A DNA stretch of 24,000 nt from Pyrococcus abyssi GE5 (GTDB lineage Archaea; Methanobacteriota_B; Thermococci; Thermococcales; Thermococcaceae), in the NCBI RefSeq assembly GCF_000195935.2, contig NC_000868.1, positions 1,437,742 to 1,461,741 of the forward strand. The letters run 5' to 3'. This document shows positions 1 through 24,000 of this stretch, piece by piece. Position numbers and translations under genes: made by a program. Positions within the stretch are counted from its first letter, which is position 1. The number at the start of each line of letters is the position of its first letter. Under the pieces are notes generated by a model. It saw only the letters and a program-made list of their open reading frames with translations, did not search any database and was not told where the DNA came from.

Positions 1-1234
1 ACGCTAGTGTTACCGCGCTTATGAATACAGCTAGAACCGCCCCAAAGGATAAAACCATGTCTCCAGAGTTGTAACCTGCAGTGTAGATTAGCCACTTTGA
101 AAGGAATCCATTGAAGGGAGGAACCCCAGAGATCGCCAGGGAAGCTAAGAGGGTTGCCAAGCCCGTCCACTTCATCCTCTCAGCAAGCCCTCCCAAGTTG
201 TCGAGGTTCGTCTCTCCTGTTGCGTATTCGACGGAACCTGCAGAGAGGAAGAGAGATCCCTTGAAGAGGGAGTGATTTAGAGCATGGAAGATCCCCGCGA
301 ACATTCCCAAAGCTCCCAGGGGAGAATCCAGGGAAAGTCCTATCCCAATGCCAAGCCATATGTAACCCATCTGACCGATGCTGTGGTAAGCCAGAAGCTT
401 CTTAGCATCGCTCTCCCTGAGGGCGTACAAGGTTCCGACCGTTAAAGTCACCGCTCCCAGCAGGGCAACTAGATAACCTATCGACTTGGGAGTTGGTAGG
501 GCTGTGTACATTATCCTAATTAAGCCAAAAACGGCAATCTTTTCCATAGCCCCAGCTAATAGCGAGGATATATTGCTTGGAGCTACTTTATATGTACTTG
601 GAACCCAGAAGTGGAATGGCACTATTCCAGATTTAGCCATAAACGCTATCAGAAAACTTGCGTAGAGTAGGAGCGTTGCCGAAGAAGGTAGTGATTTTAA
701 GTTAGGGTACGTCATTGCATCCAGGGAGCCCAGGAAGGAGTAGCTAACCCCTAGGGAAATGAAGAGGGGAAACGTCGTTAGGATATGCATGGCTATGTAG
801 TACTTAATTCCAGGATCGAAATCTTTCTCATCCCAGGTTATCAAGATGAAAGAGCTAAGGGTCATGAGCTCCCAGAAGAACACGAACCAAACTAAATTCG
901 AGGTTATCAAGATCAGGAACATCGATAGCAGGAAAGCGTTGTACGCTACAGCGTAGACCCATTCTTTTCCTGGGTGGCGTTCCATGTAGGGTATAGAGTA
1001 CAGCGAAGCTGAGAATCCCAGGATACCTAGAATGAGCATGAATATTAGGGAGAACCCATCTATGTAAACCGGCAACCCCAGGAGTTTCCCTTCAACTGGT
1101 TTGAGGTTAAATACGAGGGCCACAATTGAGAGGGAAGCCAACGCTGCGAACGCGCTTGAAACCTTAAATGCTTTCTTTGAAAGGCCACCCAGCATACCCA
1201 AGATGAAGAGTACTAAGGGTAGAGCTAGCTCCAT
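1..1234 (-). CDS. Polytopic membrane subunit of a formate hydrogenlyase-type (Mfh/Hyf/Mrp-like) complex, HycC/HyfB/NuoL-like; 3' end runs off the window
   Basis: Absent from the ORF track because it is open to the window edge. My translation of the minus strand from ATG at 1234 gives MELALPLVLFILGMLGGLSKKAFKV...VWFVFFWELMTLSSFILITW...LLAYHSIGQMGYIWLG. I checked the first ~70 codons base by base and read the rest by eye, seeing no stop. It is hydrophobic throughout and has the W-E-x-M-T-L-x-S signature of the NuoL/M/N-HycC family. A GGTGA RBS sits just after the stop of the upstream gene (5-nt gap). Confidence 0.75.
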   Translation of the reverse strand, partial: MELALPLVLFILGMLGGLSKKAFKVSSAFAALASLSIVALVFNLKPVEGKLLGLPVYIDGFSLIFMLILGILGFSASLYSIPYMERHPGKEWVYAVAYNAFLLSMFLILITSNLVWFVFFWELMTLSSFILITWDEKDFDPGIKYYIAMHILTTFPLFISLGVSYSFLGSLDAMTYPNLKSLPSSATLLLYASFLIAFMAKSGIVPFHFWVPSTYKVAPSNISSLLAGAMEKIAVFGLIRIMYTALPTPKSIGYLVALLGAVTLTVGTLYALRESDAKKLLAYHSIGQMGYIWLGIGIGLSLDSPLGALGMFAGIFHALNHSLFKGSLFLSAGSVEYATGETNLDNLGGLAERMKWTGLATLLASLAISGVPPFNGFLSKWLIYTAGYNSGDMVLSFGAVLAVFISAVTLA

Positions 1235-1239
1235 CCCCT

Positions 1240-2691
1240 TCACCTCACGAACCCTATGCCCGTTACGAAGCGGTAACTAATCAACGGAGCAACCACGCTC
1301 AAGATTATAAGGGCCAAGAGGACTGCCTTCATTAGTGGAGTTATTTCCTCCCTCTTCTCCGTTGGTTCTCCAAAGAGCATCGTCTTGAGCCAAAGCACTG
1401 AGACTATGAAGAAGACCGTAGCGTCTATCAGAACTAGCAACACCGGAATCCACGCTATGAATCCCTGGGATGCAAGCTTGGAGCTCATGACTATGTAGGC
1501 TTTGCTAAAGAATATCCCAAACGGGGGAGCTCCAGCCAAGCCGAGTAAAGCCAAGAACCATCCAACCGCAACAACTGGCATGCTCCACCTTATTCCCCTA
1601 ATCTTCTCCATATCCAATGTACCAAAGGAATACGCAAAGGTTCCTGCGGAGAGGAATGCCAATCCCTTAACGAAAGCGTGATTGAAAAGCTGGAACATGG
1701 AAGCTTGAATACCCTCAGCGTTTCCAAGAAGGGCGTAGAGCAAACCCACGTACATGATTCCAGCCTCTGATATTGTAGAGTAAGCTAAGAGTCTCTTAGC
1801 GTCCCTCTGGAGTGGATAGTAGATTATCGCCAAGACTTGGGTTATCGCAAGTAGCGTTAGCATCACGTAAAACGCTTCCTGGGGTATGGGAGACATGAAC
1901 TGAATTATCCTAGCTAAGAGGTAGACCCCCATCTCTATCATCGCCGCTCCGTGGAGGAACGCTGAAGCAGGGGTTGGGGCTTCCATGGCATCTGGGAGCC
2001 AGGAGTAGAATGGAAATTGGGCGCTCTTTGTGAAAGCGGCTATCATGACGCCTAAGAAGAGTACCAGCTTTAGGTGGGCATCCAAACCTTGAAGGGAATA
2101 TAAGCTAAGGTCGTGAAGCTTCGTAATGGAAATCGAGAGGGCCGTGTATAAACCAACAACGGCACCGAAGTTTGGAATTATGAAAGCCTTGTAAGCTGCT
2201 CTTACAGCACTCTCGGTTCCGTAATAACTCACGACTCCCCAACAGGCTAGACTCATGAGCTCAAAGAATACCAGGAGCTGGAGAAGGGTTGAGGAGTATA
2301 TAAAACCGAGGGTGGAACCCAGGAATATGAGCATCCAGGCGTAAAACCTCCCCTTGTCCTTATGAACTGGGTGTGTAGAATTCCTTGGGGACATGTAGTC
2401 AATGCTGTACAGGAGGAACAGGAAACCAGCTAGAGCGACAACGAAGCCTATTAAAACGCTCATCGGGTCAACTATAATCCCGTAGACCTCTCCGAGGGTT
2501 GGGGTTCTAAGGTAGGTAACGTGGTAACTCCCTTCGCTAAGGAACTCCAACATTCCAAAGGAAACGAGGAGGAGGGATGATAGCGAGGTTAGAACCATTA
2601 ACCAATCTGCAACCTTCCCATCCAGCTTGAACATCACGATACCCACGATTATCGGGATCAAAGATGAAAGAAGGAAAAGCTCTGGAGTCAT
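1240..2691 (-). CDS. NuoL/M/N-MnhD family proton-conducting membrane subunit (formate hydrogenlyase / Mrp-like module)
   Basis: Track ORF 1240..2700. About 14 hydrophobic segments, motifs FFELMSLACWG and LLAYSTISEAGIMYVG typical of PF00361-type antiporter-like subunits. The track start at 2700 is GTG. ATG at 2691 is preceded by GAGGTGA (2697-2703) at 5-nt spacing, so I prefer 2691. Confidence 0.85.
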   Translation of the reverse strand: MTPELFLLSSLIPIIVGIVMFKLDGKVADWLMVLTSLSSLLLVSFGMLEFLSEGSYHVTYLRTPTLGEVYGIIVDPMSVLIGFVVALAGFLFLLYSIDYMSPRNSTHPVHKDKGRFYAWMLIFLGSTLGFIYSSTLLQLLVFFELMSLACWGVVSYYGTESAVRAAYKAFIIPNFGAVVGLYTALSISITKLHDLSLYSLQGLDAHLKLVLFLGVMIAAFTKSAQFPFYSWLPDAMEAPTPASAFLHGAAMIEMGVYLLARIIQFMSPIPQEAFYVMLTLLAITQVLAIIYYPLQRDAKRLLAYSTISEAGIMYVGLLYALLGNAEGIQASMFQLFNHAFVKGLAFLSAGTFAYSFGTLDMEKIRGIRWSMPVVAVGWFLALLGLAGAPPFGIFFSKAYIVMSSKLASQGFIAWIPVLLVLIDATVFFIVSVLWLKTMLFGEPTEKREEITPLMKAVLLALIILSVVAPLISYRFVTGIGFVR

Positions 2692-2712
2692 GGGTTTCAC
2701 CTCTGTGGAGAA

Positions 2713-3207
2713 TCAGAGGAGGTAAGCTAGCTTACCTACACTCTTATCCCTGGCTTCCTTTAGGTTCAGCACTACCCTACCTTCCCTCTTCCAGAGTATC
2801 TCGTTTATGTCCCCGTACTTCAACGCATCGGTGGGACAGGCTGAGACACATGCTGGAAGCTTGCCTTGAGCTCTTCTATCGGCGCAGAGGTCGCACTTGT
2901 CCATTATCTTATTGGCCTCATCGAGCTTTGGAACTCCGAAGGGACAGGCAACTGCACACATTAAACAGCCAATGCACTTTAGGGGGTCGAAGGCCACAGC
3001 GTTATCACAATCTCTGTATAGGGCTCCGGTTGGACACACCTCTAGGCAAGGTGCTCTCTCGCAGTGACGACAGTTGAAGGGGATGCTCGTTAAATCGGGG
3101 AACTCGAAAACCCTTATCCTGGCTTCACCGTGCTCCATCTCGCAGGCTACCTCACAAGCTTTACAAGCGATGCACCTCCTATAGTCGAGGAATATCTTCT
3201 TGCTCAT
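2713..3207 (-). CDS. 4x[4Fe-4S] ferredoxin-type electron-transfer subunit (HycB/FdhB-like)
   Basis: Four Cys clusters are visible: CIACKACEVAC, CRHCERAPCLEVCP, CIGCLMCAVACP, CDLCADR...CVSACP. A GGGGGGAG RBS precedes the ATG. It lies 12 nt downstream of the fdhA stop. Confidence 0.9.
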   Translation of the reverse strand: MSKKIFLDYRRCIACKACEVACEMEHGEARIRVFEFPDLTSIPFNCRHCERAPCLEVCPTGALYRDCDNAVAFDPLKCIGCLMCAVACPFGVPKLDEANKIMDKCDLCADRRAQGKLPACVSACPTDALKYGDINEILWKREGRVVLNLKEARDKSVGKLAYLL

Positions 3208-3219
3208 TCAACTCCCCCC

Positions 3220-5280
3220 TCAACCTTCAACCTTAGAAATCCTACATGCAGCTGTTTTCAGCTCGGGCATCTTAGAGAACTCGTCAATTGCATCGTCCTT
3301 CGTTAGGTAGTTGAAGCCCCAGTGCCACGGCATCGCAACTACGCCTTCCCTTATGTTCTCCGTGACCTCGGCCCTAGCTACGAGAGAACCTCTCCTCGTC
3401 TCGACCCTAACCAGGTCCCCGCTCCTTATTCCAAGTCTCTTGGCATCTCTTTCGTTTATCATCACATAAGGCCCAGGCCACCTCTTCTTCAGGCTCTTAG
3501 TCCTGTTGCTCATCGTTCCCGTGTGGAATTGGCCAACCAACCTGAAGTTCGTGAGCCAGAAGGGATACTCCTCATCTGGAACTTCTCCTGGAGGCTTCCA
3601 CTCAACTGGAATTAGCTCGGCCTTTCCGCTCTTGGTTGGGAATCCCTTGAGGAACAACCTCGGGGTCTCGGTGTTCTCGTCGGGACATGGATACATGCAA
3701 CCCTCAAGGTTCTTTGCAAGCCTCTCCGGTGTCGCTCCCTTAAGAGCCGGAATGACGTTGTTTATTTCCCTGAGAACATCGTCAACGCTCGAGTAGTTGA
3801 AGTACTCACCAAGTCCAATGGATTTTGCCAACATAACAATTATCTCCCAATCAGGCTTAGCCTCCCCTGGGGGCTTAACCGCCTGGAAGCTCCTCATAAC
3901 CCTCCTGTTCTGAGTTATAACGGTTCCAGTCTTTTCGTACCATGCGGCTGCAGGGAGAACTATGTCAGCGTACTTCGTCGTTTCCGTTGGGAATATATCG
4001 GCAACTACCACGAAAGCCCTCTTTAGTGCCTCCTCTATCTTAGATGAATTGGCTAGGGATCTGGCCGGGTTCTGGCCCATTATGTAAATACCCTTGATCT
4101 TCCCCTCAAGCATGGCATCGAATATTGCCTGGTAATGCAAACCGGGCTTAGATGGAACCTCGAATCCCCAAAGCTCGCTGAACTTTTTAGCGGTCTCCTC
4201 GTTGAGGGGAACAGGTCCTGGGAGTTGAGCACAGTTCACCCCGGGAACAGCTGCACATAGACCACAGTGGGCCCCAGGGATTACCCCAGAGAACACGCCT
4301 TCCTTCCCTATGTTCCCAGTGATCGCTATTAAATTGCTAATGGCCATTGCTGTTATCGAACCATTGGCATGCTGGTTTATTCCCTCGTTAAGAACTACAG
4401 TTGCGTTTCCACCAGTTGCAAAGAGAACCGCAGCTTCGTGAATTAAGCTCGCCGGAACTCCGCTAATCTTCTCCGCCCACTCCGGGGTGTACTTCTCAAC
4501 GGCCCTAGCCAGGGCATCGAAGTTGTTAACCCTCTCCGCAACGAAATCCTTGTCGTAGAGCTCTTCCTTGATTATGACGTGGAGCATTGCTAAAGCTATT
4601 GCCAAATCTGTTCCTGGGTAGGGTTGTAGGTGAATGTGAGCGTACTTTGCGGTTTCTGTCTTTACTGGATCCACAACGATTAGCTTAGCACCGTTGTCAA
4701 GGATTGCCTTCTCAAAGTACTGACCAAAGAGAACCGGATTGGTGGCTGCAGGGTTGTACCCCCAGATCAGGATTACCTTAGACTTTACTATGTCATCGAA
4801 AGGATTCGTCTGGGCTGGACCTCCGAAGATCTTACTTCTAGCAACGAAGTTAGATGATTGACAGAGCCTACCTGCGAATTCAACGTTGTTAGTTCCCAAG
4901 GCTCTAGCGAGCTTTTGGAGGAGGTAGTTATCTTCAAGGGAACAGCGCTCGCTACCCAGGAACGCTAAGGCCTCTGGGCCGTGACTTTCCAATATCTCCT
5001 TGAATTTCTTTGCGATTATCTCTATGGCCTCTTCCCAACTTATCTCCTCGAACTTTCCCTCTCCTTTCTCGCCAACTCGCTTGAGGGGCTTCTTTAGCCT
5101 ATCGGGATGAACGTAGTGCTGATAAGATGAGACACCCTTGGGGCATAATTTTCCCTTGTTGGGAGTTTTTGGGTTATAATCGAACTCTATCTTCCTAGGA
5201 TAACCGTCAACGCTTACTATGTACAACCTACACCCGACGGAGCACCAGGGGCATACAACGGGAATTAACTTCTCTGCCAT
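3220..5280 (-). CDS. fdhA: Molybdopterin/tungstopterin oxidoreductase, formate dehydrogenase alpha subunit (Cys-type, cytoplasmic)
   Basis: 686 aa. N-terminal [4Fe-4S] motif CPWCSVGCRL...C(x)PKG. The segment NNVEFAGRLCQSSNFVARS aligns by eye with the E. coli FdhH active site NNVDCCARVUHGPSVAGL, placing Cys140 (TGT, 4861-4863) at the Sec position. No twin-arginine signal. Context is ferredoxin plus antiporter-like subunits, as in the Thermococcus fdh-mfh-mnh clusters. Confidence 0.8.
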   Translation of the reverse strand: MAEKLIPVVCPWCSVGCRLYIVSVDGYPRKIEFDYNPKTPNKGKLCPKGVSSYQHYVHPDRLKKPLKRVGEKGEGKFEEISWEEAIEIIAKKFKEILESHGPEALAFLGSERCSLEDNYLLQKLARALGTNNVEFAGRLCQSSNFVARSKIFGGPAQTNPFDDIVKSKVILIWGYNPAATNPVLFGQYFEKAILDNGAKLIVVDPVKTETAKYAHIHLQPYPGTDLAIALAMLHVIIKEELYDKDFVAERVNNFDALARAVEKYTPEWAEKISGVPASLIHEAAVLFATGGNATVVLNEGINQHANGSITAMAISNLIAITGNIGKEGVFSGVIPGAHCGLCAAVPGVNCAQLPGPVPLNEETAKKFSELWGFEVPSKPGLHYQAIFDAMLEGKIKGIYIMGQNPARSLANSSKIEEALKRAFVVVADIFPTETTKYADIVLPAAAWYEKTGTVITQNRRVMRSFQAVKPPGEAKPDWEIIVMLAKSIGLGEYFNYSSVDDVLREINNVIPALKGATPERLAKNLEGCMYPCPDENTETPRLFLKGFPTKSGKAELIPVEWKPPGEVPDEEYPFWLTNFRLVGQFHTGTMSNRTKSLKKRWPGPYVMINERDAKRLGIRSGDLVRVETRRGSLVARAEVTENIREGVVAMPWHWGFNYLTKDDAIDEFSKMPELKTAACRISKVEG

Positions 5281-5300
5281 CCTGGGTCACCCATTGGAGT

Positions 5301-5318
5301 TATGACTGACCAGTCATA
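5301..5318. promoter_or_regulatory. Perfect palindrome TATGACTG-AC-CAGTCATA (core ATGAC-N6-GTCAT) between the candidate fdhA TATA box and the fdhA start codon; candidate operator
   Basis: Read directly. 8-bp arms, 2-bp spacer, 21-38 nt upstream of the fdhA ATG (5280), about where a TSS is expected from the TATA-like box at 5342-5349. Confidence 0.4.
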
Positions 5319-5341
5319 CACCTAAGAATGAGAACTTGAAA

Positions 5342-5366
5342 CTTAAATACTTTGTGCAATATTTAA
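5342..5366 (-). promoter_or_regulatory. Candidate TATA/BRE region for the fdhA operon
   Basis: Minus-strand TATTTAAG (5342-5349) and TTAAATAT (5359-5366) sit in an AT-rich stretch 60-85 nt upstream of the fdhA ATG. GGTGA RBS at 5286-5290. No TSS data, so the exact box is uncertain. Confidence 0.3.
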
Positions 5367-5405
5367 CCTAAGGTGATAATCAAAATAGGGAAATGATGTT
5401 ATTTG

Positions 5406-5421
5406 ATGACCATTTGGTCAT
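5406..5421. promoter_or_regulatory. Second palindrome ATGACCA-TT-TGGTCAT with the same ATGAC-N6-GTCAT core
   Basis: Read directly. 7-bp arms. It lies about 90-105 bp from the first copy, upstream of the candidate fdhA TATA boxes. Confidence 0.35.
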
Positions 5422-5570
5422 AACGCTTTGAATTATTTTACCTTAACTTTCTCAATCCTTAAGATATGAGGCGTAATTTCACCAATACGGGAAAACAATA
5501 TCCAGAAAATTGAGGATTTGCATTCCTCCAAACATTAAAATGAGGAGTTCCAAAACATTAAGTTACCCAA

Positions 5571-5580
5571 AATATTAATA
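5571..5580 (+). promoter_or_regulatory. Candidate TATA box for the wHTH-membrane protein gene
   Basis: AATATTAATA lies 40 nt upstream of ATG 5620. The predicted leader would contain the GGTGA RBS at 5610-5614. Confidence 0.35.
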
Positions 5581-5619
5581 AGCATCCAAAGCACAATTTA
5601 ATTAAATTTGGTGAGCAAA

Positions 5620-6066
5620 ATGGTAAACCTCTCAATGTTCTCAACCCAATCTTCAACTATTCTTGGAAACGATAGAAGATTAATGGTCATCGAATACTTG
5701 AAGAGTCATAGCGGAGAGGCCGAGATAAGCGAGCTCGTGGATTACATATGCAAAAGCGAGGGAAACGAAAGAAGAAGGCACAGAAAAAGCGTTTATGTTA
5801 GCTTAGTTCAAACACATCTCCCAAGGCTTCAAAGGGAAGGCATCGTAAATGTGAAGAGGAGTAGGGTGTACCTGCTCGATGTTCCCTCCGAGGTTCATGC
5901 TTTCATAACGATAAAGAACGCGAAGAGGAATATGTGGCCGATAGTCTACCTGATTTTCTCGGCCGTTGCATTGTCTACATCGCTGTTAATAGCGAGCTCC
6001 GAGGGAGTGATATTCTCTTTGTTCCTACTCGCATTGGCTGTACTCCATTGGGTGCTAACTAGCTAA
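5620..6066 (+). CDS. Membrane-anchored winged-helix (ArsR-like, DUF7344-like) putative transcription regulator
   Basis: The track ORF starts at TTG 5608. ATG 5620 follows GGTGA at 5-nt spacing. The N-terminal ~95 aa (ILGNDRRLMVIEYLKSHSGEAEISELVDYI...RKSVYVSLVQTHLPRLQREGIVNVKRSRVYL) match, from memory, the pattern of archaeal wHTH proteins with the 'sLyqtHLPkL' recognition region. The C-terminal ~50 aa form two hydrophobic helices. Confidence 0.7.
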   Translation: MVNLSMFSTQSSTILGNDRRLMVIEYLKSHSGEAEISELVDYICKSEGNERRRHRKSVYVSLVQTHLPRLQREGIVNVKRSRVYLLDVPSEVHAFITIKNAKRNMWPIVYLIFSAVALSTSLLIASSEGVIFSLFLLALAVLHWVLTS

Positions 6067-6100
6067 TTCTCCTTCAGAATTATAGTTTTACGTTCCCTAA

Positions 6101-6110
6101 CTTTTATTTT
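6101..6110 (+). terminator. Oligo-T tract (CTTTTATTTT) downstream of the wHTH gene
   Basis: Archaeal terminators are typically T-runs. This one is 35-44 nt after the stop at 6064-6066. Confidence 0.3.
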
Positions 6111-6143
6111 AGAAAAACTGAGCTCCAACTCTATCCCTCTAAT

Positions 6144-6164
6144 ATGGTAATCAGGGGTTACCAT
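6144..6164. promoter_or_regulatory. Palindrome ATGGTAA-N7-TTACCAT upstream of the secreted-protein operon promoter
   Basis: Read directly. 7-bp perfect arms, about 20 bp upstream of the TATA-like CTATATAC. Confidence 0.3.
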
Positions 6165-6183
6165 CATGGAAAGCTGAAACTAC

Positions 6184-6191
6184 CTATATAC
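6184..6191 (+). promoter_or_regulatory. Candidate TATA box (CTATATAC) of the TasA-like operon
   Basis: Preceded by purine-rich GAAACTAC. The expected TSS is near 6215, which argues against the track's TTG start at 6212. Confidence 0.4.
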
Positions 6192-6247
6192 AACTTCAAC
6201 TCTACTCTTGGTTGAGCCCTCACATGGGGGGCTCAGTTGACCAGGAG

Positions 6248-6853
6248 ATGGAAAAAGTGAATAGATATCTACTTGCCATATTTGGCCTTGTGGCCACATT
6301 TGGTCTCGTACTTGGAGTCGGGGCCAATTTTAGGGACTACAACGCAAGCAGGAGCGTCCACTGGGACATAGTTGCCGACGACTCGGAGCTAATTGACTTG
6401 ACTCCGATTCAGAACTACTCGTACATAGATGAAAACGGAAAGCTCGTGATAGACTTTTCACCCGGTAACCCCAACTATCCAGGCTATGGAAACGGGGTAA
6501 GTCCAAGTAGTGAGTACAACTTCGACGAGGTATTCGGAGTTAGTAACCACCTATGGGAGAACCTTCCTATAGTGGTTGAGATAAACTCCACAAACTCACA
6601 CATAGAGCTTTACGGGGCAGATGGAAACGTGTACTCAGCCTATGACGGAAACTTGGCTAGTGCAAGCGACTCAGCAAGGGACTGGGTTTGCTTTGTAGTT
6701 CAGCCCGAAGACATGGTTAAGGTAGGAATGGACCTTTCAGCAAACGGCGACTCACCTGGAGACACCTGGACTGGAAGTTTGAAGATCAGGGCCTACAGGC
6801 TTGGCACCGAGCCTGCTTACCTAGTGGGCAAGTGCGGGCAGGGGCCTATTTGA
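6248..6853 (+). CDS. Secreted TasA/AbpA-like (DUF1102-like) putative fibre subunit, paralog 1
   Basis: The N-terminal hydrophobic segment ends in VGA|NFRDYNASRS. The protein is roughly 60% identical by eye to the next ORF over about 65 residues (DDSELIDLTP..NGKL...YPGYG.G.S..S.Y.F.E.F.VSN.LWEN). Start is ambiguous: ATG 6248, or GTG 6257 (AGGAG RBS 9 nt upstream), which gives MNRYLL parallel to MNKLF of paralog 2. Family assignment is from remembered sequence patterns, not a search. Confidence 0.75.
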   Translation: MEKVNRYLLAIFGLVATFGLVLGVGANFRDYNASRSVHWDIVADDSELIDLTPIQNYSYIDENGKLVIDFSPGNPNYPGYGNGVSPSSEYNFDEVFGVSNHLWENLPIVVEINSTNSHIELYGADGNVYSAYDGNLASASDSARDWVCFVVQPEDMVKVGMDLSANGDSPGDTWTGSLKIRAYRLGTEPAYLVGKCGQGPI

Positions 6854-6867
6854 AGGAGGTATGAGAA

Positions 6868-7395
6868 ATGAATAAGTTGTTTGGAATTGCCCTGTTCCTT
6901 GCAGGGCTTATGTTGGCGGTTGGCGCTGGAGCCAACTTTAGGTACTTCGAGGCAGATAGGGACATGACAGTCGCGATAGTAAGCGACGATAGTGAGTTAA
7001 TAGACTTAACCCCAGTACAGCCTTACGTATACCTAAACAACGGAAAATTGACAGTTGAGATATCGTCCGGACACCCTGAGTATCCAGGATACGGCGATGG
7101 ACTTAGCACAGACAGCCTGTACGTCTTTGAAGAGATGTTTAACGTAAGCAACGAGCTTTGGGAGAACGCCGGCCAGGACTACCCGATATGTGTCACCATA
7201 AAGGCACAATTACCAGTAAAAGTATTCGCCGGAACTTACGACAGCCCGATAGCGGGACCCGACGATACTATCAGCTTTACAGTGTACCACGGCCAGCCCG
7301 TTCCAGTTGGAATGATCTTTGACAACACCGGACTAGACCTAGGAGGGCACCAGATACAGCTAGACATAAGCGCTGTTGCCGGTGAGTGCGAGTGA
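6868..7395 (+). CDS. Secreted TasA/AbpA-like (DUF1102-like) putative fibre subunit, paralog 2
   Basis: GGAGGT RBS 7 nt upstream of the ATG. The signal-like N-terminus MNKLFGIALFLAGLMLAVGAGA|NFRYFEADRDMTVAIVSDDSELIDL resembles the 'GAF..v.AeRtvsv..adD...L.L' N-termini I recall for haloarchaeal TasA-like/DUF1102 proteins and the bacterial SipW-cognate signal class. Confidence 0.8.
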   Translation: MNKLFGIALFLAGLMLAVGAGANFRYFEADRDMTVAIVSDDSELIDLTPVQPYVYLNNGKLTVEISSGHPEYPGYGDGLSTDSLYVFEEMFNVSNELWENAGQDYPICVTIKAQLPVKVFAGTYDSPIAGPDDTISFTVYHGQPVPVGMIFDNTGLDLGGHQIQLDISAVAGECE

Positions 7396-7422
7396 AGGGG
7401 CTTCGGCTCCTTTTCAGCTTTT
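7395..7422 (+). terminator. Hairpin with TTCG loop followed by two T4 tracts, immediately after the paralog 2 stop
   Basis: AAGGGGC-TTCG-GCTCCTT forms a 7-bp stem with one G-U pair, followed by TTTTCAGCTTTT. It sits between the structural genes and the peptidase gene. Confidence 0.4.
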
Positions 7423-7434
7423 AGGTGACGAAAG

Positions 7435-8418
7435 ATGCGGGCCTCCGATTTGATTATCGACCTGGTAATCCTGGGCATAATATTACCCTCGGTTATCGGG
7501 TTCATGATGGGGAGGCCCGTGTTCGTTTCCTATGCCTACTCAGATAGCATGACGCCAACGATAAACAGATGGGACGTTTTCTTCATAAATCCGCTATCAA
7601 AAGGAGACGTTGGAGATATAATCGTCTTTAACCTCTCGGGCAAGTGGACTGTTCATAGGGTATATGCCATAACCGAAAGCGGATACATAACTAAAGGAGA
7701 CAACAACGTTGCAACGGACCAACAAGACAATAAGAATCCACCAATCCCGAGGAATCAGGTGATAGGGAAAGTCATAACGCTTGGGGGTAGACCCATAAAG
7801 ATACCTAAGCTTGGAAAGTACCTACAATCTAAGGATTCCCACTACTTGGCGATAGGATTAGTGGCCTTGGGTGGAGTAATGCTAGGCAGTAATGAGAAGA
7901 GAAGAAGGAAAAGAAGAGGAAAAGTCATTGATACTGGAACCATATACATAGCGCTTTCAGCTTTATTAGCGTTCGGAGTAGTGTTCACGGGTTCAATAGC
8001 GTGGGGTGAGATAAGCATTCCATATACATCAACATTGGCCGGAGGGCAAAGGGAAGGATGGTACCTGCCGGGAAGCGTCGTTGAGAGAAACGTAACCGTT
8101 GAAAATTACGCTAAGTTTCCTATGGTAATGGTCGTTGAAGGGGAAGACATTAGAAGGGTATTCAAGCTGGAAGGTGGAGAGGAAAGAAAGATAGAGATAA
8201 CCATAGACGTTCCAGAAGAGACGAGGGTTTACAATAAGGTCATTAAGGTTTATCCGTATTATCCGATACTTCCACTGAAGCTCATAGACTGGGCCAACTC
8301 AAAAAGCCCATACCTACCCCTGCTCATGGAGGGACTAATGGTATTCCTGGGACTGTTAGCTTTGAAGCCATTACTTGGGGAACCTGAATATATAAACCTT
8401 GGGAGATTTTGGAGTTGA
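7435..8418 (+). CDS. Type I signal peptidase, S26 family, SipW/Sec11 (Ser-His) type, fused to a ~190-aa C-terminal multi-TM plus beta-rich extension
   Basis: Catalytic boxes read directly: YSDSMTPT (Ser box), WTVHRVYAI (His box), TKGDNNVATDQQD (GDNN box). GGTGA RBS at 7424-7428. After residue ~135 come TM2, the basic loop NEKRRRKRRGK, TM3, a ~100-aa non-hydrophobic domain and a final TM. Confidence 0.85.
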   Translation: MRASDLIIDLVILGIILPSVIGFMMGRPVFVSYAYSDSMTPTINRWDVFFINPLSKGDVGDIIVFNLSGKWTVHRVYAITESGYITKGDNNVATDQQDNKNPPIPRNQVIGKVITLGGRPIKIPKLGKYLQSKDSHYLAIGLVALGGVMLGSNEKRRRKRRGKVIDTGTIYIALSALLAFGVVFTGSIAWGEISIPYTSTLAGGQREGWYLPGSVVERNVTVENYAKFPMVMVVEGEDIRRVFKLEGGEERKIEITIDVPEETRVYNKVIKVYPYYPILPLKLIDWANSKSPYLPLLMEGLMVFLGLLALKPLLGEPEYINLGRFWS

Positions 8419-8810
8419 GAAAAATAATTGGAATATTGCTAATTGCAATGGCCCTTCTAACGCTAGAGGTCGGTAGCGTCTCGAACTTTAGGGAGGCCAG
8501 CATGGAGAGGGAGGTTATAGTTGGTTATGGGGACCCTTTCATAGACGTTAGCTGCGAGACCCATGTAATTTGTTGCCATCAGATTGGAGTTATAACGGTG
8601 AAGAACAACCTGGATGAACCCATAGAGGTCTATCTCCTAAGGAAACGTTGCCACTGCACTCAAAGAACTTACATTGGAACTATAGAGCCTGGACATTCAG
8701 AAAACATCTACGTTCTCCCAGGAAATTACACTATACAGGCAGAGTGGAACAGTGGAGGGGCCAAAATAAACGTGACTTGCCCATGCATTAGGAGGGAGCA
8801 TCATGATTAA
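8409..8810 (+). CDS. Small Cys-rich secreted protein with the same N-terminal signature as the two fibre-subunit paralogs
   Basis: N-terminus ...IGILLIAMALLTLEVGSVS|NFREASMEREVIV. Seven Cys (SCETHVICCH, RCHC, CPC) and a C-terminal EHHD. Start is non-ATG (TTG 8409 or 8415) and overlaps the peptidase stop, so it is uncertain. Confidence 0.6.
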   Translation: MELRKIIGILLIAMALLTLEVGSVSNFREASMEREVIVGYGDPFIDVSCETHVICCHQIGVITVKNNLDEPIEVYLLRKRCHCTQRTYIGTIEPGHSENIYVLPGNYTIQAEWNSGGAKINVTCPCIRREHHD

Positions 8811-9720
8811 AGACAATAGATTATCGTACGCGTTCCTGGGACTCTTCGCGCTATTCCTACTACTCTCGCTAGCCTCCTACTCGAGGCCAACCAGCTTCAG
8901 CAGACAGGTGATTGAGGGTAGCATCGTCGAGGAAGGAATGCTAAAGCATGAAGGACACTTAATGAATTCAACAATCTATGGGGAATTCGCGTCCTTAGGT
9001 TATTACCCAACGAAGATCACCGATTACATCGTTGGGGACTACAGGTACAGGGTTACCCCTAAAGAAGATGGAAACTACACGCTGAAAGGCTTGGTCTCTT
9101 ACTACGTCACTAAGGGGAAGGGAAAGGTGTACCTCATAAACGAGACGATGTTCAGCTATAAAGGAAAGTTAACCAACGGAATGTTCGAGGAGAAGTTCAC
9201 GGTGAACCTAAGCAAGATAAACAAGAGAAGGAGCGAGATAAGCGAAGCTTTGAACTTGCCGAGGTTAAGTTACGAGATTAAGGTTGTTGCAGATATTGAT
9301 AGGGAAAACGGAACTTTCAGTCAAGAGATGCCCGTAATCAACGATGCCGCAAGCGGTTTAACGTACATAGACAACACGAACATAAAGAAGAGGAATGCCC
9401 TTACAAAGACCGTTAAAGAAGAGTTGAAGTTCCTTGGCATGAGGGTTTCAACCGCTAGAATAGTGTTCCCGATACTCGCGTTCATCTCGGGGGTTGTAGC
9501 TTTACTAGCTTGGGAGCCCAGGAAGAGGAAGTGGGCCATAGAAGCTAGACCCACGGGAATAGGAGAGAGGGTAATAGTCAACGACATGAAGAGCTTAAAG
9601 AAGATAGCGGGAATAGTTGGGAGTCCAATAATTCACTACGAAACTGACGGAATAAGTGTATACGGAGTTATAGATGGACACGTGCTCTACGAGTACTGGG
9701 AGATCAGGAGCGAGCCTTGA
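8803..9720 (+). CDS. Bitopic/two-TM membrane protein with a ~190-aa external domain and a ~70-aa C-terminal cytoplasmic tail (DUF5305-like?)
   Basis: GGAGGGAG RBS. The ATG overlaps the upstream stop (ATGATTAA). TM at aa ~8-26 and aa ~217-237, followed by the basic stretch EPRKRKW. The family name is only a recollection. Confidence 0.65.
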   Translation: MIKDNRLSYAFLGLFALFLLLSLASYSRPTSFSRQVIEGSIVEEGMLKHEGHLMNSTIYGEFASLGYYPTKITDYIVGDYRYRVTPKEDGNYTLKGLVSYYVTKGKGKVYLINETMFSYKGKLTNGMFEEKFTVNLSKINKRRSEISEALNLPRLSYEIKVVADIDRENGTFSQEMPVINDAASGLTYIDNTNIKKRNALTKTVKEELKFLGMRVSTARIVFPILAFISGVVALLAWEPRKRKWAIEARPTGIGERVIVNDMKSLKKIAGIVGSPIIHYETDGISVYGVIDGHVLYEYWEIRSEP

Positions 9721-11632
9721 TCCAGGCTAATAGGATTATCACTCCCGCTCCTAAGATAACCCCAAAGAGGAACACGAGCAAGTTGGACTTCCCGCTCTTT
9801 ACCTCTATAGTTTTTGTAACAGTTGTTGTCGAGTGCTTTGTCAAGGTTTTCACTTGAGTTTCAGTCTTTACCTCGGTCTTAGTTTCTGTGACCGTTAATG
9901 TTCTAGCGGTTCCATTAGTTAGGGTTATCGTTTTGGTCTCGGTCTTAGTTTTAGTCACCGTAACCGCTTGAGATGAGCCTACGGCCTCGAAGGATATCTT
10001 CGACGAGTACAACTTCACACCATAGGCTTCTAAGTACAAGGGTATCGTGTAGTTCCCCGGGCTCACGACAACTAGTTTAATGCTCTTGACGCTGGCCGGT
10101 ACGGTTACCACTCCAGAGTGGAGTGAGCCCTCGGAAAGTAAGCCCACCCCACTTGGCAAGGCCATCGTGATGTTACCTATTGGAGGATCAACGACGAAGT
10201 TTACCTCGAAGGGCTCCCCTATTCTAGTAACGTTGAGGTAACTAACACCTACGGTTACGTTGATCGCTTTAACGTTCACAATCGGGGAATTTGATGTAAA
10301 GCTAATCAGTGAGAGACCTCCACAAGCCAAGGGATAAGGAACTGGCCCTTCAACGACGAGCCTGCCTACGGTTAAATTACCCGGCTTGAGTGGAACTAAC
10401 GTGAACTTAAGCACTTCACTTTTTCCTGGAGCCAGGGACTTTATGTAAACTTCATCCCTTAAGACCTTGAAGCCATTCCCGGGCTCGAATTTTGCGATCA
10501 TACCTAAGACCTCGCTGGTTCCCTCGTTCTTAACGCTCACATTCACTGTAAAGGGCGTTAGCATCGTAACTTCTCTAGGGGCGCTAACAGTTACGTTCAG
10601 GTAAGCTAGGTATTGGGGCTTCTTTCTCTCGGTGTAGAAGGCTATGAAGTGGGCCTTCTTCCCATTATTATCTTGGGAAGTTTCTAAGAGACCTAACCTT
10701 AAACCATCGTATTCAAGGGCTCCTATGACGTCTTGACTTGCCCTTAAAACTCCCGAATGTAGCTCATTCCCGCAGTTGTTCTCTATACCTATATAAGCCG
10801 CTCCATCGGCTATGCCTTTAACCTTCACGACCAAATCTCCAACCCTAAAGGCCTTGCCCTCGTAGACCCAGAAATCCTTGGAAGGATCGTAGCTTATTGA
10901 AATGTCTAAGGCCCTAAGGTAAACCTCGAGTGAAATTATGGGATCACAAAGGTTCCCTTGCATCTCGCACCTGAAGCCGTTGTACTTAACTATGAAGGGC
11001 CCAACGTAGCCGTAGTCTCCTTCATCTATGTAATAATCCTTGCCCTCGAACTCTATGTTTAGTATGCTCTTTGATTTGTTGTTGACTATGGTCATGTTCA
11101 AACCAGCTAGGGTTAGCTTGTAATCGCCATAGGTTACGTTGCTCAAGAGCTTAAGTTCCCCGCTGAAGACCTTCGGTCTAGGTGTTATAGAAAAGCTGTA
11201 ACCATTCAGCTGGAAGGGCTTCGTATAGCTCTTCCCGCCGGTTCCGTTGGAAACCACGACCTCGTAAGAATCAACCTTAACGTCCTTTACTAGAACCTTG
11301 TAACCTCCAACAACTATGCTCTGGTTCACGAGCAAAGGGGGCAAGGTAACGTTCAAGTAGAACATCGGCTTCTTGCCCAAGAACATCTTAACAAGCTTCA
11401 CCTTAACATTCCCAACATCTTTTTCATCGCCAGGCCTCAGTGAGATGTAGCTGGTTCTGCTAGGGGTGGATACCATTAGCAAGGCTTCACCATCGAAGTT
11501 TCCGTCTTTTGGGATTATCGCGTAGTCACCGTAACTTATCTCCTCCCCTATCCCGAGCCAGCCAGTATAAGTTGAGGCCGAGACCAGTGGAAGGATGAGG
11601 ATCATTACCAGGAGCGCGATGCCCTTCCTCAT
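9704..11632 (-). CDS. Large cell-surface protein: signal peptide, beta-rich ectodomain with CARDB-like module, Thr/Lys/Glu-rich stalk, C-terminal TM anchor; last gene of the fla transcription unit
   Basis: Signal peptide MRKGIALLVMILILPLVSAS. Segment NVTVSAPREVTMLTPFTVNVSVKNEGTSEV...LAPGKSEVLKFTLVPLKPGNLTV fits the CARDB pattern. Stalk TVTKTKTETKTITL...TVTETKTEVKTETQVKT, then LLVFLFGVILGAGVIILLAWIKARS. About 14 N-x-S/T sequons by my count. The ATG lies 3 nt after the flaJ stop, with a GGGGGTG..GGAG RBS. Confidence 0.8.
   Translation of the reverse strand: MRKGIALLVMILILPLVSASTYTGWLGIGEEISYGDYAIIPKDGNFDGEALLMVSTPSRTSYISLRPGDEKDVGNVKVKLVKMFLGKKPMFYLNVTLPPLLVNQSIVVGGYKVLVKDVKVDSYEVVVSNGTGGKSYTKPFQLNGYSFSITPRPKVFSGELKLLSNVTYGDYKLTLAGLNMTIVNNKSKSILNIEFEGKDYYIDEGDYGYVGPFIVKYNGFRCEMQGNLCDPIISLEVYLRALDISISYDPSKDFWVYEGKAFRVGDLVVKVKGIADGAAYIGIENNCGNELHSGVLRASQDVIGALEYDGLRLGLLETSQDNNGKKAHFIAFYTERKKPQYLAYLNVTVSAPREVTMLTPFTVNVSVKNEGTSEVLGMIAKFEPGNGFKVLRDEVYIKSLAPGKSEVLKFTLVPLKPGNLTVGRLVVEGPVPYPLACGGLSLISFTSNSPIVNVKAINVTVGVSYLNVTRIGEPFEVNFVVDPPIGNITMALPSGVGLLSEGSLHSGVVTVPASVKSIKLVVVSPGNYTIPLYLEAYGVKLYSSKISFEAVGSSQAVTVTKTKTETKTITLTNGTARTLTVTETKTEVKTETQVKTLTKHSTTTVTKTIEVKSGKSNLLVFLFGVILGAGVIILLAWIKARS
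9872..9961 (-). repeat. Imperfect 24-nt direct repeat inside the Thr-rich stalk coding region
   Basis: CTCGGTCTTAGTTTCTGTGACCGT (9872-9895) versus CTCGGTCTTAGTTTTAGTCACCGT (9938-9961), 3 mismatches. They encode TVTETKTE and TVTKTKTE. Confidence 0.6.
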
Positions 11633-11635
11633 CTC

Positions 11636-13354
11636 CTACACCCCCAGGAGGTGAAGTATCATCCCACCCTCACCGACGCTCATGAACCTCGCCATGAGGG
11701 TCTGGCCTATGTACATTCCGAAGGCGAAGACCCATAGCAAGATCACGAAGTAGTAAAGTGAGCCAAGCAGGTTCCCTCCGTCAGCTACTTTTATCGCTAA
11801 CGCGGAAAGTAGTGAGTGGACTATCATTATTAGCAGTAACGAGAGGTCAAGTAGTTTCATTCCGCTCGGCGGGATTATGTGGATTATCTCACCTATGTAC
11901 TCCGTTGGAACTTGGAACTTGCTAAAGATATCGTTAATAGCTACAGCGACTTGGAACGATGCTGCTAGAGAGAAGGCGAAAGCTCCAGTTAGACCTAGGA
12001 TTATTCCTATGAAGTTCGAAACGCTCTGTACTCTCTTCCTCCTAAGCCTTACAAGCCTCTCAAAGTTCCTGCTTATCACCTTACCCACGTAATCGGGCTC
12101 GGCACCTAACCTTAGGCTCTCCCTGAATATCTCAGAGAAAATCCCTATCAACCAACTCCCCGTCTCGGCTATGAAGAAGTCCCAAGCTCTCACGGTGTCG
12201 ACCCTAACAGCCAATCTCCTGTAGAGTGACCTTATGTCCTCTGTTAAGGTTCCGAAGTCGTGGGCACTCAGGTACTTCAACACGAGTAAGAGGGAGGCAC
12301 CACTTGATGCCAAGGAAGATGCTAGGCTCCTTATGAAGGCCGGAAAGTTCTCATCCTTCCTGAAGATCATTGCTTCCTCTTTCCTCACAACGTTCCCGGC
12401 GTAGGCCAAAGGGGTTAAGGATAGAGCTATTACGAATGGCGTTGGAAGCTTAAACCTGGGCCTTATCAAGATGAAGTAGAGGAGGAAAACTATGGGGACC
12501 AGCATTGAAGATATTATCAAGGCCCTCTTTATCTTCCTGTGCCTAGGAGTTTCAACCCTCTTCTCGGCCCAGATAGGATCTTCTGGCATCCTGTACTTTA
12601 TAACCATTAGGGATCCTATCTCGGCCACCAAAATTAGGAAAGCCAAGTAAAGTGCAAGCCTACCTATGTTTTGGCCAGTTATTATGGGCCCTATGATCAT
12701 GAAGGCTCCGGCAAAGACTATCGATATGATTATAGACTCGTAAATCTCCTTGAATATGTCGAGATCGTAGAGGGCTCCCTCGTAGAAGGTCTGGTAATCG
12801 TCCATCACCGTTTGCTGCTCCTGGAAGAGGTAATCCTTCAACTCGACACCACTATCTAAAGAGTAAGCGAGCCTATCCAGGAAATCAGCAAAAACCCTGC
12901 TTGGAGTTCTCTTAGCTAGAAACCTAAAAGCCTCTGGCAGAGACCTGTGAAGCTTGTCAACTATCATGTAAACCTTCTTCATCTCCCCAGCTATGGCTCC
13001 AAGCTTAGGGTCACTTGCTAAAACCTTTAGGATGTCGGTTCTACCTATCTCACTCGTAGAGAGAACGGCGAAGTACGTTATGAAGTACGGCAACTTGGAG
13101 TTTATCGAAATTCTCTTTGAATCCGCGGCCAAGTAAGGGTAAGCGGCAACATATATCGCAATTATAATCGGAATCAGGTACATGAAGAAGACCAAGCCCC
13201 TGGGAAGGGGAATCATCCTAGTGAATACGCTGACAACTATGAAAAGAACAAAGGAACCCAAGAGGCCAGGGAGTAGTATTCTCCTCAGGTAGGTCCTCGG
13301 ATCCAGATCTGCCTTCACGAAGATGCTGATCTTCTCCTGAGGCACCTTGATCAC
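11636..13354 (-). CDS. flaJ: Archaellum polytopic membrane platform protein FlaJ/ArlJ
   Basis: 572 aa with multiple TM segments alternating with two cytoplasmic helical domains (T2SS-F/TadC-like architecture). GTG start 3 nt after the flaI stop. Position after flaI is canonical. Confidence 0.9.
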   Translation of the reverse strand: MIKVPQEKISIFVKADLDPRTYLRRILLPGLLGSFVLFIVVSVFTRMIPLPRGLVFFMYLIPIIIAIYVAAYPYLAADSKRISINSKLPYFITYFAVLSTSEIGRTDILKVLASDPKLGAIAGEMKKVYMIVDKLHRSLPEAFRFLAKRTPSRVFADFLDRLAYSLDSGVELKDYLFQEQQTVMDDYQTFYEGALYDLDIFKEIYESIIISIVFAGAFMIIGPIITGQNIGRLALYLAFLILVAEIGSLMVIKYRMPEDPIWAEKRVETPRHRKIKRALIISSMLVPIVFLLYFILIRPRFKLPTPFVIALSLTPLAYAGNVVRKEEAMIFRKDENFPAFIRSLASSLASSGASLLLVLKYLSAHDFGTLTEDIRSLYRRLAVRVDTVRAWDFFIAETGSWLIGIFSEIFRESLRLGAEPDYVGKVISRNFERLVRLRRKRVQSVSNFIGIILGLTGAFAFSLAASFQVAVAINDIFSKFQVPTEYIGEIIHIIPPSGMKLLDLSLLLIMIVHSLLSALAIKVADGGNLLGSLYYFVILLWVFAFGMYIGQTLMARFMSVGEGGMILHLLGV

Positions 13355-13357
13355 CCC

Positions 13358-14971
13358 TTAGATTCTAAAGCTCAAACCTTCGAGACCCCTCTGGTAGAAC
13401 GCCTTGATCTCCCTGTAGACGTCCCAGTAGTTGAATATCTTAAGCTCGACCATCCTCTGGAGTATTCTGGCCCTTAGGAAGAGCTCATCGTATATCGCCT
13501 TAGGATCCTCAAAACCGGCAATCTCGGCTATCTTATTCTCGAGGATGTAAGAGTTGTTCATACCCCTGAAGATGTGCTTGTCGCTAACTGGATCCCACTC
13601 GAAGACATTCCTAGTTGCAACTCCACCGAGCTCCTCGTAGTAACCCTCTATCTCGACGACGTTGATTACCCTTCTAAGGAACTTACCCTTAACGTAAACG
13701 GCCTGCTGGAAGAGGGCTATATTCAAGTTATCTATGAACGTTATCGGAACGTTTATTGGAGAGCCCGTGAAACGCTGGATCATCTTCTTAATGTCACCGG
13801 CGTGGAAGGTTGCCATTACAGGGTGACCCGTCTGCATAGCCTGGAACGCTATGTTACCCTCAGCTCCTCTAATCTCACCGACTATGATGTAGTTAGGTCT
13901 AGATCTTAACGCCGCCTTAAGTAGGTCGAACAGTGTAACACGGCTCTCCTCTGGACCTCTCTCCCTCGTAACGAGTCTCTGCCATGTCGGGTGTGGAACC
14001 TGAACTTCCGGAGTATCTTCAGCGGTAAAGACCTTTGAGCCTGGCTTAATGAACGGGATTATAGCGTTCAAGGTCGTGGTCTTACCAGAGGCAGTCTCAC
14101 CGCAGACGAATATGCTCATTCCGTACTCTATCGCCAACCAGAGGTAAGCTGCTATCTCGGCGCTCATGGTTCCCCAGGCTATCAGCTGGGTTATGCTTAG
14201 TGGCGTTGCAGCGAACTTTCTTATCGTAGCGCTTGGACCCTTGAGCGATACATCCGGAGAGTAGATTATGTTTATACGGGAACCATCTGGAAGAGTTCCA
14301 TCCACTATCGGGTTTCTATCGCTCACGGGCCTCCCTATCCTCTCGGATAGGTTCTTCAGGTAATCGGCCAGCTCTATGTTATCTTTCCACTTGATGTTGG
14401 TCGGCAGGTGCTGGAATATTTTGTGAACTACAGATACGTAGTTGGCACCTATTATGTGGATGTCCTCGAGATATGGATCCCTCGCTATCGGCTCCAAGGG
14501 GCCGATTCCAATTATGTCTCGCTTTATCAAGTACCTAAACTTCTCCATCTCATCCTTGGTTATCGTTAATCCCTTCCTCCCCTTAACAAGGGATAAAACG
14601 GCCTCCTCGAAGAGATTGTCTAGGAATCTCTCGAATTCTTCCTGCTCCTCTGGGATCTCCCTGGTCGGGGCTAGCTCAAGGATTCTATCCTTTATGAGCT
14701 GGTACTTCTCCTCCTCTTCCCTCGTCTCTATCCTGGGCTCTATGACTATGTACTGCGTCTCCGTTTGAGGATCACCGTAGATGTGGATGAATATTGGATC
14801 ACCGACTGGGTAGATTATGTTCGGGTAAGGTATGTCCCTCATATCCGTAGTAAGCTGAACGTGAAACTCGGGGGTCTTACCATACTTACGCCTAAACTCC
14901 TCAACGTACTTCCTAAGGTGAGGATTCCTGCGCATTGCCTCATCAAGTGTCCCTGAAACCGCTTCCGCCAT
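13358..14971 (-). CDS. flaI: Archaellum assembly/motor ATPase FlaI/ArlI (VirB11/type IV secretion NTPase family)
   Basis: Walker A GETASGKTT, Asp/His boxes (VGEIRGAE, GHPVMATFHA), 537 aa. RBS GGTGGTG within the end of flaH. Confidence 0.95.
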   Translation of the reverse strand: MAEAVSGTLDEAMRRNPHLRKYVEEFRRKYGKTPEFHVQLTTDMRDIPYPNIIYPVGDPIFIHIYGDPQTETQYIVIEPRIETREEEEKYQLIKDRILELAPTREIPEEQEEFERFLDNLFEEAVLSLVKGRKGLTITKDEMEKFRYLIKRDIIGIGPLEPIARDPYLEDIHIIGANYVSVVHKIFQHLPTNIKWKDNIELADYLKNLSERIGRPVSDRNPIVDGTLPDGSRINIIYSPDVSLKGPSATIRKFAATPLSITQLIAWGTMSAEIAAYLWLAIEYGMSIFVCGETASGKTTTLNAIIPFIKPGSKVFTAEDTPEVQVPHPTWQRLVTRERGPEESRVTLFDLLKAALRSRPNYIIVGEIRGAEGNIAFQAMQTGHPVMATFHAGDIKKMIQRFTGSPINVPITFIDNLNIALFQQAVYVKGKFLRRVINVVEIEGYYEELGGVATRNVFEWDPVSDKHIFRGMNNSYILENKIAEIAGFEDPKAIYDELFLRARILQRMVELKIFNYWDVYREIKAFYQRGLEGLSFRI

Positions 14972-14972
14972 G

Positions 14973-15671
14973 TCACACCACCGCCGCTATTTCTACTACT
15001 AAACCAACCTTCGGCTCAACTCTAAACGGTATTATCTTCTGGAAAGCTCCCTTGGCATTGTTGTACTTCACTATTGTCGCGGAGTTCTTCAAGTCACCAC
15101 CGAAGACCCTAACGTTGAGCCTAATTAACAGGGTCGAGGCCTCCTCAAGCAGGAACATGACATCTCGCGAGAGCTCCTCAGGGTTAGCGGTCAATATTAT
15201 CACCTTGCCAAGGCTCGACAACTTCTTTATGTACATCAGGAAATTTCTCACGGCCCTAACATCCTGCTCTCGCGAAAGGACGGATGAGAATGAATCTATT
15301 ATAACAACATCCTGATCCCAAAGCCTTGGCTCTCCCAACAATCTGCTCAGGAACTTCCTCTCCTCACTAACACCACTAAGTAAAGGGTAAAGCGATACAA
15401 AGACTAGCTTCTTCCTTATCAGGAAAGGGATAACATCGTAGCTTATGGACATCATCTGCTTTATGTACTCGACCGTTGTGTACTGGCTTGAAACGTAGGA
15501 ACTCGTGTAGCCATTCATGAGGAAACCGTACAGGAGTCTCTGGGAAAGTATTGACTTTCCAGTCCCTCTGTCGCCCTCGATGAGCATTATAGTCCCAGCG
15601 GGAATGCCGCCGCCGAGACGTCTGTGCAGCTCGTCGCTCTTCAGTGTTATCTTCAGTAGCTCCTCGACCAT
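14973..15671 (-). CDS. flaH: RecA/KaiC-like ATP-binding archaellum protein FlaH/ArlH
   Basis: Walker A GDRGTGKS, 232 aa, located between flaG and flaI. GGGGGG RBS. Confidence 0.9.
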   Translation of the reverse strand: MVEELLKITLKSDELHRRLGGGIPAGTIMLIEGDRGTGKSILSQRLLYGFLMNGYTSSYVSSQYTTVEYIKQMMSISYDVIPFLIRKKLVFVSLYPLLSGVSEERKFLSRLLGEPRLWDQDVVIIDSFSSVLSREQDVRAVRNFLMYIKKLSSLGKVIILTANPEELSRDVMFLLEEASTLLIRLNVRVFGGDLKNSATIVKYNNAKGAFQKIIPFRVEPKVGLVVEIAAVV

Positions 15672-15684
15672 GCTAATCCCCCCT

Positions 15685-16158
15685 TCAGATCTTGAAGATT
15701 AGAACCCTCCTCTTTCCGTTCTTGAGGACAACTTGGAGCCTGTGGTAGCCAGCGCTTAGCGCGTTCCCTAGGGTCACTTTTATTACTCCGACCTCTCCGG
15801 GGTTCAGTGAGGTTATTGAATTCCCGTTTACATCCGTGAACGTGAGGTTGGCCGAAGGAATTATGTTGCCATCGATGAATACCTGAACCGAATTAGGGTT
15901 GAAAGAAATAATGTCCTTTCCAACGTTCTTGATGTAAAATGTATAATTGTAAGGCCCCGTTCCACTAACGGGGATATTGTTGGGATCGTTGATTATCGCG
16001 AAGTCAACCCTCAAGCTATCCGCGAGCATTTCGCCCCTGTCCTTCATACTATTAGCGAGATCTGTGGTAACGTATGCCAATGCCCCGGCGACGCTACCGG
16101 CTATGATCACTGCAACTATGAACATTATTAGTTCGCTTGCAGGCCCTCCAGCTGACAT
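15685..16158 (-). CDS. flaG: Archaellum stator-associated protein FlaG/ArlG
   Basis: N-terminal TM ELIMFIVAVIIAGSVAGALAYV followed by a beta-rich domain. The track start at 16179 is GTG. ATG 16158 has GGTGA 4 nt upstream and overlaps the flaF stop (TGATG), so it is preferred. Confidence 0.8.
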   Translation of the reverse strand: MSAGGPASELIMFIVAVIIAGSVAGALAYVTTDLANSMKDRGEMLADSLRVDFAIINDPNNIPVSGTGPYNYTFYIKNVGKDIISFNPNSVQVFIDGNIIPSANLTFTDVNGNSITSLNPGEVGVIKVTLGNALSAGYHRLQVVLKNGKRRVLIFKI

Positions 16159-16625
16159 CAGCTCACCCCCAGTGGGCACTGGATTGAAACCGAGTCAACA
16201 ACATATGCGGTTCCATTGTAATGATAGGCTATGATCGTGATGCAACCGTTATTGAAAGCCAGCGTCAAGTGATTTAAGCTACCACTAGTATCTCCCCCAG
16301 GAACGGTTATCGTATAGCTCGCCCCAGGAATTAGATAGGACACATCCACGGATGAGACGTAAATTCCATTGTGGAGGACATCGATTTTACCCTCAAGGGT
16401 TTGACCTAAGTAAGTGAACGTGACATCAACATGAGTAGCGTTCACATATGAAACCGAGACATTACCAACATCGAAGTGAAGCTGGGAACTACGAAGGGAA
16501 TACCAAAACTCCTTAGCGGCCTGAACCTCAAGGTAACTGTTTTCCCAGGCCACATAGAGAGTCCCTAGACCCACTAAAAAAGAAATTAGGATTATCGCTG
16601 CACTCGCTGAGACGCTGAACCCCAA
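16158..16625 (-). CDS. flaF: Archaellum S-layer-binding stator protein FlaF/ArlF
   Basis: The characteristic N-terminus MGFSVSASAAIILISFLVG followed by a beta-sandwich-like sequence. TTG start with a strong GGAGGGG RBS at 6-nt spacing. Confidence 0.8.
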   Translation of the reverse strand: MGFSVSASAAIILISFLVGLGTLYVAWENSYLEVQAAKEFWYSLRSSQLHFDVGNVSVSYVNATHVDVTFTYLGQTLEGKIDVLHNGIYVSSVDVSYLIPGASYTITVPGGDTSGSLNHLTLAFNNGCITIIAYHYNGTAYVVDSVSIQCPLGVS

Positions 16626-16643
16626 TGGTTACCCCTCCAGGAT

Positions 16644-17903
16644 TTAGACCCCGTAGAACTCATCTAGGGTCTTCTCTAGCATCTTCACCTCCCTTTCTAG
16701 CTTGTCCAAGACGTCCCTCGTGATCCTGAGTCCCCTGAGCCTCTCGATGAAGAGTAAGCTTATTAGGTGATCCTGAACCGTGAGCTTTTCAGCTGGCTTC
16801 CACTCGGGATCCCTGTGGTGTGGCCTCGTTCCCCTGGCGAACCTAAGGAGCTGGTTCAAAACCTTTTCACTTATCCAGCCGATCTCGTAGTAGAACTCGA
16901 GAACCTTCTCGAGATTCTGTATACCGACCCTGTCGATGAGGAAGCCCAGCCACTTCAGCGCTATCATAACGGAGACAACATCTTCTGGAATTTCTTCGAG
17001 CCTTGCCTTCTTTGGTTCTTCCTCGAAGAGGATGCTCGCGATGTCCTCTGGTATCTTCATCTTTTCGGCCATTTCACCCACCTCCTTTTCCTCAACAACT
17101 TCGGGATGAGCTTCCTCAACAACCTCAACAGGTTTTTCCTCCTCGGTAACAACCTCCTCAACGGGCTTCTCCTCTAAAACCTCAACCTCCTCAGGAACAA
17201 CTTCCTCAACTTTGGGCTTTTCCTCTTCAACTTCAACAACTTCTTCAACGGGCTTCTCCTCAATGACCTCTTCAACAACCTCCTCCTCGGGAACGACTTC
17301 TTCAGGCTTCTTGGCTTCCTCCTCCAAGGCCTCAACCTTCTCGGCCAATTCGCTAACTTCTTCGGCGGTAACTTCCTCTCCCTTCTCTATCTTCTCCTCC
17401 AACTCCTCAACTCTCTTCTTGGCCTCCTCAAGCTTCTCGCCGGCTATCTTCTCTTCTAAAGCTTCCACCTTCTCGTGAATTTCTTCAAGCTTCTTCACTA
17501 TCTCTGGCCTCTCCTCGGGCTTCTTCTCAAGCAGCTCCTCGATCTTGCTGACCTTCTCAGTAACTTCAACCGCCTTCTCGGCTATTTCCTCGGCCTTCTT
17601 CTCGTGAACCGCGAACTTCTTCTCCTCAAGGGCCTCAACGAGTCTTGAAAGTTGGGAGCTAAGTTCGCTCAACTTCTTTCCGAGCTCATCGACCCTCTTG
17701 CTTATCTGCTCGTACTTTGCAGCCTGGCTTCCATACGCGTCGAGGACCCTCTTTATTATCTCGTCGAGCTGTTTTGGCGTTAGGGAATCCTTCTTTGCCA
17801 TTAGCTTCTCCTTGAGCTCGTTGATGACAACGCTGGGAACCTTACCCTTGAGCTCTGCAAGCTTTGCGTTTATCTCTGCATCGGTGACATAGCCGACTTC
17901 CAT
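16644..17903 (-). CDS. flaD: Archaellum motor-switch accessory protein FlaD/E (ArlD) with long coiled-coil and acidic linker
   Basis: The C-terminal ~110 aa (EEIPEDVVSVMIALKWLGFLIDRVGIQNLEKVLEFYYEIGWISEKV...) match the FlaD/FlaE domain. The N-terminal part is coiled coil plus an E/V/K/P low-complexity region. Position after flaC. Confidence 0.85.
   Translation of the reverse strand: MEVGYVTDAEINAKLAELKGKVPSVVINELKEKLMAKKDSLTPKQLDEIIKRVLDAYGSQAAKYEQISKRVDELGKKLSELSSQLSRLVEALEEKKFAVHEKKAEEIAEKAVEVTEKVSKIEELLEKKPEERPEIVKKLEEIHEKVEALEEKIAGEKLEEAKKRVEELEEKIEKGEEVTAEEVSELAEKVEALEEEAKKPEEVVPEEEVVEEVIEEKPVEEVVEVEEEKPKVEEVVPEEVEVLEEKPVEEVVTEEEKPVEVVEEAHPEVVEEKEVGEMAEKMKIPEDIASILFEEEPKKARLEEIPEDVVSVMIALKWLGFLIDRVGIQNLEKVLEFYYEIGWISEKVLNQLLRFARGTRPHHRDPEWKPAEKLTVQDHLISLLFIERLRGLRITRDVLDKLEREVKMLEKTLDEFYGV
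17079..17318 (-). repeat. Imperfect tandem coding repeats (EEKPVEEVV-type units) in flaD
   Basis: EEKPVEEVV occurs twice and EEKPVEVV once within aa ~196-275. The DNA shows recurring CCTCAACAACYTC-like units. The antisense Ser-rich ORFs here are artefacts. Confidence 0.7.
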
Positions 17904-17906
17904 GCC

Positions 17907-18389
17907 TCACACCTCCGCGAGGACTTCATAGAGGATTGAATCTATGTCGACACCATATCCAGCGAGCACCTTTATATCGTTCTTTATCTGTGCCAGCTCC
18001 ATCCTTATCTCCTCTATCTGCTTCCTGAGCTCTTGAACTTCACTGCTCAGTGAAGATTCTTGGCTTAGCTGTTCCTTGAAGGGGTTGATCTCCTGGGAGA
18101 CTACTTCGTAGAGCATCATTATGTCCTTGATCGTCTTGTCAAGTCTCTCTATCTCCTCCCTTATCTCCTGGATCTGCTTCTTTATGTTGTCGATGCTTAT
18201 CTTGACCCTGGGAAGATCGTTCTCTATCTCATTGAGCCTCTCCATTATCTGCTCAATCTGCTCGTTCTGCTCCCTTTCCTCAACCCTACTCTCCAGCTCT
18301 TCAACCGTTACTTCCTCGAACGTTGTTCCCTCTCTCTTTTCCTCTTCCTTCTTTTTCTTAAATAGGGAAGATAAGAAGTCGAGGGCCAT
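17907..18389 (-). CDS. flaC: Archaellum accessory coiled-coil protein FlaC/ArlC
   Basis: 160 aa, strongly helical and charged. First gene after the flagellin genes. RBS GGTGAGGG upstream of the ATG. Confidence 0.8.
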   Translation of the reverse strand: MALDFLSSLFKKKKEEEKREGTTFEEVTVEELESRVEEREQNEQIEQIMERLNEIENDLPRVKISIDNIKKQIQEIREEIERLDKTIKDIMMLYEVVSQEINPFKEQLSQESSLSSEVQELRKQIEEIRMELAQIKNDIKVLAGYGVDIDSILYEVLAEV

Positions 18390-18400
18390 CGGCCCTCACC

Positions 18401-19069
18401 TCACTGGAGCTCAATACCCTCACTGGAGTAAGTAGCTGGAGTTATTAAGTCGATAACAGTTCCTGCACCGTGTGGTGGCAGTATCTTACCGACCACCTTT
18501 GTGTTAGGCGGAATTCCCCCGTATTTGTTAAAAGCCAATTTAGTGTTAATTAGCAGTACTGCTAAATCTCCCGAGTTCATTCCCGGTGATGCCTTGTTGG
18601 AAAGCATGCTTTTATCGCTATCAACCACAACTCCCACTCCAAACTTTGTTCCGTTAATATTTTCCCATATGGTTTCATTAAAGACATTAACTGCACCATT
18701 CGTCCAGTCTGCAACGGTATCCTCTCCACCAAAGGTAAATATGACCATCGTTGACTTTACTGTGAGTATTATCCTTGTCTGGTTGAGGTTTATGGGTTCA
18801 CTTCCAGCGTTGGGAGCTATGTATATGGCGAGTTTGGTAATATTGCTCTGAATGGTGGTATTGCCAGTAGTATTCTTAGGGGCATAGCCCCAGATTGAGA
18901 TTATTCTGAGACCACTTGAAACATCCCTTGTAGTCTCTAGGCCTACAGACATTGCCCTTTGCTGGAGATATCCAGAAGTGCTAATGAGCACTCCCGCTGC
19001 TACTGCCGCTACTAAAACCATTGCGATGAAAACTATCAACGTGCCAATGCCGATCGCACCTCTCCTCAT
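18401..19069 (-). CDS. flaB: Archaellin (flagellin) FlaB/ArlB, copy 3
   Basis: Class III signal peptide MRRG|[25 protein letters not shown], with several N-x-S/T sequons. The track start at 19078 is GTG. ATG 19069 is preceded by GGTGA at 5 nt. Confidence 0.9.
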
Positions 19070-19079
19070 TGCTCTCACC

Positions 19080-19739
19080 TCACTGGAGTACCATCACCCG
19101 GTAGTTATATGTTGAGGGTGTTGTGAAGTCTATAACACCTGCAGCCCCAACTTCGGGAATTACCTTCCCAACTATCCTAGTACCAGGACCGATTCCTCTA
19201 CGGTTATCCTCTGTTTCAAAAACTGTTGTCCTGAGGAGTAGTGCCACGGTATCTCCCCATTCTAAGTTTGGATAATCTTTGTCCATTTTGTTCCCACTGT
19301 CGTTAATGACCGCTATTCCGAAGGTTGTATCGGTAATGTTGTTCCATATCGTAACGATAGAATCATTGAACAAGTCGCTTATCTGTTTGTCATAAAGCAA
19401 TCCCTTGCTATAATTATAGACAACGAGTTTCTTGCCATCGCTGAGAACAATTTTCACGTTACTGAGGGATATCCCCCCACTCCCTGCGTTAGGTGAGACG
19501 AATATTGCCATCTTGGTTATTGTGCCATTACTAGGGACAGAGGAGTTTACGTAACCATAGATGTTGATGATCTTTATCCCACTGGAAACCTCTTGGGTTG
19601 TCTGCATGCCTGTAGCCTGTGCCTTCTGTTGAAGATAACCAGCTGTTCCAATGATAACTCCCGCCGCTACTGCCGCTACTAGAACCATTGCAATGAAGAC
19701 AATGAGCGTTCCTATGCCTATTGCACCCTTTCTGTGCAT
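19080..19739 (-). CDS. flaB: Archaellin (flagellin) FlaB/ArlB, copy 2
   Basis: MHRKG|[25 protein letters not shown]. The track start at 19754 is TTG. ATG 19739 follows GGTGA at 4 nt. Confidence 0.9.
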
Positions 19740-19767
19740 AGTATCACCCCTCAAAGAAATTAATGTT

Positions 19768-19790
19768 AAAATCGAAAGAGAGGTAAAAAG
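19768..19790 (-). terminator. T-runs (CCTTTTTACC ... GATTTTAAC on the minus strand) in the unusually long gap after the first flaB
   Basis: Read directly. It lies within the largest intergenic gap of the flaB-to-surface-protein gene series, 52 nt by track coordinates or 67 nt using my preferred flaB copy 2 start. The other gaps are 1-18 nt or overlaps. Confidence 0.35.
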
Positions 19791-19806
19791 GCAAGGTTAA
19801 ACGCTG

Positions 19807-20304
19807 TCAGCTACTGGGAACACTATCAAGATCTTTGGTTACAGTGAATGGAGTTGGTGAACCAACGTTAGGAACGATTTCTCCCCGAGCGACGGTCCAA
19901 CCCTCACTCATATTGAATGTTATGAGAATTGTTGATCCTGGTTGTACAATGTCGCCGTTAATCTCTCCTACCAGAGGTTTTGCAGAGAAATTTGTGGTGT
20001 TAGCAGTACTACCATATGTGAGTTGCTTTCCGTTTACGATTATAACTGTCCTGCTAATGTCGACGGGATAGCTCCCCGTTGGTAGGGTTACTAGAAGGTT
20101 TATCGTATTGGTGCCTGTTACATAGGCGTCCTTGAGAATAAAACCAGTCGAAACTTGCCTGGTCTGCTCCTTACCTACTGTTGAAGCCCTAGTCTGGAGG
20201 AAGCCGCTCGTGTTTATGAGAACTGCTGCAGCTACTGCAGCCACTAACACCATGGCAATAAACACTATTAGGGTACCAATACCAATCGCACCTCTTCTTG
20301 CCAT
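19807..20304 (-). CDS. flaB: Archaellin (flagellin) FlaB/ArlB, copy 1 (short form, promoter-proximal)
   Basis: MARRG|[25 protein letters not shown]. Only ~165 aa, with a C-terminal domain unlike copies 2 and 3. The track start at 20334 is TTG. ATG 20304 has GGGGGTG 9 nt upstream. Confidence 0.85.
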
Positions 20305-20342
20305 TTGCCATGCACCCCCTTGGAGGTTTTTCAATATTTTCT

Positions 20343-20370
20343 AAAAATGGCTGGATATAAAACCATTTTT
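20343..20370 (-). promoter_or_regulatory. Candidate flaB promoter: TATA box TTTTATAT (20355-20362, minus) bracketed by the inverted repeat AAAAATGG / CCATTTTT
   Basis: Read directly. The TATA box is ~50 nt upstream of ATG 20304. The 8-bp arms (20343-20350 and 20363-20370) flank a 12-bp spacer containing it. Confidence 0.4.
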
Positions 20371-20400
20371 TGTGTGTGGAAGTGCCTGTAAAAGTTGAAC

Positions 20401-20424
20401 TACATATGTAGGTACATATGTAGG
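20401..20424. promoter_or_regulatory. Tandem repeat of the 10-bp palindrome TACATATGTA (TACATATGTAGG x2), giving four TACATA hexamers; candidate EarA-type activator site
   Basis: Read directly. About 40 bp upstream of the candidate flaB TATA box. TACATA is the hexamer I recall as the EarA binding consensus upstream of the Methanococcus maripaludis fla promoter. Confidence 0.55.
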
Positions 20425-20434
20425 TTATCGACAT

Positions 20435-20449
20435 CAAAAAAGAATAAAA
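20435..20449 (-). terminator. Oligo-T terminator (TTTTATTCTTTTTTG on the minus strand) immediately after the methyltransferase stop
   Basis: Read directly. It separates the regulator-methyltransferase unit from the flaB promoter. Confidence 0.5.
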
Positions 20450-21412
20450 TCAGAGCTTCCTAACGAGGAGAACGGACTTCCCGTAGTCCTCGAAGCTGAC
20501 GTCGAAGCCCTCCTCGAGTATAATCCTCTTAACTTCCTCCTTGCCAGGGTAACCAACGAAAGAGCTGTTCAATCCTTCAAAGAACTCCATAGCCTCTATG
20601 TTCTTGAACTCGTCCCTGAAGGCGTCAACTATTACCAGCTTCCCGCCGGAGTCCAAAGCTTCGAGAACCTTCCTGAGCACTTCCCTCCTATCTTTGACGT
20701 ACTCCAGGAGGAAGCTCATTATAGCTACATCGTACTTAGTCCTGGGCTTTATCAAGCTAACATCCATCTCCTTCAGCTCAACTGGCAAACCTTCCCTCTC
20801 CACCCTCTGCCTCGCTATCTCCAGCAGGCCGGGAGAGTAATCAACTCCTAAGTATTTCCCATCCTCGCTTATGAACTTCCCAAAGTAGCTCGGCGACACG
20901 GAGCCACAACCTAAGTCCAAGACGTAGCTCTCCCTGTTTATCTCGCCCAGGTTAACTATAACGTCCCTGTATATCTTGTTAAACGACGAGGATAGCCTGA
21001 GGTCCCAGAAGTCAGCATCCTTGTCGAAGTCCATTAAAACGTAGGGGTGGTCATAGGATATCAGTGCGAAGTCGATCATCTTATATATCTCCTCCCAAAG
21101 GGGAATCCAATCCGAGAGTAGAAGCATGTAATCTTCCTTGGGGAAGGTAAGCACGTAGGAGAAGCCGTTCAAGATTAAGCTGTTGGGAGTCTCCTCAATT
21201 ATCCCGAGGGCCTTTAAGTGCTCTATGAGCCTTTTGAGGAGGGGCTTGTTTGGAACTTGAATCTGGGATAAGAGCTCAGCGTAACTTGGTCTAGATGCCA
21301 CGGCTTTGAATATGCCATATTTTATACCGAGTTGGGCAAGGTTCAGCACGCTTAGGCTTATCATGTGGTTAATGTTAGTGTCTATGGTCCTTATTAGCTC
21401 ATTTACTCCCAT
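20450..21412 (-). CDS. Class I SAM-dependent methyltransferase with N-terminal wHTH-like/dimerisation domain, fla-operon associated
   Basis: Motif I VLDLGCGSVSP, then a DVAIMSFLLEYV motif and a GGKLVIVDAF motif. The track start at 21469 overlaps the upstream gene. ATG 21412 follows GAGGTGTTGAGG and gives MGVNELIRTID. Confidence 0.85.
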   Translation of the reverse strand: MGVNELIRTIDTNINHMISLSVLNLAQLGIKYGIFKAVASRPSYAELLSQIQVPNKPLLKRLIEHLKALGIIEETPNSLILNGFSYVLTFPKEDYMLLLSDWIPLWEEIYKMIDFALISYDHPYVLMDFDKDADFWDLRLSSSFNKIYRDVIVNLGEINRESYVLDLGCGSVSPSYFGKFISEDGKYLGVDYSPGLLEIARQRVEREGLPVELKEMDVSLIKPRTKYDVAIMSFLLEYVKDRREVLRKVLEALDSGGKLVIVDAFRDEFKNIEAMEFFEGLNSSFVGYPGKEEVKRIILEEGFDVSFEDYGKSVLLVRKL

Positions 21413-21422
21413 CCTCAACACC

Positions 21423-21749
21423 TCACATGAATTTTCTGTAGTAGGCTTGGTAATCCCTAAGCATCTCAACTACCTTTTTCCCATACTCGGTCAGCCTGTA
21501 GTATTTGAACCCGTTGTTCCTTATCTCCTCTACGAGGCCAAGGTAAACAAGGGAGCTTTCACCATTGTAACGGTTCCCCAAACCAACCAACGCACCCCTC
21601 ACGTTGGAAGGATCCGACCCAACAACCCTCGCTATCTCGCTAAGGTAAGTGGCAGAAGGGTATATCTCGTAGAGGTACTGGAGGATTCTCCTCCGAAGCT
21701 CGCTCCTGTGTAGTGATCGCAAGACGTGAGGGTCAATCACTGGTGGCAC
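21423..21749 (-). CDS. Small winged-helix DNA-binding protein, candidate archaellum regulator (EarA-like)
   Basis: 108 aa. The wHTH pattern is RRRILQYLYEIYPSATYLSEIARVVGSDPSNVRGALVGL...LVEEIRNNGFKYYRLTEYGKKV. GTG start with GGTGA 6 nt upstream. First gene of the fla region. The EarA assignment is inference. Confidence 0.7.
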   Translation of the reverse strand: MPPVIDPHVLRSLHRSELRRRILQYLYEIYPSATYLSEIARVVGSDPSNVRGALVGLGNRYNGESSLVYLGLVEEIRNNGFKYYRLTEYGKKVVEMLRDYQAYYRKFM

Positions 21750-21775
21750 TGGGCATCACCTTTGGACCTTTTTTA

Positions 21776-21810
21776 CCCCTATATAATAATGCATGCAAAA
21801 TTAATAAAGG
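21776..21810. promoter_or_regulatory. Divergent promoter region with back-to-back TATA-like boxes
   Basis: TATATAAT (21780-21787, plus) and TTTATTAA (21801-21808, minus) flank a GCATGC palindrome. The assignment of boxes to genes is unverified. Confidence 0.3.
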
Positions 21811-21890
21811 TTTCGTTGAAAGCTTGGGAAATATCCAATTCAAGAAACCTTAAATACATGGGCGTAGTTGAATTTTTAAGGGAGATCGGA

Positions 21891-23638
<1,748 letters not shown>

Positions 23639-23869
23639 CTAGATGCAGTCCAAATGCTTGACGAAGATTTTAATGTCAAGCACTGGCGTTCCATCAAAAG
23701 CGTCTATCTCATCAATGTATATCTCATTCCCCTCTATCCTTTTGATTCTCACTGTGTACATCGCTATTAGATTCGGTCTTATTGGAGAGCGAGTTGCAAA
23801 TACTCCAATAAGCTATTCCTCGTCAACTAGAACTCTATCTATGCATCCTGTTTCCACCCTCAGTTTCAT
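23639..23869 (-). pseudogene. Degraded TrmO/TsaA (YaeB, UPF0066)-like gene fragment with an in-frame TAG
   Basis: My minus-strand translation gives MKLRVETGCIDRVLVDEE*LIGVFATRSPIRPNLIAMYTVRIKRIEGNEIYIDEIDAFDGTPVLDIKIFVKHLDCI*. The GVFATRSP.RPN and DGTPVLDIK motifs are hallmarks of the TrmO family. The internal stop is at 23813-23815. The N-terminal half is missing or in other frames. The plus-strand track ORF 23643..23879 is its antisense shadow. Confidence 0.55.
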
Positions 23870-24000
23870 AAAGCATTGAGAGCATATAATCGCTTTAATC
23901 CGTCTGGCTTTTTATCATCTCAACTAGTCTTTTCTCGTCGGGGATTGTAGCGTGGTAAAACACTTCTAATGGCATTATGTTGGTTTTGTTTCCCATCTGG

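Follow-up and report, generated by a model that had tools for sequence, protein, structure and literature searches.

A conserved Pyrococcus abyssi gene cluster that probably encodes a Sec-dependent, Tafi-like DUF1102 pilus

The window analyzed here, a stretch of 24,000 nucleotides from Pyrococcus abyssi, contains six co-oriented plus-strand genes that span positions 5620-9720 (Table 1). Within the five-gene run that follows the first of them, gaps of 14 and 39 nt are succeeded by overlaps of 10 and 8 nt, exactly the tight packing given in a first-pass annotation of the sequence. The upstream flank encodes a formate dehydrogenase, a 4Fe-4S protein, and an Mrp-type subunit, and the downstream flank a complete archaellum operon, in agreement with that annotation's placement of the locus between a formate hydrogenlyase cluster and the archaellum genes. 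The DUF1102, DUF7344, TIGR02228, and DUF5305 assignments given below lie well outside what chance would produce.

Table 1. Genes and cis elements of the locus, in window coordinates
Feature	Position	Strand	Description
Regulator	5620-6066	+	TafB-like; DUF7344 winged helix plus two C-terminal transmembrane helices
Candidate operator	6146-6162	none	Perfect palindrome GGTAA-N7-TTACC
TATA box	6185-6190	+	TATATA, conserved; for the five-gene operon
Leader hairpin	6213-6235	+	Stem-loop 3' of the predicted transcription start and 5' of the ribosome-binding site
Paralog A	6248-6853	+	DUF1102 subunit, 201 aa
Paralog B	6868-7395	+	DUF1102 subunit, 175 aa
Peptidase	7435-8418	+	TafD-like signal peptidase I, 327 aa
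Small protein	8409-8810	+	Minor subunit rich in Cys (7 of 133 aa)
Membrane protein	8803-9720	+	TafG-like DUF5305 protein, 305 aa

The first two genes of the run encode paralogs (37% identical) that both match Pfam DUF1102, paralog A with an E value of 2.9e-53 and paralog B with one of 4.6e-52. This bears out one of the family assignments anticipated in the first pass; the other, TasA/camelysin, does not hold, there being no Pfam TasA/camelysin match at E ≤ 1 and no TasA structure in the top 50 fold matches. Each paralog carries a Sec-type signal peptide, with predicted cleavage between VGA and NFR in paralog A (for which GTG 6257 is an alternative start) and between GAGA and NFR in paralog B, where the donor segment would comprise approximately residues 27-41. 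Orthologs of paralog A from Pyrococcus, Thermococcus, and Archaeoglobi form a separate group (58-86% identical), and for paralog B a P. abyssi protein matches at 100% identity. The signal peptide and a G-x-x-N-F-R-E segment recur in the small protein, whose cleavage-site signature had already been recognized as common to all three secreted proteins. Its annotated start is TTG 8415 (131 aa), and its C-terminal tail, CPCIRREHHD, is rich in Cys and His. The small protein aligns with the DUF1102 profile (hhalign: 98.8%, E 7e-17), and a profile search matches it to the N-domain of two-domain Thermococcus proteins of ~300 aa. We identify it as a shortened DUF1102-like paralog and as the single-domain equivalent of the N-domain of a TafC-like tip/initiator protein.

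In the AF2 monomer models, disorder is confined to residues 21-39 of paralog B (pLDDT 80.5) and residues 22-40 of the small protein (pLDDT 75), a 7-strand sandwich of the generic FnIII/Ig class; in both, this sole disordered stretch directly follows the predicted cleavage site. Family entropy is lowest at residues 19-31 and 40-53. An N-terminal stretch that is disordered in monomer models yet of low entropy fits a strand that works between subunits. In a Foldseek search, two solved structures matched the paralog B model significantly: (i) the Hyper2 cannula-like tube of ~27 nm (9bab; E 2.2e-4, TMt 0.51) and, slightly below it, (ii) the AbpA bundling pilus (7ueg; E 6.5e-4), with which the first-pass annotation had suggested a comparison. 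Chaperone-usher pilins and the Sulfolobus thread came next, the TM-scores were modest (0.45-0.51), and the Tafi pilin 9P0A was absent from the top 50.

The sequence profiles favor the haloarchaeal pilins TafA and TafE. The DUF1102 profile aligned with a TafA/TafE profile over 96 columns (hhalign: 92%, E 7e-7), a score supplied in part by the signal peptides. Its best PDB sequence match was the Natrinema Tafi pilin 9P0A, which was not significant (E 0.56) and whose alignment covers exactly the signal and donor segments (GAGANFRYYEADRSVSV vs GTGA-FSSVEADRTVSV); no similarity to CanA, Hyper2, or AbpA was found at E ≤ 10. Pfam DUF1102 misses haloarchaeal TafA and TafE. With the NCBI models, the TafA match to the pilins fell below the cutoff (E 0.23 on paralog B), and no TafE match was returned.

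The peptidase scored above cutoff with TIGR02228 (archaeal signal peptidase I; E 2.2e-18) and with Pfam Peptidase_S24. It is of the Ser/His (ER/SipW) catalytic type, with S38 in SDSMTP, H74-R75, GDNN, and D89, as the first pass had deduced. From the N-terminus, TM1 is followed by the Ser/His catalytic domain and then by TM2-TM3, and a further extracellular domain precedes TM4; three of these transmembrane segments are clear and one is weaker in the hydropathy analysis. Matches to the SipW model (E 2.9e-5; 23.7 bits, far under the 190-bit cutoff) and, for the second domain, to a SipW-dependent matrix protein model (E 0.13) were weak, and the tblastn matches were solely to haloarchaeal TafD-type peptidases on plasmids (25-28% identity over 81-85% of the length). 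The membrane protein matches Pfam DUF5305 (34.6 bits vs a cutoff of 29), with an N-terminal transmembrane segment, an extracellular domain, a second transmembrane segment at 218-236, and a cytoplasmic tail of ~70 aa by hydropathy. In all loci of sufficient extent, a DUF5305 gene comes after those for the peptidase and the tip protein, and the DUF5305 and peptidase genes are also paired on haloarchaeal plasmids. TafG of Haloferax mediterranei pHM500, our taf reference cluster, in which TafA, TafC, and TafE pass the NCBI equivalog cutoffs, is itself a DUF5305 protein.

The regulator, proposed at first pass to be a membrane-anchored winged-helix protein, indeed combines a DUF7344 domain (Pfam E 6.4e-17) with transmembrane helices at residues 108-126 and 129-147, as judged by hydropathy analysis. 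Its ATG at 5620 gives 148 aa, which fits orthologs of 149 and 146 aa, and the reading frame may open at TTG 5608. In BLASTP, it matches H. mediterranei TafB (E 2e-12), also a DUF7344 protein (E 8.5e-26). In 12 loci, a regulator ortholog precedes the first subunit gene, directly so in Pyrococcus horikoshii, Pyrococcus furiosus, P. abyssi, Pyrococcus yayanosii, and Thermococcus chitonophagus.

The palindrome between the regulator and the five-gene run is the sole perfect GGTAA-N7-TTACC site in the window and lies 23 nt 5' of the TATA box; its core, GTAA-N7-TTAC, occurs twice in the 24 kb against 0.21 occurrences expected. In 9 of 12 loci, the form RGTAA-N7-TTACY precedes TATATA by 36-38 nt; the other 3 carry it with one mismatch, and P. 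furiosus keeps the symmetry with AGTAA...TTACT. The palindrome is a candidate operator, probably bound by the regulator. The TATATA sequence sits within the invariant TACCTATATAC in the aligned upstream regions of P. abyssi, P. horikoshii, and P. furiosus and is found in Thermococcus and Palaeococcus loci as well. The run had previously been placed behind one TATA-like box; this element is the conserved one, and the more conspicuous TTTTATTTT near 6103 falls inside an 86-nt stretch that is unique to P. abyssi. Further downstream, the leader hairpin (UGAGCCCUC-ACAUG-GGGGGCUCA) is conserved as a structure across six species, with 7-12 bp at the same position and differing stem sequences; its z-scores range from -2.65 to -5.63, equally good folds arose in 0-3 of 200 shuffles, and it matches no Rfam family. 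It may act as an mRNA stabilizer or regulator.

The same gene order was found in 18 of 19 loci from Thermococcales and Archaeoglobales, i.e., in every locus long enough, the nineteenth being a 1.8-kb contig with the peptidase alone. In P. horikoshii, the order is equal and the proteins, including the ~130-aa PH0562-type protein, are 60-87% identical to those of P. abyssi. This P. horikoshii cluster (PH0561-0565) is among the clusters of non-halophilic archaea described in silico as taf-like, together with those from Thermococcus sibiricus, T. kodakarensis (TK1701-1707), and Archaeoglobus fulgidus; the Pyrococcus variant with PH0562 is covered, and AlphaFold oligomers of the P. horikoshii orthologs form linear donor-strand chains (PMC11821415, Fig. 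7-8). Thermococcales homologs are also included in a TafE phylogeny (PMC12337348). The description of the taf-like clusters states that P. horikoshii lacks the regulator gene (PMC11821415), whereas we find a DUF7344 gene directly upstream. The locus is therefore real and coherent but not the new kind of system put forward in the first-pass annotation, its type having been described computationally in Pyrococcus in 2025. Because the cluster type is already published as taf-like, its closest characterized relative is haloarchaeal Tafi, not TasA or AbpA.

In haloarchaea, Tafi pili are established by genetics and by the cryo-EM structure 9P0A (PMC11821415, PMC12337348): they are lost on deletion of tafA or tafD, TafA is processed by TafD, and mature TafA begins at Phe-30 (PMC11821415). 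Only for haloarchaea have experiments demonstrated peptidase dependence, a mature N-terminus at the motif Phe, strand donation in a structure, and a role in biofilms. The P. abyssi locus shares with haloarchaeal Tafi (Haloarcula hispanica tafA-G; the Natrinema sp. J7-2 TafE pilus 9P0A) (i) a membrane-tethered DUF7344 regulator (TafB), a two-domain, four-TM Ser/His TafD, and a DUF5305 TafG; (ii) a pair of small, paralogous β-sandwich pilins (TafA and TafE), along with a tip protein (TafC) that has the same N-terminal strand; (iii) the motif GA-(N)F-x3-EA-D/T-R-x-V-x-V at the signal/donor junction; and (iv) profile-level homology of pilins, regulator, and peptidase. It differs in that its export signal is Sec-type, without a twin arginine; its genes are collinear in one operon, whereas the Tafi genes are shuffled over both strands; its pilins belong to Pfam DUF1102, which does not detect TafA or TafE; its tip protein is single-domain and lacks a LamG module; and no TafF-like membrane anchor or terminator is present in Pyrococcus. 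Moreover, while pili have been demonstrated in haloarchaea, the Pyrococcus lineage is known from genes and models, and our literature search found such a filament in Thermococcales described in silico only.

We consider membership of the P. abyssi locus in the Sec-dependent Tafi-like (DUF1102) pilus clusters probable, at roughly three in four, and infer for Pyrococcus the following scheme of regulator binding, export, cleavage, polymerization, subunit order, and function. The membrane-tethered TafB-like regulator would control the TATATA promoter, probably via the palindrome, and the resulting five-gene transcript would supply two DUF1102 β-sandwich subunits, the dedicated peptidase, the minor subunit, and the DUF5305 partner. 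The three secreted proteins would be exported by Sec on ordinary signal peptides with a family-specific end, G-x-G/S-A/S before N-F-R, where the TafD-like peptidase, probably together with the DUF5305 protein, would cleave. This would release an N-terminal strand (approximately precursor residues 27-41) that is unable to fold into its own subunit and may instead enter the open β-sandwich of the adjacent subunit by donor-strand complementation, so that a thin filament assembles without chaperone or usher. The small Cys-rich protein, which joins the same donor strand to a complete Ig-like body, would most likely serve as initiator or tip, as do TafC or Bacillus TapA, and the filament would be expected to function in adhesion, bundling, or biofilm formation.

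Instead of forming a thin pilus of the Tafi type, the DUF1102 proteins might use strand donation to build wide tubes resembling cannulae or a para-crystalline matrix lattice, which we regard as unlikely. The rank of Hyper2 above AbpA among the fold matches would suit such an architecture, as would the position of TafE, structurally intermediate between the bundling-pilus and cannula clusters (PMC12337348). As proposed for the P. abyssi subunits, those of AbpA, the Sulfolobus threads (7PNB), and the CanA/Hyper2 tubes are β-sandwiches or jelly rolls that polymerize by strand donation without chaperone or usher, and they rank at or near the top of the fold matches to paralog B. They show no sequence similarity, however, and the profile preference for TafA/TafE, the linear chains of the published oligomers, and an accessory set (TafD-like peptidase, DUF5305 protein, TafB-like regulator, and tip protein) that is that of Tafi clusters all argue for the thin pilus. 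AbpA and thread loci also lack tafD and tafG, a statement that does not address cannula loci (PMC11821415).

Less likely still, the secreted proteins could act at the cell surface as monomers or in association with the S-layer (as adhesins, binding proteins, or camelysin-like proteases), the dedicated peptidase merely maturing them. The generic Ig/FnIII body of the small protein would be compatible with this, and the literature search found no non-archaellum filament in Pyrococcus; TasA relatives, too, were formerly annotated as M73 peptidases. Against it stand the lack of protease or binding-domain matches, the conserved, unfoldable N-terminal strand common to three different proteins, the homology of the locus to proven pilus subunits and machinery, and two ancient, separately conserved paralogs that, with the minor protein, resemble a major/adaptor/tip set.

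The parallel drawn at first pass with Bacillus subtilis tapA-sipW-tasA is functionally apt, in that a dedicated ER-type signal peptidase is encoded beside its substrates and an N-terminal donor-strand fibre would be paired with an accessory protein that donates a nucleating strand. A strict TasA/SipW/TapA system of common ancestry with that operon is nevertheless very improbable, as this shared logic, the weak SipW and matrix-protein matches, and the fold match with AbpA, called TasA-like in PMC12337348, are set against the lack of a Pfam TasA/camelysin match at E ≤ 1 and of a TasA structure in the top 50 fold matches, a SipW score far under its cutoff, and DUF5305 and DUF7344 membrane-regulator partners for which we know of no counterpart in the Bacillus operon. 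The peptidase also differs from that of Bacillus by an additional domain and three further TM helices.

We found no account of two features in the published Tafi descriptions (PMC11821415, PMC12337348), namely the conserved RGTAA-N7-TTACY palindrome upstream of TATATA and the Cys/His-rich tails on tip proteins; PMC11821415 mentions neither the palindromic site nor the cysteines. Finally, while archaellum adjacency is absent in P. yayanosii and in the Thermococcus and Palaeococcus loci examined, the archaellum operon adjoins the cluster in P. abyssi, P. horikoshii, P. furiosus, and T. chitonophagus, and the arrangement is a trait of one lineage.

The six plus-strand genes at 5620-9720, which encode a regulator, two subunit paralogs (A and B), a peptidase, a small Cys-rich protein, and a DUF5305 protein, can be assigned very securely to a Tafi-like cluster, i.e., to the type defined by the haloarchaeal Tat-fimbriae (Tafi) genes tafA-G. 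These genes were defined in Haloarcula hispanica, where deletions of tafA and tafD abolish fimbriae and TafD processes TafA (PMC11821415). The same work reported "taf-like clusters" in Archaeoglobus, Palaeococcus, seven species of Pyrococcus, and >60 of Thermococcus. They comprise two or three DUF1102 proteins of Sec type together with a DUF5305 protein and a TafD-like peptidase of two domains. The one further gene codes for a TafC-like protein of ~300 aa, in whose place Pyrococcus and T. chitonophagus have one of ~130 aa (PH0562), and AlphaFold heteromers of the P. horikoshii proteins formed donor-strand chains (PMC11821415). For the Natrinema TafE pilus, a 4.2 Å cryo-EM structure (9P0A) and a biofilm phenotype have been described (PMC12337348); experimental work on Thermococcales loci was not found in the literature. 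Since the cluster type had already been described (PMC11821415), the new biological system proposed in the first-pass annotation does not stand, and the locus is an uncharacterised member of a known system type, forming no new category and adding a few new testable details. The biology envisaged there was largely right, in that the subunits are DUF1102 proteins with a fold like that of AbpA.

The gene layout and spacing proposed earlier were reproduced by our ORF listing: from paralog A on, gaps of 14 and 39 nt are followed by overlaps of 10 and 8 nt. Pfam places a formate dehydrogenase, a 4Fe-4S protein, and an Mrp-type subunit on the upstream flank and the complete archaellum operon on the downstream flank; a search of the window against Rfam was negative. 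Where paralog A starts (6244-6259) is ambiguous, with GGAGATGGAAAAAGTG invariant in three Pyrococcus species: the alternative GTG at 6257, 9 nt past a GGAG, would give MNRYLL..., like the MNKLFG... of paralog B, and also aligns with the Thermococcus arrangement GGAGGCGAAAAAATG; the orthologs in public databases are ~201 aa long, which corresponds to the ATG at 6248. The product of the 642-aa minus-strand gene next to the cluster is a surface protein: besides its signal peptide and C-terminal TM anchor, it has a CARDB domain, a stalk rich in Thr and Lys, and 14 sequons for N-glycosylation. Conservation of the gene at this site is confined to P. abyssi, P. horikoshii, P. furiosus, and T. chitonophagus, and its P. 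furiosus ortholog, PF0329, was not co-transcribed with the archaellum operon by RT-PCR (PMC4263178). We considered it as a possible anchor but rejected it as a member of the system, because no homolog lies alongside the cluster outside Pyrococcus and T. chitonophagus.

Positions of genes and RNA leader elements in the window and in retrieved comparison loci (L numbers)
Feature	Sequence	Position	Strand	Remark
Regulator gene	window	5620-6066	+	ATG 5620 gives 148 aa, as in orthologs; TTG 5608 possible earlier opening
Paralog A gene	window	6248-6853	+	ORF listing over 4500-11000
Paralog B gene	window	6868-7395	+	ORF listing over 4500-11000
Peptidase gene	window	7435-8418	+	327 aa; ORF listing over 4500-11000
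Small protein gene	window	8409-8810	+	133 aa; ORF listing over 4500-11000
DUF5305 gene	window	8803-9720	+	ORF listing over 4500-11000
642-aa gene	window	9704-11632	-	convergent 17-nt overlap with DUF5305 gene; 3 nt downstream of flaJ
DUF7344 gene of relative	L015	5827-6276
DUF7344 gene of relative	L016	5844-6284
DUF7344 gene of relative	L017	3800-4261
DUF7344 gene of relative	L018	3809-4264
Extra 68-75-aa ORF	L019	3463-3690		not called in Pyrococcus loci
Extra 68-75-aa ORF	L020	3621-3827		not called in Pyrococcus loci
Extra 68-75-aa ORF	L021	3545-3766		not called in Pyrococcus loci
Thermococcus-type leader elements	L005	735-775
Thermococcus-type leader elements	L006	1706-1746
Thermococcus-type leader elements	L019	4352-4394

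Judged by sequence, the regulator, the peptidase, and the DUF5305 protein are clear homologs of Taf components. As a reference we used the locus on the Haloferax mediterranei plasmid pHM500, a bona fide taf cluster whose TafA, TafC, and TafE score above the NCBI equivalog cutoffs. The peptidase is an archaeal signal peptidase I (TIGR02228, E 2.2e-18), a model on which Hfx. mediterranei TafD scores in the same range, and carries a Ser/His signature (S38 in SDSMTP, H74-R75, and GDNN). Its topology comprises three clear TM segments plus a weaker one, with a charged loop joining TM2 to TM3 and a second extracellular domain ahead of the final TM helix; a TafD-type peptidase, with a Ser/His domain, a second extracellular domain, and four TM segments, is thus present in the locus. 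In a tblastn search of a plasmid collection, it matched only 12 haloarchaeal megaplasmids, with both domains covered in 7 of the 12 and 81-85% of its length covered in haloarchaeal TafD genes. Against the SipW equivalog it reached 23.7 bits (cutoff, 190 bits), with a matching catalytic type (Ser/His). The DUF5305 protein (34.6 bits; cutoff, 29) has TM helices flanking an extracellular domain and a cytoplasmic tail; its gene is the neighbour of the peptidase gene in loci of Thermococcales and Archaeoglobales and on haloarchaeal plasmids, and Hfx. mediterranei TafG is likewise a DUF5305 protein. The regulator joins a winged helix of the DUF7344 family (E 6.4e-17) to two TM helices at its C-terminus and matches Hfx. 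mediterranei TafB (BLASTP E 2e-12), itself a DUF7344 protein (E 8.5e-26).

The gene order is the same in P. horikoshii, P. furiosus, P. yayanosii, T. chitonophagus, T. gammatolerans, and T. aggregans, as well as in Palaeococcus, Geoglobus, Thermococcus MAGs, and Archaeoglobi MAGs, and paralogs A and B had already split into distinct orthologous groups before these lineages diverged. By gene counting, the P. furiosus orthologs probably correspond to PF0323-PF0328. A DUF7344 gene lies directly upstream of the cluster in every one of the five Pyrococcus-type genomes (P. horikoshii, P. furiosus, P. abyssi, P. yayanosii, and T. chitonophagus). While the TafB-like regulator gene was stated to be absent in P. 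horikoshii (PMC11821415), we thus found it upstream of the cluster in that species.

Both paralogs, which share 37% identity, are Pfam DUF1102 proteins (E 2.9e-53 for A and 4.6e-52 for B), one of the two outcomes that had been predicted for the products of 6248 and 6868. An AF2 model of paralog B, based on 71 sequences (pLDDT 80.5), has a signal helix and a sandwich of ten strands, residues 21-39 being disordered. In a Foldseek search of the PDB, its sole matches at E < 1e-3 were 9bab, a Hyper2 cannula-like tube (E 2.2e-4), and 7ueg, the AbpA bundling pilus (E 6.5e-4), both with a probability of 1.00 and a TM score of 0.44-0.51, so that the suggested structural likeness to AbpA was borne out. 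Chaperone-usher pilins and the Sulfolobus thread ranked next; neither TasA nor 9P0A was among the top 50. The subunit fold is therefore like that of AbpA and CanA/Hyper2 (a beta-sandwich/jelly-roll), whereas the sequence comparison differs: a PDB search with the DUF1102 profile returned no AbpA or CanA match at E <= 10, and neither tafD nor tafG is present at the AbpA and thread loci (PMC11821415). The earlier assignment to the TasA family fared worse, since Pfam TasA/camelysin (Peptidase_M73) gave no match at E <= 1 and TasA was missing from the foremost structural matches; the PDB profile search returned no TasA chain at E <= 10. Compared with the Bacillus TasA-SipW-TapA system, the subunit lies outside the TasA/camelysin sequence family, and the peptidase agrees with SipW in catalytic type while scoring far below the SipW equivalog cutoff.

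The closest relation appears to be to the haloarchaeal pilins. Aligned to a seven-sequence haloarchaeal TafA/E alignment, the DUF1102 profile gave an hhalign probability of 92% (E 7e-7, 96 columns), while single-sequence comparisons with Taf pilins were weak (E ~0.002-0.004) and centred on GSGA-F-x3-EA-D/T-R-x-V-x-V. The best PDB match of the profile is 9P0A, which is not significant (E 0.56) and is aligned at the signal/donor junction; the NCBI TafA equivalog (cutoff, 190 bits) scores only E 0.23 on the subunit, and Pfam DUF1102 does not detect haloarchaeal TafA or TafE. A PSI-BLAST linkage of these pilins has been reported (PMC12337348). By profile comparison, then, the pilins appear homologous to TafA/E, yet they belong to separate curated families (Pfam DUF1102 versus NCBIfam TafA/TafE). 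Compared with haloarchaeal Tafi, P. abyssi has TafB-, TafD-, TafG-, and TafC-type parts but lacks both Tat signals and TafF. No third DUF1102 or TM-anchored pilin (a TafF-type terminator or anchor) was found in the window, and TafF is likewise absent in P. horikoshii (PMC11821415). The twin-arginine motif, which the haloarchaeal Taf subunits do carry (RR), is absent from all three secreted proteins (N-termini MEKVNRYLL, MNKLFG, and MELRKIIG), so that the locus is better termed "Tafi-like" than "Tat-fimbriae" in the strict sense; this Sec-type variant has been noted previously (PMC11821415 and PMC12337348).

The three secreted proteins share an N-terminal module composed of a hydrophobic signal, the motif G-x-(G/S)-(A/S)-N-F-R, an Arg followed by an alternating V/I strand, and (D/G)D-x-x-ID. 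Mature TafA begins at the Phe of this motif, Phe-30 (PMC11821415), and alignment with TafA predicts cleavage at GA↓NF, possibly one residue off, which would make N26 of paralog A, N23 of paralog B, and N26 of the small protein the first mature residues. Variability within the family is lowest at residues 19-31 and 40-53, and residues 32-39 differ between orthologs; in the monomer models of both paralog B and the small protein, the N-terminal segment is disordered. A segment that is conserved and disordered is what would be expected of a peptidase recognition site joined to a strand that becomes ordered only inside the neighbouring subunit.

The small protein, which contains 7 Cys and matches no Pfam family, is 60% identical to its P. 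horikoshii counterpart and 45% to that of P. furiosus. A word-indexed search found the P. abyssi copy alone, and an exhaustive scan of 1.8 billion clusters yielded only 9 representatives; three multi-repeat matches in that scan (868, 608, and 4632 aa) were set aside, two of which looked like generic Ig-repeat matches. The profile of the family also retrieves ~300-aa Thermococcus proteins (annotated COG1470 or DUF11), aligning to their N-domain. R34, C49, N66, W113, G116, and A118 are invariant in both family alignments; in addition, the first has C126 without exception, and in the second C124 reaches at least 90% conservation. Its similarity to DUF1102 (hhalign 98.8%, E 7e-17) reaches into the body of the protein (VSNELWEN ~ VKNNLDEP), and its model is a full seven-strand Ig/FnIII-like sandwich. 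We read the small protein as a shortened DUF1102-type paralog, a strand donor that probably needs no strand itself, and, therefore, as a single-domain equivalent of TafC, functionally like TapA. It shares the donor-strand N-terminus of TafC-like tips, but it consists of one domain, with no counterpart of the LamG or DUF11-like domain that comes second in the two-domain tip proteins; some Archaeoglobaceae likewise have forms with one domain.

The small protein ends in a Cys/His-rich tail, CPCIRREHHD (8772-8807), and comparable tails (CCIPHCHHHRRSCKG, HCCCCPHNKRRCRN, NHCCNHCNCG, and GCNNCDHDKGTCDCHG, with HCCCCPH also cited) end its relatives P0125, P0130, P0132, P0134, P0135, P0138, P0147, and P0148. 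At least 4 Cys/His fall within the last 20 residues in 10 of the 28 family members listed, in single- and two-domain tip proteins alike. These tails, which are not mentioned in PMC11821415 or PMC12337348, could constitute a metal or mineral binding site or a cross-linking site.

Upstream of paralog A, TACCTATATAC, which contains the TATA box (6185-6190), is invariant in three Pyrococcus species, as is the GGAG before the start codon. A palindrome, GGTAA-N7-TTACC, occupies 6146-6162, and its P. furiosus counterpart, AGTAA-N7-TTACT, keeps the symmetry. The composite of palindrome and TATATA occurs exactly once per Thermococcales locus that includes the upstream region, the palindrome being perfect in 9 of 12 loci and having one mismatch in the other three; in the window, its core pattern was observed twice (0.21 expected). 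Archaeal activators provide a model for sites upstream of a TATA box, and by this analogy the position suggests that the candidate operator acts in activation; we infer that the adjacent regulator binds it. Thermococcus loci have extra half-sites with ~11 bp phasing. A second operator half-site at 6168-6184 was unsupported, as two-mismatch matches (15 observed versus 10.2 expected) were at the level of chance, and a sigma-70 promoter scan was uninformative for an archaeon.

In six species, the leader that links the TATA box to the ribosome-binding site folds into a hairpin of 7-12 bp with differing stem sequences (here 6213-6235). It was judged by per-sequence shuffles (z-scores of -2.65 to -5.63) rather than by covariation, because MAFFT shifts the column register and counts on a hand-fitted alignment would be biased. 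Lying about at the expected transcript start (near 6211-6216), it could stabilise the 5' end or act in regulation. A further hairpin, followed by two T-tracts, lies at 7393-7426 in the 39-nt gap after paralog B. We did not adopt it as an attenuator of read-through into the peptidase genes: it has a z-score of -3.8 in P. horikoshii but -0.4 (not significant) in P. abyssi, and P. furiosus, with a gap of just 16 nt, has none. P. horikoshii and P. furiosus lack an 86-nt stretch that separates the regulator gene from the conserved operator here (6062-6145); it contains the non-conserved TTTTATTTT and a hairpin, TAATTCTCCTTCAGAATTA (6064-6082), that begins at the regulator stop codon and is followed by a T-run. 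This stretch may be a terminator for the regulator gene.

In the mechanism we propose, the subunits would be exported by Sec and cleaved at GA↓NFR by the TafD-like peptidase with the DUF5305 protein; paralogs A and B would then polymerise by donor-strand complementation, with the small protein nucleating or capping the filament and the TafB-like membrane-tethered regulator controlling the whole operon. We consider it probable (roughly 0.7-0.75) that Pyrococcus actually makes such a filament. A more elaborate joint reading, in which hand-over-hand assembly at the membrane is combined with a mineral-binding tip and a regulator that switches the operon on via RGTAA-N7-TTACY, is improbable as a whole. 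Hand-over-hand assembly was proposed because Pyrococcus lacks a TafF-like anchor: the newest subunit, held by its uncleaved signal peptide, may accept the free N-terminal strand of the filament base, and the TafD-like peptidase and the DUF5305 protein may cut only afterwards, the freed strand capturing the next tethered precursor. Cleavage of the signal peptide would thereby serve as polymerisation clock and anchor at once, in a process nearer to sortase-built than to chaperone-usher pili, and the Cys/His tip tails would bind metal-sulfide or sulfur vent surfaces.

If Pyrococcus does make the predicted filament, the hyperthermophilic Thermococcales, so far known for archaella, would have a second class of surface filament, distinct from type IV pili and built without ATP, chaperone, or usher, with a bearing on attachment and biofilm formation on vent minerals and on thermostable self-assembling protein materials. 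As the Sec-type Thermococcales and Archaeoglobales clusters stand at the base of the Tafi family in the published phylogeny, they are likely the ancestral form. The gains here are a parts list, the predicted cleavage site, and a corrected regulator statement for Pyrococcus, and the candidate operator, leader hairpin, and Cys/His tip tails are testable handles by which filament production might be induced in a tractable strain such as P. furiosus COM1 or T. kodakarensis.

Several features of the related loci may be recorded. In Thermococcus and Palaeococcus, an extra 68-75-aa ORF, which matches no Pfam family, abuts or overlaps the start of the DUF7344 gene. Thermococcus-type loci have long leaders (140-200 nt past the TATA box) with recurring GCAACC...GGTTGC and GGGGCA elements and a GCCUCC...GGAGGC hairpin over the ribosome-binding site, with weak z-scores (-0.7 to -1.95). 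T. aggregans has a third DUF1102 gene, and ORF calling there breaks the TafD-like peptidase into two overlapping frames of 147 and 214 aa (L021 6116-7182), which suggests a frameshift, a pseudogene, or an enzyme that is truly in two parts. Among haloarchaeal plasmid loci (L023, L025, L026, and L027), the peptidase-DUF5305 pair is the usual core (four of five examined), and a Halobaculum plasmid carries a Pyrococcus-like collinear set of Sec-type pilin, peptidase, 132-aa protein, and DUF5305 protein. Rhomboid protease genes lie near two haloarchaeal plasmid loci, in Halorubrum PV6 at the place expected for DUF5305, and a 479-aa Natrialba protein annotated as NosL has a Taf-type RR...GTGAF N-terminus.

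Follow-up and report, generated by a model that had tools for sequence, protein, structure and literature searches.

A junction motif shared by the N-termini of three products of a probable Tafi-like pilus operon in Pyrococcus abyssi

Within the window (the whole stretch of 24,000 nucleotides of the Pyrococcus abyssi GE5 genome that was analysed) lie forward-strand genes for two DUF1102/TafE-like pilins, a signal peptidase and a small Cys-rich protein, flanked by genes for a DUF7344 and a DUF5305 protein (Table 1). The DUF7344 protein, whose gene occupies the same position in 4 further Pyrococcus genomes and whose TM segments are at residues 112-130 and 133-151, is probably the regulator of the cluster and the analogue of TafB, while the DUF5305 protein has TM segments near its N- and C-terminal ends and is of the TafG/DUF5305 type that has been proposed as the partner of the peptidase (PMC11821415). 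The cluster adjoins the archaellum operon. No window protein matched the NCBIfam TafA/TafE/TafC models (NF052520-22) at E<=0.1, and these models appear to be equivalogs specific to haloarchaea. The hallmarks of Tafi-like clusters are present, namely DUF1102 pilins, an adjacent TafD-type peptidase, a DUF5305 protein and a TafC-like protein, and the locus is very probably a Sec-dependent Tafi-like strand-donation pilus operon of Pyrococcus. Sec-type Tafi-like clusters of Thermococcales were already described in 2025 (PMC11821415, PMC12337348); the system itself is known and the motif definition given here is a modest addition.

Table 1. Genes and N-terminal junctions of the cluster, in window coordinates; a slash marks the predicted cleavage position.
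Feature	Start	End	Strand	Length (aa)	Profile match	Remarks
DUF7344 winged-helix protein	5608	6066	+		PF24035, 62 bits	two C-terminal TM helices
DUF1102/TafE-like pilin 1	6248	6853	+	201	PF06510, 180 bits	signal peptide residues 1-26
Pilin 1 junction	6314	6352	+			G23-V-G-A26/N27-F28-R-D-Y-N-A-S-R35
DUF1102/TafE-like pilin 2	6868	7395	+	175	PF06510, 176 bits	
Pilin 2 junction	6922	6960	+			G19-A-G-A22/N23-F24-R-Y-F-E-A-D-R31; kept in orthologues
TafD-like two-domain signal peptidase I	7435	8418	+	327	TIGR02228, 66.6 bits	
Small Cys-rich TafC-like protein (third protein)	8409	8810	+	133		
Third-protein junction	8472	8510	+			G22-S-V-S25/N26-F27-R-E-A-S-M-E-R34
DUF5305 (TafG-like) membrane protein	8803	9720	+		PF17231, 34.6 bits (cut-off 29)	

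The first-pass annotation had aligned the N-termini of the two pilins and of the small third protein around a common motif, and this junction proved to be real: in each protein a single N-terminal hydrophobic helix precedes G-x-x-[AS]/N-F-R-x5-R, which aligns ungapped and in a single register at the start of the segments encoded by 6314-6376 (GVGANFRDYNASRSVHWDIVA), 6922-6984 (GAGANFRYFEADRDMTVAIVS) and 8472-8534 (GSVSNFREASMEREVIVGYGD). The gap of two to three residues allowed in that alignment was wrong, as the spacing is fixed with Arg at +9 (F-x6-R) in 3/3, and the A-[SD]-[RM] element that it had proposed came from placing the third protein in the wrong register. Over all six frames, the 1.77-Mb genome contains 448 NFR tripeptides, and when NFR was required to follow a hydrophobic stretch and a small-x-small pattern, these three genes and one junk antisense frame were recovered. 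When the pattern was relaxed to x-x-[GAS]-(x)-F-x6-R downstream of a hydrophobic stretch, with a start codon required, there were 13 matches, and the same three alone are signal peptides at an N-terminus with a hydrophilic mature part behind them. The NFR context is thus not common in unrelated Sec substrates of this genome, being limited to these three genes.

Invariance of N-F-R, as originally claimed, holds for the three Pyrococcus proteins but not among their relatives, in which the flanking positions vary (N/T/D before and R/S/A/V after the Phe); in about 60 related operons, only the small P1 residue, Phe +2 and Arg +9 are near-invariant. The pilin junction is conserved at 13 Thermococcales loci. 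We collected 101 homologues of pilin 1, and in the 67 that the pattern parsed Ala occupies P1 in 65/67, Phe +2 in 67/67 and Arg +9 in 64/67; in an alignment of 48 sequences A26, F28 and R35 of pilin 1 are invariant columns, as are F27 and R34 in the family of the third protein (27 sequences). Past the junction, Arg +9, alternating V/I and then DD-x-E-[LF]-I-x-L make up the strongest post-cleavage conservation. The motif accompanies the peptidase gene in 48/48 related loci, with 128 motif-bearing N-termini in the 179 kb around the peptidase genes versus 8, mostly spurious, in 329 kb of flanks. Next to TafD homologues of haloarchaea, Tat-type subunits carry G-[ST]-G-A-F-x6-R; these subunits match the NCBIfam TafE/TafA/TafC models and DUF1102, the TafE-like proteins reaching PF06510 with 30.9 and 31.5 bits. 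The residue at P1' changes jointly in all substrates of one operon: it is N/T in Thermococcales and D in a single Archaeoglobales clade, and haloarchaea lack it. This co-variation tracks phylogeny and is not independent evidence. A search for TafE homologues of Sulfolobales with the DUF1102 profile returned nothing in 401 sampled Thermoproteota genomes.

The peptidase encoded among the three candidate substrates combines a Ser/His catalytic domain at the N-terminus with a beta domain at the C-terminus and has three strong TM segments and a fourth that is weaker; its score clears the TIGR02228 cut-off (51.85). Its S38-M-x-P-T, H74-R and G88-D-x-N...D95 elements are invariant among 12 homologues, and full-length homologues occur in haloarchaea (E 1e-40 to 1e-45). 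A second, housekeeping signal peptidase lies outside the operon (C1:1408686, 142 bits); both are of the Ser/His ER type, and they share about 31% identity over 78 residues only. The earlier proposal that the three proteins feed into one pathway with an archaeal-type signal peptidase of its own is supported. In Haloarcula hispanica, deletion of tafD abolishes TafA processing and fimbriae, and mature TafA begins at the conserved Phe-30 as determined by mass spectrometry (PMC11821415). The cryo-EM model of the Natrinema TafE filament spans residues 28-215 (PMC12337348), residue 28 being the conserved Phe when counted on the 9p0a alignment.

The two pilins are paralogues (37% identical, BLASTP E 3e-34). 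An AF2 monomer model of pilin 1 (pLDDT 82) is disordered over residues 25-34, continues with a strand at 37-43 and is all-beta in its mature part, although confidence is low over the motif and donor strand (pLDDT 47-64). Its best fold match is AbpA (7UEG, E 1e-4, prob 0.99), and the donor-strand pilins FimA, FimG and SafA are found at ranks 2-6. The reading of these proteins as donor-strand pilins is supported by the best structural matches of the DUF1102 model, AbpA 7UEG and FimA. The haloarchaeal filament 9P0A was not among the 50 best fold matches to this model and was reached by sequence through a haloarchaeal homologue only, a PDB sequence search with the window pilin having given no significant match.

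The third protein, whose TTG start overlaps the peptidase stop, is found in 8/8 other Pyrococcus genomes. A large-database search with it found itself alone, and its homologues were gathered from genomes and by operon position. Its sequence can be aligned to the N-terminal domain of the 250-460-aa TafC-like proteins encoded at the same operon position, and a small haloarchaeal counterpart matches NCBIfam TafC. BLAST recognises its similarity in residues 3-38 only, while hhalign against the DUF1102 profile gave 98.5% (E 1.7e-15); the description of this protein as otherwise unrelated to the pilins must thus be withdrawn in favour of a diverged DUF1102-like domain, whereas its placement in the same pathway as the two pilins, with a dedicated peptidase encoded among them, is supported. 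The AF2 model consists of a helix (3-20), a disordered segment (21-44) and a confident 7-strand sandwich (45-124), for which the Foldseek matches were Ig/FnIII-like sandwiches of a generic kind (GH3 C-terminal domains, E ~1e-3, TM ~0.28), with no specific pilin among them. With a complete sandwich plus an extension, the third protein would most likely donate the first strand and therefore start or cap the fibre, probably as a donor-only initiator or tip subunit. Through the motif, this small protein has a firm link to the predicted fibre.

Taken together, the motif is most likely both the cleavage junction for the operon peptidase and the lead-in to the donor strand. The two pilins and the TafC-like protein would be exported by their ordinary-looking N-terminal signal helix, and the TafD-like peptidase of the operon, rather than the housekeeping enzyme, would cut all three at G-x-x-[AS]/N-F-R-x5-R, probably together with the DUF5305 protein. 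A cut after Ala/Ser, as predicted by the -3/-1 rule, would leave Phe at position 2 of the mature protein, whereas a cut directly before Phe, as in haloarchaeal TafA/TafE, would leave it at position 1; the scissile bond is uncertain because Thermococcales (A-x-F) have one residue more at this point than haloarchaea (A-F), and its exact place in the Pyrococcus junction is a presumptive one. Arg +9 would lead into a beta-strand, R-x-V-x-[WV]-x-[IV]-V, which would be donated to the acceptor groove of the following DUF1102 subunit, and the residues of the motif would be divided between peptidase and groove. The private recognition code proposed in the first-pass annotation, as distinct from a constraint by the donor strand, is still an inference. 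A broader proposal, which we consider unlikely, is that [GAS]/(x)-F-x6-R marks a TafD-cognate signal class of its own, distinct from TIGR04088, whose members in three archaeal orders include both Sec and Tat substrates; the two-domain peptidase and the DUF5305 protein would read it both for cleavage and for passing the newly exposed, Phe-led strand straight to the growing fibre. If true, these two would form a membrane-embedded usher-like machine and signal-peptide removal would be coupled to donor-strand exchange.

Several other accounts of the motif were weighed. If it were conserved solely to fit the DUF1102 acceptor groove, it would hold no peptidase code, any signal peptidase I could make the cut and the operon peptidase would do something else, for example act as an assembly platform. 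The segment N-terminal to Arg +9 is, however, predicted to lie outside the strand, every catalytic residue of the operon peptidase is invariant and, in H. hispanica, the deletion of tafD leaves TafA unprocessed despite the presence of other signal peptidases (PMC11821415). Conservation from Arg +9 on does run beyond any plausible peptidase subsite, as a groove constraint would have it, and the residues at P-3 and P-1 are ordinary (A/G/S). The Phe can be read both ways: the built part of the Natrinema filament model begins with it (PMC12337348), so that it belongs to the assembled fibre, yet Phe at P2' is also the hallmark of SipW substrates that are poorly cleaved by E. coli LepB (PMC10269814). 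On balance, we hold a constraint by the groove alone to be quite improbable.

Residual paralogy, in which the N-terminus is simply the least diverged part of one ancestral pilin gene and has no specific function, draws on the clear paralogy of pilins 1 and 2 and on the remote homology of the third protein to DUF1102. Outside residues 3-38 the third protein has nonetheless diverged beyond BLAST recognition, and F and R are invariant over Thermococcales, Archaeoglobales and haloarchaea despite the swap from Sec to Tat signals; invariance of these two residues with divergence elsewhere indicates purifying selection, and paralogy as the sole explanation is very improbable. The single N-terminal hydrophobic helix of each protein and the neighbouring archaellum operon might instead suggest a class III signal, as in type IV pilins, or a membrane anchor that stays uncleaved. 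Class III cuts fall before the hydrophobic segment but the conserved site here follows it, the fold is that of an all-beta donor-strand pilin lacking an alpha-helical pilin stem, the tafi of H. hispanica are unaffected by pibD deletion (PMC11821415), and the signal segment is absent from the Natrinema filament model (PMC12337348). With the junction located after the helix and the mature part all-beta, we rejected this explanation as extremely improbable.

A small residue followed by (x)-F-x6-R offers a simple and testable sequence definition for the substrates of TafD-type peptidases in archaeal Tafi-like pili, and it applies to the Sec-type subunits of Thermococcales and Archaeoglobales as well as to the Tat-type subunits of haloarchaea. 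Genome-wide substrate counts can be based on it, giving exactly three in this genome, and it singles out the F, the R and the P1' spacer as positions at which point mutants would separate peptidase recognition from strand donation. The Tafi-like fibre of Thermococcales at this locus is a prediction, and the kind of system that the locus represents is not new. We found no description of the shared junction motif in the main texts of PMC11821415 and PMC12337348.

The closest known systems are the Tafi of Haloarcula hispanica and Natrinema sp. J7-2 (PDB 9P0A) and the taf-like Sec clusters, which share with the Pyrococcus locus a gene set of membrane-bound regulator, DUF1102 pilins of the TafA/E type, two-domain TafD signal peptidase, TafC-like protein and DUF5305 TafG; such Sec clusters occur in Thermococcales and Archaeoglobales, and the P. 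horikoshii cluster PH0561-PH0565, with the ~130-aa PH0562, was drawn in the Tafi work (PMC11821415; PMC12337348). The F-x6-R N-terminus is common to Tafi subunits and the Pyrococcus proteins. The signal peptide is of the Sec type in Pyrococcus and of the Tat type in haloarchaeal Tafi, an extra residue (N/T/D) that the haloarchaeal proteins lack stands between the P1 Ala and Phe of the Sec-type proteins, the Pyrococcus cluster has no TafF-like anchor, and a single domain is all that its TafC analogue retains. The strand-donation filament and TafD-dependent processing were seen in haloarchaeal Tafi, whereas the Pyrococcus cluster is known here from genes and models.

The resemblance to the bacterial SipW-cognate signal class pointed out in the first-pass annotation extends to an analogous logic but not to membership. 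The model of that class, TIGR04088 (membership threshold 19 bits), found no match at E<=10 on the three N-termini or across the whole genome; as a control, it gave 25.9 bits with a different haloarchaeal protein and its cut-off was passed in 2/14 control genomes. Compared with the SipW motif G-T-x-A-x-F-x-D, the G-V-G-A-N-F-R-D of pilin 1 fits G-x-x-A-x-F-x-D, pilin 2 has Y in the final position, and in the third protein P1 is S and +4 is E; the SipW motif does not include the Arg +9 of the Pyrococcus motif. The tapA-sipW-tasA operon of B. subtilis likewise encodes a dedicated ER/archaeal-type peptidase with a donor-strand subunit and an initiator, Phe is near the scissile bond in both TasA (A/A-F-N-D) and Pyrococcus (A/N-F-R-D), and the N-terminal strand is the donated strand in TasA as in the proposed Pyrococcus fibre. 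The fibres of SipW systems are TasA/camelysin, however, while the Pyrococcus pilins are DUF1102/TafE-like: the two pilins had no TasA/camelysin (Peptidase_M73) match in Pfam, PF06510 alone being found at E<=0.1. The Pyrococcus peptidase also differs from SipW in its extra C-terminal domain and DUF5305 partner.

AbpA of Pyrobaculum calidifontis (7UEG) combines a Sec signal with an N-terminal donor strand, as the Pyrococcus pilins would, but its junction, AMA/TL, is without F-x6-R; the ABP operon is without a dedicated signal peptidase (PMC9245690), and the strand topology of AbpA differs (PMC12337348). In chaperone-usher type 1 pili (FimA, FimG, SafA) an Ig-like pilin is likewise completed by the N-terminal extension of its neighbour. 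Unlike these, the Pyrococcus locus encodes no periplasmic chaperone or outer-membrane usher, and its fibre would differ from type 1 pili in the proposed tip-to-base polarity of donation and in processing by a private signal peptidase.

Translated, the junctions of the three operon products align without gaps as GVGA/NFRDYNASRSVHWDIVA (pilin 1), GAGA/NFRYFEADRDMTVAIVS (pilin 2) and GSVS/NFREASMEREVIVGYGD (the third protein), where the slash marks the predicted end of the signal peptide; in each, Gly occupies -4 and a small residue -1, N-F-R spans +1 to +3, and +9 is Arg. The shared N-terminal motif proposed in the first-pass annotation is correct and its interpretation largely right; the x(2-3) spacing allowed there is unnecessary, since the gapless alignment fixes the spacing as F-x6-R. 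A six-frame scan of the whole genome (1,765,118 + 3,444 bp) returned 448 NFR tripeptides, and only the three operon proteins and one low-complexity antisense frame carry NFR behind a hydrophobic stretch and small-x-small. Even a much looser pattern gave 13 matches, with an N-terminal signal peptide and a hydrophilic mature region only in the same three, so that NFR is not common among other Sec substrates of this genome.

The junction recurs in both pilins upstream of the peptidase and in the protein immediately downstream at 13 Thermococcales loci and at 48 peptidase-centred loci drawn from genome collections; the 48 loci hold 128 motif N-termini within 179 kb around the peptidase genes, against which 329 kb of flanking sequence yields 8, most of them spurious. 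The pattern parsed 67 of 101 pilin 1 homologues, with Ala at P1 in 65, Phe at P2' in all 67 and Arg at P9' in 64 of these; P1' is occupied by N or T, in other sequences by D or E, and P3' by R or S. The A26, F28 and R35 columns are invariant in a 48-sequence alignment, as are F27 and R34 in a 27-sequence alignment of the third-protein family. This conservation pattern makes 'NFR' a local spelling of the family signature [GAS]/[NTD]-F-x2-[YF]-x-[AS]-x-R. P1' changes in step across all substrates of an operon (N or T in Thermococcales; in one divergent clade of Archaeoglobales, D), which is only suggestive because the shift follows phylogeny.

By gene content the operon is the 'taf-like' cluster reported from Thermococcus, Pyrococcus and Archaeoglobus when haloarchaeal Tat-fimbriae were discovered, comprising DUF1102 proteins, a two-domain four-TM signal peptidase (TafD) and a DUF5305 protein (TafG), with the ~130-aa PH0562 taken as a single-domain TafC analogue in Pyrococcus (PMC11821415). 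The solved Natrinema TafE filament is a strand-donation pilus, and the DUF1102 proteins of Thermococcales and Archaeoglobales have been assigned to the TafE family (PMC12337348). Our comparisons agree with this identity: pilin 1, modelled with AF2 at pLDDT 82, has its best fold matches in AbpA (7UEG, E 1e-4, prob 0.99) and FimA, both donor-strand pilins, and full-length haloarchaeal homologues of the peptidase (E 1e-40 to 1e-45) adjoin proteins matching NCBIfam TafE, TafA and TafC and PF06510.

The six operon genes (5608-9720) are tightly packed in one orientation. The third gene has a TTG start and shares 10 nt with the end of the peptidase gene (8409-8418), while its own last 8 nt (8803-8810) lie within the DUF5305 gene; such overlaps suggest that translation of peptidase, initiator and TafG is coupled. 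Some relatives' DUF5305 N-termini read A/F-x6-R (SVLA/FQREHVTR at ~9148 in L034 and SFAA/FSAPSVER at ~6188 in L063, two comparison loci), a pattern absent from that of P. abyssi; this could be a chance resemblance, or a hint that TafG is among the substrates in certain lineages. Five Pyrococcus genomes have a gene for a DUF7344 winged-helix protein, with two TM helices at its C-terminus, immediately upstream of this cluster. P. horikoshii was reported to have no TafB-like regulator gene (PMC11821415); such a regulator may have been overlooked there, or may be absent from that species alone. The cluster stands tail to tail with a CARDB-like surface protein gene, beyond which lie T2SSF and T2SSE genes, likewise in several Pyrococcus genomes (loci L132-L135); if these are, as we infer, flaJ and flaI of the archaellum, two systems for surface filaments lie next to each other.

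Coordinates of the operon genes, the adjoining gene and the DUF7344 genes of other Pyrococcus loci
Feature	Locus	Position	Strand	Remarks
DUF7344 winged-helix protein	window	5608-6066	+	two C-terminal TM helices
Pilin 1 (DUF1102)	window	6248-6853	+	PF06510, 180 bits
Pilin 2 (DUF1102)	window	6868-7395	+	PF06510, 176 bits
Signal peptidase I	window	7435-8418	+	327 aa; TIGR02228, 66.6 bits
Cys-rich third protein	window	8409-8810	+	133 aa; no family match
DUF5305 protein	window	8803-9720	+	last of the six
CARDB-like surface protein	window	9704-11632	-	640 aa
DUF7344 gene	L132	3257-3715
DUF7344 gene	L133	3294-3734
DUF7344 gene	L134	3174-3641
DUF7344 gene	L135	3225-3686

The third protein had been regarded as otherwise unrelated to the pilins, but it is a diverged pilin-type domain: BLASTP against pilin 2 gives a match confined to residues 3-38, and a profile of its family aligns with that of DUF1102 at 98.5% probability (E 1.7e-15, 137 columns). 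It was found in 8 of 8 other Pyrococcus genomes searched and aligns with the N-terminal domain of 250-460-aa proteins in the same operon slot of Thermococcus and Archaeoglobus, with C49, N66, W113, G116, A118 and C124 invariant. Among its seven cysteines (C49, C55, C56, C81, C83, C124, C126), only C49 and C124 are invariant in the 27-sequence TafC-like alignment, the others being lineage-specific; this suggests that the pair forms a structural disulfide in an extracellular hyperthermophile protein.

The Ser, His and Asp motifs of the operon peptidase are invariant among 12 diverse homologues, and it has only a short ~31% stretch in common with a second, typical archaeal signal peptidase encoded elsewhere in the genome (142 bits). 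In the Halobacteriota sample, one TafD-like homologue (G165:C1:1813714-1814701) appears to be divided between neighbouring frames that cover profile positions 5-186 and 154-342; it may be a pseudogene or a frameshifted copy, with an intact one alongside.

In haloarchaea, the Tat-type subunits have G-[ST]-G-A-F-x6-R, with the same F-x6-R but without the spacer residue. Mature TafA of H. hispanica starts at Phe-30 by mass spectrometry, not at the SignalP site, and deletion of tafD leaves TafA larger and unprocessed and fimbriae absent (PMC11821415); the cryo-EM model of Natrinema TafE spans residues 28-215 (PMC12337348), residue 28 being the conserved Phe when counted along the 9p0a sequence (RRNVL at 5-9). 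In the homologous system, therefore, a peptidase-dependent cut falls at the motif and the assembled subunit begins with Phe. In Pyrococcus, a cut at A/N-F is the one favoured by the -3/-1 rule, which would place Phe at P2' as in TasA (A/A-F-N-D), though cleavage directly before Phe, where mature TafA begins, is a conceivable alternative.

The monomer model of pilin 1 shows residues 25-34, from the junction to S34, as disordered (pLDDT below 50), and a strand at 37-43 begins just past the invariant Arg; in the third-protein model, residues 21-44 are disordered and a confident, complete seven-strand sandwich follows. We infer a functional split in which A/x/F would chiefly make up the peptidase junction and the very N-terminus, and R+9 with the alternating V/I residues would belong to the strand that is donated. 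The likeliest role of the small protein, in line with proposals for TafC and TapA, is that of a donor-only initiator or cap. Conservation of the whole N-terminal segment purely for groove fit appears improbable. Work on TasA shows that an aromatic P2' makes a site a poor substrate of E. coli LepB and accompanies a dedicated SipW (PMC10269814), and by analogy the Phe of the Taf-type junction may have a parallel effect.

Publications of 2025 already cover the system, its dedicated peptidase, the mechanism of strand donation and even the Pyrococcus cluster. The junction motif is not described in the main texts of PMC11821415 and PMC12337348. New here are the explicit fixed-register motif, which holds for Sec as well as Tat forms and in each of the three subunit classes, the count of three substrates in this genome and the finding that the small protein is homologous to DUF1102.

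In L121, a locus of haloarchaeal genome G370, the neighbours of the Taf cluster are a further signal peptidase gene and a 547-aa Tat-signal protein that carries a genuine SipW-type signal by TIGR04088/TIGR04089 (GTSALFTDEE, 25.9 bits to TIGR04088) (~9647-11290 (+) and ~12564 (-)), placing two different 'private peptidase' systems side by side. TIGR04088 had no match at E<=10 in the whole P. abyssi genome. The likeness to the 'SipW-cognate' class drawn in the first-pass annotation thus holds for logic and Phe placement but not for membership: both systems combine a fibre subunit and an initiator with an ER-type peptidase of their own and have a Phe beside the scissile bond, and pilin 1 even spells G-x-x-A-x-F-x-D, a fit that breaks down at the last position in pilin 2 (Y) and at the Ala and Asp positions in the third protein (S and E). 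Marked by Arg at +9 and by the missing TIGR04088 match, the junction of the Taf type is a sister class.

Follow-up and report, generated by a model that had tools for sequence, protein, structure and literature searches.

The gene content of archaellum clusters is generally taken to be settled, namely the archaellins together with ArlC-J, or with ArlX. In the Euryarchaeota, the anchoring of the motor in the envelope and the passage of the filament through the S-layer are both standing questions. In the window analyzed here, a 24,000-nucleotide stretch of the Pyrococcus abyssi GE5 genome, a 642-aa open reading frame directly follows arlJ, which raises the question of whether this gene belongs to the archaellum and, if so, in what capacity. 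The relevant features, in window positions, are as follows.

9704..11632, minus strand: gene of the predicted 642-aa surface glycoprotein, last of the arl cluster (open reading frame and translation; orthology to PF0329/TK0050)
11639..11645, minus strand: Shine-Dalgarno motif GGGGGTG, in the final arlJ codons, 6 nt ahead of the ATG of the 642-aa frame
11636..13354, minus strand: arlJ/flaJ, archaellum platform protein, immediately upstream (NCBIfam NF004704, 770.6 bits against a cut-off of 550)
13358..20334, minus strand: arlI, arlH, arlG, arlF, arlD, arlC and three archaellin genes (T2SSE and NCBIfam matches; position)
5608-9720, plus strand: convergent DUF1102 / SipW-like peptidase / DUF5305 locus

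The junction between arlJ and the 642-aa gene resembles those within the cluster. Only the triplet GAG lies between the arlJ stop TAG (11636-11638) and the ATG, and identical 3-nt gaps occur at flaC/flaD and flaI/flaJ, while the cluster's junctions range from -22 to 52 nt. GGGGGTG pairs with the 3' end of the P. abyssi 16S rRNA, GATCACCTCCT, with one G.U pair included, and similar motifs precede flaC, flaD, flaH and flaI. Both the 3-nt spacing and the dedicated ribosome-binding site given in a preliminary description of this DNA were therefore seen. As for the neighbors, ArlH (FlaH), ArlG and the archaellins are assigned by NCBIfam matches above the respective cut-offs; for arlF, the ArlF model scores best yet stays below its cut-off, and arlC and arlD were named from position. 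Among close relatives the dN/dS of the 642-aa gene is 0.08-0.23, and the protein is under purifying selection.

The preliminary description had asked whether a homologue always lies downstream of flaJ in the Thermococcales. Of the 80 arlJ-bearing Thermococcaceae genomes, 69, from all six genera, have one as the next gene after arlJ in the same orientation, and its match ends 6-180 nt from that of arlJ. The adjacency spans two deeply split ArlJ clades, and the gene on the other side varies (the convergent DUF5305 gene in Pyrococcus, pcm in some Thermococcus, others elsewhere). Full-length homologues are confined to the Thermococcaceae, outside of which only CARDB-domain matches occur, and a search of 1.84 billion proteins returned only 24 representatives, nearly all of about 640 aa. 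With a 21-sequence alignment as the query, the homologue search gave only nine Pyrococcus proteins, all found before, probably because Thr-rich words saturated its candidate filter; a Thermococcus query restricted to the ectodomain brought ten more sequences, and a search for related loci with a second alignment yielded three Thermococcus loci only. Apart from a distant full-length paralogue in one genus, which is unlinked to arlJ and is present also in an arlJ-less genome, no full-length copy was found away from arlJ or in the 17 arlJ-less genomes; loss together with arlJ is uninformative because the genes adjoin. At least two losses, one of them in the T. gammatolerans clade, left the arl cluster in place, and since these are clean deletions after which arlJ is directly followed by pcm, the gene is not indispensable. 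From this gene order we conclude that the 642-aa gene is a conserved member of the Arl1-type archaellum cluster of the Thermococcaceae, its eleventh and last gene.

The transcriptional record is divided. The orthologues PF0329 (PFDSM3638_01600) of P. furiosus and TK0050 of T. kodakarensis are both annotated as hypothetical. TK0050 overlaps TK0049 by 4 nt, has internal transcription start sites but no primary one, and has read counts that follow those of TK0048/49; in histone mutants its log2 fold change was -6.5 and -5.4, alongside TK0047-49 and the che genes. Gruenberger 2023 describes a cluster including 'arlJ and a hypothetical gene' with no internal primary 5' ends. In P. furiosus, RT-PCR gave no flaJ-PF0329 cotranscript, and the authors placed PF0329 outside the operon. 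The same experiment found flaJ in no cotranscript, and because flaJ appeared only as a single-gene transcript, the RT-PCR may miss the 3' end of the unit. In the P. abyssi sequence, no run of five or more T was present on the sense strand from 12890 to below 9000, no TATA-like box was present in the final 150 nt of arlJ, and a manual scan for AT-rich elements gave only weak promoter candidates about 160-200 nt inside arlJ. The previous statement that the gene is almost certainly co-transcribed with the motor genes is too strong for this record; the T. kodakarensis data, in which TK0050 falls with the fla and che genes, favor co-expression, and the P. furiosus RT-PCR speaks against it. Our literature searches found no reported mutant of any orthologue and no experimental link of an orthologue to motility, nothing on the 642-aa gene under PAB/PH or new-style locus tags, no entry for it in the supplements of the EarA paper, and no usable account of T. 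gammatolerans motility.

The AlphaFold2 model of the protein (mean pLDDT 81.5) begins with a helix (residues 2-12) and continues with an all-beta part (20-552), a disordered stretch (554-615) and a second helix (617-641). From it, together with the homologue alignment, the following parts were delimited, all on the minus strand.

11573..11632: Sec-type signal peptide, residues 1-20, MRKGIALLVMILILPLVSAS (homologue alignment and model helix 2-12)
10613..11572: N-terminal all-beta module, residues 21-340 (AlphaFold2 pLDDT 92, pTM 0.83)
10298..10612: Ig-like domain 1, CARDB-like, residues 341-445 (PF07705 match; invariant columns)
9974..10297: Ig-like domain 2, residues 446-553 (beta-sandwich strands, pLDDT 84-89)
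9785..9973: disordered Thr/Lys/Glu/Val-rich stalk, residues 554-616 (TVTKTKTE...; pLDDT 27-45)
9704..9784: C-terminal TM helix, residues 617-641, with a basic tail of 3-4 residues and the stop (model helix 617-641)

This layout agrees with the architecture described before, namely a signal peptide, a beta-rich ectodomain with about 14 sequons, a stalk and a C-terminal TM anchor. Exactly 14 N-x-S/T sequons were counted, as compared with 4.8 +/- 1.9 in shuffles of the ectodomain, of which 0 of 2000 reached 14. At the N-terminus of all 30 homologues, K/R precedes a hydrophobic segment that leads into A-S-[ST], and from the alignment we infer cleavage before the conserved S/T-[FY]-x-G-W (between ..VSA and S..GW). 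An ectodomain of ~530 all-beta residues and a stalk of ~60 residues are predicted, with almost no cytoplasmic tail. Among homologues, N285-x-C287 in the N-terminal module is invariant, and so is the P-Y-x-L-A-C-G-G (432-439) that closes Ig-like domain 1. The stalk has low-complexity T-x-T repeats in all of them and the lowest conservation (0.26). The best-conserved segment is the TM helix, with a mean pairwise identity of 0.43 vs about 0.30 elsewhere; its conserved face reads G624-x3-G628-x3-I632-x3-A636-W637-x2-A640, in which G628, A636 and W637 are invariant, and the conserved C-terminal residues sit within the helix and at its cytoplasmic end.

The Pfam scan of the 642-aa protein returned only CARDB, TRAPPC13_C and DUF5305. 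The CARDB-like module proposed previously is borne out marginally, by a PF07705 match to residues 348-425 (23.8 bits, E 5e-5, just above the gathering score of 22.7 bits) that spans only ~80 of the 642 residues; the orthologues score 26-37 bits. Their Ig-like domain 1 also matches Transglut_C, TRAPPC13_C and NEW3, and their Ig-like domain 2 matches CARDB above and N_BRCA1_IG below threshold. Membership in DUF5305 (PF17231) was rejected, as the match to residues 557-638 covers only the stalk and TM helix and scores 13.5 bits (E 0.048) against a cut-off of 29. No Arl/Fla family profile matched (NCBIfam, nothing at E <= 0.1), while the neighbors match ArlJ, ArlH, ArlG and archaellins, in line with the prior view that this is not a known Fla/Arl component. 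We also rejected a type IV pilin or archaellin, as TIGR02537 does not match, unlike in the three archaellins, and the mature protein begins with a polar segment (STYTGW) of beta structure, and an archaeosortase substrate, as no NCBIfam sorting signal and no PGF/PEF motif were found. The proposed S-layer-type character was not supported. S_layer_N (PF05123) is absent from the Pfam scan, there is no sequence likeness, and the S-layer protein of P. abyssi is encoded elsewhere (G000:C1:710183-711265; PF05123, 156 bits), lacking a stalk or TM anchor.

Fold searches with the whole model retrieved only generic multi-Ig structures, among them SorCS2, sialidase, integrin, alpha-2-macroglobulin and transglutaminase, at TM <= 0.21, which we regard as domain-level noise, and those with the N-terminal module (PDB, BFVD) gave beta-propellers at TM <= 0.16 and rmsd > 20 A, which were rejected. 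The module has no Pfam or NCBIfam match, and a profile search of PDB sequences gave nothing under E 0.1. In its modeled form, the N-terminal 320 residues appear to be a fold with no solved relative. No paralogue of the ectodomain or of the TM helix was found in the P. abyssi genome, where the matches comprised the low-complexity stalk and a 9-residue likeness to the TM segment of the neighboring DUF5305 protein, judged to be chance.

We suggest that the protein probably serves the archaellum as an accessory in the cell envelope, specific to this lineage and not essential. The natural losses with a retained arl cluster, at least two in number, argue against an essential motor part. Read-through from the arl promoter would provide the transcript of the gene, and its own Shine-Dalgarno motif would direct translation; the protein would leave the cytoplasm by the Sec route, receive N-glycans and stay attached to the membrane through the C-terminal helix, its ectodomain standing in the pseudo-periplasm. 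The small-residue face of the helix (GxxxG...AW..A) may pack on a membrane partner at the archaellum base, for which ArlJ or the N-terminal helices of ArlF/ArlG are candidates, or on itself. From a position outside the core motor, such an accessory could help the envelope to hold the rotating filament or to let it through. A more specific and tentative possibility is that the protein belongs to the archaellum structure itself, outside the membrane, where stalked, glycosylated beta-domains could form a ring or collar docked through the GxxxG face to ArlJ or ArlF/G. This collar might anchor the stator to the envelope, or it might take the place of S-layer subunits at the point where the 11-nm filament crosses a lattice with gaps only 3.5 nm wide. 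A cryo-ET paper on P. furiosus reports membrane-proximal periplasmic densities with no assigned protein and poses local S-layer opening as a question. A collar of this kind, if real, would account for these densities and would bear on that opening.

An adhesin or surface-contact protein co-regulated with motility, with glycosylated beta-domains on a stalk that bind surfaces or cells and leave the machine untouched, is an unlikely alternative, although Ig-like/CARDB domains, a flexible stalk and a C-terminal anchor are a typical adhesin layout. The ectodomain evolves fast, with 27-30% identity between genera vs 54-74% for ArlJ, the gene is dispensable in some lineages, and the archaella of P. 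furiosus are reported in PMC4263178 to mediate adhesion. However, a free-standing adhesin would have no reason to stay behind arlJ in six genera, a TM helix that is the best-conserved segment is unexplained in such a protein, and neither known adhesin domains nor lectin folds were found in the Pfam and fold searches. It is less probable that an unrelated surface protein is simply carried along by the arl transcript at its 3' end, with a synteny that is ancestral and devoid of a functional link. The missing join to flaJ in P. furiosus, the two losses with no arl loss and the paralogue elsewhere would fit this, and the 69 cases of synteny are not independent because all the genomes belong to one family. 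Against it, the gene downstream has been swapped repeatedly with no loosening of the junction to arlJ, TK0050 is co-regulated with the fla and che genes, and a relocated copy was never found. Functional membership in the convergent DUF1102 / SipW-like peptidase / DUF5305 locus has hardly any likelihood and is already contradicted by synteny, for the 17-nt tail-to-tail overlap with the DUF5305 gene (9704-9720), the retention of this neighbor at 8 Pyrococcus loci and in P. furiosus, and the weak DUF5305 match are offset by Thermococcus and other genera that keep the gene behind arlJ with no such locus adjacent, and by a match far under threshold to low-complexity stalk and TM only.

Under the accessory interpretation, a family-wide gene for a predicted envelope-spanning glycoprotein behind arlJ is a concrete candidate for the missing outside part, whose orthologue PF0329 had been dismissed on one RT-PCR result. 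The candidate is genetically tractable, since genes can be deleted in both T. kodakarensis and P. furiosus. Were it merely a co-regulated surface protein, it would still be a useful marker of the motility regulon.

Several known systems invite comparison. The SlaB-type S-layer stalk proteins of the Sulfolobales are laid out similarly, from a signal peptide and beta domains to an extended stalk and a TM anchor at the C-terminus, and such an arrangement could bridge the pseudo-periplasm. Our searches gave no match to them in sequence or fold, the stalk of the 642-aa protein is disordered and Thr-rich and not a coiled coil, and the gene is tied to arlJ and not to the S-layer gene. Like the 642-aa protein, ArlF and ArlG (FlaF/FlaG) combine an extracytoplasmic beta-sandwich with a single TM helix and are encoded in the arl cluster, and they are stator elements according to the cited review. 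They are of about 150 aa, with an N-terminal anchor, are both also present in the P. abyssi cluster and have no sequence relation to our protein, which is four times larger, is anchored at its C-terminus via a long stalk and is dispensable in some species. The CARDB/NEW3 membrane proteins of the Thermococcales (COG1470-like, beside ABC-type genes) share the signal peptide and first beta domain, their N-termini resembling the first ~80 residues (hhalign 95%, ~80 columns), as well as Ig-like CARDB/NEW3 domains and a C-terminal TM helix, but their genomic context differs, and the central 250 residues, PYxLACGG and the TM motif are found only in the arlJ-linked family. Closest are PF0329 and TK0050, with 39% and about 27% full-length identity and the same length, architecture and position. 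Earlier papers set PF0329 outside the operon or merely listed a 'hypothetical gene' after arlJ; there is no substantive difference from these two orthologues, and the 642-aa gene is the P. abyssi copy.

The archaellum (arl) cluster of the window ends in the surface-protein gene, as listed below.

Features of the archaellum region and its last gene
21749 down to 9704, minus strand: archaellum region of the window (ORF listing)
within 21749-9704, minus strand: small wHTH-like ORF and SAM methyltransferase gene (ORF listing)
within 21749-9704, minus strand: three archaellin genes (ORF listing)
within 21749-9704, minus strand: arlC and arlD (assigned by position)
9704..11632, minus strand: surface-protein gene, 642 aa (ORF and translation)

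The preliminary description correctly placed the ATG 3 nt past the stop codon of arlJ (flaJ) with its own ribosome-binding site: the spacing is identical to those of flaC/flaD and flaI/flaJ in the window, and GGGGGTG, 6 nt upstream of the ATG, is complementary to the 16S 3' end of the P. abyssi genome. On the sense strand, no T run of five or more was found from 12890, inside arlJ, to past the end of the surface-protein gene, and the final 150 nt of arlJ contain no TATA-like box; such T runs do occur after the archaellin genes. The 3' end of the gene overlaps a convergent DUF5305 gene by 17 nt, and another tail-to-tail overlap, of 13 nt (22841-22853), is formed by 21726..22853 (+) and 22841..23596 (-). 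The first archaellin ORF, 19807-20334 (-), is listed with a TTG start that is probably too far upstream, as the conserved archaellin N-terminus starts ten codons later. Upstream of this gene, a tandem pair of ACCTACATATGT followed by AAAAAATGG and TTTTATAT (20400-20425 and 20355-20373, minus strand) fits, by sequence, the Thermococcales EarA recognition motif A(C/G)(C/G)TACA(T/C) plus BRE/TATA (PMC10665913).

Published data on two relatives bear on the expression of the gene. In the primary transcriptome map of T. kodakarensis, the orthologue TK0050 (BAD84239.1, 44441-46435) overlaps TK0049 (flaJ) by 4 nt, has no primary transcription start site and only two internal ones, and its read counts track those of TK0048/49 in five conditions. 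In two histone-variant strains of the same species, TK0050 is down by log2 -6.5 and -5.4 and is listed with TK0047-49 and chemotaxis genes. The P. furiosus orthologue PF0329 (PFDSM3638_01600) lies 5 nt past flaJ; one in-silico operon table puts it in a unit with the genes from flaJ to flaB0, and a long-read study counts 'arlJ and a hypothetical gene' among the members of the cluster and found internal 5' ends not to be enriched. By RT-PCR, neither PF0329 nor flaJ was ever joined to another gene, and the authors left PF0329 out of the operon. Because flaJ itself appeared in no cotranscript, we read this outcome as low sensitivity at a weakly expressed 3' end, but it is still a contrary result.

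A HMMER search of 1.84 billion representative proteins returned only 24 relatives, nearly all of about 640 aa, and in whole genomes full-length homologues occur in all six Thermococcaceae genera. Outside this family only CARDB-domain matches within much larger proteins were found. Among 97 Thermococcaceae genomes, 80 carry arlJ, and in 69 of these the homologue is the next gene 3' of arlJ, on the same strand; the combined homologue and arlJ table shows no full-length copy away from arlJ. The 17 arlJ-less genomes have no homologue, save one fragment from a short contig in an assembly that is 75% complete. The 3' neighbour of the gene varies: in eight Pyrococcus loci it is the convergent DUF5305 gene, in one group of Thermococcus it is co-directional pcm (protein-L-isoaspartate methyltransferase), and the remaining loci have different genes there, so the constant partner is arlJ, and membership in the convergent DUF1102/SipW locus is contradicted. 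In the window, the six genes of this locus (5608-9720, +) are for a wHTH protein of the DUF7344 kind that has TM helices, two proteins with DUF1102, a SipW-like signal peptidase I whose C-terminal extension is long, a small protein rich in Cys and, last, a membrane protein with DUF5305. At least the last of these genes adjoins the surface-protein gene in the eight Pyrococcus loci, PF0326-PF0328 occupy the corresponding place in P. furiosus, and the DUF5305 gene is not beside the surface-protein gene in Thermococcus loci.

The remaining eleven arlJ-bearing genomes, all Thermococcus, lack the gene. In seven fetched loci with intact arlJ (L031-L037, from G018, G020, G029, G032, G070, G073 and G041), pcm comes immediately after arlJ and no remnant of the gene is left; the eighth, from G019, contains no more than a broken piece of arlJ. 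On the ArlJ tree these gene-less genomes fall in two separate places, a clade of six including T. gammatolerans (G018) and a sister of T. kodakarensis, and two changes are needed in 200 of 200 bootstrap trees. At least two losses of the gene have therefore occurred in lineages that retained the arl cluster, and these genomes are natural knock-outs for comparison. In the ArlJ tree of loci L001-L037, the sequences from genomes classified in one genus (g3) form two deeply separated clades, ~0.8 changes per site apart, which suggests that the arl cluster exists in two old versions, each with the surface-protein gene.

Every protein feature in the preliminary description was found, including 14 sequons (4.8 +/- 1.9 in shuffles), the Thr/Lys stalk and the TM helix at the C-terminus, the CARDB match being marginal. 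An AlphaFold2 model from 17 relatives (mean pLDDT 81.5) has residues 20-552 as an all-beta ectodomain, 554-615 as a disordered stalk and 617-641 as a helix. The C-terminal part of the ectodomain is made up of two Ig-like domains of CARDB/NEW3/transglutaminase-C type. Residues 21-340 modelled alone reach pLDDT 92 and pTM 0.83; a structure search of the PDB and BFVD with them gave no match above TM 0.16, and a profile search of PDB sequences gave nothing at E < 0.1; this predicted region is without a solved structural relative. Invariant residues among 21 homologues include N285-x-C287, P-Y-x-L-A-C-G-G (432-439), G628 and A636-W637, and a disulfide may link the two invariant cysteines. Conservation peaks in the TM helix (0.43 vs about 0.30); the conserved residues of this helix, G624, G628, I632, A636 and A640, are spaced i, i+4, i+8, i+12 and i+16 and thus lie on one face, which suggests helix-helix packing. 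This helix was found in no other protein of the P. abyssi genome. Between close relatives dN/dS is 0.08-0.23, which shows that selection maintains the gene.

Of the possible readings, the best supported is that the protein is a lineage-specific archaellum accessory located in the cell envelope, which is produced together with the arl genes and which some lineages can do without. A co-regulated adhesin and a mere passenger of the arl transcript are less likely alternatives. The S-layer-type identity first proposed is not supported, and the protein is not an S-layer paralogue: the real S-layer protein of the genome (PF05123) is encoded elsewhere and has no anchor. The gene is annotated and its P. 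furiosus position is mentioned in two papers. The searched literature contains no function, family model or mutant; as far as it shows, it is new that the gene was lost twice independently, that its TM helix has a conserved face, that the confidently modelled N-terminal fold has no solved relative and that there is an unlinked paralogue.

For the accessory reading, the cytoplasmic tail of only three or four residues means that any contact with the machine would be within the membrane or outside. Fully extended, the stalk would measure about 20 nm, and together with five beta domains the protein could span much of the ~34-nm pseudo-periplasm seen by cryo-ET in P. furiosus, which is arithmetic and not evidence. 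That study left membrane-proximal periplasmic densities unassigned, found S-layer gaps of <=3.5 nm vs an 11-nm filament, and stated that how the S-layer opens is unknown; with modest probability, the surface protein is a candidate for these densities or this opening. The paralogue, distant and full-length, occurs in one genus (hhalign 99%, 18% identity; ~630 aa; L044 2462-4342 (+) and L045 2385-4280 (+)) with the same overall fold profile. It lacks both PYxLACGG and the conserved face of the TM helix, lies in an unrelated context between nitrilase-like and metallophosphoesterase genes, and occurs too in a genome without arlJ. T. kodakarensis also encodes NEW3/CARDB/CarboxypepD_reg membrane proteins of 650-710 aa (L042 1502-3448 (-) and L043 1705-3831 (+)), which adjoin two genes of roughly 310-350 aa. 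In these proteins the signal peptide and the first small beta domain are similar to the N-terminal part of the arlJ-linked protein, a likeness that, at the sequence level, points to a module common to Thermococcales surface proteins.

Follow-up and report, generated by a model that had tools for sequence, protein, structure and literature searches.

A 12-bp-phased candidate operator for the archaellum regulator EarA upstream of arlB0 in Pyrococcus

The window analysed here, a stretch of 24 kb of DNA taken at its full length, is the archaellum (arl/fla) locus of Pyrococcus, and within it lie both a gene for an EarA-family regulator and, upstream of the first archaellin gene arlB0, the probable operator of that regulator. 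The first-pass annotation of this DNA had suspected as much, and we can now say so because the encoded protein is an EarA homologue and because the element is conserved in 19 arlB0 promoters. It is very probable, in our judgement, that EarA (21423–21749) binds a phased track of sites at 20425–20378, promotes TFB recruitment at a weak, A-rich BRE, and activates arlB0 together with its operon. In such a mechanism the tandem 12-mers ACCTACATATGT (20425–20402, minus strand) would be the strong sites of the operator, EarA occupying the track would help to bring TFB to the weak BRE, and arlB0 would be switched on, with the downstream arl genes transcribed by read-through. We infer two of these steps, namely the binding of this particular EarA to the blocks and the recruitment of TFB. 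The reading of the element as an EarA operator is supported by the family of the protein, by the lack of a second such element in the window, and by its conserved sequence, phase and distance.

To our knowledge, EarA is the only dedicated archaellum activator in Euryarchaeota, and we know of few other archaeal activators that are thought to act by TFB recruitment. In Methanococcus maripaludis, EarA binds four 6-bp TACATA sites directly upstream of the BRE, loss of these sites or of earA abolishes fla transcription, and a shortened A7 BRE bypasses EarA, which suggests that the protein recruits TFB (Ding 2017; PMC10117864). The first-pass annotation had described EarA as binding multiple TACATA hexamers upstream of the BRE, and the literature agrees, giving the number of copies as four. 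Specific binding by EarA has been demonstrated in M. maripaludis only (Ding 2017; PMC10117864), and the need for EarA in arl transcription or archaellation has been established by genetics in M. maripaludis and P. furiosus only (PMC10665913; Ding 2017; PMC10117864). Archaellation of P. furiosus requires EarA, whose dose is limiting (Stöckl et al. 2023, PMC10665913). The combination of EarA with an arlB0 promoter motif is already known for Pyrococcus and other Thermococcales, having been described in 2023 (PMC10665913). That study used MEME to derive the motif A(C/G)(C/G)TACA(T/C), present in one to three copies upstream of arlB0 in Thermococcales and in Pyrococcus 'shifted by one window' (PMC10665913). 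Its text contains no EMSA or ChIP, and the strings 'palindrom' and 'inverted' do not occur in it.

Results

Organisation of the locus

The features considered here are collected in Table 1. On the minus strand the genes run in the order earA, fam, arlB0, arlB1, arlB2 and then the remaining arl cluster, in which arlC–J are named by position; the identities of arlC–arlJ are provisional, being read from gene order and from the P. furiosus cluster. The arlB genes and the arl genes downstream of them are presumed to form the regulated operon. The same order of earA, fam, arlB0–B2 and other arl genes is found in P. furiosus. Only 11 nt separate the stop codon of earA from the start of fam, and arlB0 comes next. 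This pairing of earA with fam recurs in 50 of 57 related loci, and is kept in loci from Thermococci, Archaeoglobi, Methanocaldococcus and Hydrothermarchaeota, in keeping with the rule stated in a review that earA stands beside the predicted methyltransferase gene fam, often near arl or che genes (PMC10117864). The oligo-T tract that follows fam is the probable terminator of the earA–fam unit; archaeal termination takes place at poly(T), and earA–fam is a separate unit in P. furiosus (PMC10665913).

The 108-aa length of the earA ORF is the same in public annotations, and arlB0, with its ATG at 20304, likewise encodes 165 aa on an identical contig (L063). The DNA of the window matches an ENA metagenome scaffold with 100% identity over 5.6 kb. 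Compared to P. horikoshii OT3 the identity of the DNA is about 80%, yet the two EarA proteins are 100% identical.

Table 1 Features of the earA–arlB0 region. Scores out of 8 are against the published 8-mer.
Feature	Position	Strand	Description
earA	21423..21749	(-)	108-aa winged-helix transcriptional activator, EarA family; start codon GTG
fam	20450..21412	(-)	320-aa class-I SAM methyltransferase; Pfam Methyltransf_12/25/31/11, E 1e-12 to 1e-14
Oligo-T tract TTTTATTCTTTTTT	20436..20449	(-)	Directly 3' of the fam stop codon; read from sequence
Block -4 ACCTACATATGT	20414..20425	(-)	Strong EarA-type candidate site, 8/8; exact copy of block -3
Block -3 ACCTACATATGT	20402..20413	(-)	Equals the Thermococcales consensus of the best-conserved block
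Blocks -2 and -1 (AGTTCAACTTTT, ACAGGCACTTCC)	20378..20401	(-)	Degenerate in-phase remnants or weak sites, 5/8 each
Block 0 and BRE: ACACACAAAAAA then TGG	20363..20377	(-)	A-rich (weak-type) TFB recognition element
TATA box TTTTATAT	20355..20362	(-)	Near-invariant (TTTATAT) across the promoters compared
arlB0 (flaB0)	19807..20304	(-)	First archaellin, 165 aa; Pfam PF01917, E 1.4e-28
arlB1 and arlB2	18401..19754	(-)	Archaellins; Pfam PF01917 and NCBIfam NF006325, E 4e-85 and 2e-76

The regulator encoded by earA

The 108-aa wHTH protein had been put forward in the first-pass annotation as a plausible EarA homologue, and database searches bear this out. It matches the Pfam family PF07381 'EarA-like' (formerly DUF1495) with E 1.6e-33 and 114.8 bits, against a cut-off of 22, over the entire profile (1–90 of 90); in NCBIfam, no model matched the ORF. 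The protein shares 56% identity (77% positives, E 2e-40) with CAF31274.1 (P0250) of M. maripaludis, a member of the NCBI cluster named 'archaellum operon transcriptional activator EarA family protein'; going by how accessions of the S2 genome are numbered, we take CAF31274.1 to be MMP1718 (EarA). It is also identical to the Pyrococcus MULTISPECIES protein P0043/WP_010868615.1. Judged by its sequence relationships, the earA product is the euryarchaeal archaellum regulator EarA.

An AF2 model of the protein (pLDDT 89.6) predicts a winged HTH and a long C-terminal helix (residues 88–107), with further helices at residues 7–14, 17–28, 36–43 and 47–55 and a wing formed by strands 73–78 and 81–86. 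Both this fold and the length of 108 aa agree with the EarA family, whose members are small winged-helix proteins of about 105–115 aa. The residues S45-D-P-S-N-V50 and G52 are invariant in 26 homologues from Thermococci, Methanocaldococcus and other archaea, and in the model they map to the start of helix 47–55, the predicted recognition helix. Such invariance across the homologues fits a common DNA specificity. The Foldseek neighbours of the model are homodimeric wHTH regulators of the ArsR/SmtB and MarR families, although these matches are weak (E ~1e-3), and the best structural matches in the PDB are SmtB, CzrA, HpaR and MepR, with query-normalised TM-scores of 0.56–0.68. What these families have in common with the EarA model is a winged HTH that lies between N- and C-terminal helices. 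They differ in that most ArsR/SmtB and MarR proteins are repressors that sense a ligand or a metal, whereas EarA activates transcription and has no known ligand, and there is no significant sequence relationship between them. A sequence-profile search of the PDB found no sequence-related solved structure, with the top match being a PadR protein at E 0.004.

A tandem palindromic element upstream of arlB0

Positions 20401–20424 of the plus strand read TACATATGTAGG TACATATGTAGG, in tandem, and on the minus strand 38 bp separate the end of this element from the TATA box (20362–20355). Tandem palindromes holding four TACATA hexamers, about 40 bp upstream of a TATA-like box of flaB, were what the first-pass annotation had described, and that description stands; the hexamers lie at 20401(+), 20405(-), 20413(+) and 20417(-). 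Exact copies of TACATATGTA occur in the 24 kb at 20401 and 20413 only, and when up to one mismatch is allowed there are three matches against 0.34 expected, a number that was reached in none of 100 shuffles. The hexamer TACATA is itself over-represented about threefold across the window (25 observed, 7.6 expected), so it is only the cluster that is informative, and not any single hexamer. We also see an excess of the published 8-mer A[CG][CG]TACA[TC], which has 13 matches in the window against 3.3 expected and is clustered only at 20406–20425, where three matches overlap. The interval 20398–20425 holds four 8-mer sites, two per strand, of which three are perfect and one has one mismatch. A scan of the 24-kb window for 12-bp-phased arrays gave no second site, and upstream of earA no candidate autoregulatory sites rose above background in the window.

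The sequence ATGTAGGT is the reverse complement of ACCTACAT, and the ATGT(A) tail of a unit overlaps an inverted 8-mer copy, with which it is in phase. Within TACATATGTA the centres of the inverted TACA and TGTA half-sites are about 6 bp apart, a spacing that would be awkward for a canonical symmetric wHTH dimer.

Phased blocks between the element and the BRE

Read on the minus strand towards arlB0, the two palindromic units are blocks -4 and -3 of the track in Table 1, and block -3 together with A20401 makes up the palindrome TACATATGTA. The two degenerate blocks that come next, which can also be given as AGTTCAAC and ACAGGCAC (5/8 each), keep the 12-bp phase; the background chance of two scores of at least 5 at 12-bp spacing is 0.011. 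The A6 run of the BRE extends from 20371 to 20366 on the minus strand, and A-run BREs of this kind have been read as weak (Ding 2017; Stöckl 2023, PMC10665913). By analogy, the transcription start probably lies near 20332–20334, with the TATA box about 26 nt upstream of it, and the 5' UTR would then measure about 30 nt, the length mapped for arlB0 of P. furiosus (PMC10665913).

In the window the 8-mer core of the strong blocks ends about 40 bp from the A-run, compared to the published 9–11 bp; measured from the BRE, the end of the strong blocks is 24 bp more distant than that of block -1. It is block -1, adjacent to the BRE in Thermococcus, that underlies the 9–11 bp spacing behind the model of direct EarA–TFB contact (PMC10665913).

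Comparison across Thermococcales

A sample of 57 earA loci and further Pyrococcus contigs was used for comparison, with 19 non-redundant arlB0 promoters anchored on the TATA box; the earA loci are mostly MAGs, and the promoter set is without the type strains of P. furiosus and T. kodakarensis. All 19 promoters have an invariant ACAAAAAA/GCAAAAAA BRE block, i.e. an A6 run after ACA or GCA, in the same register. Upstream of this block, again in all 19, are blocks of the form A(C/G)(C/G)TACA(T/C)nnnn in strict 12-bp register. The first-pass annotation had looked to conservation of the element upstream of flaB in other Thermococcales, and such conservation is found in each of the 19 arlB0 promoters, in a fixed 12-bp register to the BRE and TATA box. 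The best-conserved block is -3, which has the consensus ACCTACATATGT with high information content at 12 of 12 positions and is usually followed by AG. Both units of the window are exact copies of this consensus, and this match indicates that TACATATGTA is a conserved property of the Thermococcales core site, not an accident of one genome.

The number and position of strong blocks show some variety. In Thermococcus promoters, blocks -3 and -2, and often -1 too, are strong or near the consensus, giving two to three such blocks per promoter, and one MAG (L009) also has a near-strong block at -4 (7/8). The strong blocks of the three Pyrococcus promoters are -4 and -3, followed by weaker motif copies at -2 and -1; in P. 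yayanosii, the latter two read AGTTACAT and ACAAACAT, with scores of 7/8 and 6/8. P. horikoshii has ACCTACATATGT AGGTACATAGGT at the positions of blocks -4 and -3, and in strain OT3 two adjacent blocks fit the published degenerate 8-mer (ACCTACAT and AGGTACAT); the species has been credited with one site (PMC10665913). Overall, the promoters of P. furiosus and other Thermococcales are like that of the window in their A-rich BRE and TATA box at a fixed distance and in their adjacent motif repeats. What distinguishes the window is that its units are exact 12-mer copies, and the published account (PMC10665913) is without the palindromic extension, the degenerate in-phase blocks and the che promoters.

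When 1.07 Mb of related loci were scored on both strands, the only places with three-block scores of at least 21/24 were the promoters of arlB0, two promoters of che genes, and a single further site, which lies downstream of fam in locus L022. EarA-type arrays are seen upstream of che genes in Thermococcus MAGs.

Comparison with Methanococcales

As proxies for Methanococcales we took the first-archaellin promoters of Methanothermococcus sp., M. okinawensis and M. infernus, a set to which the M. maripaludis promoter does not belong. All three fla promoters have a 12-bp-phased array of ACCTACAT upstream of an A7–8 BRE, exemplified by that of M. infernus, which reads ACCTACATAACT ACCTACATAAAT AACAATAAAAAC AGTTACAAAGTT GATTACAAAAAAAAGATTTATTATA. 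The overall layout is therefore common to both orders. The difference lies in the tail of the sites, which is TACATAA in Methanococcales, without the inverted ATGTA half, whereas Thermococcales have TACATATGTA. On the promoter sequences compared, the palindromic ATGT(A) tail is the sole feature of the layout that is specific to Thermococcales. The first-pass suggestion of a layout unlike that of methanogens consequently has to be narrowed: it applies to the tail, but the 12-bp-phased arrangement as a whole is common to the three Methanococcales promoters. The system of M. maripaludis EarA (MMP1718) and that of the window have in common the protein family (56% identity), a multi-copy TACATA core and a weak BRE of A7 type. 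They differ in gene order, since earA of M. maripaludis lies away from the arl cluster (PMC10117864), whereas in the window earA, fam and arlB0 are adjacent.

Alternative readings of the element

The tail raises the question of whether EarA alone accounts for the palindromes, or whether they are the operator of a different regulator, either a repressor or a second activator, that reads CATATG or TACATATGTA, with EarA acting elsewhere or only on TACA cores. The ATGT(A) tail is kept at block -3 in Thermococcales and is absent from Methanococcales (TACATAA), and the recognition-helix residues of EarA are invariant between the two orders despite this difference, so that the extra constraint could come from another protein. 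We nevertheless think a different regulator unlikely. The tail overlaps the in-phase inverted copy of the 8-mer, which is most simply read as EarA binding to both strands, and no other transcription factor gene is conserved in the locus. As far as we know, the Thermococcales motifs of SurR, TrmBL1 (TGM) and Phr are unrelated to the element.

There are two further readings of the tandem arrangement. The two units of the window are identical 12-mers, and the corresponding positions of P. horikoshii read ACCTACATATGT AGGTACATAGGT, which might suggest that a single EarA site was recently duplicated in tandem, giving a second 12-bp unit that is functionally neutral and has no bearing on stoichiometry. 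This is highly improbable, since two strong blocks (-4 and -3) are present in three of three Pyrococcus promoters and two to three strong or near-consensus blocks in those of Thermococcus; multiple blocks across both genera mean that the multiplicity is conserved and not an accident of the window genome. We also considered that the tandem palindrome could function as RNA, in the form of a hairpin at the 3' end of the earA–fam transcript that acts as a terminator or stabiliser, and not as a DNA operator. The minus-strand RNA of 20450–20390 does fold into a 10-bp hairpin (-11.2 kcal/mol at 37 °C, z-score -3.25), located 25–50 nt past the fam stop codon. However, the hairpin comes after the oligo-T tract and not before it, and a stem so rich in A/U would probably not hold together at temperatures near 100 °C. 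In most of the orthologous promoters, moreover, there are direct-repeat blocks that are unable to form a hairpin of this kind (e.g. L005 and L009), and in L004 and L009, which have arlB and earA in divergent orientation, the array again lies before arlB0 and not downstream of fam. On grounds of position, thermal stability and the lack of conservation as a hairpin, this reading was rejected, and we give it almost no credence.

Discussion

The reading of the tandem element as the strong part of an EarA operator leaves some choice as to how the protein would be arranged on the DNA. EarA could form a head-to-tail array on direct repeats, or it could bind as symmetric dimers on palindromic ACCTACAT/ATGTA(G/C)(G/C)T units. 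The two features that fit least easily with published spacing and with canonical dimers, i.e. the distant strong sites and the half-sites about 6 bp apart, could be explained by co-operative filling of the weak blocks or by recognition of both strands by symmetric dimers. The proposed mode of action has parallels in TFB-RF1 (PF1088) of P. furiosus and Ptr2 of M. jannaschii, which, like EarA, are activators that bind just upstream of the BRE/TATA elements. These proteins compensate for a weak core element by recruitment of TFB or TBP, and for EarA such recruitment is proposed by analogy. They belong to families unrelated to EarA, have different operators and have no connection with motility. 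The analogy with TFB-RF1 and Ptr2 is invoked in both EarA papers (Ding 2017; PMC10665913).

As the EarA–arlB0 system is not new, the contribution of the present data lies in several increments: a palindromic extension of the core that is conserved, a track of four blocks in Pyrococcus in which two degenerate in-phase blocks separate the strong sites from the BRE, the 12-bp register held in common with Methanococcales, and the EarA-type arrays at che promoters. The window represents a natural variant in which two blocks lie between a pair of perfect consensus units and the BRE. In combination with the 12-bp register common to the two orders, this variant could be used to probe the oligomerisation of EarA on DNA, the dependence of activation on helical phase, and the place of chemotaxis genes in the regulon, all of which have been listed as open questions (PMC10665913).

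A more speculative extension of the operator model, which we offer tentatively and think somewhat doubtful, is that EarA nucleates remotely at blocks -4 and -3 and spreads along the 12-bp-phased track until it reaches TFB, and that it does likewise at che promoters. The high-affinity sites would be blocks -4 and -3, both of which contain a palindromic TACATATGTA core, and spreading would proceed co-operatively via the two degenerate blocks and the in-phase 'ACA + A-run' BRE block. If this is true, the promoter would be a graded, dose-dependent switch rather than one governed by a single contact beside the BRE, and if the same track logic applies at che promoters, EarA would be a joint regulator of the archaellum and of chemotaxis.

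The 12-bp register of EarA-type sites at archaellin promoters

The TACATA hexamer occurs 25 times in the window against 7.6 expected from dinucleotide shuffles of the whole window, with most copies lying inside genes, and this excess is probably an effect of codon usage. Because the hexamer is over-represented throughout the window, lone copies are not to be taken as binding sites for EarA, the winged-helix activator. In Thermococcales promoters of arlB0, the sites take the form of the 12-bp unit A(C/G)(C/G)TACA(T/C)nnnn. For P. horikoshii, one EarA site is given by Stöckl et al. (PMC10665913). In the OT3 strain, the 16 bp of ACCTACATATGTAGGT are perfectly palindromic and run on into ACAT; together these provide two neighbouring blocks that match the published 8-mer, A(C/G)(C/G)TACA(T/C).

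The BRE block A..(A/G)(A/G)CAAAAAA keeps the 12-bp phase both in the window and in all 19 Thermococcales promoters of arlB0, the first archaellin gene, and it retains CA, usually ACA, at the position expected for the EarA core. Blocks of ACCTACAT, also spaced by 12 bp, are found in the first-archaellin promoters of three Methanococcales, where they run into TACAAAAAAA(A)G and then TATTTAT; here TACAAAAAAA is the counterpart of the BRE block and is likewise in 12-bp phase. The register is that of the Thermococcales promoters, but the palindromic tail of the latter is absent from the three Methanococcales promoters.

Features of the window and of related loci (L-numbers) compared with it
Feature	Location	Strand	Remarks
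Gene cluster: DUF7344 HTH protein, two DUF1102 proteins, S24-like peptidase, DUF5305 protein	window 5608-9720	+	
arlB0	window 19807-20304	-	only 165 aa
BRE block	window 20366-20377	-	
PH0542-type HEAT-repeat protein, 251 aa	window 22841-23596	-	about 1.1 kb past earA (Pyrococcus)
HEAT proteins, 548-572 aa	L071 1-1179; L073 1-1283	-; -	two Methanothermococcus genomes; divergent from first archaellin gene
First-archaellin promoter array	L071 about 1290-1340		Methanothermococcus sp.
First-archaellin promoter array	L072 about 1305-1385		Methanocaldococcus infernus
First-archaellin promoter array	L073 about 1375-1440		M. okinawensis
Palindrome and ACAT	L059 about 4406-4430		P. horikoshii OT3
che-linked EarA-type array	L005 about 2850-2888	-	5' of cheR-cheY-cheB
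che-linked EarA-type array	L006 about 4045-4082	-	5' of cheR-cheY-cheB
che-linked EarA-type array	L009 about 7392-7420	+	5' of cheY, just after fam
che-linked EarA-type array	L004 about 7360-7390	+	5' of cheY, just after fam
Inverted pair ACCTACATATA...TATATGTAGGT	L020 about 5865-5932; L028 about 3920-3986		uncultured Thermococci MAG
3-block ACCT(G/A)CA array	L057 about 3125-3164		Thermoplasmatales MAG; divergent from earA
Array	L022 3925-3960		unclassified archaeon; immediately 3' of fam

Genes and elements around the motility locus

The length of the first archaellin differs strongly among close relatives: besides the short arlB0 product of the window, there are products of 335 aa on metagenome contigs resembling P. 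horikoshii and of 222 aa in P. yayanosii, while the annotation of OT3 gives 237 aa. HEAT-repeat proteins are encoded near the motility locus in both Thermococcales and Methanococcales. The cluster that adjoins the arl genes, possibly a module that is secreted or forms a surface structure, has no relation to the EarA operator finding. In further EarA-encoding lineages, related elements adjoin earA or fam, the SAM methyltransferase gene paired with it; in one uncultured Thermococci MAG with two earA paralogues, both paralogues have the inverted pair, about 70 bp 5' of earA.

EarA-type arrays at chemotaxis promoters

In Thermococcus MAGs, EarA-type arrays in 12-bp phase also abut the BRE/TATA upstream of chemotaxis genes, one example reading ACCTGCGTATGC ACCTACACAACC ATCTACACTAAA, followed by GGCTTTTTAT. 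At these che promoters, the position of the BRE block is taken by a true EarA-type site. Since the BRE block is elsewhere in phase and keeps CA at the core position, the final EarA position may overlap the BRE. The arrays further suggest that chemotaxis may be co-regulated by EarA, a question left open by Stöckl et al. in 2023 (PMC10665913).
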